Assembly: GCA_017457625.1 (NCBI GenBank)
Contig: JAFTHC010000132.1
Span: forward strand, 1-46,561
Direction of reading: 5' to 3'
Source of the DNA: Kiritimatiellia bacterium
Lineage (GTDB): Bacteria; Verrucomicrobiota; Kiritimatiellia; RFP12; UBA3636
Length of the DNA stretch: 46,561 nt
Shown: positions 1 through 46,561 of the stretch, piece by piece
Numbering within the stretch: the stretch's first letter is position 1
Layout of the letters: each line of letters begins with the position of its first letter
Notes under the pieces: generated by a model
The model's input: the letters and a program-made list of their open reading frames with translations, nothing else
The model's database searches: none
Told to the model about the DNA's origin: nothing
Program-made: the position numbers and the translations under genes

Positions 1-172
1 CTGCGCTCTCTGCGTGACAATCAACCGCTTGAGCGCAATGGCTCTGCGCTCTCTGCGCTCTCTGCGTGACAATCAACCGCTTGAGCGCAATGGCTCTGCG
101 CTCTCTGCGCTCTCTGCGTGACAATCAACCGCTTGAGCGCATGGTCTCCGCGAACTCCGCGGACTCCGCGTG
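1..172. repeat. Repeat block: 52-bp unit x ~2.7 built from CTCTGCG 9-mers, followed by three CTCCGCG 9-mers (146-172)
   Basis: TGCGTGACAATCAACCGCTTGAGCGCAATGG recurs starting at 11, 63 and 115. Positions 146-172 are the reverse complement of 46454-46480 (25 of 27 nt). Confidence 0.85.
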
Positions 173-207
173 AGAACAATCGGCCGGGAGAAAGAAAACT
201 CCGCGTG

Positions 208-236
208 TTGAAAACGCCGCTCAAACCGGGTAGACT
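208..236 (+). promoter_or_regulatory. sigma70-type promoter, leaderless configuration
   Basis: TTGAAA (208-213), 17-bp spacer, TAGACT (231-236). The ATG at 243 lies 6 nt after the -10. Confidence 0.6.
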
Positions 237-242
237 AGGGGC

Positions 243-1157
243 ATGAAAACGAAATCCTTTGTCTGCCTCCACGGCTTCGGCAAACATCCCGGCGGACGCC
301 GGCCCGGCTTCTCCGCGGCGCTGCGCCGCAACGTCGAGGCGCTCCTCGGCGCCCCCGTCCTCTGGAGGGAGGTCCTCTGGGACGGCCTCCTCGGCTCCCC
401 CGACTCGTTCGGGACGCTCGACCTCGCGCTCCAGACGCCCGCCCTCGTCCGCGACTTCTACGAGGGGCGCGCGGGCGACGCCGTCCGCGCCCGCGTCGCG
501 GAGGCGGTCCGCGCCGCCTCCGCCGAGGCCGGCGGCGCGCCGGTCGTCCTCGTCGGCCACTCCTTCGGCGCTGCCATCGCCTACGAGACGCTCGCGCGCG
601 GCCTCGCCCCCGAGGCGAAGTCCCTCGTGATGCTCGCCCCGCCGATGGGGCTCTTCAACCGCCCGGAGATGCTCGCCGCCCACGCGATTTTCGGGATGCC
701 CGAGCGCCGCGAGGCCGCCGCCGCCCGCGGACGTCTCGGCCCGGGCGCCGTCGAACGGATTTTCAACGCCTTCGCGGCGCCCATCCAGGCCGTTGCCGGC
801 CTGCCGGAAGTGAAGGGCGACCGCCTCCCCGACGACGTCTCCGCGCTCTCCCTCCGCAGCCCCGAGGACTGGTTCGCCGAGCCGCTCGGCGAGGCGTTCC
901 CCGACGTCTCGGAGCGCGAGGTCCTCCCGCCCCCCGGCACGCGCGGCGGCGCCAACCACAAGTTCTACTGGGCAGCCCCCGTCGTGGCGGAGTCCGTCGC
1001 CGCCGCCGCGGTCGCGGCCTGCTCGCACGCCGGCGAGCCGCCCGCCACGGCCGCGGAGCTCGAACTCCTCTCCCGCGCCGCGGAGGACTCCCTCTGGTCC
1101 GCCGGCCAGTACGAACTGGACGAGAACGGCGACGTCGTCGGAGGGTCCATCTCCTAG
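243..1157 (+). CDS. alpha/beta-fold hydrolase (esterase/lipase-like)
   Basis: 304-aa ORF. Nucleophile elbow GHSFG in VVLVGHSFGAAIAYETL, and N-terminal CLHGFG. Confidence 0.75.
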   Translation: MKTKSFVCLHGFGKHPGGRRPGFSAALRRNVEALLGAPVLWREVLWDGLLGSPDSFGTLDLALQTPALVRDFYEGRAGDAVRARVAEAVRAASAEAGGAPVVLVGHSFGAAIAYETLARGLAPEAKSLVMLAPPMGLFNRPEMLAAHAIFGMPERREAAAARGRLGPGAVERIFNAFAAPIQAVAGLPEVKGDRLPDDVSALSLRSPEDWFAEPLGEAFPDVSEREVLPPPGTRGGANHKFYWAAPVVAESVAAAAVAACSHAGEPPATAAELELLSRAAEDSLWSAGQYELDENGDVVGGSIS

Positions 1158-1167
1158 CTTCCCGACC

Positions 1168-1982
1168 ATGACGCGCGAATCCTTCGCCGACCTTCTCTTC
1201 TTCACCCGCGCCGCGGTCGAGGCCGATCCGGCGCTCGCCAACGCCCGCATCGACGTCCCGCTCGGCCGGGTTTCGGTCCAGGGCCGGCCGGACCGGCCCG
1301 ACGATCCGCCCCTCGCGATCGCCGGCCTCTACCGCGTGTGGGACGACCATGCCGTCCAGTCCCCCTGCCCGCGCGGCGGCGCGTCGCCGAGGCCGACGCC
1401 GCGCTCGCGCCGCTGCGCGGACACCCCGGCGTGCCGGGTCCGAAGGAGCGGTTCCGCCGCGGCGAACTCTCCCAGGCCGAATACCGCGGCATCCTCGAAC
1501 GCAAGCGGGCGCTTCTCGCGCCGGTGCGGCCCGAGGTCCTGGGCCGGGAGCTCGACGACGCGCTCGTCCGCGACGCGGAGGCCCGGCTCGGCCGGAGCCT
1601 GGAGCCCTTCGCCCGCGCCATCTTCCTCGCCGCGGTCGAAAGCGCCGCGGCGGACCCCGGCGGCGGCGCGGACACGCTCGCCGTCCTTGGCGCGGCCGTC
1701 GCGCCGGACGCCGGCCCGGGCGGCGCGCCCCTCGGCGCCACGCCGGAGGAGCGCTTCCGGAGTCTCCGGGACGAGCTCCGGCGGCGGGGCCGGCCGTTCG
1801 CCGACATCCGGACGTGGCGGGAGAGGCCGGGCGGCGGCGGGCTCGAGACGACCGCGCTGGCGGTCCGCAGCCTCTCCCTCGACGAAGCCCTCGCCCTTGC
1901 CGTGTCGTTCCGGCAGACGCAGTTCGTGTTCCGGACTCACCTCGCCTCCCTGGTCGTCCGCCTGAGCGGTTGCGCATCCTGA
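1168..1982 (+). CDS. hypothetical protein with apparently interrupted frame (-1 shift near 1340-1375); possible pseudogene or sequencing error
   Basis: The frame starting at 1168 gives a plausible N-terminus (MTRESFADLLFFTRAAVEADPALANARIDVPLGRV...VWDDHAVQS) and then turns into R/S/P-rich junk. The frame of ORF 1338..1982 is protein-like from ~1375 on (VAEADAALAPLRGH...EYRGILERKRALL...). A C5 run lies at 1361-1365. Confidence 0.45.
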
Positions 1983-2076
1983 CCGCGCGGAGCGAGATCG
2001 ATCCGCTCCCGGAACAGTTCGCCGCGCGGCGCGCCTCCGACCAACGCCCCGCCGCGGAGGACTTGCGAAGTGGGGG

Positions 2077-2105
2077 GTGAAAACAGCACCCCCGCCGGGT
2101 ATGCT
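2077..2105 (+). promoter_or_regulatory. sigma70-type promoter, leaderless configuration
   Basis: GTGAAA (2077-2082), 17 bp, TATGCT (2100-2105). The ATG at 2112 lies 6 nt after the -10. Confidence 0.55.
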
Positions 2106-2111
2106 AGGACC

Positions 2112-2396
2112 ATGGACACCAATCCCGCCGACACGATTCTCCATTTCATCGCGAAGATCACGGACGCCATCGAGTTCCCCGTCGGGGACGCGGAATTCGA
2201 CGCCGCCCTCGACGACTGCATCGCCGCCCTCGCGGGAGCCCCGTCCCCGGAAGAGGATCGCGCACACGCGGAACGGGCCCTCCGCGGCCTCCTGGGCCAG
2301 ACCGACCGGCTCGGTCTCCCCGTCCCGAAAGAGCTCCGCGACGAAATCCTGTGTGCGCTCGCGGCGGGCAAGCCGCACGCCGGATCCGCCTATTGA
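2112..2396 (+). CDS. small (94 aa) helical hypothetical protein, paralog A of 4458..4754
   Basis: In frame with ORF 2070..2396. The start was moved to the ATG at 2112 because 2070 lies upstream of the predicted promoter. About two-thirds of residues match 4458..4754 by eye (FPVGDAEFDAALDDCIAAL / FPVGNAEFDAVLDDCIAAL). Confidence 0.7.
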   Translation: MDTNPADTILHFIAKITDAIEFPVGDAEFDAALDDCIAALAGAPSPEEDRAHAERALRGLLGQTDRLGLPVPKELRDEILCALAAGKPHAGSAY

Positions 2397-2417
2397 TAAC
2401 TTTTTGTTAGATTTATG

Positions 2418-2446
2418 TTGACATTTTCATTTCTTCGTGGTATACT
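2418..2446 (+). promoter_or_regulatory. near-consensus sigma70 promoter in a local AT-rich patch
   Basis: TTGACA (2418-2423), 17 bp, TATACT (2441-2446). The surrounding 2397-2450 is strikingly AT-rich for this window. Confidence 0.7.
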
Positions 2447-2452
2447 TTAGCC

Positions 2453-2720
2453 GTCGCCCCGATGTCTCTTTCGAGCGGCAAGGCCAAACAACCAAACAAC
2501 AACCGCAACACCCACACATACGAACAAGGCGAAAGCATGCAGAGAGATCGGAAGTAATCGATCCGGCAACCGAGGTCTCATCCCCACGGTGCCCCTCCGG
2601 CCGAACGCCGGACATGCGTCCAGAAGTCCTTCGAGGAACAAACAACATGAGCAAGACATACGATACCGTCGCCTCGCGCGACGAAGAGGCCGTCCGCCGC
2701 CTCCGGGCGGCGGCGTAGGG
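2453..2720 (+). ncRNA. candidate promoter-driven CA-rich RNA / long leader carrying a 23-codon sORF (2647..2718, MSKTYDTVASRDEEAVRRLRAAA)
   Basis: Starts about 7 nt after the 2441-2446 -10. CAACAA-type tract at 2480-2530. Small hairpins GATCG..CGATC and TCCGGC..GCCGGA. GAGGAA lies 8 nt before the ATG at 2647. GC hairpin CCGCCGCC-TCCG-GGCGGCGG at the 3' end. Confidence 0.3.
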
Positions 2721-2727
2721 CGCGGGG

Positions 2728-2756
2728 GTGAAAACGCGGGGCGACCCGGGTAGAAT
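2728..2756 (+). promoter_or_regulatory. sigma70-type promoter for the DUF2828-like gene (leader ~140 nt)
   Basis: GTGAAA (2728-2733), 17 bp, TAGAAT (2751-2756). Confidence 0.55.
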
Positions 2757-2785
2757 GGAACCGTAGCGATTCAAGCGGGTATCGC

Positions 2786-2826
2786 GATCGGGGAGGCCGA
2801 ACGCCGCTCGGCCTTTCACCCCCGAT
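2786..2826 (+). promoter_or_regulatory. nested GC hairpin in the 5' leader of 2905..4461
   Basis: GATCGGGG-AGGCCGA-loop ACGCCGC-TCGGCCT-TTCA-CCCCGATC. There are 15 complementary pairs and no T-tract follows. Confidence 0.45.
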
Positions 2827-2904
2827 CCCGAAAGAAGGGTTCTTCCAGCAATCCAAACTGCACGAAGCGGCTCACCGAACCCTGCCCGCCCCTCTTCAAA
2901 ACCA

Positions 2905-4461
2905 ATGGAACCCATCCACGAAAACGTAACCGTCCGCGACGACGGCCTCGTCGAAACCGAAAACGGCGCCTTGGCCTTCGCCTCGCACCCGTCCCCCTTC
3001 GCGGACTTCTTCTTCAAGGTGTCGTCCATGCGCCAATGGGACGCCGACGCGAAGCGCGCGGCGTTCCGCAAGTGCCTCGACGCGAACCGGGAGATGGCCC
3101 TCCGCCTCCTCTTCTTCGTCCGCGACATCCGCGGCGGGCTCGGCGAGCGCGGGCTCTTCCGCGACGTCTTCGCCGGCTTGCCGGACGGCGTCGCCGCCGC
3201 GCTCCTCCCCCTCGTCCCCGAATTCGGCCGGTGGGACGACGTTTGGGCCGTCCTCGGCGACGGCGTCGCGGACGCCGCCGCGCGCCCGGTGCTCCGAGAT
3301 GCGGTCTTCGCCATTCTCCGGCGCCGGTGGGAGGAAGACCTCCGCGCCCTCGCCGACCCCGACGGAAGGCCGTCCCTCCTCGCGAAATGGCTCCCGTCGG
3401 TCCGCGGGGTCTCGGCGAAGCAGGAGTCCCTCGCGAAGGAACTCGCGTTCTCGTGCTTCCGCCTCCGCCCCGCGGACTATCGCCGGAAGCTTTCGGCGCT
3501 CCGCGCCCGCCTCCGCGTGACGGAGCGCGCGATGTGCGCCGGCGAGTGGGGCGCCGTCGACTACGGCGCCGTTCCGTCCAAGGCGGCCCTCCGCTACCGC
3601 GCCGCGTTCTCCGCCCACGACCCGGAGCGTTACAAGGCGTATCTCGCCGGCCTCGCGAAGGGAACCTCCAAGGCCAACGCCGACGCCCTCTTCCCCTACG
3701 AAATCGTCGCCGCCTACCTTGACGGCTACGAGCCGAAGGCGGCCGAGGATCCCCTCCTCGAGGCGCAGTGGAGGGCGCTCCCGCTCCCGAAGGGAATCCT
3801 CGGCAACGCCATCGTCGTCCGCGACGGCTCGGGCTCCATGACGACGCCGGTCTCCGGTGGCCGGGCCACGGCGCTCGACGTCGCCACGTCCTTGGCGATC
3901 CTCGCGTCGGAGCACCTCGAGGGCCCCTTCGCGAACCGCTTCATCTCCTTCTCGCAGCTCCCGCGCCTCGTCGACCTCTCCGGTTGCTCCACCCTCCGCG
4001 AGAAACTCGTCCGCACCTACGGGGAAGACGAAACCGCCAACACGGACGTCCAGCGAACCATGCGCCTCGTCCTCGACGCCGTTTCGGAAAACGGGATCCC
4101 GCAGGAGGAAATCCCCGCCGTCGTCATCGTCTCCGACATGGAATTCGACGAGGCCCGCGGAGCCGGATGGTCTTGGCGGACGGATGCGCCGACGCAGGAG
4201 GTCCTCTTCGAGACCATCCGCCGGGAATGGAAGGAGCGGGGCTACGACCTCCCGACGATGGTCTTCTGGAACGTCGCGTCCCGCACCGGCGCCGTCCCGC
4301 TGCAGGAAAACGGAAACGGACTCGTCCTCGCGAGCGGCTTCTCGCAAAACATCCTGGACATGCTGTCCGGGGTCGACCCGGAGGACACCCTCCGCCGCAA
4401 ACTCGCCGCCCCGCGCTACGACCGCGTCGCGGCGGTTTTCCGAGGCGACTCCGCGCAATGA
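2905..4461 (+). CDS. DUF2828 / UCP015417-like protein: helical N-domain plus C-terminal vWA domain with MIDAS motif
   Basis: 518-aa ORF. LFFVRDIRGGLGERGLF signature, and DGSGSM (DxSxS MIDAS) in AIVVRDGSGSMTTPV. The helical + vWA architecture resembles Ro60/TROVE proteins (inference). Confidence 0.65.
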   Translation: MEPIHENVTVRDDGLVETENGALAFASHPSPFADFFFKVSSMRQWDADAKRAAFRKCLDANREMALRLLFFVRDIRGGLGERGLFRDVFAGLPDGVAAALLPLVPEFGRWDDVWAVLGDGVADAAARPVLRDAVFAILRRRWEEDLRALADPDGRPSLLAKWLPSVRGVSAKQESLAKELAFSCFRLRPADYRRKLSALRARLRVTERAMCAGEWGAVDYGAVPSKAALRYRAAFSAHDPERYKAYLAGLAKGTSKANADALFPYEIVAAYLDGYEPKAAEDPLLEAQWRALPLPKGILGNAIVVRDGSGSMTTPVSGGRATALDVATSLAILASEHLEGPFANRFISFSQLPRLVDLSGCSTLREKLVRTYGEDETANTDVQRTMRLVLDAVSENGIPQEEIPAVVIVSDMEFDEARGAGWSWRTDAPTQEVLFETIRREWKERGYDLPTMVFWNVASRTGAVPLQENGNGLVLASGFSQNILDMLSGVDPEDTLRRKLAAPRYDRVAAVFRGDSAQ

Positions 4462-4754
4462 AAGACTGCACCTCCGCCGACACTCTACTCCGTCTCGTCG
4501 CGAAGATATCCTCCGCCATTTCGTTTCCCGTCGGGAACGCGGAGTTCGACGCGGTCCTCGACGACTGCATTGCCGCCCTCGAAAGAACTCCGTCCCCCGC
4601 AGAGGATCGGGCTCGCGCGGAACGGGCCCTCCGCGCCCTCCTGGACCAGACCGACAAACTCGGACTCGCCGTTCCGGAAAATCTCCGGAACGAAAGCCTG
4701 TGCGTGCTTGCGGCGGCGGCCAGATCGGCCGTCGCGAGCACGCTCGGCGCTTGA
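4458..4754 (+). CDS. small (98 aa) helical hypothetical protein, paralog B of 2112..2396
   Basis: The ATG at 4458 overlaps the upstream TGA (ATGA, 4458-4461), suggesting translational coupling. It is the in-frame tail of ORF 3768..4754. Confidence 0.65.
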   Translation: MKDCTSADTLLRLVAKISSAISFPVGNAEFDAVLDDCIAALERTPSPAEDRARAERALRALLDQTDKLGLAVPENLRNESLCVLAAAARSAVASTLGA

Positions 4755-4765
4755 CGCTTCCCCGA

Positions 4766-5003
4766 GCGGTTCGTCGATTTCGTCGACCGGCCGCGGTGCG
4801 GGGAAGCCGCCTCCCAGGTGTCGGCCGCGACGAAATCGACAAAATCGACGAGGTCGACGAACCTTCGCCGCAAGTCGCACGGGTCGCCTTCGGACTTCCG
4901 TGCGCGGGGCGGCGGCCCCGATTCCGGGCGCACGGGTCGTCTTCGGCCTTCGGTGCGCGGTTCGTCGATTTCGTCGGCATCGTCGATTTCGTCGACCGGC
5001 CGG
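4766..5003. repeat. Composite intergenic repeat: TCGATTT/CGTCGAC short tandem motifs forming a ~100-nt imperfect hairpin (4766-4862), two ~31-nt hairpin units, and a second arm copy (4957-5003)
   Basis: GGTTCGTCGA (4767-4776) pairs with TCGACGAACC (4853-4862). CGCACGGGTCG(C/T)CTTCGG..CGTGCGCGG occurs twice. GCGGGGAAGCCGCC is shared with 8157-8170. Confidence 0.75.
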
Positions 5004-5004
5004 T

Positions 5005-5033
5005 GTTGAAAACGCCGCACCCGGCCGGTAGAC
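5005..5033 (+). promoter_or_regulatory. sigma70-type promoter (leader ~155 nt to 5195)
   Basis: TTGAAA (5005-5010), 17 bp, TAGACT (5028-5033). The flanks (AACGCCGC ... CCGG) match the promoter at 208-236. Confidence 0.55.
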
Positions 5034-5194
5034 TTCCATCAACGGCGCGCGTCCCGTCCGGCATTGGAGCCGACGCTCGCCGGGGGCGGCGGGGGTTATG
5101 CGCTCTAGGCCGGTCCGAATGCCCGGATAACGGTCTGCCACTGTCCTCCCGCCGCCCCGCCTTTCTTTTCCCTCCCTGACCCGATCGAACCGCC

Positions 5195-5602
5195 ATGCTC
5201 AACTTGTCCACATACCCGTACCATTTCAAGGAAACGCCGCTTTCCGAAAGGGAAGTCGAAGTCTTGGTGGAACTCGTCGCGAGGAACGACCAAGAACGAA
5301 TGCGATACTATGTCATCGGGACAATGCATTCCGCCGGATACGATTTGCTGGACTTCCGAAAGAAGCCGTTCGGAGACCTGGTTTTCAAGTTCCGCAAGAA
5401 CCGGAACGTGGATTGGTTCAAGTATTGGGAGTTGAGGGACCGGTGGTATCGCAACCAGGCAAAGGCGGCTGTCGAACACGACCCGCACATGTCTTTCGAG
5501 AGGGCTCTTTCCATGCTCCAACATCCATACTACGGAACGGAGCCTCCGGCGGAACTGCTGCTGTCTTGCACGACGAAAATCGACCCGTCCGCGAAAGACT
5601 GA
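5195..5602 (+). CDS. hypothetical protein (135 aa), start of the lower-GC block
   Basis: ORF track entry. Balanced, non-Arg/Pro-biased composition (W/Y/K/F rich). No motif recognised. Confidence 0.65.
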   Translation: MLNLSTYPYHFKETPLSEREVEVLVELVARNDQERMRYYVIGTMHSAGYDLLDFRKKPFGDLVFKFRKNRNVDWFKYWELRDRWYRNQAKAAVEHDPHMSFERALSMLQHPYYGTEPPAELLLSCTTKIDPSAKD

Positions 5603-5656
5603 CACGCAGAGATCGCAGAGCCATGCGCCGGAACATTTCACGCGGAGTCCGCGGAG
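5603..5656 (+). repeat. Dispersed 9-mer repeat element (CACGCAGAGATCGCAGAG ... CACGCGGAGTCCGCGGAG) followed by a T-tract
   Basis: 5603-5620 and 5639-5656 match the units at 29239-29402, 146-172 (reverse complement) and 46454-46480. ATTTTTGTTTTT follows, so it may act as a terminator. Confidence 0.7.
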
Positions 5657-5789
5657 ATTTTTGTTTTTGGGGTGGCTGCGGCGCCTTGTCTACCGCCATC
5701 CTCCCCGAGAGCGAAGCCGCAATGTGGCCATGTGAAACATTCCTCTACGAGGGAATTTTCGATGAAACAGGAATCATGCGAAAAATCCT

Positions 5790-5818
5790 CTGACATTTTC
5801 CGGGCGAGCCGATATACT
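5790..5818 (+). promoter_or_regulatory. sigma70 promoter, TTGACATTTTC class
   Basis: CTGACA (5790-5795), 17 bp, TATACT (5813-5818). The upstream GAATCATGCGAAA box is shared with 6759-6772. Confidence 0.6.
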
Positions 5819-5840
5819 ATCCTTGGAAAGGAACCGCAAA

Positions 5841-6089
5841 ATGACACCAGAAGAACTCAAAAAAGAACCCAACCGCATCCACAATACCGATTGGGATAGA
5901 AATACGTCCAAAGGGGCAAGCATTATGTGGGATGATTCCGGTTGTGCCTTTGGAACTAATCATTTTTGGTCAGAACAGGCAAAAAAGCGTTGTGAAGAGG
6001 CAATCAAAGACGAAGCGGAAAGGGTAGAAAAGGATATGGCTTATCCGCAGCGGAAACCGCCGATGTTCCGGACGTCGAAACGACGTTGA
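5841..6089 (+). CDS. hypothetical protein (82 aa)
   Basis: The ATG at 5841 is preceded by GGAAAGGAA (Shine-Dalgarno-like). The ATG at 5823 from the ORF track lies at or upstream of the predicted transcription start site (TSS). Confidence 0.55.
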   Translation: MTPEELKKEPNRIHNTDWDRNTSKGASIMWDDSGCAFGTNHFWSEQAKKRCEEAIKDEAERVEKDMAYPQRKPPMFRTSKRR

Positions 6090-6102
6090 ACTGAATCACT
6101 CC
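6070..6102 (+). repeat. 33-nt gene-junction element, copy 1 (GGACGTCGAAACGACGTTGAACTGAATCACTCC)
   Basis: Identical 33-mer at 7458-7490. It contains the hairpin ACGTCG-AAA-CGACGT and supplies the stop codons of two unrelated genes in different frames. Confidence 0.85.
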
Positions 6103-6120
6103 CTTTCAAGACAAACGCCC

Positions 6121-6672
6121 ATGAACGAAACCGAATCCACGACCGCCCCGGCGGACTCCTTTTTCCTCAACCCCTGCACGGATCCCGTCTCCATCCAATA
6201 CTTCCAATCCATTCCGGATGGACACAAGTTTCTGCCGGAAATGAGGTTGTTGCATGCGTTGTTCTACGATTTCGACTCCAACAGCGAGCTCACGGTCCGC
6301 GCCGGGAAGGCCATGACGACGCCCGGCGCCGCCGAAAACGGGACGTTCCCGCGGGAGAACCTGGACGGGAACGACTGGAGCGTGATGCTCCAGGCGGACG
6401 ACCGGTTCGCCCGGTGGTGCGAGTGGGACAGGCTCCGGCCCTCGGACTGGGTCTCGCTGCTGGGGAAAAAGCCGCACTTCGCCGACCGGCTGCCGGAATC
6501 CGTCGAAACCCGGTTTGACGGTTCCGACTGGGCCTTGATTCTGGCGAACAGTCCAGAATTGCAGTCCCGCTGCGACTGGTCGAAACTACAGGACTTCGAC
6601 TGGAATTTCCTCCTGGAAGAACAGCCGCAGTTCGCGGACCGACGGCCCGCGAAGCCGCCGAAAGCCGGGTGA
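6121..6672 (+). CDS. hypothetical repeat protein (183 aa) with ~23-aa DW-x2-LL..P....C-W repeats
   Basis: SDWVSLLGKKPHFADR, FDWNFLLEEQPQFADR, NDWSVMLQADDRFARWCEW and SDWALILANSPELQSRCDW. Confidence 0.6.
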   Translation: MNETESTTAPADSFFLNPCTDPVSIQYFQSIPDGHKFLPEMRLLHALFYDFDSNSELTVRAGKAMTTPGAAENGTFPRENLDGNDWSVMLQADDRFARWCEWDRLRPSDWVSLLGKKPHFADRLPESVETRFDGSDWALILANSPELQSRCDWSKLQDFDWNFLLEEQPQFADRRPAKPPKAG

Positions 6673-6777
6673 AAACGCCGCGCGCGCCGGGTGGACCGTG
6701 GACGGTGAAAGACACCTCCTCCGACACGCCTTGACGAGGGCCTTTTCGAGAAAATCAAGAATCATGCGAAATTCCGT

Positions 6778-6806
6778 TGGCATTTTAGATCCGAACCGAT
6801 ATACTA
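6778..6806 (+). promoter_or_regulatory. sigma70 promoter, TTGACATTTTC class
   Basis: TTGGCA (6778-6783), 17 bp, TATACT (6801-6806). Confidence 0.55.
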
Positions 6807-6828
6807 TGTCAAGAAGGGAAACCGACAG

Positions 6829-6876
6829 ATGACAGACGAGCAATTCAAGAAACTCAATGAACTCGCCTTCCGTTGA
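6829..6876 (+). pseudogene. 15-codon truncated duplicate of the MTxEQFxKLNELA N-terminus (MTDEQFKKLNELAFR)
   Basis: Highly similar by eye at the nucleotide level to the first 39 nt of 7510..7797. Its stop codon lies inside the -35 TTGACA of the next promoter (6873-6878). Confidence 0.4.
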
Positions 6877-6901
6877 CATTTTCAAGTCCCGTTGATATAC
6901 C
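6873..6901 (+). promoter_or_regulatory. sigma70 promoter, TTGACATTTTC class
   Basis: TTGACA (6873-6878), 17 bp, TATACC (6896-6901). GGAAAG lies upstream of the ATG at 6928. Confidence 0.55.
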
Positions 6902-6927
6902 TATGCTTGGAAAGAAACTAAACAACG

Positions 6928-7482
6928 ATGACTACCGAGCGCTACAACGAACTGATGGACCTCGCGGAAACCGCTGATGCCGACAACTCTCTTCGTCAAC
7001 AAAGCAAGGAAAAACCATCCATGTCCCACGATATTCCCCCTCTTGCGTCCATCGACAACGGGAAAGACCTCGCCGAAGCCATGAAGCGGTTCCGGGTGGA
7101 GGCAAAGGAAAAAGCGGATGTCGGCATCCGGAAGTTCACGCCCAACCACCGCGTCTGGGATGTTTCCCTCTACATGGATGGCGAACTCGTCTACCGCACC
7201 GACTTCCAGTCCTGCGACGAGCCGAAGGGAGGGGATGTCTGGCAATGCATCGCCCAAGACGCGATGGCCTACGTGGAGAACCCCGACCTTGCCGACTTCC
7301 TCGAAGGCTTCGGCTTTCTCGACAACGCCGACACCATCCGCGAAGGAATCGCCGCCTACGAGGGTTGCAAGCGCACCTTGGCGGCTTTCCGGGACAAGGG
7401 AGTCGACACCCGCGCCCTTGCCGGACTTTTGAATCGCGCCGAGGCGGCGGAGGTCCTGGACGTCGAAACGACGTTGAACTGA
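6928..7482 (+). CDS. hypothetical protein (184 aa), MTTERYNELMDLA N-terminus
   Basis: ORF track entry with balanced composition. The N-terminal motif is shared with 7510..7797 and 6829..6876. Confidence 0.65.
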   Translation: MTTERYNELMDLAETADADNSLRQQSKEKPSMSHDIPPLASIDNGKDLAEAMKRFRVEAKEKADVGIRKFTPNHRVWDVSLYMDGELVYRTDFQSCDEPKGGDVWQCIAQDAMAYVENPDLADFLEGFGFLDNADTIREGIAAYEGCKRTLAAFRDKGVDTRALAGLLNRAEAAEVLDVETTLN

Positions 7483-7490
7483 ATCACTCC
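7458..7490 (+). repeat. 33-nt gene-junction element, copy 2
   Basis: Identical to 6070-6102. Confidence 0.85.
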
Positions 7491-7509
7491 CCGGAAAGAA
7501 ACCCCACAA

Positions 7510-7797
7510 ATGACAAACGAGCAATTCAACAAACTCAACGAATTGGCCAAAACCGATCCGGATGCCGCTTGCGCCATCCTCGTTGAAGAGCATATCGACG
7601 AGTTGAAGGCCAAGGACAAGAAAGCCCTGTGGATTTCCCGCAACATCGATAAGGCGAGGATGGCGAAAGCATACCGGGAATACCTCGCAGATTGCCGTGG
7701 TTCCGTTATTTGCTGGTGCTGGAAGAACCGCCCATTCCACCCCAATTCCGCAATGGAGTCGCTGAAGAAACTGGAAGACGAACTCACCGTCTGCTAA
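7510..7797 (+). CDS. hypothetical protein (95 aa), MTNEQFNKLNELA N-terminus
   Basis: ORF track entry. Lower-GC codon usage matches its neighbours. Confidence 0.6.
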   Translation: MTNEQFNKLNELAKTDPDAACAILVEEHIDELKAKDKKALWISRNIDKARMAKAYREYLADCRGSVICWCWKNRPFHPNSAMESLKKLEDELTVC

Positions 7798-8111
7798 CTG
7801 TAGGCTATCCCGTTTGCCACTCTTGGCGGGATGGCGTTGCGCCGCTTGGTTCCAGCCCGCAGAGCTGGTTGGAAAGGAACAAAACCCGCAAGGGCCTTGC
7901 GGTCATGCACCCCTAGCGGAAGACGGACTATTTCCGCTTGTTCGGAGGAGGTTGAAGCCCCGGAGGCATGGGCGGCCTTTCGGCAATCCTTCTCCAAACG
8001 TATTTCGGAACTTGGCCCACCCCGCTTTCGGGGACGGCCAAGTTCAGAATCGACTTTTTGCTCGGCCTTTCGTCTACATTCGTGGTTCCTTGGTCTCCGG
8101 CGAAGCGCGAC

Positions 8112-8183
8112 TCGGTCGATTCGGTCGATTCGGTCGCGCCGTCGACCCGCCGCCTTGCGGGGAAGCCGCCCCGCACCGCGGCC
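8112..8183. repeat. Intergenic repeat: TCGGTCGAT 9-mer x3 (8112-8138) plus GCGGGGAAGCCGCCCCGC hairpin / CCGCACCGCGGCC box
   Basis: Tandem 9-mers read directly. 8157-8183 shares GCGGGGAAGCCGCC with 4798-4811, and its 3' end (8174-8183, in the CCGCACCGCGGCC box) is the reverse complement of GGCCGCGGTG at 4788-4797. Confidence 0.7.
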
Positions 8184-8207
8184 ACGCGCGTCCGCGCGAG
8201 AATCCGG

Positions 8208-8236
8208 TTGAATCGCCCCTCCCCCCGTGGTATACT
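8208..8236 (+). promoter_or_regulatory. sigma70-type promoter
   Basis: TTGAAT (8208-8213), 17 bp, TATACT (8231-8236). Confidence 0.55.
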
Positions 8237-8295
8237 TCCTTCCCGGCCCCGCGCGTCCGCGCGACCTTAATTTCAACCCCTTCTCCTTCCCCGCC

Positions 8296-8949
8296 ATGCC
8301 CGATTCCTCCAATCTCTACGCCGTCGCCCGCATCCTGAATTTCGCGGCTCCGAAGCCAGAGACCGTCCAATACGCCAGGGATGTCCGCGTCCTTTCCGAC
8401 GGCCGCGTCGAGCTCGAATGGACCCGCGCCGCGGACGCGGACGGCCTTCGTCCGGACGAGGCGGCGGCGCTTCTCTCGGGGTGCGAGGAGCGCGAAGAAA
8501 AGGATTACCGGTCCCCCGGATGCGTCGAGTCCGACGAATTCCACCTGCTCGTCCTCGAGGACGCCCGCCGCCTCGCGTCCCGTCCGGATCTTTCGCCGGA
8601 GATCCTCCGCGACGAAACGCGCCGTCTGGCCTTCCCCCGGAACGAGCGCATGCCGGAACTCCTCGAGGCGGCCGGCGGCATGCTTTCCGGACGACTCCCC
8701 ACCGGCGACCACGAACCGATGGAACGGGAGGAGTGGGACACGCTGTTCCGGGAAACGGGCCGTCCGCCGGCCTTCGACGCGGGCGCCCGCATCTGGATCC
8801 GATCCCCGGACGCCGTCGTCGCCCGCTGCTCGAACGGGCGACACCTCTGCTGGGATTCCCGCAGGGGATCCATCCGCTTCGTCGAATCCCCGTATTCGGT
8901 ATTCCGAATCCTCGCCCCGCTTCTCCGCGCCGCCGCCCCCCGCGCCTGA
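8296..8949 (+). CDS. hypothetical protein (217 aa)
   Basis: In frame with ORF 8227..8949. The GTG at 8227 overlaps the spacer/-10 junction of the promoter, so the first ATG downstream of the TSS (8296) was chosen. No motif recognised. Confidence 0.55.
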   Translation: MPDSSNLYAVARILNFAAPKPETVQYARDVRVLSDGRVELEWTRAADADGLRPDEAAALLSGCEEREEKDYRSPGCVESDEFHLLVLEDARRLASRPDLSPEILRDETRRLAFPRNERMPELLEAAGGMLSGRLPTGDHEPMEREEWDTLFRETGRPPAFDAGARIWIRSPDAVVARCSNGRHLCWDSRRGSIRFVESPYSVFRILAPLLRAAAPRA

Positions 8950-8957
8950 AATAGTTC

Positions 8958-8986
8958 TCGACGCCGAAACCGCCCCGTGCTATCCT
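8958..8986 (+). promoter_or_regulatory. sigma70-type promoter for the GIY-YIG gene
   Basis: TCGACG (8958-8963), 17 bp, TATCCT (8981-8986). GGGGAG lies before the ATG at 9022. Confidence 0.4.
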
Positions 8987-9021
8987 CGATGCCGTCTTGA
9001 CGACATCCAGGGGAGCGCGCC

Positions 9022-9942
9022 ATGCCGACCATCAAAACGAACTTTTTGCCTGATCTCGGACTGTGGAAGGTTACGCAGTCCTCGCAGACCTGCGTTGCCT
9101 GGCGATTTGATCACGAGTGTCTCGTCGCAATTCTCGCGAAGGACGAATCTCGCCGGACATTGGAGACCCGCGGTGTCTACATCCTCGCGGATGATGCCAC
9201 GCCGACCCACAGGATCGCCTACGTCGGCGAAGCGGAGAATCTGGCAAAGAGGCTCAAGCAGCACGATGGCGAGGCCTTCTGGACCTTCGGCATCGCAATC
9301 TTCGCAAGCAACGACTTTCTTGAAAAGTCGCACATCAAGTATCTTGAGCATTCGCTTTGGAAATTGATTGGAGAGGCAGGCTCCTACACCCTTGAAAACA
9401 AGGCGGAACCAACGAAACCATTCGTGTCCGATCCGGAGAGTCTGGACGACTTCCTTGGTGCGATCAAACTATTCGCGCTTCCCCTGGGCGTCCCGTATCT
9501 GTTTGTTCAAGCGAAGAGTCCGTCTCCGACCCCAACATCTCGGCTCGCATCCGAACTGTACAGCCCGGCCGGAATCTTCGCTGTGTCCGTCGTCGAACTA
9601 GAACGGCGCGGACAGTTGACCGACAAGGACATCCATTATTTTTCGTCCAGAAAGGCGCAGACAGATATCAAGGCTGGCTATGGGGACTGTCCGGCCCTCA
9701 AGAAGGATTCCCGGCGCGAATCGGACTTCAAGAGGAAAGGGATGTGCCGCTACCAGGACCCCGCGAAAATCGTCCTCGTCCACGGAGGAACCCGATACCG
9801 AATCACGACCGAAGTCCACGACGCTTCGGACGGAAGCACGCCCGTCTTTGACTGGGCAATCGGACGCGGAATGACAAACGAGGACATTCTCGCTCTCTGC
9901 GCAAAGCATGGAATCCGTTCGCGACGCAAGAAAGCTACGTAG
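9022..9942 (+). CDS. GIY-YIG-type nuclease domain protein (R-M-associated type, possibly with a DUF4357-like C-terminus)
   Basis: GVYILADD...RIAYVGEAENLAKRLKQH matches the GIY-(10-11)-YIG pattern with a downstream Arg. It lies immediately upstream of the methyltransferase/McrB-like operon. Confidence 0.55.
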   Translation: MPTIKTNFLPDLGLWKVTQSSQTCVAWRFDHECLVAILAKDESRRTLETRGVYILADDATPTHRIAYVGEAENLAKRLKQHDGEAFWTFGIAIFASNDFLEKSHIKYLEHSLWKLIGEAGSYTLENKAEPTKPFVSDPESLDDFLGAIKLFALPLGVPYLFVQAKSPSPTPTSRLASELYSPAGIFAVSVVELERRGQLTDKDIHYFSSRKAQTDIKAGYGDCPALKKDSRRESDFKRKGMCRYQDPAKIVLVHGGTRYRITTEVHDASDGSTPVFDWAIGRGMTNEDILALCAKHGIRSRRKKAT

Positions 9943-9989
9943 CTACATTTCTTTCGTACGCGACTGTCCGGACTGCCGCGATTCGACCC

Positions 9990-10018
9990 TTGCGGGGGAG
10001 GCGGCCATCTGCTACAAT
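9990..10018 (+). promoter_or_regulatory. sigma70-type promoter driving the structured RNA / methyltransferase leader
   Basis: TTGCGG (9990-9995), 17 bp, TACAAT (10013-10018). Confidence 0.6.
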
Positions 10019-10024
10019 CCGCCG

Positions 10025-10283
10025 CATACCCAACCCCACGGAGACCCACTCCACCCAGAACCCCGCCACATAACAACTTAACCTTTTAGCGAACTGCTAA
10101 ACGACGCCATCTCGGAAACCTACCACGCTTCCTACGTCGTCTTTCTGACAAGGTCTGAAACCGGCCTTGTGTCTGTCCATCAAGCAGGACGCGCCCAACT
10201 GGGCGCGTTCTCGCCATGCGACAGACACGGGCCTGTGGTAGGGCCTCCGAGATGGGCATGGATTGAGGACGTGCCCTTTTTTT
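10025..10283 (+). ncRNA. candidate ~260-nt structured RNA (promoter-to-terminator unit): unstructured CA-rich 5' part plus a three-way-junction domain
   Basis: P1: 10107-10116/10246-10255 (10 bp) and 10119-10126/10235-10242 (8 bp). P2: 10148-10153/10165-10170. P3: 10171-10177/10220-10226 with apical 10189-10196/10201-10208 and loop AACT. It ends in a terminator hairpin plus T7. Confidence 0.5.
10254..10283 (+). terminator. intrinsic terminator
   Basis: GGGCATG (10254-10260), 9-nt loop, CGTGCCC (10270-10276), then TTTTTTT (10277-10283). Confidence 0.6.
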
Positions 10284-10300
10284 GCCTCCTTTCCAGCCTC

Positions 10301-10326
10301 GCTCGCGATGCGTTCGCATCGCGAGC
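10301..10326 (+). promoter_or_regulatory. perfect 12-bp inverted repeat abutting the methyltransferase start codon (operator or translation-blocking hairpin)
   Basis: GCTCGCGATGCG-TT-CGCATCGCGAGC, followed directly by the ATG at 10327. Confidence 0.6.
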
Positions 10327-11343
10327 ATGAAACAAGAAACGGCAAAAGGCGGCAAATCAACGCCGCGAATCAAGGAGTTCCACCTCTTCGCCGGAATCGG
10401 CGGCGGAATCTATGGTGGCGAGCTGCTCGGCAACGAGTGCTGCGCGGGCGTTGAGATCATGCCCTACGCGCAGAAGGTCTTGCGCCAGCGGCAGGCGGAC
10501 GGATGGATGCCGGAGTTTCCGCTCTATCCAGATTTGTGCGCGCTGAAGGGCGAACCGCACAAGGGGACGTTCGATGTCCTTTGTGGTGGTTTCCCCTGCC
10601 AGGCGTTCAGCACCGCCGCGCATGGCAAGAACATCGCCGAGAAGAATCTCTGGGGCGAGATGTTCCGGTTCGCGCAGGAGTCGGACGCCCCGGTCGTCTT
10701 CGGCGAGAACGTTGTCCTTCGGGCCATTGAACAGGCCAAGAAGGACCTTGAAAGTGTCGGCTACCAAGTTGAACGAATCCGTCTGAGTTGTTCGGATTTG
10801 GGTGCAGACCACCAGCGGAACCGATTCTGGCTCATGGCCGTCAAGGACTGGAAGGCCTTTGCGCGAATTGCCGCCCATCTTGCTACCTTGCCAAAGCTGA
10901 CGGGGGATTGTTGGACCAAGAGCCCCGAGGAAACCGGCGAGCGTGTCGCCGTGAAGCCGAACGAACGCCGGCAACAGCTTCTCGGTGTCGGCAACGCGCA
11001 GTCGCCCTTCGTCGCCGCGACCGCTTTCCGAATTCTCGCAAATCGCCACCTCAACCACGTTGACGGGCAAAGCGAAGTTGTTTCGGACGAAGAGCTGGCC
11101 AAGGTGTTCGAGAAGAAGGACACATGGATCCAGACGGCCTTTGATCACATCGGTCTCGTGCACACGCCAACCACGATGGCGAACTATGCTTGCAAGTCAA
11201 TGATGAAGCACCAAGGTTGCCGCAACTTCACGCGCGTCTTCGGTCGTCCCGAACCGGAGAACGCCGAATACCTGATGGGCTTCCCGCTCGGCGCCAGCTC
11301 GCCGAATCCGCTTCCGAAAACGAACATTGAAAGGTGGAGGTAA
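10327..11343 (+). CDS. dcm: DNA (cytosine-5)-methyltransferase
   Basis: Motif I FAGIGGG, motif IV GGFPCQAFS, motif VI ENV, and QRNRFW. The start was set at the ATG at 10327 (MKQETAKGG), downstream of the terminator. Confidence 0.9.
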   Translation: MKQETAKGGKSTPRIKEFHLFAGIGGGIYGGELLGNECCAGVEIMPYAQKVLRQRQADGWMPEFPLYPDLCALKGEPHKGTFDVLCGGFPCQAFSTAAHGKNIAEKNLWGEMFRFAQESDAPVVFGENVVLRAIEQAKKDLESVGYQVERIRLSCSDLGADHQRNRFWLMAVKDWKAFARIAAHLATLPKLTGDCWTKSPEETGERVAVKPNERRQQLLGVGNAQSPFVAATAFRILANRHLNHVDGQSEVVSDEELAKVFEKKDTWIQTAFDHIGLVHTPTTMANYACKSMMKHQGCRNFTRVFGRPEPENAEYLMGFPLGASSPNPLPKTNIERWR

Positions 11344-11345
11344 AA

Positions 11346-13115
11346 ATGCCTGTATCTCTTTCCGACGAGATTGACTCGATTATCAAATCCATCCCACTGG
11401 CTAGTAATAGCAGTGCGAAGTACAAAAAACTTCTGCCAAAGCTATCCGAATTATCGGGAGTTGTTGAGTCCGAAATTCATGTGACTGCCGCAAAGGCTCC
11501 TAGCAATGCTGAAGGACGATTGCGAAATGGGAAACATCAAAATCGACACTACGAGCTGTGCTTTCTTCTTGTTTCCTCTGATCGGATTGATGGCGTTGTC
11601 GGTCAATCCAAGAAGCATATTGATGACAATCTTAACGGCTTCTTTAACACTATCGTTGTTATGACGCCATCTGGAACCAACGGAAGGTGGTTGGTTTCGC
11701 ATGTCGTGACAAACAACGAAACCGGTCCCGTTGTTTCGCAACTGCTGGCGGAGTATCCTCAGGCAACAGTGCATAAGGCCGACAACATCACGCTATCGGT
11801 TCAATCAACACACACTTCCGGAATATTCTCATCCTTTGATTGGCCTCTCCAGCGCATTATCTATGGTGCGCCCGGCACAGGAAAATCCCGTACGATCAAA
11901 GACAAGATTACAGATGAGAGCATAGCGAAGGATTGTGTGTTCCGTACGATATTCCACCCTGATTCGGACTATGCATCGTTCGTAGGATGCTACAAGCCGA
12001 AGGTGGAAAGCATCCCGAAAACTGTTGTCATCGGCAAAAACATAGAATGTGCCAAGAGCACCGATCCAATTGTTTTGAACAAAGGGCTTTTGGAAGAAAA
12101 ACGCATTGTCTATACATTCGTTCCTCAGGTCTTCTTGAAGGCGTATACGAAGGCGTGGGAGGAGTTCTCATCCAACGATCCTAGCCCCGTGTTACTCGTG
12201 ATTGAGGAAATTAACCGTGGCAACTGTGCGCAGATCTTTGGCGATCAGTTCCAGCTGCTTGATCGACATACGGAATCTGGTTTTTCTGAGTATCCGATTG
12301 TTCCGGACGATGATATCCGATGCCATCTAGCCTGGGTTCTGGAAAACGCGGCAAAATCCATTTCAGCGGAAAGAAAAGACGAGATTGATGCGGCTCTTTC
12401 CGATGCGACCGAGGCAATGGTGGACTGGGACGATGTGAGTCTCGGAAATGCGCTCGTCCTTCCGCCGAACCTCTACATCTGGGCGACGATGAACACGAGC
12501 GACCAGTCGCTCTTCCCGATCGACAGCGCGTTCAAGCGGCGGTGGGACTGGAAGTACATGCCGATCCGCGAACCGGACCAGAACGAAGACGGTTCGCCGT
12601 GGACGAAATGGAAGATCGAGATTGATGCGCACCGGTACGACTGGTGGACGTTTCTCGGGAAGATCAACGGGTTGATCGGCGCCATGACGGAGTCCGAAGA
12701 CAAGAAGCTCGGCTACTTCTTCGCGAAGGCGGAGCGCGGCGTCATTTCCGCGGAAACGTTCGTCGGGAAGGTCGTGTTCTATCTCTGGCACGACGTGTTC
12801 AAGGACTACGGATTCGAACGGAACGAGTTCCAGGGCGGCAGCGGCGAGAATAAGGAAATCCTTTTCACCGACTTCTTTGAAGCCGATGGAAATCCTAAGA
12901 AGGAGACGATCATCCGTTTTCTGAAAAACCTCGACGTGCCGGACGAAAGCCTGAATACGACACCGCCTTCGCCGGGTGCCGTTCCGGCCGCCGGTTCGGC
13001 CAATGCGATTCCCGCGCCTGCGCCGATCCAACCGCCGCAGGCTGTCGCAACGGTTCCGGGCGGAGCGACCACGCCTTTGCCCACGACTCCGGCGCCGGTT
13101 CCGGCGGCGCCTTGA
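11346..13115 (+). CDS. McrB-like AAA+ GTPase restriction subunit (LlaJI R1-like)
   Basis: Walker A GAPGTGKS, Walker B LLVIEEINRGN, IWATMNTSDQSL and FKRRWDW. GGTGGAGG lies before the ATG at 11346. The C-terminal tail is Pro/Ala-rich. Confidence 0.85.
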   Translation: MPVSLSDEIDSIIKSIPLASNSSAKYKKLLPKLSELSGVVESEIHVTAAKAPSNAEGRLRNGKHQNRHYELCFLLVSSDRIDGVVGQSKKHIDDNLNGFFNTIVVMTPSGTNGRWLVSHVVTNNETGPVVSQLLAEYPQATVHKADNITLSVQSTHTSGIFSSFDWPLQRIIYGAPGTGKSRTIKDKITDESIAKDCVFRTIFHPDSDYASFVGCYKPKVESIPKTVVIGKNIECAKSTDPIVLNKGLLEEKRIVYTFVPQVFLKAYTKAWEEFSSNDPSPVLLVIEEINRGNCAQIFGDQFQLLDRHTESGFSEYPIVPDDDIRCHLAWVLENAAKSISAERKDEIDAALSDATEAMVDWDDVSLGNALVLPPNLYIWATMNTSDQSLFPIDSAFKRRWDWKYMPIREPDQNEDGSPWTKWKIEIDAHRYDWWTFLGKINGLIGAMTESEDKKLGYFFAKAERGVISAETFVGKVVFYLWHDVFKDYGFERNEFQGGSGENKEILFTDFFEADGNPKKETIIRFLKNLDVPDESLNTTPPSPGAVPAAGSANAIPAPAPIQPPQAVATVPGGATTPLPTTPAPVPAAP

Positions 13116-13139
13116 TCCGGAACGCGCCGGAGCCGAAAC

Positions 13140-15443
13140 GTGAGAATCCTCGTCGAAGGATACCCGTACGAAGAGAAGGTCGTCGAGGACGTCCTTCCGG
13201 AGGCGGCACTCCGCAACACGGACAAAAAGGTCGTGTTCGACTATGTCGGATACTGCTTCAACCCCGCGCTCGACGGCGGTAAGGGAGACTGCGTCTTCTT
13301 CCTTCCGAAGGTCGTCCTGAGCCCGGAAGGGACCGGAGCGGACAAACAGGATCTCGTCTTCGGGAAGCGTCCGGAGGAAATCGTCCGCCTGGACGCGGAC
13401 TGCCCGCTCGACGATCCGAGCCGCCGATTCCTCCATGAATTGGCGGCGTGGATTTACCGAGGGCTCGTCGTCTTCCGGAATCGCAACAAGAACAGTGACG
13501 TCCTCAAGGAACGGACGCTGCCTCGCAAGGGCCTTGCCCGGAAGCGCAGGTTGCTGACGCTTCTCGACGTGATGCTCGCGTTGCGCGACTTCGCGAAGGA
13601 GAACCGCGACTTCGTCCTTTTCCAGGTGAAGAACCTCCACCGTGGAATGAACCGGGTCGACTGGAGGAGAACCGTCGCGACGACGCAGGCGGTTGTGGCG
13701 GACGGAACGCCGGTGTATCTTTCGCCCGTCAACCGGAAGCGGGAAATCGACCTGGACGAGGAACTTCTCGTCATCTTCCAATCGATCCTGGCGCACCTCC
13801 GCGACCGCTACGGATTCGAGACGCACACCGACTTCTCCTTCGAACGGATTCCAAAAGCCAAGTTCGAAGCCTGGTTGAAGGGATACGGCAGGCGCAGGCT
13901 TCTCCAGATCAAGTACCGGTACTTCTCCGACCGGACGCTCGAACTCTGGGATCTCTGCTACGCCTTCTTCGACCACACCGGATCGCACGCGGCCGCCGGC
14001 GCGGGCAGGGAATACCTGCTCGCAAAGGACTTCCAGGTCGTCTTCGAGGCGATCATTGACGAGCTGCTCGGCGACCAAAACCTTCCCGATGCCGCCCGGA
14101 AGCTCAAGGAGCAGCGGGACGGAAAACTCGTCGACCACCTCTGGCTGGACGACAGCCTGATCCAAGGACGTTTCGATCAGGTCTACCACATCGGGGACAG
14201 CAAGTACTACAAGATCGGGGAGTCCGTCGGGACGGAATCGCGCTACAAGCAGTTCACCTACGCCCGGAATGTCGTCCAGTGGAATCTCGGACTGTTCCAC
14301 GGAACGAAAGCGGAGCGCGCGAAACGAGCGGGCGCGGGGGCATATGGCGCTTTCAAGCTGCGGGACGACGACACCGAAGGCTATGACATCATTCCGAACT
14401 TCTTCATCAGCGCCGACCTCGACCGAAGCGACCCGACCCATGCAAAGCCGGGCATCGAACCGATTGGAAATCCGGAAATCAGCCGCCAGTTCGAAAACAG
14501 ACTGTTCGACCGCGACACGCTGATCGTGTCGCGCTACAACGTCAACTTCCTGTATGTCCTTTCGCTGTACGCGCGCAACAGCGCGGCGGCAAAGCGGCAA
14601 TGGAGGGAAACCGCAGTTGGACAGTTCCGCGTCAGGATCCGGACTCTCCTGGACGGACTGTTCGAGTTTTCCGCCATGCGCCCGCGTCCGGGGACGGATC
14701 CGGTCCGCTTCCTGCGGGAGAACTTCCGCTACGTGCTCGGCAAGGTTTTCGCGCCGTGGAAAACCGGCGATACCGTCCCGTTCTATTCGCTGGCGTTGGA
14801 CAGATCACCCGAATTTGACGCCGAGAACAAGATCCTGCGAAAGGAACTGGAACGCGGATTTGAAATCGTTCCCTGTCCCCTTGGCGAAGACCCCGCCGCG
14901 CTGTTTCCTTCCACGGTTGCTGCGCCCGTCACGGCGATTCCGGCCGGCGTCCATGTCCCGCTGTATTGGCTGGAACGCTATCCCGAGGACTACATTCTCG
15001 TCGGCTGCTGTCCGGACAAAAAGCACTTTGACTGGTATTTCCGTCGGCACGAGTGGAAACAGATCGATCTTTACAACGTTCGCCTGGGCAATCGCCCGGG
15101 CGCGGTTTCAGTGCTGGCCCAAAACGCCCTCGCAAAGGCTCCGAAATTCCTCGTTCTTTACGAGGATGCGAATGCGCCCGTCAGCAAAGCCTTCCGAATC
15201 GTGGGACACAGGATCGTTTCCAGAAAAGAATTGGAAGCCTCCGGTTATCCAAAGGATCCGGGAAAGACGTCATTCAACTATCTTTGCTACGAACTGGAAG
15301 AGGAGATTTCGTTCGGTTCTCTTGACATTCCCCGGTTGCTAACCGAACGGCAAGCCGAGAATCCATCCACCTATATGCGCGGCATGCCGCTTTTCCTGAA
15401 GGGATCGGAACTGATCGGATATCGAACGAGTTCTCCCGCTTGA
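13140..15443 (+). CDS. McrC / LlaJI R2-like restriction endonuclease subunit with a ~250-aa C-terminal extension
   Basis: 767-aa ORF directly after the McrB-like gene. YHIGDSKYYK resembles the D-x-K-Y core of McrC-type PD-(D/E)xK nucleases. Operon order is MTase, McrB-like, nuclease. Confidence 0.6.
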   Translation: MRILVEGYPYEEKVVEDVLPEAALRNTDKKVVFDYVGYCFNPALDGGKGDCVFFLPKVVLSPEGTGADKQDLVFGKRPEEIVRLDADCPLDDPSRRFLHELAAWIYRGLVVFRNRNKNSDVLKERTLPRKGLARKRRLLTLLDVMLALRDFAKENRDFVLFQVKNLHRGMNRVDWRRTVATTQAVVADGTPVYLSPVNRKREIDLDEELLVIFQSILAHLRDRYGFETHTDFSFERIPKAKFEAWLKGYGRRRLLQIKYRYFSDRTLELWDLCYAFFDHTGSHAAAGAGREYLLAKDFQVVFEAIIDELLGDQNLPDAARKLKEQRDGKLVDHLWLDDSLIQGRFDQVYHIGDSKYYKIGESVGTESRYKQFTYARNVVQWNLGLFHGTKAERAKRAGAGAYGAFKLRDDDTEGYDIIPNFFISADLDRSDPTHAKPGIEPIGNPEISRQFENRLFDRDTLIVSRYNVNFLYVLSLYARNSAAAKRQWRETAVGQFRVRIRTLLDGLFEFSAMRPRPGTDPVRFLRENFRYVLGKVFAPWKTGDTVPFYSLALDRSPEFDAENKILRKELERGFEIVPCPLGEDPAALFPSTVAAPVTAIPAGVHVPLYWLERYPEDYILVGCCPDKKHFDWYFRRHEWKQIDLYNVRLGNRPGAVSVLAQNALAKAPKFLVLYEDANAPVSKAFRIVGHRIVSRKELEASGYPKDPGKTSFNYLCYELEEEISFGSLDIPRLLTERQAENPSTYMRGMPLFLKGSELIGYRTSSPA

Positions 15444-15680
15444 GAGAACTTTCCGATCCGGACGCACGCGGAAGACGAGGGAGGCGATCCGTTCGCGGAG
15501 CGCGGGCGAAGCGTCCCGTCGGGCGGGGCTGGCGGTCGGTCGAGGCTCGCCTCGGAGCGGTTCCGGGACGTCCCGGCCCTGCCGGCGGATTGGAAGAATG
15601 GAGACCCTGGCGGAAAGGACGGAACGCCGCTCTTCCGCAAGGGCGCGGAACGGACGGCGTACGCGAAGGATTCCGGACTC

Positions 15681-15743
15681 GTGGTCCCTCCGGGGCGCGG
15701 CTGCGCCGCGCCGCCGGACGGCCCGGTCTCGCCGCTCCGCGGC
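15681..15743 (+). repeat. ~60-bp direct repeat, copy A (flanks the vsr segment)
   Basis: GTGGTCCCTCCGGGGCGCGGCTGCGCCGCGCCGCCGGACGGCCCGGTCTCGCCGCTCCGCGGC compared with 16461-16520: 6 mismatches plus a 3-nt indel. Confidence 0.8.
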
Positions 15744-16014
15744 TCGGCGTTGGAACTCCGGGCGGCGGATAAATGACATTTTGTCGATTAGTCGCCCGGA
15801 GAGCTTCTCATTTTCGGGCGGCTAAACGACAATTCGGCGATTGGCCGCCCGATTTTGCTTGCATTTTCCGGCCGGTCCTGCGAAGATACGGCGCCATGAA
15901 AACGATTGATTTCATCGTCGGCGCGGACGAACTCTTCGCGGACGCCTGACTCCACCAAGCCCGCTCCGCGCGGGCGCGGAAAGCCGCGGTCGCGCGGAAG
16001 GGACTTCCGAAAAG

Positions 16015-16527
16015 ATGGACACCGTTTCACCAGACACCCGCAGCCGGATGATGTCGGCGATTCACTCGAGGGACACGAAACCGGAGGTGCTCGTGCGGAA
16101 GTTCCTCTGGCTGGAGGGATGGCGGTTCCGGGTCTGCGACAAGAAGATCGAGGGGCATCCCGACATCGTGGTGCCGCGGGCGCACGCGCTCGTGGAAGTA
16201 CGGGGGTGCTTCTGGCACCGGCACGGGTGGACGTGGGACGGACGCAAGCTCGTGCAGGAGGCGGTCTGCGACGACGCGACCTGGCCGAAGTCCAACCGCG
16301 CGTTCTGGAACGACAAGTTCCGGAAGAACGTGAAGCGCGACGAACGCCACGAAGCGCTCTGGCTCGAAGCGGGCTGGCACGTCGCCGTACTCTGGACCTG
16401 CGGGCTCACGCCCGCGAAACGCGACAAGACGCTCGCGTGGCTCGCGAAGAAACTGGAGAAGTGGTCCTTCCGAGGCGCGGCGGCGCCGCGCCGGACGACC
16501 CGATCCCGCCGCTCCGCGGCGCGCTGA
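16015..16527 (+). CDS. vsr: very short patch repair endonuclease
   Basis: SRMMSAIHSRDTKPEVLVRKFL, GHPDIVVP, VEVRGCFWHRH, FWNDKFRKNVKRD and GWHVAVLWTC match the Vsr family pattern. It is linked to a C5-methyltransferase. Confidence 0.9.
   Translation: MDTVSPDTRSRMMSAIHSRDTKPEVLVRKFLWLEGWRFRVCDKKIEGHPDIVVPRAHALVEVRGCFWHRHGWTWDGRKLVQEAVCDDATWPKSNRAFWNDKFRKNVKRDERHEALWLEAGWHVAVLWTCGLTPAKRDKTLAWLAKKLEKWSFRGAAAPRRTTRSRRSAAR
16461..16520 (+). repeat. ~60-bp direct repeat, copy B (forms the 3' end of vsr)
   Basis: See 15681-15743. It contains the palindrome GGCGCGGC-GGC-GCCGCGCC. Confidence 0.8.
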
Positions 16528-16593
16528 AGGCGGTCGGCGACCGTCTTTTCAAGCGCGGCGCCGCCGCGCCTGCCGAGGACGGGCGGATTCGGG

Positions 16594-16622
16594 TTGAATC
16601 TACGCTGCAGCGATGGTACAAT
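16594..16622 (+). promoter_or_regulatory. sigma70-type promoter, leaderless configuration
   Basis: TTGAAT (16594-16599), 17 bp, TACAAT (16617-16622). The ATG at 16629 lies 6 nt after the -10. Confidence 0.65.
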
Positions 16623-16628
16623 GGCGGC

Positions 16629-17588
16629 ATGAACACGAAACTCCCTCCTTGGGACGCCGCGCAGTGGGCGTCCGACTTCTCCGCCGCCTCCAAGGCGCGC
16701 TACGCCGGCGACTATGCCGCCGCCGACACCCTCCACGACCTCCGCGCCCGCGTCTTCGCGGACACCGTCGAGCGCGTCCGCGCGGGCGGATACACCCTCG
16801 CGGACGGCACGCGCGTCGACCTCCCCTTCTCCCCGACCGTCGGGGACGACACGCGGTTCTACGACCGCGAGCTTCCCGCCGGCCCCGCCGCCGCGCCGGA
16901 CGCCGCGCTGGCGCCCGTCGAGGTCCGCGAGGGCGACTGCCTCGTCGCCGCGCGCGAGCTCGTCGAAGCGGGCGAGGGCGAGGTCTGCGTCCTCAACATG
17001 GCGAGCCGCAGCAACCCCGGCGGCGGCGTCCACACCGGCGCCGGCGCGCAGGAGGAGCACCTCTTCCGCTCGTCGGACTACTTCCGCTCGCTCTACCGGT
17101 TCGTCGACTACGGCGCGTCCTACGGCGTCCCGCGCGCGGCGGAGTCGTATCCGCTCGACCGCGACCACGGCGGCGTCTTCTCGCGCGGGGTCACGGTCTT
17201 CCGCGGCCCGGAGCGCGAGGGCTACCCCCTCCTCGCAAAGCCGTGGCGGTGCAACTTCGTCGCCGTCCCGGCCATTTCGAACCCCGCCACGGTCCCCGGC
17301 CCGGATGGCGCCCCGCGCCTGACGCCCGCGATGGAGGCGGCGACGCGGCGCAAGATTCGCGCCATTCTCCGCATCGCCCGCGAGAACGGGCAGCGGGCGC
17401 TCGTCCTCTCGGCGTTCGGCTGCGGCGCGTTCCGCAACCCGCCGCGCCACATGGCCGAGCTCTTCCGCGACGAGCTCGCCGCCCCGGAGTTCCGCGCCGC
17501 GTTCGACCGCGTCGTCTTCTCCGTCATCGACGACCACAACGCCCGCGGCGAGGGCAACGTGAAGCCCTTCCGCGAGGTCTTCGTGTAG
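16629..17588 (+). CDS. microbial PARG-like macrodomain protein (TIGR02452 / DUF2263 type)
   Basis: VLNMASRSNPGGGVHTGAGAQEEHLFRSSDYFRSLY and LVLSAFGCGAFRNPP are the hallmark motifs. It is in frame with ORF 15906..17588. The start was set at MNTKLPPW after the promoter. Confidence 0.8.
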   Translation: MNTKLPPWDAAQWASDFSAASKARYAGDYAAADTLHDLRARVFADTVERVRAGGYTLADGTRVDLPFSPTVGDDTRFYDRELPAGPAAAPDAALAPVEVREGDCLVAARELVEAGEGEVCVLNMASRSNPGGGVHTGAGAQEEHLFRSSDYFRSLYRFVDYGASYGVPRAAESYPLDRDHGGVFSRGVTVFRGPEREGYPLLAKPWRCNFVAVPAISNPATVPGPDGAPRLTPAMEAATRRKIRAILRIARENGQRALVLSAFGCGAFRNPPRHMAELFRDELAAPEFRAAFDRVVFSVIDDHNARGEGNVKPFREVFV

Positions 17589-17631
17589 CGGCCCCGCGCG
17601 CCGTGGCGAGGCTCCGCCACGGCGCGGGTGG

Positions 17632-17661
17632 TTGGACTTTCCGCTTCGGTTCTGGTAGCAT
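17632..17661 (+). promoter_or_regulatory. possible sigma70-type promoter for the ART-like/NADAR pair
   Basis: TTGGAC (17632-17637), 18 bp, TAGCAT (17656-17661). It is preceded by a 12-bp GC hairpin (17597-17626). Confidence 0.35.
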
Positions 17662-17715
17662 TCCGTTCCGTTCTCCCCACCTGCGGAAACAGTCGCCATG
17701 TAAAAATCCTCCCTG

Positions 17716-18336
17716 ATGAAAGCGCCGGAGGCATCCGTCTTCTACCACGGCACGTCGGCCGCGCCGTTCGGCCAGTTTTCTCTCGGCCATGCGCTCGAGG
17801 GCGACGGAAAATGCAAGTTCGGCTACGGCGTCTACGTCACGGAAAGCTACGAGTCCGCCCGGCTCTACGCCGTGAAGAGCAAGGCCGGCGGGGACTGCCT
17901 CGTCTACACGGTCGAGATTCCCGCGCGCACCGCGGACAACTGGATCGCGTTCGGCGAACCGGTTCCGACGCCCGTGCTCGCGAGGGCGCGCAAGTCGCTT
18001 GGCGCCGACATCCCCGCGAAAGCGGCGGCCGACGGCAAGGAGTTCCGAATCTTCCTCGCGTGCCGTCTCGGGGGGACGAAAAAGCCGACGTTCGACGGCG
18101 AGAAGAGGGCATCGGCGTTCCTCGACGGCATCGGCGTCGACTTCATCATCTGGCCCTTCAACTGGAAGAAGGGTCCGGACAGGCGCTTCCTGCCCCCGTT
18201 CAACCGCGCCGTCCTCGACGCCGGCAAAGTCCGCATCGTCTCCGCAGACCGGCTCGACCGCGATGCGGCCTCTGCAAAGAAGCCGAAGACCGTTGTCGTC
18301 GAGACGATCGCCGCCAAGGACCTCCCGCAGGGCTGA
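17716..18336 (+). CDS. candidate mini PARP-like (H-Y-E class) ADP-ribosyltransferase
   Basis: FYHGT (His motif) followed by GYGVYVTESYESARLYA. This aligns residue by residue with the PARP donor-loop pattern G-[IV]-Y-[FV]-[AT]-[DE]-x3-[KS]-[SA]-x2-Y. It is flanked by PARG-like and NADAR genes. The catalytic Glu is not assigned. Confidence 0.4.
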   Translation: MKAPEASVFYHGTSAAPFGQFSLGHALEGDGKCKFGYGVYVTESYESARLYAVKSKAGGDCLVYTVEIPARTADNWIAFGEPVPTPVLARARKSLGADIPAKAAADGKEFRIFLACRLGGTKKPTFDGEKRASAFLDGIGVDFIIWPFNWKKGPDRRFLPPFNRAVLDAGKVRIVSADRLDRDAASAKKPKTVVVETIAAKDLPQG

Positions 18337-18340
18337 CCCG

Positions 18341-18928
18341 ATGCGCGTCTCCGACTCCATCCGGCTCCACTACCCGCAGTACTGGGGGTTCGAGACGTAT
18401 CCGGCGGACCGCGCCTGCGCGGTGTCGAAGATCGCCGCGGAGTGGGGCGTGTTTTCCAACTTCGCGCGGACGCCGCTCGTGGTGGACGGCGTGCCGTTCG
18501 ACACGTCCGAGCGGCTCTTCCAGACGATGAAGTTCACGGACCCGGGGGCCCGCCGCGCCGTCTACGGGAAGAAGGGCAACCCGAAGATGACGGCGAAGCA
18601 CTGGCAGAAGGAGGGCTTCCTGCGGCCGGACTGGGCGGAGCACGACGTCGACGCGATGAAGTTCTGCCTGATGGAGAAGTACCGCCAGAGCGCGGTCTTC
18701 CGCGCGGAGCTCGCGCGCAGCGGCGACCGCCCGATCGTCGAGGACCAGACGACCTTCCCGCGCCGCACCCCCGACGCGTGGGGCGTCAAGCGCACGCCCG
18801 ACGGCGCGTCCTTCAGCGGCCCGAACCTCCTCGGGCGCCTCCTGATGGAGCTGCGCGCGGGCGAGGGCGCGCTCGCATACACGCGTCCCCTGCCGGAGGG
18901 CATGGCGTCGTTCCGCGACCTGGCCTAA
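18341..18928 (+). CDS. NADAR (YbiA/DUF1768) family protein
   Basis: FSNFARTPLVVDGVPFDTSERLFQTMKF, DAMKFCLMEKYRQSAVFRAEL and PDAWGV fit the NADAR pattern. The ATG at 18341 lies 4 nt after the upstream stop codon. Confidence 0.75.
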   Translation: MRVSDSIRLHYPQYWGFETYPADRACAVSKIAAEWGVFSNFARTPLVVDGVPFDTSERLFQTMKFTDPGARRAVYGKKGNPKMTAKHWQKEGFLRPDWAEHDVDAMKFCLMEKYRQSAVFRAELARSGDRPIVEDQTTFPRRTPDAWGVKRTPDGASFSGPNLLGRLLMELRAGEGALAYTRPLPEGMASFRDLA

Positions 18929-19056
18929 GCGACATCGCCCGAGGTAGTTAAACGGTCTTTTCGGGCCGCGGGCGGGGCGGCCGCCGAAACTTTTTCCACG
19001 GTGCGATTGAAAAAAAGCTTGAATCCAGGTGGAAGCTGAGCATCATAGACGGTATC

Positions 19057-20778
19057 ATGAGCAATCCACCCATCATCCACCCGACCACCACCATGCACAC
19101 CTGTCTCGCCGCCGGCTCGATGCCGATGGACATCGTCCAGAAGAAGGCGCCCGATGGCTCCGTCCGCCGCCTCTACGTCCATGTCGGGGGCACGCCCGGC
19201 AACGTCGCGACCATGCTCGCGGCGCAGTTCGGCTGGCGCGCGATGCCCCTCGCGCGCTTCGACGGCTCCGGCTGGGGCCGCCGCCTCGTCGAGGACCTCG
19301 AACGCTACGGGGCCGACACGCGCTTCGTCTCCGCCGGGGGCGACGGCGGCACGACGCTCTTCGTCGAGACGCACCGGGTTGACCGGGACGGCAACCCCAA
19401 GATATCCTACCGGCCGCAGACGCCGCGGGGCGGACCGTTCACAAATTACCGATATCTCAACAAGAAGGACGTCCCGGTCTTTCTGGCCGGACTCGGCGCC
19501 GACCTCCCCGACGTCCTCTTCTACGACCAGCCCGCTGCCGGCCTCCGGACGCTCGCGGAGGCGCTTCGCCCCCGCGGGACGCTCGTCTTCTTCGAGCCGC
19601 CCACTCGGTGCGACCCGAAGGACCTCGCGAAGGCCCTCGCGTCCGCCGATATCGTCAAGGCCTCCAGCGAGGCCTACCGCGACGCGGCCTTCCTGGAGGG
19701 GCTCTCCGACAAGCTCGTCGTCCGGACGATGAACAAGGAAGGGCTCCGCTTCAACCTCCGCGGGGCGGGGTGGCGCACCCTCCCGCCCGTCGCGAACCCC
19801 GACTTCGTCGACGGGGAGGGTGCCGGCGACTGGACCTCGTCCGCCCTCCTCGCCGCGCTCAGCCGCCGCGGCCTCCCGCGCATCGCGGACCTCGACGAGG
19901 CGACCGTTGCGGACTGCCTCCGCGAGGCCCAGGAGACCGCCTCCCGCAGCGTCGGATTCCTCGGCTCCAAGGGGATGCTCGAGGACCGCTTCCCCACGCC
20001 GGCGGCGTGGCTGGACCCCGCGCAGGACCCCGCGCCGCCGCCCGCCCCGCCGTCCGGGCCGAAGAAGGAGAAGGCCGCTCCGGCGCCCGTCGACTGCAGC
20101 AGGGGCGGCACGATGTTCTGCCCGCCGACGCCGTTCGAGAAGAAGACCGGCTGGACCGTCTTCCTCGCCGGCCCGATCGGCGGCGCGCCGGAGTGGCAGA
20201 AGTCCGTCCCGAAGCTCGCCGAGAAGCTTGGGCTCGAGGGCGTCACGTGGCTCAACCCGCGCGGAAAGCACCTCTCCCACCGCCCGCAGGTCGAGTGGGA
20301 GACGCGCGGGCTCCGCGTCTGCGACTACATCCTCTTCTGGGTTCCGGAGCAAGCCAAGCCGGCCGACAAGCCCTACGCGCTCACGACGCGGATGGAGCTG
20401 GCGGAGAACCTCGCCCGCGGCAAGCGCATCGTGCTCGGCGTCGACCCGGATGTCCGCTGGATGCGCCACGCGAAGTTCCTCGCGGAGCGCTACGGCGTGA
20501 AGAAGGTCCACGCGACGCTCGAGGAGTGCCTCCGGGCGCTCAAGCGGGAGCTCGCCCGCCGCAAGCCGGCCGAGCGCGACGTCGACGGCCCCGCATGGGT
20601 CGCGGAGACGCTGGCCCGCCATCCAGTCTGCGTGGACGACCTCGCCCGGAACCAACTCCTGGTGGAGCAGTGGAACCGGGCGTTCACCCCGGGCGATGTC
20701 GTCCGCGTCCGCGGCGATCTCCCCGACGTGGACGCCTCCCTGCTCCCGCTCCTCAACGGTGACATCCGGTTCGGTTGA
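19057..20778 (+). CDS. fusion protein: PfkB-family sugar/nucleoside kinase + nucleoside 2-deoxyribosyltransferase-like domain
   Basis: N-terminal half: VGGTPGNVATMLAAQFG and DGEGAGDW (PfkB signatures). C-terminal half: VFLAGPIGGAPEW...CDYILFWVP...TTRMELA (NDT-like Rossmann pattern). Confidence 0.6.
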   Translation: MSNPPIIHPTTTMHTCLAAGSMPMDIVQKKAPDGSVRRLYVHVGGTPGNVATMLAAQFGWRAMPLARFDGSGWGRRLVEDLERYGADTRFVSAGGDGGTTLFVETHRVDRDGNPKISYRPQTPRGGPFTNYRYLNKKDVPVFLAGLGADLPDVLFYDQPAAGLRTLAEALRPRGTLVFFEPPTRCDPKDLAKALASADIVKASSEAYRDAAFLEGLSDKLVVRTMNKEGLRFNLRGAGWRTLPPVANPDFVDGEGAGDWTSSALLAALSRRGLPRIADLDEATVADCLREAQETASRSVGFLGSKGMLEDRFPTPAAWLDPAQDPAPPPAPPSGPKKEKAAPAPVDCSRGGTMFCPPTPFEKKTGWTVFLAGPIGGAPEWQKSVPKLAEKLGLEGVTWLNPRGKHLSHRPQVEWETRGLRVCDYILFWVPEQAKPADKPYALTTRMELAENLARGKRIVLGVDPDVRWMRHAKFLAERYGVKKVHATLEECLRALKRELARRKPAERDVDGPAWVAETLARHPVCVDDLARNQLLVEQWNRAFTPGDVVRVRGDLPDVDASLLPLLNGDIRFG

Positions 20779-20802
20779 GGCGTCCCACTCTCCGCCGGCA
20801 CC

Positions 20803-20836
20803 CTCCGGCGCGGCACCGCCGCGCCGGAGTTTTTTT
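20803..20836 (+). terminator. intrinsic terminator
   Basis: 12-bp stem CTCCGGCGCGGC-ACC-GCCGCGCCGGAG (20803-20829), then T7 (20830-20836). Confidence 0.8.
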
Positions 20837-20843
20837 CCGCTCC

Positions 20844-20876
20844 CGGTGTGAACAGCCCGTTCCGGCTCCGCTTTCC
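20844..20876 (+). promoter_or_regulatory. bipartite motif CGGTGTGAA-N14-TCCGCTTTCC (candidate alternative-sigma promoter), copy 1
   Basis: Both half-sites recur at 24895-24928 with N15 spacing. Each copy sits just after a terminator T-tract and upstream of a sigma-factor-containing unit. Confidence 0.4.
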
Positions 20877-20934
20877 TTCATGGAGGGCCCCTTGCATGAC
20901 GCGCCGGGCCCGACCGAACGAAAGGAATCAAATC

Positions 20935-21489
20935 ATGTACGGCACCATCCAGACCTCCGCCTCCGAAACCGGCCTCGACCTCCTCCGCGCCCACGTGGGC
21001 GGCGACGAAGCCGCGACGCTCCGCCTCTTCCGCGCCTTCGGACCCTGGCGCTTCGGCTCCCTGCTCTGGATGAAGGAAGAGCTCCTCGGCGCCCGTTGCG
21101 CCGAGTGGAAGGTCCGCGGGGACCGCACTGCCCATCCGGTGGTGTCCCTCGCGGCCAAGGCTCCGGAGTCCCTCGACGAGCCGATTCCGGTCCTCGCCGG
21201 CACCAGCACCGGCGGGAGGAAGGAGTTCTTCTCCGTGTCGGGCGTCACCGACGACGGTCGCGTCACGCGCTTCGTCCCCTACGCCCTCGCGTGGGTGACG
21301 CCCCGCGAGCTGCTGTGGCGGGACCCCGCGTGCAAGGACCTCATGGAAGGGTGGCCCTGGGAGGTCCGCCGCGCGTGGCCCAACGCGACGCTCCCGCGCC
21401 TTTCCGCCGCCAACCGCGAAGCGCTTCGCGCCTATCTGGGCGGGAACTGGCTCTTCGCCGCCGCCGTTCGCGCGAACGCGGCCGCTTGA
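20935..21489 (+). CDS. hypothetical protein (184 aa)
   Basis: In frame with ORF 20848..21489. The ATG at 20935 is preceded by AAAGGAA. No motif recognised. Confidence 0.55.
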   Translation: MYGTIQTSASETGLDLLRAHVGGDEAATLRLFRAFGPWRFGSLLWMKEELLGARCAEWKVRGDRTAHPVVSLAAKAPESLDEPIPVLAGTSTGGRKEFFSVSGVTDDGRVTRFVPYALAWVTPRELLWRDPACKDLMEGWPWEVRRAWPNATLPRLSAANREALRAYLGGNWLFAAAVRANAAA

Positions 21490-21514
21490 CGCGCGCGCGC
21501 CTTTTTGGGACACT
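21486..21514 (+). promoter_or_regulatory. possible internal sigma70 promoter, leaderless configuration
   Basis: TTGACG (21486-21491), 17 bp, GACACT (21509-21514). The ATG at 21522 lies 7 nt downstream. Confidence 0.35.
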
Positions 21515-21521
21515 TGTCCGC

Positions 21522-22475
21522 ATGAGCAACGACCTCGACGATCTCGTTCCCGGCGGGCGGACTTTCCCGCCGACCAGCCCGACGCTCCTGAAAGCCGCCG
21601 CCGCGCGGGACGACGGCGAGCCGCACGACGAAACGGCGGTCCGGACGTTCGTCGACGTCTACCGGGCCGCGCTCGACCATTTCGTCGAATTCCAGTCCGG
21701 ACAGGCGGAATGGTCCGACAAGGACGACATCGTCCTCGGCGTGTTGCGGGAAGTCCTCTCCGCCCTGCCGGGTTTCGAACGCCGCCGCGAAGGTTCGTTC
21801 CGGGCCTTTCTCAAGCGGGTTGCCGTCCACCGCCTCACGGACGCACGTCGGTCGGAAATGGCTCGGGAACGGCGCGCCCGCGAAGCGATGGACGCCCTTC
21901 CAAGTTTCGGGAACGCCGTCGCCGCCGAGGGAATCGCGGCGGCGAACGACGAGGAGAATCTCGGCTACGCGGCGCCGTCCGGTCCGTCCGCGTTCGTCTC
22001 CGGAAGCGGAACGGGCCTGGACGACGCATGGAATCTGCTCCTCTCGGCCGCGGCGCTCGCGCGGACGTTCCGCACCGCGAAGGGGTTGAGCGCGAAATCC
22101 GTCTCCATCTTCCTCCATCGGTTCCGCGGCGACGAACCGAAGGAGATCGCGGCGAAGTTCATGGTCGGGGTTTCGCAGGTTTCGAACGTCAGGGAACGGG
22201 TTTCCGCCGGCGCGAACGCAGCCCTGGCCGAAGCGGTCCGGAAGGCCGGCGGCTCGCCGCAGGACGACCCGGAAGGCGTCCTGCTTGCCCTCTTCGACGA
22301 CCGACCGCGGTTCCGCGACGCGCTCAAAGCCCGGCTCGAAACGTTCGACGACCCGGACGCCGTCCTCGCCTTCGTCGGAAAACTCGAGCGCGTCATGCAG
22401 GACCGCTGGGGCGCGACGCACCTCGGCTCCACCAAGCTGGCCGACCTGACGACCCCCGGAGAAACCGCACCATGA
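21522..22475 (+). CDS. ECF-like sigma-70 family factor with long sigma2-sigma4 linker and C-terminal extension
   Basis: Sigma2-like FRAFLKRVAVHRLTDARR and sigma4-like EPKEIAAKFMVGVSQVSNVRERV. It is the in-frame tail of ORF 20775..22475. Confidence 0.6.
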   Translation: MSNDLDDLVPGGRTFPPTSPTLLKAAAARDDGEPHDETAVRTFVDVYRAALDHFVEFQSGQAEWSDKDDIVLGVLREVLSALPGFERRREGSFRAFLKRVAVHRLTDARRSEMARERRAREAMDALPSFGNAVAAEGIAAANDEENLGYAAPSGPSAFVSGSGTGLDDAWNLLLSAAALARTFRTAKGLSAKSVSIFLHRFRGDEPKEIAAKFMVGVSQVSNVRERVSAGANAALAEAVRKAGGSPQDDPEGVLLALFDDRPRFRDALKARLETFDDPDAVLAFVGKLERVMQDRWGATHLGSTKLADLTTPGETAP

Positions 22476-22515
22476 ACGAACCCGCGCTTCCGCGCACCAC
22501 CGACCGCTGCCGGCC

Positions 22516-23523
22516 ATGACGGATGACGACATCCAGCAAGTTCTCGACCGTGGGACCGTCGGATCGGGTCCCGTCTACCGCATCGAGGAATGTCTCGGGC
22601 ACGGCGGCATGGGCGCCGTGTTCAAGGCCTACGAGAAGAGCATCGACGATCCGGTGGCCTTGAAGGTCGAGTTCCTGTCGGACGATCCGGACGAGCCCGA
22701 CTTCCGGTCGCCCGAAACGAAGGAAGAAGACCGGGAGAACGCCGTGGAACGCTTCCAGCGCGAGGTCATGCTCGCGTCGCGGCTTTCCAAGCGGAATCCG
22801 GCAATCGTGAGGGCGTCCCATTTCCAGATCGAACGCGGTCCGGACGGAAATCCCGTCCGGCTGCTCTACGAAATGGAGCAGTGCCTCATGATGCGGGAGG
22901 ACGCGCTGGGAGTCTGCCGGGCCTGGCGCGTGTACCCGCGGCCGGCCTGGTCCGGAAACTGGCCGAGGAGCGTGACGTTGCGGAACGTCATCCGGGAGGC
23001 GAACGCGTCCGGCGCCGGTTGTCTGCCGCAGGACGCGGTCGCCCGGATCGCCTTGACGCTCGTCGGGGCGCTCCGGACGGTGCACGACCGGGGCGTGGTC
23101 CACTTCGACGTGAAGCCGGAGAACGTCCTCGTCTGCAAGGGCGGCCGGTTGAAGCTGGCCGACTTCGGCCTCGCGAAACTGGCTTCCTGGGCGGCGGCCG
23201 AATCCACGACCGGCGGGACCCGTGGCTACATGGCGCCGGAGCAGTATTGGCCGGCCGCCAGGAAGGTCAAGGCCGGACCTCCGGCCGACTACTACGCGCT
23301 CGGCGTCGTCCTGAACGAGCTGCTCACGGGCCGGCGCATGGCCTGGAACACGACCGACGACGAGTGGCGGAATCCGTCCGATTCGGGAGACACCTTCCAT
23401 CCGGTCTGCCGGAACTGGGACGTCCTTCTCAAGGGCATGATGGAAAAAGACCCGCGGCGCCGGCTGGCCGACCCGGACCTGCTGCTCTTCGAATTCGGCG
23501 AAATCGCGAAAGGCCGGTGCTGA
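22516..23523 (+). CDS. Ser/Thr protein kinase (non-RD: HFD catalytic loop)
   Basis: GHGGMGAVFKA (G-loop), ALKV (VAIK-like), VVHFDVKPENVLV, LADFGLAK and GTRGYMAPE. Confidence 0.85.
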   Translation: MTDDDIQQVLDRGTVGSGPVYRIEECLGHGGMGAVFKAYEKSIDDPVALKVEFLSDDPDEPDFRSPETKEEDRENAVERFQREVMLASRLSKRNPAIVRASHFQIERGPDGNPVRLLYEMEQCLMMREDALGVCRAWRVYPRPAWSGNWPRSVTLRNVIREANASGAGCLPQDAVARIALTLVGALRTVHDRGVVHFDVKPENVLVCKGGRLKLADFGLAKLASWAAAESTTGGTRGYMAPEQYWPAARKVKAGPPADYYALGVVLNELLTGRRMAWNTTDDEWRNPSDSGDTFHPVCRNWDVLLKGMMEKDPRRRLADPDLLLFEFGEIAKGRC

Positions 23524-23524
23524 C

Positions 23525-24823
23525 ATGGCGGACACCTCGAACGAAGACGTCTGGCCCGTTTCCGCGGCCGACGCGGTCGCGCTCGGCAAGCGCCTCGAAG
23601 ACGCCGATCCCGCGGCGGCCTACGGACTCTACGCGGCCGCGGCGCGGCGCGGCGACGCGGAAGGCGCGTTCCTCGCGGGCAAGGACCGTTTCTACGGCAT
23701 CGCGCATCCGGTCGACGACGCCAAGTCCGAGGCGTTCCTGCGCATGGCCGCCGAGAACGCGTCCGCGCCGGATGCGGTCCGCGCCGACGCGTTCGACAGC
23801 CTGGGGCTGCTGTTCCTGCGGCGGAAGCAGACCGCCCGCGCCCGGAAGTATTTCACGCGGGCGTCGTCGTTCGGCTCGCTCGACTCGCTCGACAACCTCG
23901 GCAAAATGGCCCGGGACGCCGGCGACCCGGACAAGGCGCTCGGGTATTTCTCCCGCGCGGACAAGGACGCGCGCGAACGGGCCGCCGGCGCCTCGCCGGC
24001 CGAACGGGACCGGATCGACCTGGACGCCGCCTGGGCGCGGCTCCACCTGGCGTCCTTCTTGCCCTGGTGGCACGGCGATTCGGACTCTTCGGCGAAGGAA
24101 GCCCGCCGGCTGCTCGCCGACGTCGAACGGCTGCAGGACGTGTTCCTCTGGAAGGACATCGGCGACGCCTATCTGGACAGTGAATTCGAAGCGGCGGATC
24201 CGGACGCCGCCGAGACGTGGTACCGCCGGTCGGCCGAAGGCGGCTTCGCGGACGCCCAGGTCGCGCTCGCGCGGTTCCTTCTTTCCCGGAAGAAAACGCC
24301 GGAAGCCGCCGTCGAGGCGGTCGACTGGCTCGGCAAGGCCTGCGCGAAAGGCTCCTCCGAGGCGTTCCGCCTGCGCGCGGAATGCTACGCGCGGGGCGAC
24401 GGCGTGCCGCAGAACTGGTCGCGCGCGACGGTCGAATACCGCCTCGCGGCCGACTGCGCGGGCCCCGGACAGGACGACTGGATCGACGAAGCCTACCGCG
24501 ACGGCCGTTTCGGCTGGCGCCACGGCGAGGACGTCCTCGCGTGGATCCGCGCCCGCGCCGACTCCGGCGCCGTCTGGGCGCTGCGCCTATGCGTCGGGGA
24601 GACGATGCGGGAGGAAGACCCGGACGCGTTCTGGCGGTTCCTCGCCGCCGCCGCGGAGAAGGGCGTTCCGTCCGCCCAGTTCGAGCGGGCGCGCGAGCTC
24701 CTGTTCGCGTCGGACGCGCCCGCCGCCGCCGCCATGTTCCGCGCGTTCCTGGACAATCCGGACGACAAGGACGCGGAGACCGTCTCCCTCGCGAAGAAGT
24801 GGTTGGCCCACCTGGAGCGGTGA
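23525..24823 (+). CDS. Sel1-like/TPR repeat protein
   Basis: Repeated A-x-G-x6-LG/LA-x-Y/F-G-type units (GDAEGAFLAGKDRFYG, GSLDSLDNLGKMA, GFADAQVALARFLL, GSSEAFRLRAECYARGDGVPQNW). The ATG lies 1 nt after the kinase stop codon. Confidence 0.7.
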   Translation: MADTSNEDVWPVSAADAVALGKRLEDADPAAAYGLYAAAARRGDAEGAFLAGKDRFYGIAHPVDDAKSEAFLRMAAENASAPDAVRADAFDSLGLLFLRRKQTARARKYFTRASSFGSLDSLDNLGKMARDAGDPDKALGYFSRADKDARERAAGASPAERDRIDLDAAWARLHLASFLPWWHGDSDSSAKEARRLLADVERLQDVFLWKDIGDAYLDSEFEAADPDAAETWYRRSAEGGFADAQVALARFLLSRKKTPEAAVEAVDWLGKACAKGSSEAFRLRAECYARGDGVPQNWSRATVEYRLAADCAGPGQDDWIDEAYRDGRFGWRHGEDVLAWIRARADSGAVWALRLCVGETMREEDPDAFWRFLAAAAEKGVPSAQFERARELLFASDAPAAAAMFRAFLDNPDDKDAETVSLAKKWLAHLER

Positions 24824-24851
24824 CGCTTCGTCCCGGGCGGCGCAACGGCTC

Positions 24852-24888
24852 CGGCGCGGTCGCGGAAGCGGCCGCGCCGATTTTTTTT
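24852..24888 (+). terminator. intrinsic terminator
   Basis: CGGCGCGG (24852-24859), 12-nt loop, CCGCGCCG (24872-24879), A, then T8 (24881-24888). Confidence 0.7.
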
Positions 24889-24894
24889 CCGCGG

Positions 24895-24928
24895 CGGTGT
24901 GAAAACGCATGGAGAGAGTCCGCTTTCC
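24895..24928 (+). promoter_or_regulatory. bipartite motif CGGTGTGAA-N15-TCCGCTTTCC, copy 2
   Basis: See 20844-20876. It lies 21 nt upstream of the ATG at 24950. Confidence 0.4.
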
Positions 24929-24949
24929 GGAGTGAAAGGGATTCAATCC

Positions 24950-25573
24950 ATGCAAAACTCCGAAAAGAAATCCGCCGCGCTCCGCGGCACCTCCACGAAA
25001 GAATCCGCCCGCGAGGCGGACATCCTCCGGCTCGTTGCCGACAACCAGGGCCTCGTCCGCGCCGAGGCCGCCCGCGTCCTCGCGACGTGGGCTCCCGAAA
25101 ACGATGATGACGCCCGGGAGGAATGGTTCCGGGAACTGGTCCAGGCCGGCCAGCCGGGCCTCCGCCGCGCCGCGGAGAAATTCGACCCCGCCCGCGGGAC
25201 GGCGTTCTCCACGTATGCCGTGCCGTGGATTTTCAAGTTCGTCCACGAGGCCGCGGAGGAGCTCCGCGAGACCTACTGCCACGTCTCTTGCGACGCGGCG
25301 GCGGACGGCGCCGGCTCCGCGGAACTCGTCCCGGACGAGGACGCCGACGACCCCGCCGAGACCGTCGCGCGGGCGTCGGACTGCGCATGGGTCCGCGGGT
25401 GCCTCGCGGAACTCCCGGCCCGCGAGCGCCGCGTGCTCGAGCGCCGTTTCGGCATCGGGTCGCGTCCCGAGTCGACGTTTGCCGAAATCGCCGCGTCGGA
25501 GGGCGTCTCCGTCCAGTGCATCCACCGCGTCTACCAGCGCGCCCTGGCGCGGATGCGCCGGTCCGCCGCCTAG
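24950..25573 (+). CDS. sigma-70 family RNA polymerase sigma factor (small, group 3/4-like)
   Basis: Region 2 GLRRAAEKFDPARGTAFSTYAVPWIFKFV and region 4 ERRVLERRFGIG...TFAEIAASEGVSVQCIHRVYQRALARMR. The start was set at MQNSEKK after GAAAGGG. Confidence 0.8.
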   Translation: MQNSEKKSAALRGTSTKESAREADILRLVADNQGLVRAEAARVLATWAPENDDDAREEWFRELVQAGQPGLRRAAEKFDPARGTAFSTYAVPWIFKFVHEAAEELRETYCHVSCDAAADGAGSAELVPDEDADDPAETVARASDCAWVRGCLAELPARERRVLERRFGIGSRPESTFAEIAASEGVSVQCIHRVYQRALARMRRSAA

Positions 25574-25577
25574 CGCC

Positions 25578-25635
25578 CCGCGGCTCCGCGGGCGTCCGGC
25601 ACCCGCGGAGCCGCGGAACCGCGCGAGATTTTTTT
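25578..25635 (+). terminator. long GC hairpin plus T-tract (probable terminator)
   Basis: 15-bp stem CCGCGGCTCCGCGGG (25578-25592) pairs with CCCGCGGAGCCGCGG (25602-25616). T7 at 25629-25635. Confidence 0.55.
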
Positions 25636-25643
25636 CGGTGGTG

Positions 25644-25672
25644 GTGAATTCGCCGCCTTTGCCCGGTAGAAT
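25644..25672 (+). promoter_or_regulatory. sigma70-type promoter for the AAA+ operon (leader ~108 nt)
   Basis: GTGAAT (25644-25649), 17 bp, TAGAAT (25667-25672). Confidence 0.55.
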
Positions 25673-25690
25673 GGCCCCGCGCCCCGTCCC

Positions 25691-25765
25691 GACCGCCAGA
25701 CCGATCGACCATCCGACCGCCCGACCGATAGACCGATAGACCGATCGACCATCCGACCATCCGAC
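25691..25765 (+). repeat. 7-8-nt tandem array (CCGACCAT / CCGATAGA / CCGATCGA units) inside the 5' leader
   Basis: GACCGATCGACCATCCGACCGCCCGACCGATAGACCGATAGACCGATCGACCATCCGACCATCCGAC read directly. Related arrays lie at 31134-31160 and 35154-35192 (reverse complement). Confidence 0.8.
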
Positions 25766-25786
25766 TTCAAAATACAGACACACGCC

Positions 25787-28228
25787 ATGTACGACGCACT
25801 CAGAAAACTGACCGAAACCCCCTCGCACTACCTGCGCGAGAAGAAACTCGAATTCCTCCGCAACGCCGTCCGCTATCTCGACCGGGACATCCCGGACGAC
25901 GATTTCTTCCAGGACGTCGCCGACCACGTCGCCTCGAACGAGGAGGCCCGCCGCCTCTGCAGCGGGGCGTTCCTCGCCGACGGCATGGACGAACAGGGCC
26001 GCCCGAAAGCCGGCTCCCGTCCGCCCGCCCGGGAAGAACATCCTCCCCGCCGCCGCTTCCCGGTGCCGGACGAGGACATGGACCTCGACGCCATCTTCTG
26101 CGGCGAGGACGACGACGAGCTCGAGGAGGACGCGCCCCGCGGCGCCGACAAGCGCGACGCCGCCGCGAAGGAGGGCCCCTTCCGCCGCGGCCGGCCGATC
26201 GCGGCCGGTTTCCGCGACGTGTGGCGCTCCACCGACGGCCTGCGCGCGCTGCGCGGCTCCCTTGCGGACCATCTCGGCCGCCGGCTCGAAGCGATGCGCC
26301 TCGAACGTCCGCGCCGCGACCCCGTCAAGACCCGCGTGTCCGAACTCAAGAAGCTGCTGGGCCTCTCGGACGCCGAGACGGACCTGCTCGTGTTCCTGCA
26401 CCTGTTCTACTCGGACCGGTGCGACTGGTTCCGCGGCCTCGCCACGGAACCGTTCCCGAGCACCCGCATCAAGCCCGCGCTCCACAAGCTCTTCGCCATG
26501 GTGACGGGCTCGACCTCCACCGCCGTGGCCGACGCGCTTTCCGCGGACGGCCCGCTCGTGCGCTTCGGCGCCGTCTTCGAAGACGACTACGGCGTCGCCC
26601 GCTCCGTGACGCGCTACCTCACGGGCGTCGCGAAAGGCGACCTGCGCAGCTCGTTCTACGCGCCGCTCGAGGGCGAGACGCTCCCGTGGGAGTTCTTCCC
26701 GGAGGAGCTCCGCAAGCACGGCGACACCATCGCGGCGCTCGTCCGCGCCGACCGCGGCGGGCGCGGCCTCGACGTCCTGCTGCACGGCGCGGCGGGCGCG
26801 GGCAAGACCAGCTTCGCCCGGGCGCTCGCCGCGCGGCTCGGCATGCGCGCCGTCGGCATCGCCATGGACGGCGACGGCCCCGGCGCGACCGACCGCAAGG
26901 CGCGCCGCGACATCCGCGTGGGCGCCGGCGAGCAGACCGCGTTCCGCCTCGGCGCGCTCGCCGTGGCCGAGCGCGAATGCGACCCGGCGCGCGACGTCAT
27001 CGTCGTGGACGAGGCCGACATGCTGCTCGGCCGCGCCGGCGCGAACCGCCTCAACGACACGCTCGACCGCGGCCGCTGCGTCCGCATCTGGCTCGGCAAC
27101 CTCGACCCGGAGGCGGAGCTGCCCGAGTCCAACCTCCGCCGCTTCGACTACGCCGTCGGCTTCGAGCCGCTCGGTGCCCGCGAACGAGCCGCCATCTGGC
27201 GCAACTGCACCGGCAAGGCCGGCCTGGCGGACGTCTTCGCGGACGCCGACCTGGAGGACTTCGCGGAGCGCTTCCCGGTTTCCGCGGGCATCGTCGCCCG
27301 CGCGTGCGCCAACCTCGCCGCCACCGGCCTCGCCGCGCGCGAAGGGCGCGACGCGGCGAAGGCGTTCGCCGAACGGCTCCTCGAGAGCCACGCCAGGCTC
27401 CTCGGCGTCCGCTTCCGCGCCGCCGCCGAGCCCAAGCGCGTCTCCGCGGGCTACGTCCTGGACGGCCTCGACGTGAAGGGCGACGTGCCGCTGGCCGACG
27501 TCCTCGCCGCCGCCAGGGAGCACCTGCGCCGCCTCAAGGAAGGGGACGAAGGCGACGGCGCCGCGCTCCGCGACCCGCCGCGTCTCAACGTGCTCCTCTC
27601 CGGCCCCCCCGGCTGCGGCAAGACCGAGTTCGTGAAATGGCTCGGCGAGCAGCTCGGGCGCAAGGTCGTCGCCCTCGGCGCCAGCGACCTCAAGGACAAA
27701 TTCGTCGGCGAAACCGAGAAGCGCATCGCCCGCGCGTTCAAGGACGCCGAGCGCGACGGGGCCATTCTGTTCTTCGACGAAGTCGACTCGTTCCTGCGCT
27801 CCCGCGCGGGCGCGGCGCACTCCTGGGAGGTCTCGCAGACCAACGAACTGCTGGCGCGCCTCGAGGACTTCAAGGGGCTCTTCGTCGCGGCTACGAACTT
27901 TCCGTCTTCGCTCGACCCGGCCGTGCTGCGCCGCTTCACGTTCAAGCTCTCCTTCGGCTACCTCTCGGACGAGGGCAAGCGCGTCTTCTTCGAGCGCTAC
28001 TTCGGCGACCCGCTCACGGAGGCCGAAGCCGCGGAACTGCGCTCCATCCCGGACCTCTGCCCCGGCGACTTCCGCACCGTGCGCCAGCGCCTGGACTACC
28101 TGCCGGGCGGCCGCACCAACGCGCGCCGCCTCGCGGCGCTGCGCGAGGAGTCCGGGCGCAAGGCCGCCCTGCCGCCCGGCGAGAACTTCGAGCGCCCCGT
28201 CCGCGGGCGCCTCGGCTTCGGCGCGTAG
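25787..28228 (+). CDS. tandem AAA+ ATPase (classic AAA/CDC48-like second module)
   Basis: Module 1: LLHGAAGAGKTSFARAL and VIVVDEAD. Module 2: LLSGPPGCGKTEFV, ILFFDEVD and the second region of homology ATNFPSSLDPAVLRRF. Confidence 0.85.
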   Translation: MYDALRKLTETPSHYLREKKLEFLRNAVRYLDRDIPDDDFFQDVADHVASNEEARRLCSGAFLADGMDEQGRPKAGSRPPAREEHPPRRRFPVPDEDMDLDAIFCGEDDDELEEDAPRGADKRDAAAKEGPFRRGRPIAAGFRDVWRSTDGLRALRGSLADHLGRRLEAMRLERPRRDPVKTRVSELKKLLGLSDAETDLLVFLHLFYSDRCDWFRGLATEPFPSTRIKPALHKLFAMVTGSTSTAVADALSADGPLVRFGAVFEDDYGVARSVTRYLTGVAKGDLRSSFYAPLEGETLPWEFFPEELRKHGDTIAALVRADRGGRGLDVLLHGAAGAGKTSFARALAARLGMRAVGIAMDGDGPGATDRKARRDIRVGAGEQTAFRLGALAVAERECDPARDVIVVDEADMLLGRAGANRLNDTLDRGRCVRIWLGNLDPEAELPESNLRRFDYAVGFEPLGARERAAIWRNCTGKAGLADVFADADLEDFAERFPVSAGIVARACANLAATGLAAREGRDAAKAFAERLLESHARLLGVRFRAAAEPKRVSAGYVLDGLDVKGDVPLADVLAAAREHLRRLKEGDEGDGAALRDPPRLNVLLSGPPGCGKTEFVKWLGEQLGRKVVALGASDLKDKFVGETEKRIARAFKDAERDGAILFFDEVDSFLRSRAGAAHSWEVSQTNELLARLEDFKGLFVAATNFPSSLDPAVLRRFTFKLSFGYLSDEGKRVFFERYFGDPLTEAEAAELRSIPDLCPGDFRTVRQRLDYLPGGRTNARRLAALREESGRKAALPPGENFERPVRGRLGFGA

Positions 28229-28231
28229 GGG

Positions 28232-28260
28232 ATGAAACGAACGCCTCGCCCCGGTATACT
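28232..28260 (+). promoter_or_regulatory. sigma70-type promoter, leaderless configuration (GTG start)
   Basis: ATGAAA (28232-28237), 17 bp, TATACT (28255-28260). The GTG at 28267 lies 6 nt downstream. Confidence 0.5.
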
Positions 28261-28266
28261 TGCATC

Positions 28267-29526
28267 GTGACCGTCCTTCCCTTCCAGCCCGAACGCTTCC
28301 TCTACGCCGCGGCCGGCGACGTGCACGGCGACCTGCCGGCACTCGTCGCCGCGGTGGATGCCGTGCGCGCGACGGCCGCGGAGAGCGGGCGCGAGGCGCG
28401 CGTGTTCGTCCTCGGCGACGCGATCGACCGCGGCCCGGACTCCGCCGGCTGCGCCGCGTTCCTGATGCGGCTCGCCCGCGGGGAAGATCCGGCGCGGCGG
28501 GACGCGCGACTCGTCTTCGTGTGCGGCGACCACGACATCGCCCTCTCGTGGAACCCCGCCACGCGGACGTTTTCGTCGGTGGTCGATCCCGGCGACTGGG
28601 CGGAGGAGCTCAATGTGCTCCCGGAGGACCATCCCGACCGCGCCGTCGCGCGGACGTGGATCGAGTTCGTCCGCGAAGCGCCCGCCGCGGTTCTGCTCCG
28701 CGGGGAGACGGAGGCCGTGCTGCTCGCGCACGGAGCCGTTCCGCACGCGGATCTGCTGCCGCGCCTGAAGACCCTCGACGACCTCGGCTCGCCCGAATGC
28801 GACCGCGACTTCGCCTGGTGCCGCCTCGCCGCCGCGCCGCGCAAGATCCCCAACCGCGCCTCGCTCTTCTGCGACGTCGGGCTCGACGACCTCGCGGACT
28901 TCCTCGACCGGCTCGCGGAGCTCGCCGCCGGCGAGGCTACGGGAGAGGGCTCCGCCCTCCCCGAACCCCACCCGCCGCTGTTTCCGGAAGCACCGCAAGG
29001 GCCGCACGGCGCGGCTGCGCCCGCAGAGCCCCGCATTCGCTTCGCCCCGCATCGTGGGGAGGGGTTCGGGGAGGGGCGCAGCCCCTCGCCCGTCCGGTTG
29101 TTCGTCCACGGCCACGAGCACGCGGAGGCGGGGTGCGAGGCCGTGCCCGTGCGCGGCGGGCGCACCGCGTGGACCGTGACCACGTTCCGCGGGAGGGGCG
29201 TGTTCGGGGCGATCCGGCCGGCGGTGCTGCTTCTCGATCACGCAGAGACCGCAGAGATTGAATCTCACGCAGAGAGCGCAGAGGGCGCAGAGAGTGTTTC
29301 TCACGCAGAGATCGCAGAGGGCGCAGAGATTGAATCTCACGCAGAGATCGCAGAGGGCGCAGAGATTGAATCTCACGCAGAGAGCGCAGAGATCGCAGAG
29401 AGTGGATCCCTCGCCGGTTCCCGAGCAGCGGAGCCGCGAGACCCGGCCGATGCAGGATCGGCGCCCGCGCGGACGCGCGGCGCGGCGATCCTTGCGAAGC
29501 CGCTCTTCCTGGAGGACCTGGCGTGA
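28267..29526 (+). CDS. calcineurin-like metallophosphoesterase / PPP-type protein phosphatase with acidic HAE(S/I)AEGAE repeat tail
   Basis: GDVHGD, GDAIDRGPDS, CGDHD, AHGAVPH and VHGHEH fit the metallophosphatase motif series. It is the in-frame tail of ORF 26221..29526. Confidence 0.7.
   Translation: MTVLPFQPERFLYAAAGDVHGDLPALVAAVDAVRATAAESGREARVFVLGDAIDRGPDSAGCAAFLMRLARGEDPARRDARLVFVCGDHDIALSWNPATRTFSSVVDPGDWAEELNVLPEDHPDRAVARTWIEFVREAPAAVLLRGETEAVLLAHGAVPHADLLPRLKTLDDLGSPECDRDFAWCRLAAAPRKIPNRASLFCDVGLDDLADFLDRLAELAAGEATGEGSALPEPHPPLFPEAPQGPHGAAAPAEPRIRFAPHRGEGFGEGRSPSPVRLFVHGHEHAEAGCEAVPVRGGRTAWTVTTFRGRGVFGAIRPAVLLLDHAETAEIESHAESAEGAESVSHAEIAEGAEIESHAEIAEGAEIESHAESAEIAESGSLAGSRAAEPRDPADAGSAPARTRGAAILAKPLFLEDLA
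29239..29402 (+). repeat. in-frame tandem repeat (36-nt units made of NNCGCAGAG 9-mers; perfect duplicate 29302-29337 / 29338-29373)
   Basis: CACGCAGAGATCGCAGAGGGCGCAGAGATTGAATCT occurs twice, flanked by degenerate copies. It belongs to the same 9-mer family as 1-140 (reverse complement) and 5603-5620. Confidence 0.85.
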
Positions 29527-30209
29527 GCGCCTCGCGCACCTACGTGGCGGAGTGCGAGCTCTGCCGCACGAAGTTCGAGACCGACCCGGGCGAATGCCCG
29601 GTGTGCGGGGGCGCGTCGATGCGCGCGATCCGCGAAGCGGTCGCCGCAGCGGAGGACATCCCCGTACCGACGGGGCGGACGAAGCCGCCGCGGGCGTTGC
29701 GGCGGAAGACTCCCCCAGCCTCGCTTCGCTCGGCAGCCCCCTCAGGGAGGGGGCCGGCTTCGCCGAAGGCGCCTGCGGCGCCGTTCGCGGGTTTCAGGCC
29801 GGCCTCGCCGCCGCGCGGGCCGGACGGGCGTTTCCTGCCGCGCAAGAAGGTGGGTACGTTGCCCCGCGGACGCGGCGCGCCGGTCGTTCCTCGTCCCGCG
29901 TCCCACCCCGCGCGGGGCCTGTCGCCGGCGGCGAAGGCGGCCGAGGCGCTGCGGCGCGCCGCGGGCGGCGGCGCCTATCGCATCGGCTCGCGCGGCGGAA
30001 CGACGACCATCCACATCGACGTGCGCGACGCGGCGGCGCGGCTCCGCGAGGCGCGCCGGGCGGCCGCCGACAGCGGCCGGGAATACCGGCGGGCGCGCGC
30101 CGCGCTGCGCGAAGCCCGTGCCGCGCTCTCCGCCACGCGCAACCGCGGCAACGCCGTCGAACGCGCCCTCCGCCGCATCGCCGCCTGGCTCGAAGACCTG
30201 TTCGTCTGA
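29523..30209 (+). CDS. zinc-ribbon protein with disordered Pro/Arg-rich centre and C-terminal coiled-coil-like segment
   Basis: CELCRTKFETDPGECPVCGG (CxxC-x10-CxxC). The GTG start overlaps the upstream stop codon (GTGA, 29523-29526). Confidence 0.5.
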   Translation: MSASRTYVAECELCRTKFETDPGECPVCGGASMRAIREAVAAAEDIPVPTGRTKPPRALRRKTPPASLRSAAPSGRGPASPKAPAAPFAGFRPASPPRGPDGRFLPRKKVGTLPRGRGAPVVPRPASHPARGLSPAAKAAEALRRAAGGGAYRIGSRGGTTTIHIDVRDAAARLREARRAAADSGREYRRARAALREARAALSATRNRGNAVERALRRIAAWLEDLFV

Positions 30210-30283
30210 TCCGAAGACGACGAGACGACGCGAATGACGTGCGACCGTCCGACCATTTGAACAAACAACCCAAGGAACCCCAG

Positions 30284-31018
30284 ATGGACAACGAAACCAA
30301 ACCCAAGACGAAGGGTGTCGCCGACATTCTCTTCCTGCTGGACGCCACCGGCTCCATGCAGTCCAACATCGACGCCGTGAAGGACAACATCGGCGCCTTC
30401 CTCGACTCGCTCGCGACGCCCGTCGGCTTCAACGCCGCCGCGCCGCTCAAGGACTGGCGGGCCGCCGTCTACGCCTACCGCGACGCGGGGTGCGACGGCG
30501 ACGCGTGGTTCGTCCCGAACCCGTTCACGCGCGACCCGGCGCAGCTGCGCGCGCAGCTCGACCGCATCGTCGCGGACGGTGGCGGCGACGAGCCCGAGTC
30601 GCTCCTCGACGCGCTGCACGCCGTCGCGAACCTCCCCGCCGCGCCGAAGGGCGCGCAGGACGAGGACCCGCACGCGTGGCGCTACCGCTCCGAGGCGGCG
30701 CGCGTGGTCGTCGTGTTCACCGACGCCTCCTTCCACCCGACCTTCGCCGGCGACCCGTCGATGGGCCTGGCGGACGTCGCCAACGCCATCACCGAGGCGC
30801 GCATCCGCCTCTCGGTCTTCGCGCCGGCGATGGAGTGCTACGACGACCTCTCGCAGATCGACAAGTGCGAATACACGCCCGTCGCCGTCGAGCCCGGCGA
30901 GACGCCCGTCGCGGCGCTCGCGCGCTTCACCGGCGACCGCGCGCACTTCCGAAAGACGCTCGAGATGCTCGCCAAGTCCGTCTCGGCCTCCGCCGCCGCG
31001 GACGCTTTGGAAGTTTGA
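30284..31018 (+). CDS. TerY-like von Willebrand factor A domain protein
   Basis: ILFLLDATGSM (MIDAS DxSxS), GGGDEPES and VVVVFTDAS. AAGGAA lies before the ATG at 30284. It is the in-frame tail of ORF 29258..31018. Confidence 0.75.
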   Translation: MDNETKPKTKGVADILFLLDATGSMQSNIDAVKDNIGAFLDSLATPVGFNAAAPLKDWRAAVYAYRDAGCDGDAWFVPNPFTRDPAQLRAQLDRIVADGGGDEPESLLDALHAVANLPAAPKGAQDEDPHAWRYRSEAARVVVVFTDASFHPTFAGDPSMGLADVANAITEARIRLSVFAPAMECYDDLSQIDKCEYTPVAVEPGETPVAALARFTGDRAHFRKTLEMLAKSVSASAAADALEV

Positions 31019-31133
31019 AGCCGTCCCCGCGACCGGCGCGCTGCGCCGGACGCGGGGCGGCTTCGGCGCTTCGTCGGCGGGCGCGCGGTGCGCGCCCGCG
31101 TCGAAGCCGGACAATCGCAATCCACTCGCGTGA

Positions 31134-31160
31134 TCGTCCGACCATTCGACCATTCGACCA
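31134..31160 (+). repeat. 8-nt tandem array CGACCATT x3
   Basis: CGTCCGACCATTCGACCATTCGACCAT read directly. Confidence 0.75.
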
Positions 31161-31257
31161 TAAGACTGGTCGGCGAAGCCGACCCACCCAACCTTTTACA
31201 TCGATTTTGCGCGCGGGGCGGCGGCCCCGGCCGCCGCTCCGCGCGCTCAAAACCGCC

Positions 31258-32592
31258 ATGCCAATCGTTCCCTCTTCCGGCGACCGCGTCGCCAGCCCCC
31301 GCCATCGCTACACGCTGCTGAAGCTCCTCAACAAGGGCGCGTGCGCCAACGCGTTCTCCGTCACCGACGAAAACGGCGAGAAGGTCTTCCTGAAGGCCTA
31401 CACCTCGCCCACGACCCTGAAGCCGTGGTATGACGACTACCTGCGCTACGAGATCGAGCTGAACCGCCGCCTCGGCGCCGAGCCCGTCCTCGCGCAGCAG
31501 TCCGTGCGCGCGACGGACGTCTTCAGCGCGACGTTCGAGCACGAGGGGCGGCCGACGCGCAACCCGAACGTCTTCCAGGTCTTCCCGTTCGTGTCCGGGA
31601 ACCGGAACCTCGGCGACCTCATCGACGCCGGCGACGGCGGCCGCGCGCTGAGCGGCCCCGAGCGGCTCATGGTCGCGACGATCTTCCTCGCGGCGCTCGC
31701 GCGCCTGCACGAAGCGAAAATCGTCCACGCCGACCTCAAGCCCGAGAACGTGCAGATGGTGCGCCTCGGCTCCGGGAAGGAACTGCTGTTCCGCCCGCTG
31801 CTCGTCGACCTGGACTTCTCCGTCCTCGCCGACCGGCGCGCGCCGTGGCACGGCGACCCCTCCGTGGGCTACGTCGGGACGCCGGGATGGTTCTCGCCGG
31901 AGCACCTGCGCGGCGACGTGCCGACGACGGCGTCCGACGCCTTCACTGCCTCGCTCATCCTGTGGAAGCTCCTCGCCGGCGCGCATCCGTTCGCGTCCGC
32001 GCTCGGCGACGACGCCGAGCCAGGCGACTACCGCGAACGCGTCCTCGCGGGGCGGCACGACTTCGGACCCGACGCGCCTCGGCTTCTCCCCGGCGTCGCC
32101 GCGCCCGACCTCGCGCGCCTGCTCCTCCGCGCCCTCTCGCCCGACCCCGCGCGCCGTCCCTCCGTCGCCGAACTCCACGCCGCGGCGGTCGCGGCGCGGC
32201 GCGGCGGCGGCGGCGCCGCCGCGGGCGCGCCGTCCGCGGAACCGAAGGCGACTCCGCCCCTCGTATCTCGTATCTCGTCTCGCGTCACGTCCCTTTCCCG
32301 CCTGGTCCTCACGGGCCCGAACGGCGTCTTCTCGACCGGCGGGCGGTTCGCGGTGACGCGCGCGACGCTGCGCCGCGTCGTGGGCGACGACGCGCGCTAC
32401 GCGGGCGACGCGCCGCAGTTTCTGTTGGAGCGCGGCGACGGGGACGCATGGCTGGCGCTGCCGCCGCCAACCGCGCCGCGCAACCCGACCTACCGAAACG
32501 GCGCGCCGCTCGCGTCGCCGGCGGTTCTCGCCTCCGGCGACGTGCTCTCCATCGGCCCCGTCAAGGCCGCCTGCACCGTCTCGTTCGCGTAG
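31258..32592 (+). CDS. Ser/Thr kinase (non-RD: HAD loop, DFS in place of DFG) fused to a C-terminal FHA-like domain
   Basis: KIVHADLKPENVQM, LVDLDFS and GTPGWFSPEH. The C-terminus NPTYRNGAPL...LASGDVLSIG resembles the FHA core. It is the in-frame tail of ORF 30490..32592. Confidence 0.75.
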   Translation: MPIVPSSGDRVASPRHRYTLLKLLNKGACANAFSVTDENGEKVFLKAYTSPTTLKPWYDDYLRYEIELNRRLGAEPVLAQQSVRATDVFSATFEHEGRPTRNPNVFQVFPFVSGNRNLGDLIDAGDGGRALSGPERLMVATIFLAALARLHEAKIVHADLKPENVQMVRLGSGKELLFRPLLVDLDFSVLADRRAPWHGDPSVGYVGTPGWFSPEHLRGDVPTTASDAFTASLILWKLLAGAHPFASALGDDAEPGDYRERVLAGRHDFGPDAPRLLPGVAAPDLARLLLRALSPDPARRPSVAELHAAAVAARRGGGGAAAGAPSAEPKATPPLVSRISSRVTSLSRLVLTGPNGVFSTGGRFAVTRATLRRVVGDDARYAGDAPQFLLERGDGDAWLALPPPTAPRNPTYRNGAPLASPAVLASGDVLSIGPVKAACTVSFA

Positions 32593-32600
32593 CCGGGGCG

Positions 32601-35150
32601 CTACGCCCAGCGGACGTAGCCGGGCATCGAGGTGCGCCAGGGGTCGGAGGCCGGGACGACGCGCGCCGAGAAGGCGAACGAGCCGGTCTTGTCGCACGGA
32701 ACCTGGAGCTTGTAGAGGTAGAGCGAGGCGCTGAGCTTCTTCGAGGGCTCCATCGGCAGCGCCGTGCCGCCGTGTACCGCGCCCGAGGCGTCGGGGCGCC
32801 CGAGGAAGAGCTCGACGCGCACGTCCGCCGGGTCGACGCCGTCGAGGCGCACCTTCGCGGTGACCTCGAACGAGTCGCCCACGACGCTGCGCACGAGGTC
32901 GCGGTCGGTCTCGACCGACTCGACGCGGATGCCGTCCCATTTGGCGTAGAGCGCGTTGCGGCGCGCGATGTCCTGGCGCACGGCGGCGAAGTCCTCCGCC
33001 GAGAGCGCGGCGTAGTTGCCCAGCGCGGGCTCGTAGGAGCCGGCGAAGTAGTCCGAGACCATGCGCGTGGAGGAGAAGCGCGAGATCGACATCTTGATCG
33101 ACTCCTTCATCATGCCGATCCAGCGCAGCGGCAGCTCGCCGTGCGGGCGGTCGTAGAAGGCCGGGACGATCTCGCTCTCCAGCAGGTTGTAGAGCGACTG
33201 CGCGTCGTTCCAGTTCTGCTGCCCCTCGTCGGCGAACTCCTGCCCGTCGCCGATCTGCCAGCCGCACTTCTCGCTGTAGCCCTCGGGCCACCAGCCGTCG
33301 AGCGTGGAGACGTGGATCGCGCCGTTCACGCACGCCTTCATGCCGGACGTGCCGGAGGCCTCCATCGGGCGGCGCGGGGTGTTGAGCCACACGTCGACGC
33401 CGCGCACCATGCGGCGCGCGATGTGCATGTTGTAGTTCTCGAGGAAGACGATGCGGCCCTTCACGGCGGGGTCCTTCGAGAACTCGACGATGCGGCGGAT
33501 GAGCTCCTTGCCGCCGTTGTCGGCGGGGTGCGCCTTTCCGGCGAAGACGATCTGGACGGGGTGCGCGTCGTCGCACAGCAGGCGCTTGAGGCGGTCGGGG
33601 TCGGAGAGCAGCAGCGTCGCGCGCTTGTAGGTCGCGAAGCGGCGGGCGAAGCCGATCGTGAGCGCGTCCTTGTCCAGCACGTTGCGGCACGCCTCGACCT
33701 CGGCGGGCGAGGCGTGGCGGCGGCGGGCGGAGCGCTCGAGGATCTCGCGCGCGGAGCGGACGAGGTGCGCGCGCGCGGACTCGTGGACGCGCCAGAGCTC
33801 CTCGTCGGCGATGTGGTCGACGCGGGCGGCCTGCGACTCGGAGATCGGGGCCTTGTCCCAGTCCGGCCCGAGGACCGTGGCGTAGAGCTGCTCGTTGTCC
33901 GTGCTGATCCAGGTCGGGACGTGGATGCCGTTGGTGACGTGGCCGATCGGGACTTCGTCCACCGGGAAGTCCGGCCAGAGGTGGTGCCACATGTCGCGCT
34001 CGACGACGCCGTGCAGCTTCGCGACGCCGTTGCAGAAGAGCGAGCAGTTCAGGCCGAGGATCGTCATCGAGAGCTCGTTGGACGCGTCGCCGGGCGCGCG
34101 GCCGAGGCCCTTCACCGTCTCGGCCGGGAGGCCGCCGTCGCGCTCGAAGGCCTCCAGCTGCGGCCACAGGAGCCCCAGGTCGAAGGTCTCGTTGCCGGCG
34201 GGGACCGGCGTGTGCGTCGTGAAGACCGAGGTGCGGCGCACGAACGCCTTGGCCTCGTCGAACGTGAGGCCGTGGCGCTTCATCGTGTTGGCGATGCGCT
34301 CCGGCCCGAGGAACGCGGCGTGGCCCTCGTTCATGTGCGAGCAGGCGACCTCGAAGCCGAGCGCCTCGACGGCGCGCAGGCCGCCGACGCCCAGCAGCGC
34401 CTCCTGGCGCAGGCGGTTGCGCTTGTCGCCGCCGTAGAGCTGGCCGGTGACGCCGCGCAGCTCGGGCGGGTTCTCGGGGATGTTGGTGTCGAGCAGGATC
34501 AGCGGGATGCGGCCCACGTCGAGCTTCCAGGCGGTGAAGCGCAGCGGGCCCTCGGCGAGCGGAACCTCCAGCAGCAGTGGCTGGCCGTCCTCGCGCAGGC
34601 AGCGCGAGATCGGGAGGCGGTGCACGTCGTTCTCCGGGTAGCCCTCGACCTGCCAGCCGGTGGCGTTGATCTCCTGCTCGAAGTAGCCCTCGCGGTAGAA
34701 CAGGCCGATGCCGACGAGCGGGATGTCCAGGTCCGAGGCGCTCTTGAGGTGGTCGCCGGCGAGGATGCCGAGGCCGCCGGAGTAGATGTGCACGGACTCG
34801 TGCAGGCCGAACTCCATCGAGAAGTAGGCGATCACGCGGCGGTGCGTCTCGGAGGGGTCCTTCCAGTGCTTCGAGGTCTGGACCTCCTTTTCGAACTGCG
34901 CCTCCACGGACCGCATGTGGGCGAGGAAGGAGGGGTCGGCGGCGAGCTCCTCGAGGCGCTCCTGCCCGACATGGGAGAGCAGGCGCACCGGATTGAACTC
35001 CAGCTCGCGGAAGAGCGTGGGGGAGACGCGGCGGAAGAGCGCGGCGGCGTCCGCGTTCCAGCACCACCAGACGTTGTTGGCGAGGCGGGTGAGGAACGAA
35101 AGGTTCTCGGGGACCTTGGGGGCGACGGTGTAGGTGCGGAAGGTAGGCAT
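32601..35150 (-). CDS. glgP: alpha-glucan (glycogen/maltodextrin) phosphorylase, GT35
   Basis: 849-aa ORF. EASGTSGMK pyridoxal-phosphate lysine motif, plus IAYFSMEFG and GGLGILAGDHLKSASD. Confidence 0.9.
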   Translation of the reverse strand: MPTFRTYTVAPKVPENLSFLTRLANNVWWCWNADAAALFRRVSPTLFRELEFNPVRLLSHVGQERLEELAADPSFLAHMRSVEAQFEKEVQTSKHWKDPSETHRRVIAYFSMEFGLHESVHIYSGGLGILAGDHLKSASDLDIPLVGIGLFYREGYFEQEINATGWQVEGYPENDVHRLPISRCLREDGQPLLLEVPLAEGPLRFTAWKLDVGRIPLILLDTNIPENPPELRGVTGQLYGGDKRNRLRQEALLGVGGLRAVEALGFEVACSHMNEGHAAFLGPERIANTMKRHGLTFDEAKAFVRRTSVFTTHTPVPAGNETFDLGLLWPQLEAFERDGGLPAETVKGLGRAPGDASNELSMTILGLNCSLFCNGVAKLHGVVERDMWHHLWPDFPVDEVPIGHVTNGIHVPTWISTDNEQLYATVLGPDWDKAPISESQAARVDHIADEELWRVHESARAHLVRSAREILERSARRRHASPAEVEACRNVLDKDALTIGFARRFATYKRATLLLSDPDRLKRLLCDDAHPVQIVFAGKAHPADNGGKELIRRIVEFSKDPAVKGRIVFLENYNMHIARRMVRGVDVWLNTPRRPMEASGTSGMKACVNGAIHVSTLDGWWPEGYSEKCGWQIGDGQEFADEGQQNWNDAQSLYNLLESEIVPAFYDRPHGELPLRWIGMMKESIKMSISRFSSTRMVSDYFAGSYEPALGNYAALSAEDFAAVRQDIARRNALYAKWDGIRVESVETDRDLVRSVVGDSFEVTAKVRLDGVDPADVRVELFLGRPDASGAVHGGTALPMEPSKKLSASLYLYKLQVPCDKTGSFAFSARVVPASDPWRTSMPGYVRWA

Positions 35151-35153
35151 GGC

Positions 35154-35192
35154 GGTCGGATGGTCGGATGGTCAAATGGTCGGATGGGCGGA
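35154..35192. repeat. 7-8-nt tandem array GGTCGGAT (reverse complement of the CCGACCAT family) in the divergent glgP/clpC intergenic region
   Basis: GGTCGGATGGTCGGATGGTCAAATGGTCGGATGGGCGGA read directly. Confidence 0.75.
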
Positions 35193-35257
35193 CGGGGCGG
35201 GGTGGGTGAAAAACGGCGCGCGAGTCTAGCAAAACCGCCACGGCGGGGCAAGCGGCC

Positions 35258-35286
35258 TTGCGCGCGCGGGGTGATTTTGCTAGGCT
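35258..35286 (+). promoter_or_regulatory. sigma70-type promoter, leaderless configuration
   Basis: TTGCGC (35258-35263), 17 bp, TAGGCT (35281-35286). The ATG at 35295 lies 8 nt downstream. Confidence 0.45.
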
Positions 35287-35294
35287 TCCGGGCC

Positions 35295-37922
<2,628 letters not shown>

Positions 37923-37937
37923 AAGGAGAAATACCAC

Positions 37938-39176
37938 ATGAAACACACGATTCTTTCCACCCTCGCCCTCGCCGGCTTCGCCGCCGTCTCGCTCGCGGAC
38001 GAACCCGAGGCCGTCACCACCGCCACCCCCGCCGCGGACCCCGCGCCCGCCGCCGCCGAAGCGCCCGCCGCCGAAGCGCCCGCCGCCGAAGCGCCCGCGC
38101 CGGTTGCCGAAGTGCCCGCCGCGGACCCCGCGCCCGCCGCCGAAGCGAGTCCTGACGGCGAGGCTCCGTCCTCGCCGACCGCGGTCCGCATCGACGGCAA
38201 GCCCGCGATCTCGGTCGAGGAGCTCGACGAAATGACCGCCGGCATCCTTTCGCAATACGCGCGCCGGATTCCGCCCGAGATGATCGAGGAGGCCCGCGCC
38301 GACATCCGCCGCCGCGCCACGCAGAACCTCATCGACCAGCGCCTGCTCGTCGCCGAAGCCGTGAAGCTCGGCGTGACGGTTTCCCCCGAGGAGAAACTCG
38401 AGGCCCTCGCCGAGATGACCGGCGGCATCACGAACCTGGAGACCGTCGCGCTCATGTCCGGCACGACGGCCGAGAAGTTCGACCGGATGTTCTCCGAGTC
38501 CGTCCTCGCGAGCAAGGTCGTGGCGATGCAGACCAACGGCCTGGCGGAGCCGACCGAGGAAGAGGCCAAGGCCCGCTTCGAGCGCATCGTCGCCGAGCAT
38601 CCCGAGGCCCGCCACGCGGACGCGAAGGTCCGCGCCTCGCACATCCTCGTGATGGCGGAAAAGGGCAAGGCCACGCCCGAAGAGGACGCCGCGGCCCTCG
38701 CGAAGATCACCGCCCTGCGCGAGCGCGCGCTCGCCGGCGAGGACTTCGCGCAACTCGCCCGCGAAAACTCCGACTGCCCCTCCAAGGAGCGCGGCGGCGA
38801 CCTGGGCGAGTTCGGCCACGGCCAGATGGTTCCCGAGTTCGACAAGGCCGCCTTCGAGCAGCCCGTCGGCGAAATCGGCGAAATCGTCAAGACGAGTTTC
38901 GGCTACCACATCATCAAGGTGACCGACCGCAACGACGCCAAGGACGTCGAGTTCGACGACGTGAAGGACACGATCCTCGAAGGTCTCCGCCGCGAAGCGG
39001 TCGCCCAGAAGATCCAGGCCTACCTCTCGGGCCTGCGCGACGCCGCCAAGATCGAAATCGTCGAGCGCGCGGTCGTCTCCGAGCCCGTCGAAATCAAGTT
39101 CCCCGGGCCCGCGGCGCCGGCCGAAGAACCCGCGGCCGCGGACGGGCCCGCCCCCGAGGAGCCCGCCGCGGAGTAG
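37938..39176 (+). CDS. secreted PpiC/parvulin-type peptidyl-prolyl isomerase (SurA/PrsA-like)
   Basis: Signal peptide MKHTILSTLALAGFAAVSLA, AEAPA repeats, and the parvulin core ASHILV...GGDLGEFGHGQMVPEFD...SFGYHIIKV. AAAGGAGA Shine-Dalgarno sequence. Confidence 0.85.
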   Translation: MKHTILSTLALAGFAAVSLADEPEAVTTATPAADPAPAAAEAPAAEAPAAEAPAPVAEVPAADPAPAAEASPDGEAPSSPTAVRIDGKPAISVEELDEMTAGILSQYARRIPPEMIEEARADIRRRATQNLIDQRLLVAEAVKLGVTVSPEEKLEALAEMTGGITNLETVALMSGTTAEKFDRMFSESVLASKVVAMQTNGLAEPTEEEAKARFERIVAEHPEARHADAKVRASHILVMAEKGKATPEEDAAALAKITALRERALAGEDFAQLARENSDCPSKERGGDLGEFGHGQMVPEFDKAAFEQPVGEIGEIVKTSFGYHIIKVTDRNDAKDVEFDDVKDTILEGLRREAVAQKIQAYLSGLRDAAKIEIVERAVVSEPVEIKFPGPAAPAEEPAAADGPAPEEPAAE

Positions 39177-39179
39177 CCC

Positions 39180-39848
39180 ATGGCCCACCTGCTCGAAAAA
39201 TCGCCGTCCGGCCTCTCCCGGCGCATCGACCTGCCGCCCAAGGACAAGCTGTTCCTCGGCCGCTCGCAGACGCGCGCCGACGTGGTCGTGAGCGGCGCGG
39301 CCGTCTCCGGCCGCCACTGCTCGCTCGCGCGCCGCGGCGACGCGTTCCTCCTCGCGGACGAAGGTTCGACCAACGGCACCGCGCTCAACGGGACGGAGAT
39401 CGGCTCGACCCCCGTGCCCGTCTGGCGCGGCGACGAACTCAAGCTCGGCGACGCGGTCTTCGTCCTCGCCGGCGAGGACGTCCCCGAGCGCCCGGCTTCG
39501 CCGGACCCCGCCGCGCCCGCGCCCGGCGCCGCGCCGGCGCCCGTGCCCGGCGGCCGCGCCGGCATCCGCCCGCTCGGAGGCGCGCCGGTCCCGGCGGCCC
39601 CGCCTCCCGCGGCGGCGCCATCCGCCGCACCCCGCCACGCGGGCCCGCTGCGCGCCACCGCGGCCGCCGCGGAAGCCGCCGGTTCGGCCGGCGCCATCCG
39701 CTTCGACAACGCCGGCGGCGGCGGCGCGAACGCCGCCGCGTTCAAGCGCAAGCGCAACGACGGCCCGGTCTGGATCGCCGTGATCGTCCTCGGCGTCCTC
39801 GTCGCCCTCGGCCTGCTCGCGCTGTTCCTGCGCGGGATGGGCTCCTAG
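39180..39848 (+). CDS. FHA domain protein with C-terminal transmembrane helix
   Basis: LFLGRSQ...VSGRHCSL...STNGTALNG...GDELKLGD, and C-terminal VWIAVIVLGVLVALGLLALFL. Confidence 0.8.
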   Translation: MAHLLEKSPSGLSRRIDLPPKDKLFLGRSQTRADVVVSGAAVSGRHCSLARRGDAFLLADEGSTNGTALNGTEIGSTPVPVWRGDELKLGDAVFVLAGEDVPERPASPDPAAPAPGAAPAPVPGGRAGIRPLGGAPVPAAPPPAAAPSAAPRHAGPLRATAAAAEAAGSAGAIRFDNAGGGGANAAAFKRKRNDGPVWIAVIVLGVLVALGLLALFLRGMGS

Positions 39849-39855
39849 CTCGGCC

Positions 39856-40332
39856 ATGCAGCGCGTCGGCTTCGGCTTCGACATCCACCGCCTCGTCCCG
39901 GGGCGGCGGCTCGTGCTGTGCGGCTGCCCGTTCGATTCGCCCGTCGGCCTGCTCGGCCATTCGGACGCCGACGCGCCGCTGCACGCGCTCATGGACGCGC
40001 TCCTGGGCGCCGCCGCGCTCGGCGACATCGGCCACCTGTTCCCCGACACGGACCCCGCATGGGAAGGCGCCGACTCGATGGACCTGCTGCGCGAAGTCGC
40101 GCGCCGCGTCGCCGCCGGCGGCTGGCGCGTCGCCAACGTCGACGTCACGATCCTCGCCGAAGCGCCCAAGATCGCGCCGCGCTCCGCCGAGATGCGCGAG
40201 CGCATGGCCGGCGGCCTCGGCCTCCCGGTCGACCGCGTCTCGCTCAAGGCCACCACGATGGAGAAGCTCGGCCCGATCGGCGCGCGCGAAGCCATCGCCG
40301 CGCAGGCCGTCGCCCTGCTCGAAAAGGACTAG
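39856..40332 (+). CDS. ispF: 2-C-methyl-D-erythritol 2,4-cyclodiphosphate synthase
   Basis: GFGFDIHRL, GHSDADAPLHAL and LGDIGHLFPDTDP are canonical IspF motifs. Confidence 0.92.
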   Translation: MQRVGFGFDIHRLVPGRRLVLCGCPFDSPVGLLGHSDADAPLHALMDALLGAAALGDIGHLFPDTDPAWEGADSMDLLREVARRVAAGGWRVANVDVTILAEAPKIAPRSAEMRERMAGGLGLPVDRVSLKATTMEKLGPIGAREAIAAQAVALLEKD

Positions 40333-40334
40333 CC

Positions 40335-41750
40335 ATGGACCTTTCGTTCTACAATTCGCTCACGCGCCGCGTCGAACCGCTGCGGCCGCTCGTCCCCGGC
40401 ACGGTCCGCATGTATACCTGCGGCCCCACGGTCTACAACTACGCGCACATCGGCAACTTCCGCGCCTACATGTTCGAGGACCTGCTGCGCCGCACGCTCG
40501 AATACGCGGGGCTCGCGGTCACGCACGTGATGAACCTCACGGACGTGGACGACAAGACGATCCGCGGCTCGCGCGCGGCCGGCGTCCCGCTGCGCGACTA
40601 CACCGCCACCTACAAGAAGGCGTTTTTCGAGGACCTCGACACGCTCGGCATCGAGCGCGCCACGGTCTACCCGGCCGCGACCGACCACGTCCCGGAGATG
40701 ATCGCGCTGATCGGGAAGCTGTTCGAAAAGGGCTACGCCTACCAGGCGCCCGACAAGTCGGTCTACTTCTCCGTCGCCAAGGACCCCGACTACGGCAAGC
40801 TCGCGCACCTGGACCGCTCCGGCATGCGCGCCTCGGTGCGCATCTCCAACGACGAATACGCCAAGGACGACGTGGGCGACTTCGCGCTCTGGAAGGCGTG
40901 GGACGAAGCGGACGGCGACGTGAAATGGGATTCCCCGTGGGGTCCCGGCCGCCCCGGCTGGCACATCGAATGCTCCGCCATGAGCGCCAAGTATCTCGGC
41001 GAAACCTTCGACATCCACACCGGCGGCATCGACAACCTCTTCCCGCACCACGAAAACGAAATCGCCCAGGCCGAATGCGCCACCGGCAAACCCTTCGTGA
41101 AGCTCTGGATGCACTGCGCGCACCTGCGCGTGGACGGCGAGAAAATGTCCAAGAGCGCCGGCAACTTCTACACCCTGCGCGATCTCCTCGCCAAGGGCTA
41201 CACCGGCCGCGAGATCCGCTACGTGCTCCTCGGCGGCCACTACCGCCAGCCGCTCAACTTCGCCTTCGACGCGCTCGCCGCCTCTCGCACCGCCCTTTCC
41301 CGCATCGACGAGTTCACGGTGCGCATGGAAGCCCTGGCCGCCACCGCGGGGGGCCCGGTCGGGAGTCCTGACGGCCAGGCTCCGTCCTGGCCGGACAAGC
41401 ACCTCGAGTCCTTCGCCTCCGCCCTCGCCGACGACCTCAACTCCCCGCTCGCCTTCGCGGCGGTCTTCGCGCTCGTGAACGAGGGCAACCGCCTCGCGCA
41501 GGCCGGCTCGCTCGACGCCGCGGGCGCCGCGGCCGCGCTCGCGGCGCTCGCGAAGATGGACGCGGTCCTGGGCGTTCTCGCGCGCCCCGCCGCCGCGATC
41601 CCCGCGGAGGTGCAGGCGCTCCTCGACGAGCGCGCCGCCGTGCGCCGGGCGAAGAACTGGGCCGAATCCGACCGCCTCCGCGACGCCATCGCCGCCCTCG
41701 GCTGGACCGTCAAGGACACCAAGGACGGCCCCCGCCTCTCCAAGTCCTGA
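40335..41750 (+). CDS. cysS: cysteine--tRNA ligase
   Basis: [16 protein letters not shown] (HIGH-type motif), WHIECS and KMSKSAGN. The ATG at 40335 is in frame with ORF 39918..41750. Confidence 0.92.
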
Positions 41751-41760
41751 CTTTTCCTTC

Positions 41761-44700
41761 ATGCCCGTTCCGCAAGCATTCGACTTCACCCCCGACGAAA
41801 TCCGCGCGTGGGGCGACCGCGCCTCCTGCGAGGCCGGCGAAAAGGCCGCCGAGCGCGGCTACGTCACGCGCGCCGAATACGACCCCGCCACGCGCACCGC
41901 GCGCGGCGTCGTGGCCGTGAACGGCACCGCCGTGGAGACCTCCTTCACGGTGCGCCCCAACCGGACGATCGTGGACAACCGCTGCCCCTGCCCCGCCTCG
42001 CAGAAACGCGGGCTCGTCTGCTTCCACATGCTCGCCGTGGCCTGGACGCTGCAGAAGCGCGCGGCCCTCGCCCGCCACGACGACAAGCGCGCCGCCGAGG
42101 CCGAACACGCCCGGCGCGTGGCCGAGGCGCTCGCCCGCGGCGAGAGCGTGACGCGCGACCTCGCCCGCGGCGTCCCCGTCTCGTTGCGGCTCGCCGTCCC
42201 GCGCGACTGGGCCGCCCGTTTCGCGGACGGCACGGTCCCGCTCTCGATTTCGCTCGCGCGCGACGAAGAGCCGGAAAAGGCGCCCCGCCCGATTTCCGAA
42301 TACGTGCTTTCGAAGACGCCGATCCGCCTCTCCGAAGAGGACGACAACATTCTCTTCATCCTCGAAGACGTCGCCGAAGGTTCGCTCGTCTCGCCCGTGC
42401 GGCTCAACCGGAACTACTTCGTCTGGCTCCTCGGCATGCTCGGCAAGCTCGGGCATCCGCTCCTGTGCCGCTCGGGCCCGATGCGCGTCATGCCGCCTTC
42501 CGCGGCCGTCCCCTCGCACCTGCTCGCGTCCTTCGACGCGGACACCGGCGAAATCCTCCTCGCGCTCAACACCGACGTGCCCGGTCTGCCCGAAGGCACG
42601 GTCCCGGACTACGTCGTCTTCGGCCCGCACGGATTCGCGTTCGCGGGCGGCGTGTTCTGGCCGCTCAAGGCGGTCCTGCCGGTCGTCTACCAGAAGGTCT
42701 ACGCCGACACGATCGCGATCCCGCGCATCGGCACGCGCAACTTCCTCGAACACGAGCTGCCCGCGCTGCGGCGCTCCTTCGACGTGCGCTGCGAGTTCGA
42801 CCCGGACCTGTTCTCCTGGACCCCCGCCACGCCCGGGTTCCGCCTCGTCGCCACCGCCACCAACGGCGCCTGGCCGCTCGCGCCGGACAAGATCGGCGTG
42901 CACACCGTCCTGCATCTCTCGCTCTTCGCCGTCTACCCGCCCGCCGCGCCCGGCGGCGCGCCGGTGCAGGTCGAAGCCGCCGGCCCGGGCGCGGACGTCT
43001 CGATCCCCGCGCCCGACGACCCCTATTCGTATTTCGTGCGCAACGGCGACGCCGAGCGCGCCGCGCTCGGTTCGCTGCCGCAGTTCGGGATCGCGGGGGC
43101 GGACGGCTCGCGCGACGGCGCCTCGATGCGCGGCTCCGCGCTCGCCCCGCTCGCGGGCGAAGAGGCGCTGCTCTCGTTCCTCGCGGCGACCGTCCCCGCG
43201 CTCGAATCGCGCGAAGGCTGGTCCGTCTCGCTCGAAGGCGCGCTCTCCGCGCTCTCCATGCGCTACGACCGCGTCGCCACCGTCGTGCACGCCGTCGACT
43301 CGCCCGGCGTTCCCGGGTCGTTCGATTTCGGCTACTCGTTCAAGAGCGCGTCGCGCTCCGTCGACATCCCCGCGCACGACGTCCGCGCCGCGAAGAACAA
43401 CGGCCTGTGCTGGCTGCCCGGCCGCACGCACCGCCCCGTGCTCTTCGACCCGGCCGCGCTGGACGCCCTCACGCGCGTCGAGCACGAATGCGGCGTCGCC
43501 GAACGCGGCGAAACGAGCGCCCTGCACCGCATTCCGGCCGTCCACGCGCCGTTCGTCCTCGCGGCCGTCGAGCGCCTCGCGCGCTCGGGCGTCGTCTTCG
43601 ACGCCGCCTCCTCCGCCTGGGTCGAACGCACGCGCCGCACGCTCGCCCACGACGCCGACGCGGAGGACCGCGCCGTCGTCCCCGAGCCGCTGCGCTCCAC
43701 GCTGCGCCCCTACCAGCGCGCCGGCGTCGCCTGGCTGCGCTGGCTCGAGCGCAACCGCTACGCCGGCATCCTCGCCGACGAAATGGGCCTCGGCAAGACC
43801 GTCCAGACGCTCGCCTGGCTCGCGCTGCCGCGCTTCCGCGAAGACGACCGCGGCCGCCCGGCGCTCGTCGTCTGCCCCACGTCGCTGGTCGAAAACTGGG
43901 TGCACGAGGCGCGGCAGTTCACGCCGGGCCTCGGGCTTCTGGCCTACGCCGGCGCCGACCGCGCCGCGCTGCGCGGCGAGGCCGAGGGAGCGGACCTCGT
44001 CGTCACGAGCTACGCGATCCTGCGGCGCGACGTGGAGTGGCTCTCCTCCGTCCCGTTCTCGGCCGTCGTCCTCGACGAAGCGCAGAACATCAAGAACCAG
44101 CGCACCCAGAGCGCCCAGGCCGCCAAGCTCCTGCAGGCCCCCTCCAAGCTCGTCCTCACCGGCACCCCGATCGAGAACTCGCTCGCGGACCTGTGGAGCA
44201 TCGCGGACTTCCTGATGCGGGGCTATCTCGGCAAATACGACGAGTTCAAGGCCGAATACGAAGCCCCCGTGTCGCTGCTCGGCGACCCGGCCGCGCGCCC
44301 GGCCGACCGGCGCGAGGCGCAGCGCGCGCTCGACCGCCTGCGCGACAAGATCCGCCCGTTCCTGCTGCGCCGCCTCAAGGCCGACGTGGCCAAGGACCTG
44401 CCCGCCAAAATCGTCCAGAACTCCTGGCCCGAGCTCACGCCCGACCAGCGCCGCGTCTACGACGAGGTCTGGGCGGCGCAGCGCGGCGCCATTTCGGAGG
44501 CCATCGCGCGCGACGGTTTCGAAAAGTCCCGCATGGTCGTCCTCACCGCGCTGCTGCGCCTGCGCCAGGTCTGCTGCGACCTGCGCCTGCTCGGGGACGA
44601 AAACCCGCTGCCGGACTCCGCCGAGCCTTCCGGCAAGACCGAGCAGCTCCTCGAACTGCTCGACCAGGTGCGGGACGGCGGCCACCGCACGCTCGTCTTC

Positions 44701-45141
44701 TCGCAGTTCGTCGAGATGCTCAAACTCCTGCGCGCCGAGCTGGACGCGCGCGGCATCCCCTACTGCTACCTCGACGGGTCTTCGACCGACCGCCTCGAAA
44801 CCGTCCACCGCTTCAACACGGACGCGTCCATCCCCGTCTTCCTCATCTCGCTCAAGGCCGGCGGCACGGGTCTCAACCTCGTGGGCGCGGACGAAGTCGT
44901 CCTCTTCGATCCGTGGTGGAACCCCTCGATCGAAGACCAGGCGATCGACCGCGCGCACCGCATCGGGCAGAAGCGGACCGTCCACGCCTTCAAGCTCGTC
45001 ACGCCCGGCACGATCGAGGAAAAGGTCCTCGCCATGCAGCGGCGCAAGCGCGCCGTGATCGCCGCCACCATCTCGGCCACCGACCAGGCCGCCGCCGCGT
45101 CGCTCACGATGGACGACGTCCGCCAGCTCTTCGACCTGTAG
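41761..45141 (+). CDS. SNF2-family helicase with N-terminal SWIM zinc finger
   Basis: CPCPASQKRGLVCFHMLAV (SWIM CxCx..CxH), LADEMGLGKTVQ, VLDEAQNIKN, LKAGGTGLNL and DPWWNPSIEDQAIDRAHRIGQ. Confidence 0.9.
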   Translation: MPVPQAFDFTPDEIRAWGDRASCEAGEKAAERGYVTRAEYDPATRTARGVVAVNGTAVETSFTVRPNRTIVDNRCPCPASQKRGLVCFHMLAVAWTLQKRAALARHDDKRAAEAEHARRVAEALARGESVTRDLARGVPVSLRLAVPRDWAARFADGTVPLSISLARDEEPEKAPRPISEYVLSKTPIRLSEEDDNILFILEDVAEGSLVSPVRLNRNYFVWLLGMLGKLGHPLLCRSGPMRVMPPSAAVPSHLLASFDADTGEILLALNTDVPGLPEGTVPDYVVFGPHGFAFAGGVFWPLKAVLPVVYQKVYADTIAIPRIGTRNFLEHELPALRRSFDVRCEFDPDLFSWTPATPGFRLVATATNGAWPLAPDKIGVHTVLHLSLFAVYPPAAPGGAPVQVEAAGPGADVSIPAPDDPYSYFVRNGDAERAALGSLPQFGIAGADGSRDGASMRGSALAPLAGEEALLSFLAATVPALESREGWSVSLEGALSALSMRYDRVATVVHAVDSPGVPGSFDFGYSFKSASRSVDIPAHDVRAAKNNGLCWLPGRTHRPVLFDPAALDALTRVEHECGVAERGETSALHRIPAVHAPFVLAAVERLARSGVVFDAASSAWVERTRRTLAHDADAEDRAVVPEPLRSTLRPYQRAGVAWLRWLERNRYAGILADEMGLGKTVQTLAWLALPRFREDDRGRPALVVCPTSLVENWVHEARQFTPGLGLLAYAGADRAALRGEAEGADLVVTSYAILRRDVEWLSSVPFSAVVLDEAQNIKNQRTQSAQAAKLLQAPSKLVLTGTPIENSLADLWSIADFLMRGYLGKYDEFKAEYEAPVSLLGDPAARPADRREAQRALDRLRDKIRPFLLRRLKADVAKDLPAKIVQNSWPELTPDQRRVYDEVWAAQRGAISEAIARDGFEKSRMVVLTALLRLRQVCCDLRLLGDENPLPDSAEPSGKTEQLLELLDQVRDGGHRTLVFSQFVEMLKLLRAELDARGIPYCYLDGSSTDRLETVHRFNTDASIPVFLISLKAGGTGLNLVGADEVVLFDPWWNPSIEDQAIDRAHRIGQKRTVHAFKLVTPGTIEEKVLAMQRRKRAVIAATISATDQAAAASLTMDDVRQLFDL

Positions 45142-45143
45142 CC

Positions 45144-45173
45144 TTGCCGCCCGGCGGCGCGTTCTGCTAGAAT
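45144..45173 (+). promoter_or_regulatory. sigma70-type promoter (extended -10), leaderless configuration
   Basis: TTGCCG (45144-45149), 18 bp, TGcTAGAAT (-10 at 45168-45173). The ATG at 45182 lies 8 nt downstream. Confidence 0.5.
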
Positions 45174-45181
45174 CGGCCGCC

Positions 45182-46012
45182 ATGAAGACGCGTCCCACTC
45201 TCGCCATCGCCGCCAACGAAACGCTCCCGGCCGCACCCGCGGCCCTGCGCGCCGTCCGCGCGGCCGCGCGCCGGCTCGGGATCGCGCTCGCGCCCGAGGC
45301 GGAAGCCCGGCGCGCGGACGCGCTGCTCGTCCTGGGCGGGGACGGGTCGATGCTCCGCGCCGCGCACCGCCACGCCGCGCTCGGCAAGCCGTTCCTCGCC
45401 GTGAACGCCGGCTCGCTCGGCTACCTCTCCTCCGCCCCGCTCGACGGCGCCGAAGAGCTGCTGCGCGCCTGGCGCGACGGCGAGTGCGAGCGCGTCGGGC
45501 GCTCGATGCTGCGCGCGCAGGTGCGCCGCGGCGGCAACGGCCCGGCGGGCCCCGCCCACCTGGCGCTCAACGACCTCGTGGCCCTGCGCAGCGACACGGG
45601 GCGCGTCGTCGCGCTCGACCTTTCCGTCGACGGCAACGACGTGGCGTCGTTCCGCTGCGACGGCCTGATCCTGGCCACGCCGACCGGCTCCACGGCCTAT
45701 TCGCTCTCGGCCGGCGGCCCGATCCTCGCGCCGGGCGCCTCCGCGTTCGTCGTGAGCGTCGTCTGCCCGCACACGCTCGCGGCGCGGCCGCTCGTGCTCC
45801 CCGCCGAAAGCGTCGTCACGGTCCGCGTCGCGCGCGCCGAGGCGCCGGTCGGCTTCTCGGCCGACGGCGCGCTGCGCGCCCGCCTGCGTCCCGGCGACAC
45901 GTTCACCGCCACGACCGCCGCGCTCGCGATCACCCTCCTCTCGCTCCCCGGCGCGGACCCCTTCCGCCCCCTCCGCGAAAAACTCGGCTGGAGCGGCGCC
46001 GCCCTGCGCTGA
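45182..46012 (+). CDS. nadK: NAD kinase
   Basis: LVLGGDGSMLRA, GSLGYL, NDLV and DGLILATPTGSTAYSLSAGGPIL. Confidence 0.9.
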   Translation: MKTRPTLAIAANETLPAAPAALRAVRAAARRLGIALAPEAEARRADALLVLGGDGSMLRAAHRHAALGKPFLAVNAGSLGYLSSAPLDGAEELLRAWRDGECERVGRSMLRAQVRRGGNGPAGPAHLALNDLVALRSDTGRVVALDLSVDGNDVASFRCDGLILATPTGSTAYSLSAGGPILAPGASAFVVSVVCPHTLAARPLVLPAESVVTVRVARAEAPVGFSADGALRARLRPGDTFTATTAALAITLLSLPGADPFRPLREKLGWSGAALR

Positions 46013-46030
46013 TCCGCGCCGTCTCTCCCG

Positions 46031-46561
46031 ATGCGCCTCCTTCTCGCCGCCGCAACCGCGTGTCTCGCCGTTTCCGGCATGGTCCGCGGCGACGTCCTTT
46101 CCCCGTTTTCGCTTGCGGCCCGGCTGGAAGCGCGAATCGCGTCCGGCGACGGAATCACGCTGCCGGACGCGGAACTCGAAATCGTCCGTCACGCGGGAAC
46201 CGTCGATCTCGCACGCGGGGAATGGCCGGAGGCGTTTCGCGCCCGCGCCGGCGAAGCGGTTTGCGTGGCGGTGTCTCCGTTCACGGGCTGCTACGAGTTT
46301 TTCGACGAATCCGGAGCGGTCTTCTGGACCGTCGTCCCCGTCTCCCCGACGACGGACAACTGGGTTGCGCCGTTCCGGCACGCGGAGGCGGGACCGAAGC
46401 CAGACGACGGCCTCTACGCCCCCTGGCGGCTCGTGGACGTGTGGAAGTTGTCTCACGCGGAGTCCGCGGAGTCTGCGGAGTTGCTTGGCGGGACGTGCTC
46501 TTCGAGCGCACCGAACGCCGCCGCAGGCGGCCTTCGAACGGTTGCGGGGCAACCTTCGAAC
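46031..46561 (+). CDS. partial (3'-truncated by the window edge) putative secreted hypothetical protein
   Basis: My own translation from the ATG at 46031 is open to the window end. Signal-peptide-like MRLLLAAATACLAVSG. It is absent from the ORF track because no stop codon is reached. It runs through the CGCGGAG repeat (SHAESAESAE). Confidence 0.5.
   Translation, partial: MRLLLAAATACLAVSGMVRGDVLSPFSLAARLEARIASGDGITLPDAELEIVRHAGTVDLARGEWPEAFRARAGEAVCVAVSPFTGCYEFFDESGAVFWTVVPVSPTTDNWVAPFRHAEAGPKPDDGLYAPWRLVDVWKLSHAESAESAELLGGTCSSSAPNAAAGGLRTVAGQPSN
46454..46480 (+). repeat. three NNCGCGGAG 9-mers, inverted copy of 146-172
   Basis: CACGCGGAGTCCGCGGAGTCTGCGGAG. Also matches 5639-5656. Confidence 0.8.

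Follow-up and report, generated by a model that had tools for sequence, protein, structure and literature searches.

The stretch of DNA analysed here, referred to as the window, consists of 46,561 nucleotides from a Kiritimatiellia bacterium. Its G+C content is about 70%, and at roughly 5 to 16 kb it carries an island of lower G+C (50-62%). The genes that frame the region of interest are the following.

Positions 9022-9942: GIY-YIG protein, in the low-G+C island; PADLOC candidate defence family PDC-S14, E = 1e-29.
Positions 10327-11343, + strand: C5 DNA methyltransferase, first gene of the operon; PF00145, E = 5e-22, also found by PADLOC, and the public gene calls agree.
Positions 11334-13115, + strand: McrB-like ATPase, second gene; a weak match to PF07728, also found by PADLOC.
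Positions 13140-15443, + strand: LlaJI-like nuclease of the LlaJI family, third gene; PF09563, E = 8e-6, also found by PADLOC.

The last three are consecutive + strand ORFs that overlap or abut, and from their predicted products (a C5 methylase, a McrB-like NTPase and a LlaJI-family nuclease) the operon can be classed as a putative restriction-modification (R-M) system of the LlaJI type. The type LlaJI system has two methylase genes, and the operon in the window differs from it in having only one. The same trio was also seen at three of the homologous loci described below (L051, L078 and L087). With Pfam and PADLOC, neither an HTH gene nor a C gene was found in 6121-15443, and control of this system by a C protein was rejected for that reason.

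The interval 9943-10326, between the GIY-YIG gene and the methylase, is empty in the public gene calls, which come from four metagenome scaffolds with an identical methylase. The original prediction had also seen no convincing ORF here, and we agree with it. The two antisense frames that it mentioned, 10086-10373 and 10097-10360, do exist, and together with 10169-10330 on the + strand they are the mechanical ORFs that speak for a short protein-coding gene on one strand or the other. Such a gene is scarcely credible, since the alignment of homologues contains many 1- and 2-nt indels, and the variation lies in paired columns, with compensation, and not in third codon positions.

The same prediction had taken the interval for a structured RNA that belongs to no recognised family, and the Rfam/Infernal scans agree. 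Rfam 15 gave no match in the whole window at gathering thresholds, and for 9850-10450 at E <= 10 the best hit was a 17-bit terminator-like ctRNA match. When 17 homologous loci were scanned, only scattered miRNA-type hairpin matches fell over the element. No distant match was obtained by blastn in the PLSDB plasmids or the INPHARED phages with the window element and the consensus-like leader L087 as queries, and IMG/VR gave no matches to two conserved patterns. Metagenome contigs were scanned with the 18-nt pattern GGCCTGTGGTAGGGCNTCC, taken from a block common to the window and the locus L003. This gave 83 loci, about 70 of them true homologues (nhmmer E-values from 1e-11 to 1e-52) and the rest chance matches. 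The homologues come from gut and rumen metagenomes, and the G+C content of their loci ranges from 38% to 64%. All of them except L003 were retrieved by the exact pattern, which lies in the helix called P2 below, and the conservation of that block is inflated accordingly. Two divergent copies were found by chance in the flanks of other loci, L086:1630-1807(-) and L070:2219-2386(-), which suggests that the family is probably wider than the retrieved set. The helix counts given below are taken from a 52-sequence alignment (A5).

The 5' part of the element contains the following features.

Positions 9990-10018, + strand: promoter-like site, TTGCGG (9990-9995), a 17-nt spacer and TACAAT (10013-10018).
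Positions 10025-10083, + strand: C/A-rich and G-poor 5' spacer of 59 nt (49% C, 34% A, 8% G).
Positions 10085-10101, + strand: hairpin P0, UUUAGC-gaacu-GCUAAA, with 92.5% of the alignment cells paired.
Positions 10101-10140, + strand: candidate early or alternative 5' hairpin, ACGACG (10101-10106) with CGUCGU (10135-10140) and GGAA (10114-10117) with UUCC (10129-10132).

The promoter-like site and the CA-rich stretch that follows it are present as originally described. A TG at 10010-10011 turns the -10 hexamer into an extended -10 box, TGcTACAAT (10010-10018), and most homologues have a TGnTAnAnT box at the same upstream distance. The consensus scan did not call the promoter, because it matches at 8 of 12 positions. 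In the family as a whole the 5' spacer averages 30% C, 40% A and 15% G, and by its composition it may resemble a Rho-loading (rut-like) site, or it may have a stabilising role. It contains a GGAG (10040-10043) that is conserved across the alignment. A leader peptide was rejected, as the GGAG is not followed by a start codon.

P0 shows one compensatory change, from A-U to G-C. The early 5' hairpin is paired in 95% of the cells, with almost no covariation, and it displays the 5' strand of P2 in its loop. ViennaRNA predicts it once the terminator is enforced. Covariation does not distinguish a pseudoknot from an alternative hairpin (ACGACG/CGUCGU, CUGCU/AGCAG) here, because both segment pairs are nearly invariant. 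P0 and an intact early 5' hairpin are also found in what we call short leaders, which have the promoter, the GGAG and these two hairpins without the 3' half. They are located on the same contigs as full leaders and precede genes other than methylases, namely ORF6N, GIY-YIG and apparent toxin-antitoxin genes. Since the short and the full leaders have this 5' module in common, it is conceivable that a common factor acts on the early 5' hairpin.

The segment 10084-10283 of the + strand folds at -106.5 kcal/mol, as compared to -75.2 +/- 4.3 kcal/mol for dinucleotide shuffles (z = -7.24), and none of 200 shuffles was as good. The - strand gave z = -5.17. One of two conserved folds, here called fold A, is built from the following elements.

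Positions 10107-10255, + strand: closing helix P1, 10107-10115 with 10247-10255.
Positions 10120-10241, + strand: helix P2, CUACCACG (10120-10127) with UGUGGUAG (10234-10241).
Positions 10149-10169, + strand: hairpin P4, with 75% of the cells paired.
Positions 10170-10227, + strand: hairpin P5, the putative antiterminator, with P5a formed by 10170-10177 and 10220-10227.
Within P5, + strand: P5b, the GC-rich apical stem, strand a (10186-10196) with strand a' (10201-10211).

The interrupted closing helix that had been proposed from the letters alone (10107-10126 with 10235-10255) corresponds to P1 and P2, and the two hairpins inside it correspond to P4 and P5, both of which are in the minimum-free-energy fold. 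The covariation among homologues that had been named as a check of these helices was found. P1 has both-side changes at 7 of its 9 pairs, with up to 5 pair types per position and 21 distinct 5-nt cores among the 52 sequences, and P5a has compensatory changes at all 8 of its pairs. P5b is paired in 94.5% of the cells. P4 has compensatory changes at 4 of 6 pairs and is missing from the minimal variant, the divergent copy at L070. P2 is 99.5% paired and invariant in the 52-sequence set, which is partly an artefact because the retrieval pattern is its 3' strand; in the divergent copy at L086 the changes in P2 are compensated (CGACCAA/UUGGUCG). Fold A as a whole is paired in 91.3% of the cells; with the partners displaced by 1-3 columns only 34-45% remain paired. 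It has 374 double-change cells as compared to 120 +/- 11 in shuffles, and its covariation score was reached by none of 500 shuffles. Since the sequences are related, all such cell counts overstate the number of independent events. The structure is thus conserved and backed by compensatory changes. A K-turn in the internal loop between P1 and P2 was considered and rejected by eye, the loops being without the tandem G.A motif.

The 3' half of the element can be folded in another way, here called fold B.

Positions 10201-10283, + strand: terminator fold, made up of T1, T2 and T3 followed by U7.
T1, + strand: a' (10201-10212) with a2 (10265-10276), 98.1% paired, with compensatory changes at 4 pairs.
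T2, + strand: CCAUGC (10214-10219) with GCAUGG (10256-10261), 99% paired, with alternation of A-U, G-C and G.U.
T3, + strand: GGGCCU (10229-10234) with GGGCCU (10241-10246), 100% paired.
Positions 10277-10283, + strand: run of seven U (T7 in the DNA), directly 3' of a2.

T1, T2 and T3 combine into a single long hairpin with the U-run at its end, and all 52 sequences have at least 4 U after a2. With slid partners the three helices are paired in only 32-54% of the cells. In an all-against-all scan for complementary and covarying runs of columns, P1 ranked first, P5a second and a':a2 third, with the P5b apical stem only below a':a2. In L003 strand a has a U-U mismatch with a', and a2 retains a U-A pair at that position. 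The minimal variant keeps only P1, P2, the strands a, a' and a2, and the U-run, which can be regarded as the core of the switch. The two folds are not compatible as nested structures, because a' is common to both and P1 and P5a cross T1, so the terminator stem competes with the antiterminator pairing.

A simple terminator scan did not call this structure, its loop being longer than 8 nt. The terminator of the original prediction was another one, a local hairpin at 10254-10283. Its hairpin (10254-10259 with 10271-10276) and the T7 are present in the window, but as a conserved terminator it was rejected, since one of its 6 pairs is broken in 51 of the 52 relatives and the 52-sequence alignment shows no covariation for it. 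The conserved stem is the long-range one, 10201-10212 with 10265-10276.

The terminator helices T1-T3 hold 247 G.U pairs as compared to 6 A.C, from which it follows that the structure exists only in RNA of the + strand. A covariance model built from 42 homologues is equally one-sided, giving the window 143 bits for the + strand as compared to 22 bits for the - strand. These observations bear on the idea that the element functions as DNA, for instance as a recombination site, a transposon end or an anchor for cassette swapping, with a structure that is incidental or formed in single-stranded DNA. It is true that one leader is joined to unrelated genes, that the leaders are located in low-G+C defence islands and once beside a tmRNA gene, and that in four of them the two P1 strands belong to different "alleles", which crossovers in a conserved core would produce. 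These mixed leaders may be natural recombinants or assembly chimeras, and recombination at the leader is compatible with a function as RNA. The pairing rules, however, are those of RNA from one strand, the element keeps one orientation towards the downstream gene and has a promoter on its 5' side and a U-run, and no terminal repeats or transposase lie alongside. We consider an element acting as DNA to be very improbable. What lies at this locus is a member of a real, conserved and strand-specific RNA family with two covarying and mutually exclusive folds.

One further structure lies between the U-run and the methylase.

Positions 10303-10324, strand not assigned: inverted repeat UCGCGAUGC-guuc-GCAUCGCGA, with 2 nt left before the ATG (10327).

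It is paired in 90.9% of the cells and has both-side changes at 4 pairs. With 17 G.U and 22 A.C an RNA hairpin and a DNA operator are indistinguishable, and the repeat may be either.

The position of the element relative to genes is very regular. The homologues have the same orientation as the next gene and lie directly upstream of it, and at nearly all loci the homology stops where the + strand ORF starts, or a few bases into it. The location is thus that of a leader, on the same strand as the gene and directly 5' of it. The first downstream ORF of 60 loci was scanned with Pfam, and cluster representatives confirmed the assignments. In about 45 of the 60 cases it encodes a DNA methyltransferase, from five unrelated Pfam families. 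The classes found were the following.

C5 methylase: 30 ORFs.
EcoRI-type N6A methylase: 6 ORFs.
D12/Dam class: 4 ORFs.
N6_N4 class: 4 ORFs, one of them a Type III Mod upstream of a Res helicase.
Type I HsdM-like: 1 ORF.
MutH/Sau3AI-like nuclease: 1 ORF.
Acyl_transf_3: 2 ORFs.
TPR protein: 2 ORFs.
Zinc-ribbon protein: 2 ORFs.
GT87-like: 1 ORF, one of several membrane proteins.

Even the leader closest to that of the window, L110, precedes an enzyme of the Dam class and not a C5 methylase. The upstream neighbours vary as well and are typical genes of islands, such as an ORF6N protein, a DUF1016 nuclease or a GIY-YIG protein, and one upstream pair, read by eye, is an apparent PIN-type toxin-antitoxin. 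At L081 a tmRNA gene was observed about 400 nt from the leader. The upstream GIY-YIG gene was rejected as a partner of the leader, its homologues being found 5' of it only in L038 and L087.

We also compared 33 GTDB loci with methylases 58-81% identical to the one in the window, from Fibrobacter, Bacteroidales, Kiritimatiellae and a Methanomethylophilaceae archaeon. Only L003, from an uncultured Lentisphaeraceae MAG, carries the leader upstream, 71% identical and with four compensatory pairs in the closing helix; none was found at the other 32 by blastn, nhmmer, profile HMM or covariance model. Transfer of the leader together with the methylase gene was rejected on this ground. The variety of gene partners implies that the leader is a module placed before defence-type genes, mostly methylases, and that it is not inherited with one gene.

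It had been suggested that the RNA is either a cis-acting attenuator that times the methylase against the nuclease or a trans-acting component of the R-M system. The first suggestion fits in its anatomy, with two exclusive and covarying folds, but not in the timing. The leader lies upstream of the whole operon of methylase, McrB-like and nuclease genes, so it cannot separate the first from the last, and it also precedes five unrelated methylase families and some genes that do not belong to R-M systems. According to the second suggestion the element would be an independent sRNA gene, about 260 nt long, that serves the defence system as a component or as an antitoxin-like partner, with separate transcription of the methylase. 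The element is indeed flanked by a promoter-like site and a terminator, several copies and short leaders can occur on single contigs, and in other systems a terminated leader RNA can act in trans (rnTrpL, PMC6614838). This is nevertheless quite improbable, since the element always abuts the next gene in the same orientation, and with such varied downstream genes no conserved target in trans is evident. Furthermore, only about 20-45 nt separate the U-run from the start codon, with the inverted repeat inside and no promoter-like sequence, and as this gap is too short and has no promoter motif the operon depends on read-through. No tandem repeats were found in 9900-10400, and no reverse transcriptase, ToxN or Cas partner among the neighbours with Pfam and PADLOC. 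This, together with neighbours that vary from locus to locus, led us to reject a retron msr/msd, a ToxI-type RNA, a CRISPR or tracr RNA and a DRT ncRNA.

We consider it probable, judging from the sequences compared here, that this region forms the 5' leader of the methylase/McrB-like/LlaJI-like operon, where it acts as an attenuator of transcription. The choice of fold would set the read-through into the operon, and some factor would set the choice. Transcription would start near 10025 from the extended -10 promoter. In fold A, P1 and P2 would close a three-way junction bearing P4 and P5, and the tip of P5 would lock a' by pairing it with a, so that the segment before the U-run is left unpaired and the RNA polymerase reads through. 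In fold B the 5' strands of P2 and P1 would fail to capture their 3' partners, which would fold locally, T3 and then T2, after which a2 would displace a from a' and complete the long hairpin at the U-run, with a stop at about 10283, before the methylase. The early 5' hairpin (ACGACG/CGUCGU, GGAA/UUCC) offers a plausible route, as it would present the 5' strand of P2. Should this strand pair with its 3' partner, P2 and P1 would zip up and fold A would be locked; should it not, T3 and T2 would form locally and a2 would invade P5b. The candidate effector would be a small ligand or a protein binding to the junction or to the early 5' hairpin. Among the loci we found neither a ligand or binding protein nor a conserved regulator in the neighbourhood.

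According to ViennaRNA fold A is the more stable in 51 of the 52 sequences, the mean difference from fold B being 15 kcal/mol. The isolated terminator hairpin, with a mean of -41 kcal/mol, is slightly more stable than the isolated P5, with a mean of -34 kcal/mol; P5 beats the terminator when both are in one segment and the 5' strands are left out. Read-through is thus the default in these computations, and since fold A is favoured energetically, termination would need a kinetic route or a factor. Only for L078, one of the four mixed leaders, does the computation prefer the terminator fold; its P1 and P5a strands come from different "alleles", and P5a is mismatched.

The preference for fold A and the lack of an effector among the loci could also be taken to mean that the leader is fixed and unregulated. 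It would then always adopt fold A and sense nothing, and it would serve the stability of the mRNA, insulation from upstream transcription or, in a variant of this explanation, a constant and partial leak through a weak terminator that keeps the R-M expression low. Low and steady expression is known to be adequate for R-M systems (PMC7315355). It is then hard to explain why a 12-bp complement to a' is kept directly before the U-run throughout the 52 sequences and shows compensatory changes, and why a' pairs better with a2 than with a (98.1% as compared to 94.5%) if the terminator never forms. A pure stability element does not need three nested alternative helices either. A fixed leader seems unlikely to us, and a regulated attenuator is the reading that we prefer.

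As an attenuator, the leader resembles the platforms known from riboswitches and related systems (SAM-I and T-box leaders, and the protein-dependent PyrR, TRAP and LicT/RAT leaders). It is a 5' leader with a multi-helix domain and a long-range P1, and one strand, a', is common to the antiterminator hairpin and to a terminator stem followed by a U-run. The window for the decision is narrow, as the 3' strand of P1 ends 9 nt before a2. It differs from these platforms in having no matching Rfam 15 model and no known ligand or protein, and in that the computed stability of the read-through fold is far greater than that of the terminator. To our knowledge, its gene class, DNA methylases and R-M operons with a few envelope-modifying enzymes, has not previously been linked to leaders of this sort.

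Two of these platforms could be compared directly. Although about 45 of the 60 downstream genes use SAM, Rfam gave no match to a SAM or SAH riboswitch over the window or the 17 homologous loci. SAM is also an unlikely trigger because some leaders precede Acyl_transf_3, GT87-like, TPR and zinc-ribbon genes. A T-box leader was rejected since cmscan gave no T-box match; the resemblance shown by GUGGUA/UACCAC comes from the element's own P2 helix.

The known antiterminators that serve many loci in one lineage offer another comparison. The specialised NusG paralogues UpxY, of the Bacteroides capsule loci, and LoaP, and the cis-acting antiterminator RNAs put and EAR, are also associated with long and conserved 5' leaders with a terminator at many loci per lineage, and with targets that are horizontally acquired or modify the surface. 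The leader described here differs from them in that the antiterminator pairing is encoded in the RNA itself, and no NusG-like gene was seen adjoining any locus.

R-M systems are known to be controlled by C proteins, by autorepression through a methylase HTH, by promoter methylation (LlaJI), by antisense RNAs (EcoRI, Eco29kI) and by translational effects (PMC3874152, PMC12707154). The two reviews do not mention a riboswitch, leader, untranslated region or regulatory attenuation for R-M genes. Full-text searches gave no description of such a leader, and Weinberg 2017 and Narunsky 2024 mention no methylase or R-M motif of this kind. The leader is like the known modes of control in that it heads an R-M operon in need of restrained expression, and it occurs with many different types of R-M system. 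It differs in its means, since they act through DNA-binding proteins or antisense transcripts. As one RNA precedes five unrelated methylase families, the DNA specificity of a single enzyme cannot be what it relies on. Among RNA attenuators it may be the first to be seen with R-M genes.

The divergence between leaders is very uneven. Where two leaders differ by 3.4% in the rest of their sequence, about 45% of the positions are different in the P1 core and about 40% in P5a, and both nevertheless stay complementary; there are 38 distinct versions of P5a in the 52 sequences. A tentative explanation, which we hold to be possible though rather doubtful, is that the family represents a novel type of RNA sensor, either a riboswitch or an RNA bound by a dedicated protein. 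One signal would then be read over R-M Types I, II and III and LlaJI-like systems, O-acyltransferases and membrane glycosyltransferases of gut bacteria of the PVC group, with P1 and P5a as copy-specific "barcodes". If this is true, the barcodes would stop co-resident leaders from mispairing with one another and would silence recombinant, chimeric leaders.

With a nearly frozen core and a variable P1 and P5a, the family is a useful case for the evolution of regulatory RNAs that are present in many copies. As it is an orphan structured RNA with clear covariation and with termination as a read-out, a search for its ligand or protein partner is directly testable. The leader family would add a choice between termination and read-through, made by RNA, to the modes of R-M control, and the presence of one leader before five unrelated methylase families points to a common input on many defence loci in uncultured bacteria of the gut and the rumen.

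Two helices of the leader, the structured RNA element upstream of the methylase operon, are hypervariable, yet their complementarity is always kept in the alignment of 52 leader sequences (A5). In the window they are:

10109-10113/10249-10253, P1 core
10170-10177/10220-10227, P5a

Between leaders that are only 3.4% different elsewhere, the P1 core differs at about 45% of its positions and P5a at about 40%, and the 52 sequences hold 21 distinct versions of the former and 38 of the latter. In four leaders from metagenome loci, the two P1 strands come from different variants:

L078:140-391
L112:912-1153 (-)
L100:761-1019
L103:2829-3098 (-)

In L078 the two P5a strands are also from different variants, and it is only in L078 that the terminator fold, the alternative pairing ending at the U-run, was computed as more stable. 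The pattern in these four leaders looks as if recombination had taken place inside the conserved core, and they could also be assembly chimeras.

A conserved inverted repeat (10303-10324) has its 3' end 2 nt from the methylase ATG, with no Shine-Dalgarno between the two. Its mismatches, 17 G.U and 22 A.C, do not distinguish a role as a hairpin in the RNA from one as an operator in the DNA.

It was also possible to observe short leaders, which share with the full leader its promoter box, its GGAG and two of its hairpins (P0 and ACGACG..CGUCGU) and are without P4, P5 and the terminator:

L087:7486-7551 (-)
L087:4683-4721 (-)
L058:4856-4923 (-)
L114:4410-4484 (+)
L039:1156-1202 (-)
L082:69-115 (+)

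The genes 3' of them are non-methylase island genes, among them one for an ORF6N/RhuM-like protein, a GIY-YIG PDC-S14 gene, and a gene pair that by eye looks like a VapBC/PIN toxin-antitoxin.

The full leader of the window lies in an island of lower GC (5000-16000; 50-62%, as compared to about 70% in the flanks), together with a GIY-YIG gene, the LlaJI-like operon and several ORFs (6121-6672, 6928-7482, 7814-8338 and 8381-9367) to which nothing in Pfam, PHROG or PADLOC could be matched. Neither a tRNA nor an integrase was seen in this island. In the metagenome locus L081, a full-length tmRNA gene (1843-2199 (-), 165 bits) is found about 400 nt from the leader copy, which suggests that the leader-bearing island there was inserted beside ssrA. 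The GIY-YIG gene and other genes of the window are:

9022-9942 (+), GIY-YIG protein, 306 aa, matching PADLOC PDC-S14 (E = 1e-29) and phrog_12629
2905-4461 (+), protein with DUF2828 (E = 2e-29) and DUF7788 (E = 7e-37)
15906-17588 (+), microbial-type PARG catalytic domain protein
19057-20778 (+), PfkB-kinase/nucleoside 2-deoxyribosyltransferase-like fusion protein
31845-37922 (+), mechanical ORF, 2025 aa

PDC-S14 is a PADLOC candidate single-gene defence family, and L038 and L087 encode distant homologues of the GIY-YIG protein (26% identity) directly 5' of their leaders. The PARG-domain and PfkB-fusion genes, just beyond the island, may form a further defence module related to nucleotides or ADP-ribose. 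Only the last ~800 residues of the mechanical ORF contain a ClpB, which is complete with Clp_N, two AAA modules and D2-small, and the long N-terminal part is probably non-coding, an open-frame artefact of the high GC.

Homologues 58-81% identical to the C5 methylase of the window are found in 33 loci (L001-L033), all from animal guts, in Kiritimatiellae, Fibrobacter, many Bacteroidales, Eggerthellaceae and one Methanomethylophilaceae archaeon, which indicates that the R-M genes have spread widely by horizontal transfer without the leader.

Follow-up and report, generated by a model that had tools for sequence, protein, structure and literature searches.

The window, a 46,561-nucleotide stretch of Kiritimatiellia bacterium DNA (contig JAFTHC010000132.1), contains four consecutive + strand genes that a sequence-only reading had interpreted as an ADP-ribosylation cluster. 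We judged all four genes to be real, and every domain assignment held. The first gene (16629..17588) encodes a bacterial-type PARG macrodomain protein of 319 aa, recognized by family profiles and its catalytic motif. It is followed by a gene for a small stand-alone ART of 206 aa (17716..18336), a predicted writer or toxin according to its predicted fold, motifs, and sub-threshold profiles, and by a gene for a YbiA-type NADAR N-glycosidase of 195 aa (18341..18928), which matches its family profile and is the predicted antitoxin, or eraser of ADP-ribose attached to bases. The fourth gene (19057..20778) encodes a 573-aa fusion of a PfkB kinase and an NDT/DNPH1-like N-glycosidase, both recognized by profiles and the latter also by a structural model, with a degenerate metallophosphoesterase remnant as its third part.

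Signals on the same strand bound the cluster. Upstream of PARG lies a sigma-70-like promoter with a TG-extended −10 (TTGAAT-17-TACAAT; 16594..16622), a match to consensus only, which occurs once in the 46.5-kb window, where shuffles expect 0. Since this promoter-like site stops 6 nt before the ATG, the PARG leader would be absent or nearly so. At the far end, the strong terminator that had been proposed was borne out by folding: a 12-bp stem with 11 G-C pairs (20803-20829) is followed by T7, forming an intrinsic terminator (20803..20836; fold z = −4.0). Despite these end signals, the idea of one operon running from promoter to terminator is doubtful, as folding also revealed a strong GC-rich hairpin lacking a T-run directly after the PARG stop codon (17589..17634, + strand; −39.2 kcal/mol, z = −2.2) and a TTGAAT element lies upstream of the kinase gene. 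The hairpin is possibly a terminator or attenuator that separates PARG from the ART-NADAR pair.

Further upstream on the + strand, profiles identified a restriction-modification (R-M) context consisting of a C5 methylase (10282-11343), a McrB-like AAA subunit (11334-13115), and a LlaJI-like endonuclease (13140-15443), followed by Vsr (16015-16527). Although these neighbors, which the earlier reading had taken as typical company for defense genes, are present, the R-M locus is a strain-specific insertion missing from the two closest relatives (L012 and L065; 97% and 85% nucleotide identity), in which vsr and the 5′ two thirds of PARG are also gone and the other three genes are kept. Since the island is low in GC and lacking in the nearest relatives, this adjacency carries little weight; we regard 10282..16527 as context outside the module. 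The module genes have the host GC content. Such strain-to-strain differences mark the locus as a variable island. A raw tally found R-M, McrBC, NERD-helicase, and Schlafen/AlbA neighbors in several independent loci, and PADLOC models gave nothing beyond weak matches.

The ART scored under every curated family threshold, reaching 21.9 bits with the ART-PolyVal profile, whose cut-off is 31.2, and giving a sub-threshold match to DUF3990, a domain found as an Rhs toxin tip (PMC4524185). The FYHGT motif, which had been read as the PARP-like histidine motif, and GYGVYVT...Y are both present and are invariant across 39 homologues. When an AlphaFold model (pLDDT 93.6) was compared with the PDB, it matched exclusively ARTD-type proteins (diphtheria toxin, PARP, exotoxin A, cholix, and a phage ejection protein), and the best matches in BFVD were ART-PolyVal domains (E down to 8e-12, TMq 0.6-0.7). 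The model supports assigning the 206-aa protein an H-Y-E (diphtheria toxin/PARP) type of ART fold, as the earlier reading had anticipated, and the protein carries the catalytic signature H-Y-Y-[E/D/Q]. The key residues are H11 (17746-17748), Y40 (17833-17835), and Y51 (17866-17868), all invariant among homologues, and E129 (18100-18102), whose column contains E in 51 of 61 short homologues and D, E, or Q in 29 of 37 polyvalent-protein domains. According to the predicted structure, E129 would sit in a helix just before strand 5, whereas the diphtheria toxin/PARP glutamate is on the strand. The family's median pI of 6.9 gives no sign of nucleic-acid binding.

We place this ART in the ART-PolyVal/DUF3990-like H-Y-[E/D/Q] class. 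It shares H, Y, Y, N, and [E/D/Q] positions with ART-PolyVal (PF18760), which belongs to polyvalent proteins of phages and conjugative elements, and searches with the family profile retrieve polyvalent proteins. However, the window ART stands alone as a cellular protein and scores below the Pfam cut-off, and its family is partnered with an eraser and nearly absent from viral contigs.

The NADAR gene (profile E 8e-18, above the cut-off) starts 4 nt past the ART stop codon, and the catalytic residues E57, K64, and E134 are conserved. These residues and E170 are kept in 51-55 of 55 ART-linked NADARs. The ART family comprises 121 clusters at 90% identity, and we sampled 41 non-redundant ART clusters with genomic context. 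A NADAR lies no more than 1.5 kb from the ART in 38 of these, and the two form a single polypeptide in at least six lineages, namely L022 plus five other clusters at 50% identity (P0178, P0183, P0192, P0199, and P0202). This linkage is the strongest signal in our data. What is conserved as a unit is the ART-NADAR pair rather than all four genes; when we looked for synteny of the whole set, no other locus with intact PARG, ART, NADAR, and PfkB::NDT was found. Among gut Bacteroidales and Verrucomicrobia the pair is tightly conserved, and a sugar-type kinase and additional ADP-ribose hydrolases often accompany it.

The PARG hallmarks proposed for the first gene were confirmed by matches above cut-off (PF10021, E 2e-29; TIGR02452, E 5e-44), an intact GGG(131-133)-X7-QEE(141-143) signature (nt 17019-17057), and homology to PARG structures from T. 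curvata and D. radiodurans (E 5e-27). The sequence-only reading had also envisaged a writer flanked by two different erasers. This arrangement recurs, with a second eraser beside ~14 of the 41 ART clusters (ARH in 9, PARG in 5), but PARG is not a constant partner. A Bacteroidales locus (L022) has the same PARG-ART-NADAR order, with identities of 46/49/50%, while L012 and L065 retain only the last ~88 codons of PARG. Since the two nearest relatives hold only this 3′ remnant, the window PARG is an accessory, dispensable eraser. The two erasers differ chemically: bacterial PARG strips 2′-OH- and phosphate-linked ADP-ribose from RNA and NADAR does not (PMC11833690).

The proposed kinase-NDT fusion also stood up, as the PfkB (aa 16-304, nt 19102-19968) and Nuc_deoxyri_tr2 (aa 367-460, nt 20155-20436) domains both scored above cut-off and a model of the latter (pLDDT 86.7) had the NDT fold, with 4mcj, T. 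brucei NDT, BcmB, and DNPH1 as best matches. The nearest folds to this model are thus NDTs and nucleoside-5′-monophosphate N-glycosidases (BcmB, DNPH1). Conserved motifs include GGTxGN and EGAGDW in the kinase and TTRxE in the glycosidase; the C-terminal part (~nt 20539-20775) is a degenerate remnant of a metallophosphoesterase N-terminus. Comparison of the kinase with PDB sequences gave uninformative neighbors. Its PfkB clade is a small one, with 35 clusters among 5.8 billion proteins, and each of the three contexts inspected (at least 40% identity) has it beside NADAR or ARH. The link between kinase and NDT recurs in other lineages: PfkB::NDT is downstream of NADAR in L009, L010, L012 (with an extra gene in between), and L065-67, and the two are separate genes in L068-70. 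A dedicated PfkB lies beside the ART in 14 of the 41 clusters and an NDT-like gene in 5. There are at least four gene orders (ART-PfkB-NADAR, ART-NADAR-PfkB, PfkB-ART-NADAR, and the PfkB::NDT fusion), the first of which shows overlapping start and stop codons.

With NADAR beside the ART in nearly all independent clusters and recurrent fusions, the comparison with DarT-NADAR systems made by the earlier reading is apt. NADARs reverse ADP-ribosylation of guanine and cytosine bases in DNA and RNA and are antitoxins for DarT1 and YarT (PMC11543638, PMC11125620, PMC11833690, PMC12945103). Like DarT1-NADAR (DarTG1), the window has a NADAR gene with conserved catalytic Glu and Lys immediately behind an ART gene, a variable, defense-type neighborhood, and an expected chemistry of reversible N-linked base ADP-ribosylation. 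Unlike DarT1-NADAR, its ART lacks a PF14487 signal and so is not a DarT, its NADAR is YbiA-type, with Glu at the subfamily-defining position, rather than of the Asp-type BC4488 clade, and its family occurs in Bacteroidales and Verrucomicrobia, frequently with PfkB, ARH/PARG, and NDT-like extras and with covalent fusions. YarT-YbiA of myxobacteria (Cihlova et al. 2024, PMC11125620) likewise combines a YbiA-type NADAR with a small H-Y-E ART that is unrelated to DarT and related to Rhs-toxin-type domains (HYD1/DUF3990-like). By description, however, YarT is set apart: it has 114 aa and E92, compared to 185-206 aa, a helical insert of ~50 residues, and E129 in the window family; its loci put NADAR first rather than ART; and it is reported from three myxobacteria, with no accessory enzymes reported. 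DS-32 (PRTase + NADAR) and the PADLOC candidate PDC-M42, validated or candidate anti-phage systems, also pair NADAR with a ribosyl- or phosphoribosyl-transferring enzyme. Here, though, the partner is an ART, not a PRTase, the DS32_2 model scored 87.8 bits against a cut-off of 240, and PDC-M42A and M42C were marginal (E 0.04 and 0.0065 in the window, 1e-6 at best in relatives).

We give an even chance to a reversible ADP-ribosylation module with a toxin-antitoxin-like ART-NADAR core and accessory enzymes, carried in a strain-variable island and possibly acting in defense. The ART would use NAD+ to place ADP-ribose onto a cellular or invader target. Judging by the modifications that NADARs reverse, this target would most likely be an exocyclic amine of a guanine-type nucleobase in DNA or RNA. 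The co-translated NADAR would hydrolyze the resulting N-glycosidic link, and, if the ART is toxic, the two would behave much like a toxin and its antitoxin, in the manner of DarT1-NADAR and YarT-YbiA.

Alternatively, the ART, NADAR, PfkB, NDT-like, and ARH/PARG enzymes could act in sequence on soluble nucleotides derived from NAD+ or ADP-ribose, leaving macromolecules unmodified and making, recycling, or destroying either a nucleoside or nucleotide that carries ADP-ribose or a signal derived from ADPr. Covalent writer-eraser fusions are uncommon for classic type II toxin-antitoxin pairs, an ART::NADAR fusion would run a futile NAD+-consuming cycle unless regulated, and such fusions fit consecutive steps better than antagonists. 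All accessories are nucleotide or ribose-phosphate enzymes (kinase, N-glycosidase, phosphoesterase remnant, the HAD fusion P0159, and cpYpsA/SLOG in L001). The native reaction of YbiA-type NADARs is cleavage of 5-phosphoribosylamino pyrimidines, free guanine nucleotides are modified by ScARP-type ARTs (PMC11543638), and comparative genomics predicts processing of soluble ADPr derivatives by NADAR/SLOG/Macro neighborhoods (PMC9503650). Nonetheless, we consider a small-molecule pathway unlikely, as the nearest structural relatives of the ART are phage polyvalent-protein effector domains and toxin-type ARTs, the ART-NADAR pairs in the literature are toxin-antitoxin systems, and biosynthetic or transport genes are not co-conserved. 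Moreover, since ~40% of loci have no accessory enzymes, the pair must work alone.

Somewhat less probable still is that only ART-NADAR is functional in the window, with PARG and PfkB::NDT being independent neighbors that have their own promoters and different substrates. The hairpin after PARG, the separate promoter-like TTGAAT-type elements before PARG and the kinase gene, the loss of PARG in the closest relatives, the extra gene in L012, and the low frequencies of PARG and NDT all fit this idea. However, PfkB, ARH, PARG, and NDT recur beside the pair across phyla, in varied orders and with overlapping codons in the ART-PfkB-NADAR operons; the matched identities of the Bacteroidales PARG-ART-NADAR block suggest block inheritance; and the PfkB clade occurs almost only in such contexts.

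We consider it improbable that the genes are counter-defense or mobile-element cargo, in which the ART, being related to injected domains of polyvalent proteins, would serve an integrative element or prophage by modifying targets in the host or a competitor, and the hydrolases would protect the carrier. In structural searches the ART matched phage polyvalent and ejection proteins best, giant polyvalent proteins hold two or three copies of the ART domain, and some loci adjoin YjiV-type helicases of very large size, a kind typical of mobile elements. Yet the family was found at 53 loci among 185,579 species genomes versus 1 in 2.9 million viral contigs, with zero matches in 50,697 phage and 72,556 plasmid records; the module genes differ in GC from the adjoining R-M island; and the immediate neighbors of the module included no integrase, conjugation, or secretion genes. 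Least probable of all is an immunity or repair cluster in which the hydrolases and kinase-glycosidase clean up after incoming ART toxins and the ART-like protein is inactive or regulatory: erasers of differing specificity do occur together, and PARG and NADAR have been proposed as defense modules against ART toxins (PMC11833690), but the ART, NADAR's most constant partner, keeps all catalytic-signature residues under strong conservation, and an immunity cluster would have no need of a conserved, active-looking writer.

Within the favored reversible ADP-ribosylation module, the second eraser, PARG here and ARH elsewhere, would handle O- or phosphate-linked or polymeric ADP-ribose. The pair would also recruit the dedicated PfkB kinase, in the window fused to the N-glycosidase. 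This kinase may phosphorylate a ribosyl or nucleoside product at its 5-OH, after which the glycosidase would cut the N-glycosidic bond of the 5-phosphoribosyl compound; possible substrates are a ribosyl "scar" that remains once the pyrophosphate has been cleaved, or a nucleoside bearing ADP-ribose that nucleic-acid turnover sets free. The YeiC/YeiN pathway couples a PfkB-family kinase (pseudouridine kinase) to a glycosidase that needs a 5′-phosphate (pseudouridine-5′-phosphate glycosidase), and DNPH1/BcmB-type nucleotide N-glycosidases are among the fold neighbors of the NDT domain. Although the window glycosidase fold is unlike YeiN and the likeness is in logic only, the kinase and glycosidase could by analogy provide a second clean-up route. 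The module looks like an undescribed relative of DarT-NADAR systems, resembling DarT1-NADAR and YarT-YbiA but built on another ART family and supplemented with processing enzymes.

We accept 17716-18336 (206 amino acids) as a predicted ADP-ribosyltransferase (ART) at the level of modeled fold and catalytic signature. Against curated models the protein gave only sub-threshold matches, to ART-PolyVal (PF18760; 21.9 bits, cut-off 31.2) and DUF3990 (Pfam scan, E ≤ 0.1), while PF18760 matches are precomputed for some of its homologues. A profile search of 1.84 billion proteins retrieved 579 representatives (E ≤ 1e-10), and the family comprises 121 clusters at 90% identity. Eight residues (H11, G12, Y40, Y51, Y64, N75, E129, and W146) are invariant in 39 aligned members. 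Structure prediction, the check that the sequence-only reading had proposed, gave a confident AlphaFold model built on this alignment (pLDDT 93.6, pTM 0.89). In the PDB, the model matched only ARTD-type enzymes: a cyanophage ejection protein (E 2e-6, TMq 0.54), diphtheria toxin, PARP1/2/4, exotoxin A, and cholix. Among predicted viral structures (BFVD), it matched ART-PolyVal domains (E 8e-12 to 1e-7, TMq 0.6-0.7). A sequence profile search of the PDB returned one marginal match, PARP12, aligned over the H and Y motifs.

The catalytic residues of diphtheria toxin are H21-Y54-Y65-E148 and those of PARP1 are H862-Y896-Y907-E988, and the spacing of H11-Y40-Y51-E129 mirrors both. A caveat on this third catalytic position is that E129 opens a predicted helix immediately preceding strand 5. 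Each giant polyvalent protein has two or three copies of the ART domain, with H, Y, Y, and N conserved in the copies; at the E129 column, 29 of 37 such domains have D, E, or Q, and thus show the classic H-Y-[E/D/Q] pattern. In the giant polyvalent-type proteins from the profile search (P0205-P0304; 2,000-6,440 amino acids), a variable insert splits each ART copy, separating the H/Y half from the [E/D/Q] half. Charge and pI, examined as a sign of nucleic acid binding, were inconsistent across the ART family.

ORF calling recovered the four plus-strand genes as the sequence-only reading had described them, and Pfam and TIGRFAM scores above cut-off bore out its domain calls for the other three. 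PARG (16629-17588) matched PF10021 (E 2e-29, 103.3 bits) and TIGR02452 (E 5e-44, 150.9 bits), both above cut-off, and aligned to PARG structures from T. curvata and D. radiodurans, showing an intact GGG-X7-QEE catalytic loop (GGG131-133 and QEE141-143 in the alignment to T. curvata PARG). NADAR (18341-18928) matched PF08719 (E 8e-18) and E. coli YbiA (E 3.5e-12). ART-linked NADARs retain E57, K64, and E134, which correspond to residues shown to be important in catalysis (PMC11543638). The subfamily-defining position, aligned to the YbiA Glu, is Glu (E134) in 55/55 ART-linked NADARs; this alignment places them in the YbiA type, which has Glu, not Asp, at this site. YbiA-type NADARs have 5-phosphoribosylamines as native substrates (PMC11543638). 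NADARs reverse ADP-ribosylation of guanine and cytosine bases on DNA and RNA and serve as antitoxins to DarT1 and YarT, and RNA 2′-OH- and phosphate-linked ADP-ribose is removed by bacterial PARG, not by NADAR (PMC11543638, PMC11125620, PMC11833690, PMC12945103). In line with the proposal of a writer accompanied by two different erasers, a predicted ARTD-class signature occurs with intact erasers of two chemically distinct classes.

Conservation was assessed in loci gathered by exact-protein look-ups and by scanning a single genome for each species (53 loci); iterated profiles derived from the window proteins were used to search them. Collapsing the ARTs at 90% identity left 41 independent clusters. 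NADAR lay within 300 nt of the ART in 33/41 clusters and within 1.5 kb in 38/41. ART and NADAR form a single polypeptide at the Bacteroidales locus L022, as they do in five more clusters defined at 50% identity. The linkage of ART and NADAR, fusions included, is very strong, and ruminant and gut Bacteroidales and Verrucomicrobia have the pairing in abundance.

Around this pair, partners vary, with at least one accessory enzyme in about 25 of the 41 clusters. A PfkB kinase was within 7 kb of the ART in 14 clusters (within 1.5 kb in 10), an ARH-type ADP-ribosylglycohydrolase was nearby in nine, and PARG and an NDT-like domain in five each. The kinase gene can lie between the predicted toxin and eraser with overlapping stop/start codons (L026, L034, L038, L040, L048, L058), after the pair (L049-51), or before it (L055); it can be fused to NDT (window, L009/10, L012, L065-67) or separate, with NDT and ARH (L068-70). 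Other ART fusions, among P0157 and P0159, are Sel1::ART (363 amino acids) and HTH-HAD phosphatase-ART (830 amino acids). Sel1-repeat proteins also adjoin the module repeatedly (L003 9171-11333; L009 5933-7801; L073 3810-7649).

The closest relatives, L012 (an uncultured Verrucomicrobia MAG, 97% nucleotide identity) and the more distant L065 (about 85%), keep ART, NADAR, and PfkB::NDT. Both lack window 15954-17315, which holds vsr and the first 229 PARG codons, and their PARG is an approximately 88-codon 3′ remnant that is 98-99% identical to the window. By the synteny check that the sequence-only reading had proposed, the four genes are not conserved as one unit, and PARG is dispensable for the rest of the module. 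The difference is an indel polymorphism (window 15882-17316 versus L012 5219-6609 and L065 784-2174) with an 11-bp overlap at the junction; both relatives instead have, nearby, an unrelated 417-amino acid ORF with weak HTH and NERD matches. In L012, NADAR and the kinase gene are also separated by an extra gene of approximately 250 amino acids that has a TTGAAT-type promoter-like element of its own, and window 20782-28266 is missing. Together with the lack of the low-GC R-M island in both relatives, this variation identifies a hot spot of gene turnover. The extra gene (L012 8198-9299 versus window 18913-19098 and 25812-26619) is weakly similar (70-74% nucleotide identity) to the 5′ part of the double AAA+ gene in the window. 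At L022, PARG precedes ART::NADAR, as in the window, with identities of 46%, 49%, and 50% to the window proteins; the matched order and identities are consistent with inheritance of PARG-ART-NADAR as a block.

Transcription signals were examined in the same region. The promoter-like site reported at 16594 is present (16594-16622), ends 6 nt 5′ of the PARG ATG, and is the sole match in the window to TTGAAT-N16-18-TACAAT. A terminator scan and folding agreed on the strong terminator at 20803-20836, as claimed. Folding also revealed a strong hairpin directly 3′ of PARG, and TTGAAT-type elements lie upstream of PARG and of the kinase gene. A single transcription unit is no more likely than three. 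A scan match 3′ of NADAR (18971-18985) was rejected as a terminator, as folding gave z = 0.13.

The fusion protein (19057-20778) begins with a PfkB kinase domain (amino acids 16-304; PF00294, 35.5 bits, cut-off 25.8), for which a PDB sequence search returned uninformative sugar kinases. Only 35 clusters among 5.8 billion proteins make up its clade, which throughout conserves the N-terminal GG motif as VGGTPGNV (GGTxGN) and the GAGD anion-hole/catalytic Asp motif as EGAGDW. In all three contexts examined at ≥ 40% identity, clade members lie beside NADAR and/or ARH, with ART absent from two. Very acidic 198-amino acid proteins encoded 5′ of PfkB in L072 (4403-4999) and L073 (2171-2767) were considered as candidate ARTs and rejected as a separate acidic family; they are 44% identical to each other, and both loci have PfkB by NADAR or ARH without ART.

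The Nuc_deoxyri_tr2 domain follows (amino acids 367-460; PF15891, 46.8 bits, cut-off 30). A PDB sequence search with it gave no match. Its model (pLDDT 86.7) had as best Foldseek match 4mcj, a putative Parabacteroides NDT (E 1e-6, TMt 0.75), and the other nearest folds were trypanosomatid NDTs, the CMP N-glycosidase BcmB, and DNPH1/Rcl. BcmB and DNPH1/Rcl cleave the N-glycosidic bond in nucleoside 5′-monophosphates. The Glu of the TTRxE motif (E97 of the NDT domain), tested as the conserved Glu after strand 4, was invariant. The last approximately 80 residues of the fusion (window 20539-20775, amino acids ~495-573) align with the Metallophos_2 N-terminal part of the NDT-only relatives P0145-P0149, in which the metallophosphoesterase domain is intact. 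Truncated and no longer carrying the D-x-H metal motif, this tail is the degenerate remnant of such a domain, and the stand-alone NDT of L068 carries the same one.

Gene context makes a defense role plausible. R-M, McrBC, NERD-helicase, and Schlafen/AlbA genes adjoin several loci. Among the 134 immediate neighbors of 38 ART-NADAR loci (set A5), which we used qualitatively since the counts have no background control, recurring Pfam families were WG_beta_rep (7), AAA (7), HD (5), and RtcB RNA ligase (3). PADLOC matches in this set, likewise without background control, included IetA-like (6), TRIP13-like (4), and MkoA-like (3), and IetA-, Mokosh-, and Zorya-like matches were found. In the window, profile matches agreed with the R-M/Vsr locus described beside the cluster, identifying upstream a C5 methylase (10282-11343), a McrB-like AAA subunit (11334-13115), a LlaJI-like endonuclease (13140-15443), and Vsr. 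The first three lie in a lower-GC island (5000-16000; 50-62% versus about 70% for the window) that also holds ORFs without family matches at 6-9 kb. Since this island is absent from L012 and L065, it is probably a recent insertion.

Downstream, 20782-31018 encodes an unknown 213-amino acid ORF, a sigma-like protein (21486-22475), a Ser/Thr kinase (22516-23523), a Sel1-repeat protein (23525-24823), an ECF sigma (24899-25573), a double AAA+ ATPase (25787-28228), and a VWA protein (29258-31018). This block could represent a conflict-type system in its own right or a partner that recurs with the module. Metallophos-VWA-Pkinase genes lie downstream of ART-NADAR in L001 and L002, and sigma and Pkinase genes in L065. 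Elsewhere in the window are a DUF2828/DUF7788 protein (2905-4461) and a 2,025-codon ORF (31845-37922) whose true start is uncertain because its ClpB-like part (Clp_N, two AAA modules) begins only near residue 1245.

The ART family is cellular, not viral. Tblastn of the ART against phage and plasmid collections gave no match, and IMG/VR contained one locus, L075 (IMGVR_UViG_3300042816_000186, 4974-7274), a candidate phage contig with ART-NADAR-ARH in the order of L041 and L042.

We compared the module with known systems. DarT1-NADAR (DarTG1) likewise has adjacent ART and NADAR genes, which are 4 nt apart in the window. However, its toxin belongs to the DarT family (PF14487), which was absent from both the Pfam matches of the window ART and the PDB and BFVD matches of its model. 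Its antitoxin is a BC4488-clade NADAR with a catalytic Asp at the position of E. coli C7 D171 (PMC11543638), where the window NADAR has E134. Since the ART is not a DarT and the NADAR is Glu-type, the module is not a DarTG1 member. YarT-YbiA resembles it in having a YbiA-type NADAR with Glu in the last strand, whose antitoxin role here is predicted. As described, YarT is a 114-amino acid HYD1-clade enzyme with an H-Y-E signature (E92), and differs from the module in size, the insert of the window ART, the position of the Glu, gene order, distribution, and accessories. The weak DUF3990 matches hint at kinship between the two ARTs. ART-PolyVal domains share the fold and H-Y-[E/D/Q] positions of the window ART, which scores under the PF18760 gathering threshold. 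DS-32 combines a PRTase with NADAR; the window NADAR scored 87.8 bits against a DS32_2 equivalog cut-off of 240, and the locus has no PRTase. PADLOC returned only marginal matches (PDC-M42A/C, PDC-M13A/B) for all four proteins and the Bacteroidales trios, indicating that the module is not a catalogued system, and in PHROGs only NADAR, among the four proteins, had a match. Our literature searches turned up no account in which an ART-PolyVal-like ART is the partner of NADAR, NADAR is linked to PfkB, or DUF3990 occurs in such a module. The view that this is not a named system thus stands for PADLOC and the literature.

By analogy, the module would work like DarT1-NADAR and YarT-YbiA. The ART would ADP-ribosylate a nucleobase amine and NADAR would reverse this mark, making the pair toxin-antitoxin-like, while PARG or ARH would clear other linkages or polymers. 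The kinase would phosphorylate a ribosyl or nucleoside 5-OH and so make the adduct cleavable by the NDT-like domain or a YbiA-type NADAR. The main rival is that these enzymes form a small-molecule pathway instead of a toxin-antitoxin pair, as the ART::NADAR fusions and the identity of the accessories as nucleotide enzymes could also indicate. The recurrent PfkB kinase, alone or together with the NDT-like glycosidase, could act directly on the product of the ART by phosphorylating an ADP-ribosyl or residual ribosyl nucleobase adduct, a proposal that we consider improbable. In such a scheme, the mark could be locked against foreign erasers, such as phage NADARs, or ribosyl "scars" could become 5-phosphoribosyl substrates removable by NADAR or NDT. 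If true, this would be a three-step write, phosphorylate, and erase system for nucleic acid ADP-ribosylation; to our knowledge, such chemistry has not been described for any defense or toxin-antitoxin system.

Together, our results point to a third ART lineage, ART-PolyVal-like, independently paired with NADAR. ART-PolyVal domains are very common in phage polyvalent proteins, and we found no substrate report in the literature for any domain of this type. Because the pair is small and soluble and has natural fusions, it would offer a tractable route to what this class modifies. One main reason for interest in the module is that writer-eraser fusions recur across many lineages. Clearance of ADP-ribose adducts may require several steps in cells, as suggested by the presence of a dedicated kinase and an NDT-like glycosidase and by the alternation of ARH and PARG.

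Follow-up and report, generated by a model that had tools for sequence, protein, structure and literature searches.

A recurrent five-gene cassette that combines two sigma factor genes with genes for a Ser/Thr kinase and a Sel1-repeat protein, and its possible organization as a sigma cascade

The major feature identified was a cassette of five plus-strand genes, G1 to G5, in a 46.5-kb window (the whole stretch of DNA analyzed, 46,561 nt) from an uncultured high-GC bacterium of ruminant gut metagenomes; relatives of the cassette likewise came from ruminant metagenomes. The clustering of these genes is not due to chance, since the set recurs in three diverged lineages and in two gene orders. The cassette sits inside a defence/conflict island and looks like a kinase-linked sigma signalling system. 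We hypothesized, with slightly less than even confidence in the model as a whole, that it signals in the cytoplasm as a self-contained unit whose core is a sigma cascade of two tiers, with the kinase and the Sel1 protein as its input. The order and coordinates of the genes (20935-25573) in the initial annotation were confirmed by GC3 frame analysis and ORF lists, as follows.

20935 to 21489, plus strand: G1, 184 aa, cytoplasmic, with a putative PemK/MazF-like core fold
21522 to 22475, plus strand: G2, 317 aa, ECF-type sigma factor with sigma-2, a disordered linker, sigma-4 and a C-terminal extension
22516 to 23523, plus strand: G3, 335 aa, soluble Ser/Thr kinase of the Hanks type, catalytic loop HFD
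23525 to 24823, plus strand: G4, 432 aa, cytoplasmic Sel1/TPR-repeat protein, its ATG 1 nt past the kinase stop
24950 to 25573, plus strand: G5, 207 aa, reduced sigma factor in which a short sigma-3.2-like linker joins sigma-2.1-2.4 to sigma-4

All five proteins, the kinase included, were without transmembrane segments. The comparison was based on three diverged lineages, represented mostly by short contigs. The order in the window lineage is G1-G2-kinase-Sel1-G5. In loci L016-L019 all five genes are present with the order changed to G1-G2-G5-kinase-Sel1, while in L007/L008 G1-G2-kinase-Sel1 are present and the contig stops before any G5. The kinase, the Sel1 protein and both sigma genes were thus found together in every lineage with enough sequence (the window and L016-L019), in agreement with the earlier description of the genes as a module. 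In L007, G1 and G2 overlap by 4 nt, as do G2 and the kinase gene.

The assignment of G2 as a real but orphan ECF-type sigma factor was confirmed by profile-profile comparison, a structural model and its nearest relatives. The Pfam Sigma70_r2 match, at 21.7 bits, stayed below the cutoff of 24. Residues 11-256 matched ECF-like sigmas at 99.85% probability (E 1e-30), the top structural matches of the AlphaFold model were all ECF sigmas, and the closest database relatives have Sigma70_r2, Sigma70_r4_2 or Sigma70_ECF domains. An exhaustive HMMER search returned no more than two 50%-identity clusters at E<1e-30 and then some 1750 sigmas of ordinary ECF size, the score gap between the G2 family and all other ECFs running from E<1e-148 to 1e-17. 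Identity between distant lineages was only 36-40%. The long linker and C-terminal extension noted initially were both found: the linker (about residues 125-164, ~40-60 aa) is disordered, and sigma-4 is followed by a conserved extension of ~75 aa with three helices and a conserved tail ending in RWGATHLGSTKL, in which Pfam found no SnoaL-like, TPR or other domain. The acidic sigma-2.2 motif is kept (D66-K-D-D69; DKDDIVQE in relatives), and core polymerase binding is therefore expected without phosphorylation. For the same reason, G2 is not a phospho-switch of the ECF43 type, and this part of the idea in the initial annotation was not supported. Phosphorylation-dependent activation would be suggested by the gene neighbourhood.

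G5 has no sigma-1 or sigma-3 domain. Its Pfam Sigma70_r2 and Sigma70_r4 matches were both above cutoff, its top NCBIfam models were RpoD, RpoS and SigF, and phmmer against the PDB returned SigA and RpoS at 5e-13, the segment ELVPDEDADDPAE aligning with the 3.2/4.1 junction. Judged by these matches, G5 is a compact RpoD/RpoS-derived sigma, with a family of ~18 clusters at 90% identity. Both its sigma-2 and its sigma-4 are RpoD-like. Of the two sigma genes first proposed, both are thus real members of the sigma family, but the second is not an ECF.

The following signals were located around the cassette and just downstream of it.

20803 to 20835, plus strand: intrinsic terminator, 12-bp stem with 11 GC pairs, then T7, closing the upstream PfkB/deoxyribosyltransferase unit
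20845 to 20876, plus strand: candidate G2-dependent promoter P1, GGTGTGAA-N16-CGCTTTCC, upstream of G1
20877 to 20934, plus strand: G1 5' leader with a possible hairpin and a ribosome-binding site
24852 to 24887, plus strand: intrinsic terminator, 12-bp stem with 11 GC pairs, then T8, ending the G1-G4 unit; a terminator had been annotated here, before the second sigma gene
24896 to 24928, plus strand: candidate G2-dependent promoter P2, GGTGTGAA-N17-CGCTTTCC, ~22 nt upstream of the G5 ATG
25580 to 25635, plus strand: terminator-like hairpin and T-run after G5, read from the sequence; a simple terminator scan missed it, as the T-run begins 14 nt past the stem
25641 to 25672, plus strand: ordinary-class promoter, GTGGTGAAT-N17-TAGAAT, upstream of the AAA operon

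The bipartite motif GGTGTGAA-N16/17-CGCTT occurs exactly twice in the window, with none expected. It was also found upstream of G1 in L007/L008, L009 and L016 and upstream of G5 in L009, L010, L012 and L016-L019, and it accompanies both genes at all loci with G1-G2. Across all three lineages the boxes do not vary, whereas the spacer sequences do. The boxes, GAA(A/C) and CGC, and their 16- to 17-nt spacing are as expected for an ECF-type promoter, and the motif lies at a promoter-like distance from both G1 and G5. Four contexts with a G5-family gene but no G1-G2 (L013-15, L020-22, L103-108) have no such motif upstream of that gene, and two of them carry sigma-54-type promoters instead; being a second-tier target of another sigma thus seems to be usual for G5-family genes. 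This distribution supports an autoregulated G2 that would drive G5. Autoregulation is a known hallmark of ECF sigmas (PMC7826278). Within the G1 leader, two blocks, TTCATGGAGGGC and CGGGCCC..CCGAACGAAAGGAA, show no change between lineages; RNAalifold predicted a hairpin with weak covariation, and there was no match in Rfam.

In the first tier of the proposed cascade, G2 would recognize this motif and transcribe its own operon (G1-G2-kinase-Sel1 in the window lineage), creating positive feedback, and through the same promoter type it would also transcribe the monocistronic G5 gene. In the second tier, G5 would redirect RNA polymerase to output genes, for which the conserved neighbouring double-AAA ATPase block is the best candidate. 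The motif's -35 box resembles the ordinary -35 element of the genome (GTGTTGAAAAC), so a sigma other than G2 may read it. If G5, whose RpoD-like sigma-4 might bind such a box and whose unusual region 2.4 (YAVPWIFK) could alter -10 specificity, or an unrelated factor were the reader, G5 would control its own gene as well as the G1 operon, and the cascade would run in the opposite direction. This reversal was deemed improbable, as the motif is missing at every G5-family locus without G1-G2, including that of the 72%-identical G5 of L020, the -10 box, CGCTT, has none of the A/T-rich TAnnnT character, and the promoter architecture is typical of ECFs.

The relationship of the proposed G2-to-G5 cascade to the flanking genes was considered from the following features.

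16629 to 17588, plus strand: microbial-type poly-ADP-ribose glycohydrolase (PARG; Pfam PARG_cat_microb, 2e-29)
25787 to 28228, plus strand: double-AAA+ ATPase (Pfam AAA, 1e-35), its second ATPase domain resembling IetA/IteA
31258 to 32592: second kinase, with an HAD and DFS active site (non-RD, as first annotated)

A dedicated switch over the neighbouring genes had been proposed, and the conserved ECF-type promoter at G1 and G5 points to a dedicated sigma cascade, but not to control of the neighbours: the G2-type promoter was looked for upstream of 16629-20778 and 25787-32592 and was absent, the genes there carrying the ordinary TTGAAA-N17-TAGAAT class. Control of the flanking genes by the cassette is therefore unproven, and the sole apparent link is that the genes for G5 and the AAA ATPase have stayed neighbours. 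G5-type sigmas adjoin a double-AAA ATPase in three arrangements. Outside the window, the G5 orthologue precedes the AAA gene in L020/21 (72% and 83% identity, respectively) and follows it in L103/104 (55% for G5, 74-81% for AAA). The AAA operon promoter is conserved in L020 and belongs to a repeat family, D7, with copies at 205, 2074, 2725, 5003 and 6666. Since it is of the ordinary class, nothing marks it as G5-specific. A PARG gene is found repeatedly near the cassette: in L007/L008 and L009 it immediately precedes G1, and in L016 it comes after the cargo genes; its membership is not proven.

Restriction-modification and ADP-ribose genes are among the contents of this variable island, and PHROG sigma families matched both G5 (9.5e-21) and G2 (1.4e-5). 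Both features would suit sigma genes that belong to a phage or other mobile element and time that element's own expression rather than serving as a host switch. We consider this highly improbable, given that no virion, integrase, replication or tRNA genes were found in the window, no relatives of G1 in IMG/VR, and G5 paralogues in core-genome settings such as beside ligA.

The kinase G3 matched Pfam Pkinase at 1.4e-32 and has all Hanks motifs (G28-H-G-G-M-G33, K50 in VALK, H196-F-D198..N203, D216-F-G and APE), from which it is active-looking. The HFD loop first described is present but confined to this lineage, as the orthologues in L007 and L016 (41-48% identity) have HRD. G4 scored 32 bits for Pfam Sel1 (cutoff 30.7), and its positional counterparts, of 610+ aa in L007 and 554 aa in L016, scored 58 and 93 bits. 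These proteins are hypervariable, with nothing alignable between lineages beyond single repeats. The 1-nt gap between the kinase stop and the Sel1 ATG, which had been pointed out previously, was confirmed and is the same in L007; G4 appears to be translationally coupled to the kinase. As the input to the cascade, the tightly coupled, fast-evolving Sel1 partner would bind a variable intracellular ligand, and the soluble kinase would then modify either G2, at its linker or C-terminal extension, or the co-encoded G1, releasing G2 activity.

The kinase-Sel1 pair could also be an independent defence or signalling unit in a crowded island, regulating neither sigma. In L016 the pair follows G5, has its own promoter of the ordinary class (TTGAAT-N17-TAGAAT) and continues into RadC, which suggested such a unit. 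The kinase matched the generic defence-kinase models PD-T4-6 and mad6 (1e-37 to 5e-39) as well as anything else, and the retained core-binding motif of G2 points the same way. This reading was judged unlikely because all three lineages, deeply diverged and with a changed gene order, keep the pair together with G1-G2, the G2 stop overlaps the kinase start in L007, and neither a terminator nor a promoter was detected in the 40-nt gap between G2 and the kinase in the window.

G1 had been listed as hypothetical, and it has no match in Pfam, NCBIfam, PADLOC or PHROG, but no other cassette protein is as well conserved (62-90% identity between lineages), and a PemK/MazF-like fold is weakly supported. 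Its start is backed by a conserved ribosome-binding site (AAAGGAA). Among PDB structures the AF2 model (pLDDT 67) matched MazF chains (prob 0.96-0.98, target TM 0.60-0.66, E ~0.05), and in BFVD it matched PemK-like phage proteins (E 9e-4). G1 is always directly upstream of G2, its stop overlapping the G2 start in L007, and it may be the real partner of G2. It could even be the main factor that regulates G2, either an unconventional anti-sigma or a co-factor, or else the output of the switch, a G2-induced toxic MazF/PemK-like endoribonuclease, with the kinase acting on G1. Conservation, position and fold matches from two independent libraries would agree with this, as would the ADP-ribose hydrolases (PARG, ARH) that adjoin G1-like genes; in L011 such a gene is followed by one for an ADP-ribosylglycohydrolase. 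Nevertheless, it was considered distinctly unlikely, as the fold match is weak, with no sequence-level family match, no antitoxin-like gene is evident, and no known anti-sigma domain was found.

Among known systems, the ECF43 group (EcfP/PknT of Vibrio parahaemolyticus and EcfK/PknS of Xanthomonas citri) likewise has an ECF-type sigma beside a Hanks-type kinase and no recognizable anti-sigma factor. [quoted passage not shown] ECF43 is, however, the one experimentally characterized phosphorylation-dependent group and is defined by loss of the acidic motif, having QTTA or STTA where G2 keeps DxxD(xxQE). Its kinases characterized so far (PknS) are transmembrane sensors, whereas G3 is soluble, and the cassette differs further in the C-terminal extension of G2, the Sel1 partner, the PemK-fold protein and the second sigma. 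For ECF59, ECF61, ECF62 and ECF217 of Planctomycetes, kinase regulation is predicted and not demonstrated; the closest database relatives of G2 have the N-terminal 'TS.TLL' motif of the planctomycete type as well as Pfam Sigma70_ECF, but the G2 family is set apart by its large score gap. As in ECF41 and ECF42, the extension past sigma-4 might regulate in cis, although in G2 it is short (75 aa) and has no SnoaL-like or TPR domain by Pfam.

Dedicated sigmas in defence islands are also known from type III-E CRISPR (RpoE-like) and MZA (MzaA). The CAS_III-E_sigma model matched G2 (E 0.008) and the MzaA sigma region matched G5 (E 6e-14 to 6e-10), both weakly and far under the model cutoffs through generic sigma regions, while CRISPR, Craspase and Mza components are absent here. 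Downstream of the cassette, 28264-32592 contains genes for a phosphatase, a vWA protein and a kinase, a block that resembles the TerY-P triad of vWA, PP2C phosphatase and Ser/Thr kinase (PMC11090510). It differs in that the phosphatase is calcineurin-like (Metallophos), the kinase has the HAD/DFS active site and a C terminus that is FHA-like (by eye only) instead of a zinc ribbon/OB fold, and the block is led by the double-AAA ATPase. Sigma cascades, where each factor has its gene transcribed by the preceding one, are a general principle, as in sporulation. The predicted wiring of G2 to G5 through a dedicated promoter resembles them, as does the placement of other G5-family genes behind sigma-54-type promoters; the present cassette is distinguished by its size of ~4.7 kb, its apparently mobile or variable nature and its combination of an ECF with a reduced RpoD-like sigma.

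The cassette was resolved into five plus-strand genes, and GC3 frame analysis selects exactly these frames.

20935-21489, plus strand: G1, a protein with fold-level similarity to MazF
21522-22475, plus strand: G2, ECF-type sigma factor
22516-23523, plus strand: G3, Ser/Thr kinase
23525-24823, plus strand: G4, Sel1/TPR repeat protein
24950-25573, plus strand: G5, compact RpoD/RpoS-like sigma factor

Just ahead of the G1 start at 20935 lies a ribosome-binding site whose nucleotide sequence is conserved between lineages. As initially annotated, the Sel1 ATG and the kinase stop are 1 nt apart and G4 is followed by a strong terminator (24852-24887). Another strong terminator lies at 20803-20835, and a hairpin with a T-run was found 3' of G5. 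From these three elements, the transcription units appear to be G1-G2-G3-G4, a monocistronic G5, and the AAA block, which runs from the double-AAA ATPase gene (25787-28228) to a second kinase gene ending at 32592. No membrane segment was detected in any of the five proteins.

The same gene set was found in metagenome loci (L numbers) that fall, with the window, into three lineages.

Gene order of the cassette by lineage
Lineage A: window; G1-G2-kinase-Sel1-G5
Lineage B: L007/L008; PARG-G1-G2-kinase-Sel1, with 4-nt overlaps G1/G2 and G2/kinase
Lineage C: L016-L019 and fragments L009, L010 and L012; G1-G2-G5-kinase-Sel1-RadC-...

Pairwise protein identity among lineages A, B and C (G5 for A versus C only, as L007 ends before G5)
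G1: 62-90%
G2: 36-80%
Kinase: 41-50%
Sel1: essentially zero past single repeats
G5: 47-48%

Given these identities and the two gene orders, the clustering is real: the set has stayed together despite deep divergence and a single rearrangement. The Sel1 partner diversifies; the kinase/Sel1 junction is preserved. A kinase adjacent to the ECF-type sigma gene was observed in all three lineages. Loci L009, L010 and L012, where the G2 linker is long and acidic, were considered as a kinase-less lineage; this was rejected because these contigs, which stop at G5, are of the L016 lineage, where the kinase comes after G5.

Three independent lines make G2 an ECF-type sigma factor. An exhaustive HMMER search with the G2 family profile retrieved, beyond the family itself, approximately 1750 sigma proteins of ordinary ECF size, and the relatives sampled carry Sigma70_r2, Sigma70_r4_2 or Sigma70_ECF domains. 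When G2 was compared by hhalign to eleven of these relatives, residues 11-256 were aligned from sigma-2 through sigma-4 at 99.85% probability. The top PDB matches of the AlphaFold model were all ECF sigmas, with the modelled sigma-2 superimposing on sigma-2 of sigma-E and SigC at TM 0.69-0.72 (rmsd 2.6-3.0 Å) and full-length ECF structures aligning over about 212 columns. G2 thus shows ECF sigma-2 homology and a sigma-4 without a sigma-3. The Pfam Sigma70_r2 match to the window G2 was below cutoff (E 1.7e-4), and the same domain was above cutoff in its relatives (44.4 bits for the L016 orthologue). All NCBIfam matches were far below cutoff (TIGR02937, 18.3 bits versus 42.9), so that G2 falls to no curated model, and its profile matched nothing in the PDB by sequence. 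The family is tiny, with just two 50%-identity clusters below 1e-30 and then a gap to 1e-17 (HMMER). The unusually long sigma2-sigma4 linker and C-terminal extension noted initially were borne out: the linker (approximately residues 125-164) is disordered in the model, and a conserved extension of three helices, with the tail RWGATHLGSTKL, follows sigma-4. Ser162 is the sole linker Ser/Thr that is invariant across the G2 family; this residue and the C-terminal tail are candidate phosphosites.

The initial annotation had also counted G5 as a second sigma factor. Both proteins do belong to the sigma family, but the compact G5 is RpoD/RpoS-like and differs in kind from G2. Sigma70_r2 (30.6 bits) and Sigma70_r4 (40 bits) were both above the Pfam cutoff, and SigA and RpoS structures matched at 5e-13 to 1e-11. 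RpoD-type regions 2.1-2.4 and 4.1-4.2 are present; the best alignments of sigma-2 (LVQAGQPGLRRAAEKFDPARGTAFSTYAVPW) and sigma-4 were to SigA, RpoD and RpoS, and the residues immediately ahead of sigma-4 align to the 3.2/4.1 junction. The window G5 gave no Sigma70_r3 or Sigma70_r1_2 match, and a weak r3 fragment (E 3e-4) was seen in the L012 orthologue. The family is clade-restricted, comprising about 18 clusters at 90% identity, and in a GTDB scan the G5 profile matched nothing but generic RpoD/RpoS-like sigmas, with identities no higher than 38%. An independent evolution of ECF-like two-domain sigmas from group 3 sigmas has been raised as a possibility (PMC7826278), and G5 looks like another such reduction to a two-domain sigma.

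Two copies of the motif GTGTGAA-N15/16-CCGCTTTCC, and no more, are present in the window (20846-20876 and 24897-24928), with zero expected. The first is upstream of G1 and the second upstream of G5, each directly past a terminator. The cross-lineage consensus, GGTGTGAA-N16/17-CGCTT, has invariant boxes and variable spacers; it precedes G1 in all three lineages and G5 in lineages A and C. ECFs usually autoregulate (PMC7826278), and both the boxes and their spacing are in keeping with ECF promoters; most simply, the motif would be read by G2, which would drive G5 as well as its own operon, with initiation predicted about 7 nt past CGCTT. In L017, a natural variant, the G1 copy of the motif and most of the G1 leader are lost (L017:1592-1825 compared to L016:200-362), apparently deleted between two GTCCGAACG repeats. 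No G5-specific promoter could be separated from the ordinary promoter class of the genome.

G5-type sigmas also occur without G1-G2, where they adjoin the same double-AAA ATPase (L020-22 and L103-104, in both orientations), ligA (L013-15), or homologues of the left-end genes of the window (L105-108). The motif was absent from all four G5-family contexts of this kind that were compared, and in two of the four a textbook sigma-54 element (TGGCAC-N5-TTGCT or GTGCT) lies directly ahead of the sigma gene.

Sigma-54-type promoters (TGGCACGGCAGTTGCT or TGGCACGCGCCGTGCT) ahead of G5-family genes without G1-G2
L013:6521-6536
L014:6406-6421
L015:2989-3004
L103:5968-5983
L104:1889-1904

The sigma-54 pattern had no further matches in these five loci. 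The promoter sequences suggest that reduced G5-family sigmas may generally be a second tier under another sigma.

The kinase G3 (Pfam Pkinase, 113.6 bits) has the Gly loop, VAIK Lys, HxD..N loop, DFG and APE. The HFD catalytic loop described initially is present, H196-F-D198 replacing HRD with every other Hanks motif kept. The non-RD designation holds for the window G3 but is not a conserved trait, since the L007 and L016 orthologues, from lineages B and C, are HRD; the non-RD state is thus a local substitution. The second non-RD kinase claimed nearby was also recovered, with HAD and DFS at 31258-32592; by eye, its C-terminal region is FHA-like. P0040, a 507-aa protein from the searches, has an ECF-like sigma-2 domain fused to a Hanks kinase domain and then a hydrophobic segment. 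As a Rosetta-stone for the cassette it was set aside as weak at best, being a generic planctomycete-style sigma-2/kinase fusion with a kinase 30% identical to G3; it gives weak support to a connection of sigma-2 domains with kinases among related families of sigma factors.

G4 was assigned as a Sel1/TPR repeat protein (Pfam Sel1, 32.0 bits versus a threshold of 30.7), and its positional equivalents scored 58.5 and 93.2 bits. G1 had no match in Pfam, NCBIfam, PADLOC or PHROG, its profile gave a chance match only against the PDB by sequence, and no relatives were found in GTDB species genomes, IMG/VR or JGI metagenomes. At the fold level, the G1 model (pLDDT 67, moderate confidence) matched PDB structures of MazF with probability 0.96-0.98, and its BFVD matches were PemK-like proteins of phages (best E 9e-4). 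No cognate antitoxin for a MazF/PemK-like G1 was identified. In L011:649-1823 a G1-like gene is followed by an ADP-ribosylglycohydrolase, and ahead of the cassette (16629-20778) lies an ADP-ribose-centred set: PARG, a weak ART-PolyVal-like protein, NADAR, and a PfkB kinase fused to a nucleoside-deoxyribosyltransferase-like domain. Together these hint that the function of G1 is tied to ADP-ribosylation.

The G+C content of the window is approximately 70% but is lower between 4 and 16 kb, and exact matches to its proteins came only from ruminant-associated metagenome scaffolds (ENA sets XIEF21-1, WILK20-1 and STEW19-1; Logan runs). The right-hand third is core genome (glycogen-phosphorylase-like, ClpB/ClpC, SurA-like PPIase, FHA protein, IspF, CysS, SNF2 helicase and NAD kinase genes). 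The gene content of approximately 2.9-32.6 kb is that of a typical defence/conflict island.

Gene groups of the island
Ro60-like vWA protein (DUF2828/DUF7788)
C5 methylase with Vsr and LlaJI-type restriction enzyme
PARG / ART-like / NADAR / PfkB-deoxyribosyltransferase cluster
The five-gene cassette
Double-AAA ATPase, calcineurin-like phosphatase, small basic protein, vWA protein and second kinase

PADLOC found no full component set of any described anti-phage system, returning only generic kinase, AAA and sigma-region matches and none for G1, G2 or G4. Rfam gave zero RNA family matches across the whole window. The lower-GC region at 10369-16527 encodes the C5 cytosine methylase, the LlaJI-type restriction enzyme, which is preceded by a weak McrB-like AAA_5 signal, and the Vsr mismatch endonuclease, the last known from ENA record annotation only. 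A 243-nt direct repeat (2125-2367 and 4474-4716, 81% identity) flanks the Ro60-like vWA gene and may be a duplicated small gene or an insertion boundary.

The proposal that the cassette controls the flanking blocks (16629-20778 and 25787-32592) found no backing in their promoters. The G2-type promoter was not found upstream of them in the window; they carry a TTGAAA/TTGAAT-N17-TAGAAT class with at least six window copies, including upstream of genes outside the cassette. The argument for control of the neighbours thus reduces to the conserved G5/AAA adjacency. An extended promoter-like family, GTGTTGAAAACGCCGC...CCGGGTAGA(A/C)T, occurs at 205-236, 2074-2105, 2725-2756, 5003-5034, 6666-6697 and 25641-25672, and appears to be the ordinary promoter class of the organism (-35 TTGAAA, -10 TAGAAT/TAGACT). 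Short tandem GACCAT(C/T)CGAC / GACCGAT repeats fill the 5' leader of the AAA gene (25691-25765) and those of the vWA and second-kinase genes (30238-30270 and 31127-31167); since the leader of the core-genome phosphorylase is likewise filled by them (35150-35195, minus strand), they were deduced to be a leader feature found genome-wide and no island signal.

Within the AAA block, the phosphatase reading frame contains, towards its C-terminal end, a 36-nt tandem repeat of CGCAGAG heptads (29241-29420), and the reverse-complement motif of this repeat forms the 52-nt repeats at the contig start (1-176). An apparent length polymorphism between the window and the ENA scaffold L001 was dismissed, as the difference is a scaffolding gap; the run of Ns indicates that the spot is hard to assemble. 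A minus-strand ENA gene call over the phosphatase frame is without GC3 support. The small protein encoded at 29523-30209, between phosphatase and vWA genes, is very basic (45 K+R versus 19 D+E) and begins with a CPVC that resembles a zinc ribbon.

An infection-sensing switch of the defence island can be proposed, and all of its steps holding jointly is considered improbable. The hypervariable cytoplasmic Sel1 sensor would detect a phage component and activate the kinase, which would unleash the orphan ECF sigma G2 and lead to self-amplification. G2 would induce a PemK/MazF-fold effector, G1, and the stripped-down RpoD-like sigma G5, which would re-programme RNA polymerase to transcribe the effector block of AAA, phosphatase, vWA and kinase genes. 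Protection of the circuit might come from the PARG/ARH genes that recur nearby, which would undo ADP-ribosylation by a phage, whether of RNA polymerase or of the MazF-like protein. If the link to defence genes is true, this would be a transcription-level control layer for defence islands beyond the type III-E CRISPR example. G5 also indicates that two-domain sigmas can arise by reduction of RpoD-like sigmas, and in its clade reduced sigmas lie repeatedly behind specialised promoters of the G2 or sigma-54 type.

Two known systems were compared. The TerY-P triad consists of vWA, PP2C and Ser/Thr kinase proteins; the neighbouring block has a vWA protein and a kinase, but its phosphatase is Metallophos. 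In ECF43, the sole experimentally characterised kinase-dependent ECF group in this comparison, the acidic DxxD of sigma-2.2 is replaced by uncharged residues with a phospho-acceptor Thr (QTTA/STTA) (PMC13147305, PMC8999054). In G2 it is retained: D66-K-D-D69 is invariant in the family, and the relatives P0003 and P0004 read DKDDIVQE. A phospho-switch of the ECF43 type is therefore not supported, and the kinase, if acting on G2, would have to use the linker (as in EcfK), the C-terminal extension, or G1. Demonstrated examples of kinase-regulated ECFs are just a couple, from proteobacteria; in each, the kinase is a membrane protein and the acidic core-binding motif is lost. The cassette would be a compact, fully cytoplasmic variant with a predicted promoter and, in the second reduced sigma, a predicted target, and this wiring is directly testable in a purified system of four or five proteins and two short DNA templates. 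The initial observation of the clustered genes was accurate, and its interpretation as a dedicated transcriptional switch is partly right; the system is not of the ECF43 type and the non-RD trait is incidental to it. Judged from sequence, the cassette is best described as a putative dedicated sigma-based switch with a conserved, presumed kinase input: a new form of ECF signalling with an associated kinase, to which a second sigma, RpoD-like and reduced, is coupled.

Follow-up and report, generated by a model that had tools for sequence, protein, structure and literature searches.

Among the described systems closest to the locus considered here, TerY-P is a triad of a vWA protein, a PP2C phosphatase and a kinase, with reported activity against T7-like phages (PMC7699616, PMC11090510). 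In the Esr pathways, which sense threats, a vWA protein and a kinase-phosphatase pair are likewise coupled with an FHA output (PMC13622651). The phosphorylation-controlled complex of ArnA (ZnF-FHA), ArnB (vWA), the kinase ArnC and the PPP phosphatase PP2A (PMC7472852, PMC6509490) is the experimentally studied domain set closest to ours, and it operates in a gene-regulation network (PMC7472852). vWA proteins are also known to be partnered with AAA+ ATPases, namely those of the MoxR group (PMC7159879), and in some CoCoNuT loci TerY-like vWA genes flank SpoVK/CDC48-like tandem AAA+ genes (PMC11090510).

The window analyzed here, i.e., the whole 46,561-nucleotide stretch, contains five consecutive co-directional genes that the original prediction had grouped as a TerY-P-like triad expanded with a tandem AAA+ ATPase and a Zn-ribbon protein. 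All five ORFs are genuine genes at the predicted coordinates, as seen from their Pfam matches, their motifs and their GC3 values of 0.84–0.96 (AAA+ 0.94, phosphatase 0.84, Zn-ribbon 0.89, vWA 0.96, kinase 0.93). The public annotation of the source contig lacks the phosphatase and places a reverse-strand ORF there instead. We read this stretch, with a probability of roughly 0.6, as two independent accessory modules that are adjacent by chance in the present strain, the second of which is a four-gene Ser/Thr phospho-switch.

Composition and Conservation of the Four-Gene Cassette

The second module codes, in order and on the forward strand, for a metallophosphatase (28267..29526), a Zn-ribbon protein (29523..30209), a vWA protein (30284..31018) and a Hanks-type Ser/Thr kinase fused to an FHA domain (31258..32592). 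Relatives were sought in about 185,000 species genomes; at least 239 vWA relatives were confirmed by tblastn among the 600 pattern matches listed, and the loci of the best 80 of these were kept. Taking as informative those with a vWA relative of at least 40% identity and at least 4.5 kb of downstream DNA, we found that kinase and phosphatase genes adjoin the vWA relative in all 37 informative genome loci, which span many phyla. The predicted combination of vWA, phosphatase and Ser/Thr kinase is therefore strongly syntenic elsewhere. In 45 of 45 loci the kinase carries a fused FHA domain. The Zn-ribbon protein, previously regarded as an add-on, emerges as a near-universal fourth component, encoded after the phosphatase or as a fusion with it in about 40 of 44 loci.

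The cassette is patchily distributed over at least 10 phyla, and the 50–59% identity of its vWA proteins between phyla implies horizontal transfer. Moreover, closely related cassettes are lodged in different flanks (vWA and kinase 95–96% identical in L098; 85–86% in L004–L006). By these comparative-genomic criteria, the phosphatase, Zn-ribbon protein, vWA protein and kinase-FHA fusion constitute a conserved, horizontally mobile four-gene signaling cassette.

The Tandem AAA+ ATPase and Its Sigma-70 Neighbor

Judging from gene neighborhoods, the first module consists of a sigma-70 family gene (24899..25573, forward strand; Pfam Sigma70_r2 and r4) followed by the tandem AAA+ gene (25787..28228, forward strand). 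The latter codes for a type II, CDC48/p97-like protein of 813 aa (Pfam AAA, 1e-35) with two P-loop modules, both with intact Walker A and Walker B motifs, whose closest PDB matches are NVL, AFG2 and p97. Its N-terminal domain of about 310 aa is all-α (model pLDDT 79), and a comparison of this model with PDB folds gave no significant match. The sigma-70 gene is a recurrent upstream partner of the ATPase, with homologs of 31–36% identity lying directly upstream of the AAA+ orthologs in L088/L089, L092 and L093; in the window, a terminator-like hairpin (24852–24879) separates it from the Sel1 gene.

In principle, the five genes could make up a single TerY-P-like system, with the tandem AAA+ ATPase as a motor that acts alongside the other four proteins. 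The genes are all co-directional, and the stop of the AAA+ gene lies just 38 bp from the phosphatase start, a gap in which no terminator was found; hence, co-transcription of the two genes is possible in the present strain. The MoxR-vWA systems (PMC7159879) and the tandem AAA+ genes of the above-mentioned CoCoNuT loci (PMC11090510) offer precedents for an AAA+/vWA partnership. However, the ATPase is CDC48-like rather than MoxR-like, and the 38-bp gap contains a promoter-like site (28232..28260, forward strand; ATGAAA-17-TATACT), a consensus match only, at 9 of 12 positions, but the sole sigma-70-like match in 24500–33000, as against 0.2 expected from shuffles.

Synteny further separates the sigma-70/AAA+ pair from the phosphatase–Zn-ribbon–vWA–kinase/FHA block. 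The cassette was found in none of seven other contexts of AAA+ orthologs (91%, 85%, 69%, 68%, 64%, 63% and 38% identity). Conversely, the ATPase is absent beside the cassette in L098, where the vWA protein and the kinase are 96% and 95% identical to those of the window, in L099 and in L103, and it adjoins the cassette in 0 of the 37 informative genome loci, near which the only AAA+ match is a weak, D2-only one about 5 kb downstream in L057. In L103 the phosphatase gene directly abuts a PfkB-NDT gene, so that the region from 20.8 to 28.2 kb of the window reads as an insertion. Thus, the co-occurrence expected by the original prediction holds for the vWA, metallophosphatase and kinase-FHA genes and fails for the AAA+ gene, which we consider a neighbor rather than a component or an expansion of the cassette. 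The five-gene model, already contradicted by this gene-neighborhood evidence, appears very improbable.

The Metallophosphatase and the Zn-Ribbon Protein

The 419-aa phosphatase recovers the Pfam Metallophos model (2e-8; 35.3 bits versus a cut-off of 21.5). The family consensus comprises GDLHGD, GDxxD(R/D), GNHD, HGG, DFxW and RGHDH, which in the window take the form GDVHG, GDAIDRG, GDHD, HG(A), DFAWCR and GHEH. As all the metal-binding motifs are conserved, the enzyme looks active, and it is the predicted eraser of the cassette. It is calcineurin-like and PPP-type, as anticipated, and holds the place of the PP2C enzyme of TerY-P. Its C-terminal tail is encoded in part by an in-frame 36-bp tandem repeat (29241..29408, forward strand; Tandem Repeats Finder: period 36, 4.7 copies, 89% matches, score 259) with the 12-aa unit SHAEIAEGAEIE, and the number of units differs even among close relatives, with about 2.5 in L098 and none in L099.

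The phosphatase may have a non-protein substrate. It could then be a nucleotide or second-messenger phosphodiesterase rather than a protein phosphatase paired with the kinase, with the cassette engaging in small-molecule signaling. For calcineurin-superfamily phosphoesterases of conflict systems, nucleotide phosphodiesterase activity is a common prediction (PMC7159879); furthermore, the second motif is GDLFDDE in most family members, which lacks the arginine of the PPP form GDxVDRG, and the closest solved sequence, an ApaH-like PPP (2qjc), carries the annotation putative diadenosine tetraphosphatase, the match being weak (E 0.011). Several features nevertheless speak for a protein phosphatase. 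The second-closest solved sequence, similarly weak in a pair spanning E 0.01–0.02, is RLPH2 (5vjv), a PPP protein phosphatase. The family keeps HGG, DFxW and RGH(D/E)H, which we take to be typical motifs of PPP protein phosphatases, and the clade of the window has GDAIDRG. The gene sits in the PP2C place beside the kinase-FHA fusion at every locus, and no cyclase or nucleotide-sensor domain is present among the cassette proteins. Hence, we consider the phosphodiesterase reading improbable and favor a protein phosphatase acting within the phospho-switch.

The 228-aa Zn-ribbon adaptor protein has an N-terminal CxxC…CxxC ribbon (a weak DUF7129 match), followed by a disordered linker rich in Pro, Ala and Arg and by a coiled-coil helix at the C-terminus. 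Its start overlaps the phosphatase stop by a 4-bp GTGA, as was predicted, and the same overlap recurs in the relatives L098 and L100; the two proteins are translationally coupled through it. Its counterpart in L098 shares 86% identity with it, and L004–L006 conserve the C-terminal helix upstream of the vWA gene. Across loci, the C-terminal part is variable, being a TM helix, an FGE-sulfatase domain, Ig-like repeats, TPR or a coiled coil. Fusions to the phosphatase are seen in L033, L039, L041 and L055, and occur in Gemmatimonadota.

The vWA Protein and the Kinase-FHA Fusion

The third gene codes for a stand-alone cytoplasmic vWA protein of 244 aa (Pfam VWA, VWA_2 and VWA_4) that belongs to a family of 230 representatives at E ≤ 1e-30. 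The proposed intact MIDAS is present, in the integrin-β form with a DxPE motif: its residues are D20-x-T22-x-S24, D102-E-P-E105 and D147, and D20, G23, S24, GGGDEPE (99–105) and D147 are invariant in the alignment. An AF2 model (pLDDT 81) recovers integrin β subunits as top Foldseek matches (E 4e-11). The protein had been described as TerY-sized. Comparison with TerY1 and TerY3 of R478 revealed generic vWA similarity only, its nearest folds being integrin β I-like, and a search of ter plasmids in PLSDB with the vWA protein found no TerY. Thus, going by sequence and the predicted structure, the protein is integrin-β-like and not TerY-like.

The kinase domain (aa ~18–307; Pkinase 2e-17) conserves across the family Lys46, H-A-D159, N164, D186-F-S and SPE, and looks active on the strength of these motifs; the predicted non-RD state (HAD) and the DFS variant are common to the whole family. 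The C-terminal region (nt ~32287–32568), first described as FHA-like, is a genuine FHA domain, albeit a divergent one: Pfam FHA is matched by 27 of 28 homologous domains of the family (best 3e-7), and the PDB matches listed for the family profile, up to E = 1, are all proteins with an FHA domain. Its SxxH motif lacks the canonical Ser and has an invariant Gln instead of the His, so that phospho-threonine binding is not assured.

Relationship to TerY-P and Predicted Mechanism

The cassette thus has the vWA, phosphatase and kinase set that had suggested a TerY-P-like triad, but its vWA protein is integrin-β-like with DxPE and unlike the TerY of TerY-P, its phosphatase is PPP-like rather than PP2C, and the AAA+ ATPase lies outside it. 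By these sequence comparisons, it is an analog of TerY-P and not a member. None of the PADLOC and NCBIfam models matched the vWA protein, the phosphatase or the Zn-ribbon protein; accordingly, the anti-phage role originally proposed stands as an analogy only.

From the observed gene content we infer that the cassette works as a phospho-switch, and with it every step of the following mechanism. The kinase would place phospho-threonine marks either on itself or on partner proteins, the latter being the vWA protein and the Zn-ribbon protein, which would be marked in its disordered linker. These marks would be read by its own FHA domain, driving assembly with the vWA protein, and also by the extra ZnR-FHA proteins of sister loci. 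Through its MIDAS/SyMBS metal site, the vWA protein might make a second contact, binding an acidic or phosphorylated ligand in a metal-dependent manner. The phosphatase, coupled to the Zn-ribbon protein and fused to it in some phyla, would erase the marks and keep the system off, with the Zn-ribbon protein as a variable input or anchor subunit: a coiled coil here, and TM, FGE-sulfatase, Ig-like or TPR versions elsewhere. As the cassette encodes no nuclease, protease or pore-forming effector, the likely output is the kinase itself or, in other lineages, the membrane-anchored Zn-ribbon protein.

Potential Biological Role

The island that surrounds the cassette in the window also contains an LlaJI-type restriction-modification system and genes for PARG, ART, NADAR and PfkB-NDT. 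Given this location in a defense island, its patchy, mobile nature and the variability of its Zn-ribbon subunit, we tentatively favor a conflict or defense role, by analogy to TerY-P, as its most likely biological function. It is also possible, if less probable, that the cassette is an ordinary non-defense module, namely a transmembrane/stress (or envelope) Ser/Thr phospho-relay regulating a host process encoded elsewhere, akin to the regulation of motility by ArnA/ArnB or of type VI secretion by PpkA-PppA-Fha. A survey of 127 proteins encoded in the flanks of 38 loci recovered mainly housekeeping proteins, with sporadic defense or integrase matches, such that enrichment in defense islands is not seen outside the present lineage. 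Phage contigs are essentially devoid of the cassette, the Zn-ribbon versions with a TM helix and FGE-sulfatase, Ig-like or TPR domains resemble environmental sensors, and the closest studied domain set, ArnA/ArnB/ArnC/PP2A, regulates genes (PMC7472852). Against an ordinary regulatory module, the same survey revealed no recurrent neighbor or conserved target gene. The distribution is sporadic, with at least 239 relatives in the ~185,000 species genomes, the high cross-phylum identity implies horizontal transfer, and the closely related copies of L098 and L004–L006 occupy different genomic sites. Finally, some loci (e.g., L007, L029 and L030) display paralog expansions and L100/L101 shows decay in the form of a deletion derivative, a behavior more typical of accessory conflict genes.

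Gene content and synteny of the cassette

The window codes for a mobile cassette of four genes, namely those for a metallophosphatase, a Zn-ribbon protein (gene C), a vWA protein and a Ser/Thr kinase with a predicted C-terminal FHA domain. Raw ORF lists are noisy on account of the ~70% G+C content of the window, and these genes, together with the AAA+ ATPase gene just 5′ of them, are backed by third-position GC (GC3) and frame plots. In Pfam searches, the tandem AAA+ ATPase (25787-28228; GC3 0.94) displays two P-loop modules (aa ~306-430 and 597-740; AAA 1e-35), the metallophosphatase (28267-29526; GC3 0.84) scores 35.3 bits against the Metallophos cut-off of 21.5, the Zn-ribbon protein (29523-30209; GC3 0.89) yields a weak ribbon match, the vWA protein (30284-31018; GC3 0.96) matches VWA, VWA_2 and VWA_4, and the kinase (31258-32592; GC3 0.93) matches Pkinase at 2e-17. 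Thus, all five genes of the original prediction are borne out individually, as is the GTGA start of the Zn-ribbon gene, a 4-bp overlap joining it to the phosphatase stop. Their treatment as a single unit was mis-delimited, with synteny placing the AAA+ gene outside the cassette.

The phosphatase is absent from the public gene call (ENA ERZ28655124, metagenome assembly XIEF21-1), which has a reverse-strand ORF in its place. This choice was probably caused by an in-frame 36-bp tandem repeat in the phosphatase tail (29241-29408; 12-aa unit, 4.7 copies), the copy number of which differs among close relatives, being ~2.5 in the metagenomic locus L098, whereas the related locus L099 has none. The gap between the vWA and kinase genes (31019-31257) is unusually long, at 239 bp versus 28 bp in the 86% identical relatives L004-L006; it is GC-rich with inverted-repeat-like stretches and contains a small triple direct repeat, CGACCATT, at about 31139-31162.

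More than 1,800 relatives of the vWA protein are present in a large protein collection, and the family comprises 230 cluster representatives at E<=1e-30 among 1.84 billion. We scanned one genome per species with the vWA profile and kept as loci the best 80 of at least 239 relatives. These come from Rhizobium, Microvirga, Roseomonas, Sphingomonas, Burkholderiales, Polyangiaceae, Gemmatimonadota, Longimicrobium, Acidobacteria, Planctomycetes, Verrucomicrobia, Kiritimatiellia, Bacteroidetes, Spirochaetales and others. In tblastn searches with the window proteins, all scan loci kept show the gene order vWA, kinase, phosphatase, and metagenomic contexts have the same arrangement. The three genes also stay together in every one of the 37 informative loci (those in which a vWA relative of at least 40% identity is followed by 4.5 kb or more of sequence), with kinase identities of 33-49% and phosphatase identities of about 25-40%; hence, the predicted association of vWA, kinase and phosphatase recurs well beyond the window. 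Additional ~130-aa proteins combining a Zn ribbon with an FHA domain (ZnR-FHA) are seen in L007, L024, L029, L033, L036, L039, L041, L044 and L053, with L029 possessing three copies, each 5′ of a vWA paralogue. The resulting formula for the cassette is one to three vWA copies, a kinase-FHA, an optional ZnR-FHA, a PPP-like phosphatase and a Zn-ribbon protein whose tail varies.

In the lineage of the window the order is rotated to phosphatase, Zn-ribbon protein, vWA, kinase-FHA. The same order was recovered by a metagenome scan with the phosphatase in L098, where the vWA, kinase and Zn-ribbon proteins are respectively 96%, 95% and 86% identical to those of the window, and where the flanks comprise radical-SAM/SPASM and Sel1 genes on the 5′ side and an apparent aminotransferase, judged from its N-terminal sequence, on the 3′ side. 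L099 (phosphatase 88% identical) has no AAA+ gene within 10 kb, and in a third relative, L103 (79%), the phosphatase abuts a PfkB-nucleoside-deoxyribosyltransferase gene equivalent to window 19057-20778.

Two further metagenomic loci, L100 (5235-6583) and L101, were considered as a natural Zn-ribbon-FHA fusion, a reading we rejected in favor of a deletion derivative. Their phosphatase is intact, and aa 1-50 of the ribbon protein are joined to the C-terminal half of the kinase's FHA domain, a junction implying that a deletion took away the remainder of the Zn-ribbon gene together with the vWA gene and most of the kinase gene; this arrangement is best read as a decayed copy of the cassette. On the Rhizobium plasmid record CP050552 the cassette genes are fragmented and annotated as hypothetical. 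In L001/L002 (JGI 3300031998), a cassette with two vWA genes and a ZnR-FHA gene is set among many small ORFs without a Pfam match, giving the region a phage- or island-like look.

The neighboring AAA+ ATPase and sigma factor

By sequence, the AAA+ protein is a type II ATPase of the CDC48/p97/NVL kind, and each of its two modules carries Walker A and Walker B motifs. Its best PDB matches are NVL, AFG2 and p97, and its D2 module is a classical AAA domain. The ~310-aa N-domain is modeled as all-alpha (pLDDT 79), and a Foldseek search of the PDB gave no significant fold match for it, the best being a MarR-like winged helix (E=3, probability 0.4).

The original prediction took this ATPase for an expansion of the system, a notion that the genomic contexts contradict. 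We studied orthologues of 38-92% identity in seven other genomic contexts, and tblastn found no phosphatase, vWA or kinase gene near any of them; conversely, close relatives of the cassette are without the AAA+ gene. A 91% identical orthologue lies between an RtcR gene and an opposite-strand gene (L094), an 85% one between glycosyltransferase and DUF3465 genes (L091), a 64% one among genes without annotation (L087), and a 38% one from Termitidicoccus between a WYL regulator and McrBC, with no sigma partner beside it (L090). In the remaining contexts (L092, L088/L089 and L093; 63-69%), the AAA+ gene is directly preceded by a sigma-70 gene homologous to window 24899-25573. Since the L103 phosphatase abuts the PfkB-nucleoside-deoxyribosyltransferase gene, the 20.8-28.2 kb segment of the window amounts to an insertion relative to that locus; on it lie the AAA+ and sigma genes as well as genes for a sigma-like protein, a kinase and a Sel1 protein. 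A strong terminator-like hairpin (24852-24879) 5′ of the sigma gene and the sole promoter-like site of the region, in the 38-bp gap before the phosphatase, fit this split. Thus, the AAA+ gene lies outside the cassette, and together with its sigma gene it may constitute an accessory or defense module of its own.

The best PADLOC match of the AAA+ protein is IetA (5e-26). We rejected this assignment: the NCBIfam IteA score is 82 bits versus a cut-off of 510, no IetS protease gene was found beside it, and, for this neighbor of the cassette only, it differs from IetAS in its tandem modules, family-specific N-domain and sigma-factor partner. The sigma-70-AAA+ pair recurs in at least the three other contexts L088/L089, L092 and L093, and stands near restriction systems, of the LlaJI type in L093 and the window. 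The sigma protein also shows sub-threshold matches to MzaA, the sigma factor of the MZA anti-phage system.

Domain-level analysis of the cassette proteins

The vWA alignment is marked by the invariant residues D20, G23, S24, the stretch G99-G-G-D-E-P-E105, and D147. Its AF2 model (pLDDT 81) consists of the vWA fold followed by a C-terminal helix only, and its best fold matches are I-like domains of integrin beta subunits (E 4e-11 and below) rather than alpha-I or TerY-type vWA domains. This likeness becomes visible by fold search, as the profile retrieves only weak collagen and integrin matches from the PDB by sequence. The position of the MIDAS threonine is taken by D-E-P-E, which we take to be the counterpart of the D-A-P-E of integrin beta (beta3), which supplies ligands for the MIDAS and the adjacent metal site. 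Given the invariant residues and this equivalence, the MIDAS, earlier described as intact, is so in an integrin-beta form (D20, S24, DEPE, D147).

The kinase family keeps the beta3 lysine (VFxK), the alphaC glutamate and the SPE motif. Across the family, the catalytic loop reads H-A-D-L-K-P-x-N (non-RD) and D-(M/L)-D-F-S puts DFS in place of DFG, both as originally described; the glycine loop has degenerated to GxxAxxY. The C-terminal domain of the window kinase alone gives a sub-threshold match to Pfam FHA (E=0.045), whereas 27 of 28 homologous domains from related loci match PF00498 (best 3e-7). All matches listed for the family profile against the PDB are FHA-containing proteins (1uht at 1.3e-4, Ki-67, EssC/YukB, RNF8, Rv1747 and Rad53). 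Hence, what had been called FHA-like is, by this profile-based assignment, a divergent FHA domain. Canonical FHA domains bind phospho-threonine through the Arg of GR, the Ser of SxxH and the Asn of NG; this one lacks the serine of SxxH, the histidine of which is replaced by an invariant glutamine, and conserves an Arg/Lys and the N-x-T-x-x-N-G stretch. A profile search found it fused to the kinase in 45 of 45 loci.

Metallophos (PF00149) is the sole Pfam match of the phosphatase, with no PP2C match found in Pfam. All metal-binding motifs are conserved in the family (GDxHGD, GDxxD(R/D), G(N/D)HD, HGG, DFxW and RGH(D/E)H), with GDLHGD, GNHD and RGHDH as the consensus forms of the first, third and last. 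In the window they read GDVHG, GDAIDRG, GDHD (N to D) and HGA, which places the protein in a minor clade characterized by the PPP-type GDAIDRG and by GDHD. The phosphatase thus displays the PPP signature set (GDxHG, GDxVDRG, GNH(E/D), HGG), and the label is supported by the HGG and D-x-x-W (DFxW) motifs, which we take to be typical of PPP protein phosphatases. The nearest solved sequences, an ApaH-like PPP (2qjc) and RLPH2 (5vjv), are weak matches. The PPP/metallophosphatase label of the original prediction is thus supported at the level of sequence motifs, with an above-cut-off Metallophos score, and protein phosphatase activity is predicted.

ORF clustering of the neighborhoods detected a ~190-aa protein directly 3′ of the phosphatase in relatives, with an N-terminal double Zn ribbon (RCPNCGT..GECEACHE..CPxCGA), a Pro-rich disordered linker and a C-terminal TM helix. 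By motif scan, a Zn-ribbon ORF follows the phosphatase in ~40 of 44 loci, and in the Gemmatimonadota loci L033, L039, L041 and L055 the phosphatase itself carries the ribbon and TM helix as a fusion, so that the ribbon protein is no addition to the triad, as had been supposed. Behind the ribbon, the tail is a TM helix alone, a TM helix with an FGE-sulfatase domain (L050), Ig-like repeats (L052), TPRs (L045), a coiled coil (L036) or, in L007, part of a 1,311-aa protein without a recognized domain. In the window this position is taken by gene C, in which a single ribbon is followed by a disordered linker and a coiled-coil C-terminus. Its L098 counterpart is 86% identical, and the C-terminal helix of gene C occurs 5′ of the vWA gene in L004-L006.

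Relationship to known phospho-signaling systems

As summarized in PMC11090510 and PMC7699616 (after Anantharaman et al. 2012; Gao et al. 2020), the TerY-P triad brings together a stand-alone vWA protein with a kinase and a phosphatase, both of the Ser/Thr type. The fusion partners described for its kinases are Zn ribbons, beta-rich domains or TM helices (PMC7159879, PMC11090510). Like it, the cassette is an operonic combination of vWA, kinase and phosphatase without a dedicated effector enzyme, and the kinase stands beside the vWA and phosphatase genes as a conserved operon in 37 of 37 loci. Both kinases are non-RD, with HSD on plasmid R478 and HAD in the cassette, and are 24% identical over the catalytic core. 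Both systems also combine a Zn ribbon with a beta-rich domain: TerY-P fuses them to the kinase, whereas the cassette has a gene of its own for the ribbon and FHA as its beta-rich domain. The accessory elements of TerY-P are thus present but distributed differently.

The differences concern the vWA type, the phosphatase class and the fusion partner of the kinase. The cassette phosphatase is PPP-like/calcineurin-like, whereas that of TerY-P is PP2C, and its kinase carries FHA rather than a Zn ribbon, OB fold or TM segment. The R478 ter cluster comprises TerY1, TerX, TerY2, TerY3, the PP2C phosphatase and the kinase, and TerY1 has a classical MIDAS (DTSGSM...GTT...TDGS, i.e., DxSGS...GTT...D), unlike the integrin-beta-like vWA of the cassette with its DxPE. 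In hhalign comparisons the vWA profile aligns with R478 TerY1 at 64% probability over 110 columns, a generic vWA likeness, and with TerY3 at 7%. A tblastn search of 72,556 plasmids with the window vWA recovered Rhizobium and Microvirga megaplasmids and no TerY at E<=1e-3. The cassette further differs in possessing a fourth gene, for a Zn-ribbon protein that may or may not have a TM helix, in having no link to ter genes or CoCoNuT/McrBC, and in being known from genes alone. Hence, of the original prediction, a TerY-P-like phospho-triad with a PPP phosphatase stands, but three points do not: that the AAA+ gene expands the system, that the Zn ribbon was added to it, and that the vWA protein is akin to TerY. 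By analogy, the cassette would work like TerY-P, yet it lacks two of its defining features, the TerY vWA and the PP2C phosphatase.

A second comparison is offered by the biochemically characterized Sulfolobus network of ArnA (ZnF-FHA), ArnB (vWA), the ArnC/ArnD kinases and a PP2A phosphatase, in which phosphorylation governs assembly of an FHA-vWA complex that is taken apart again by the PPP phosphatase (PMC7472852, PMC6509490). The domain alphabet of Zn finger, FHA, vWA, Hanks kinase and PPP-family phosphatase is the same, and the ~130-aa ZnR-FHA proteins of sister loci have the architecture of ArnA, the L029 copies lying directly 5′ of vWA genes as in arnA-arnB. In contrast, only arnA and arnB are adjacent in Sulfolobus, while the cassette, which is bacterial and horizontally mobile, unites all the parts, and in the window the FHA sits on the kinase and the Zn ribbon in a separate protein. 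The modeled vWA protein appears devoid of the beta-sandwich and helix-bundle extension of ArnB, and its profile has no sequence match to ArnB-type PDB chains.

The actinobacterial Esr threat-sensing pathways share this domain alphabet as well (PMC13622651). Esr and MoxR-vWA systems have a vWA protein, a kinase-phosphatase pair, an FHA output and a variable sensor, and a conflict or threat role has been proposed for them (PMC13622651, PMC7159879). However, they need a MoxR-type AAA+ and a beta-propeller or VMAP sensor, whereas the AAA+ of the window is CDC48-like and not syntenic with the cassette, and no MoxR gene was found beside the latter. PADLOC models gave no match to the vWA, phosphatase or Zn-ribbon proteins even at E<=10, nor did NCBIfam at E<=0.001, and the matches of the kinase and AAA+ are generic and far below curated cut-offs. 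We found no description of a vWA, kinase-FHA, metallophosphatase and Zn-ribbon cassette in the literature covered by our search, most subscription journals lying outside it. Taken together, the cassette is an independent re-invention of the TerY-P logic from different parts and not a categorically new system.

Functional predictions

With its constant gene content and synteny, conserved catalytic and metal-binding residues, and mobility, the cassette could operate as a phospho-switch in which the kinase is the writer, the FHA domain the reader and the PPP phosphatase the eraser, controlling assembly with the vWA protein. The Zn-ribbon protein might provide a variable input or an anchor coupled to the phosphatase.

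By analogy with TerY-P, whose vWA, kinase and phosphatase triads are validated anti-phage systems, we propose a conflict or defense role for the cassette, to which we would assign a probability of roughly 45%. Several features lean this way. Its spread is patchy, with 50-59% vWA identity between phyla, and closely related cassettes have different neighbors: these are glycogen phosphorylase for the window, Lar_N for L004-L006, where the vWA and kinase are 85-86% identical to those of the window, and the apparent aminotransferase for L098, where they are 95-96% identical. The paralogue expansions and the decayed copy, the presence of one variable subunit (the Zn-ribbon protein) and the location inside an island point in the same direction. 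A role in signaling outside defense is a somewhat less probable alternative. In its favor, 127 flanking proteins from 38 loci in other phyla, searched against Pfam and PADLOC, are mostly housekeeping, with no recurrent neighbor and no defense enrichment, although this census is a weak negative because genes were called crudely, by an ORF and GC3 heuristic. A scan of viral contigs (IMG/VR) with the vWA profile returned only two distant matches, so that the cassette is not phage-borne; this and the lack of an encoded effector enzyme also count against defense.

A more specific version of the conflict reading is, in our estimate, unlikely. It would make the cassette an undescribed stand-alone family of prokaryotic immune or conflict sensors, in which the vWA MIDAS/SyMBS and the diversifying Zn-ribbon subunit detect the invader, and the non-RD kinase, freed from the phosphatase, acts as the effector by mass phosphorylation leading to growth arrest or abortive infection; the family would be a PPP-based counterpart of TerY-P spread horizontally through at least ten phyla.

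Were the proposed role in defense or threat sensing true, comparison with TerY-P would point to the features essential to such phospho-switches, and the vWA protein would add a bacterial case of an integrin-beta-type metal site in cytoplasmic signaling. For annotation, the gain is the removal of a false AAA+ association and the exposure of a phosphatase missing from the public gene call. The cassette is a good candidate for experimental testing.

The genomic island and its other genes

In the window, the cassette belongs to an island of about 2.9-32.6 kb, which also contains a LlaJI-type restriction-modification system of low GC content, genes for PARG, NADAR, PfkB-NDT and an ART-like protein, and cassettes with sigma and kinase genes; from 32.6 kb on, it gives way to the core genes for glycogen phosphorylase, ClpB, PpiC and CysS. 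Among the latter, beside CysS and an SNF2-family helicase (1,126 aa; 41761-45141), is a canonical FHA-domain protein (39180-39848; Pfam FHA 2.8e-15), which is unrelated to the divergent FHA family of the cassette.

The LlaJI-type system (10282-15443) comprises a C5 cytosine methyltransferase, an AAA_5 (McrB-like) protein and a RE_LlaJI endonuclease, with ~5 kb of small ORFs without a Pfam match 5′ of it. The surrounding stretch at ~4.5-15.5 kb has 52-62% GC against 70% for the genome and was probably acquired horizontally. It is followed by an NAD/ADP-ribose-related cluster (15906-20778) coding for PARG (15906-17588), an ART-PolyVal-like protein (17716-18336), NADAR (~18341-18928, as annotated in the public gene call) and, at 19057-20778, a fusion of a PfkB kinase with a nucleoside 2-deoxyribosyltransferase-like domain, of which NADAR and PfkB-NDT recur in L092 at 87% identity. 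A separate cassette (21522-24879) combines a sigma-like protein with a canonical Ser/Thr kinase (22516-23523) and a Sel1/TPR protein (23525-24823), and its end is marked by the 24852-24879 hairpin; relatives have comparable genes near the vWA cassette, for the sigma-like protein and the kinase in L099 and for Sel1 in L098. The left edge of the island is occupied by a 518-aa DUF2828/DUF7788 protein (2905-4461).
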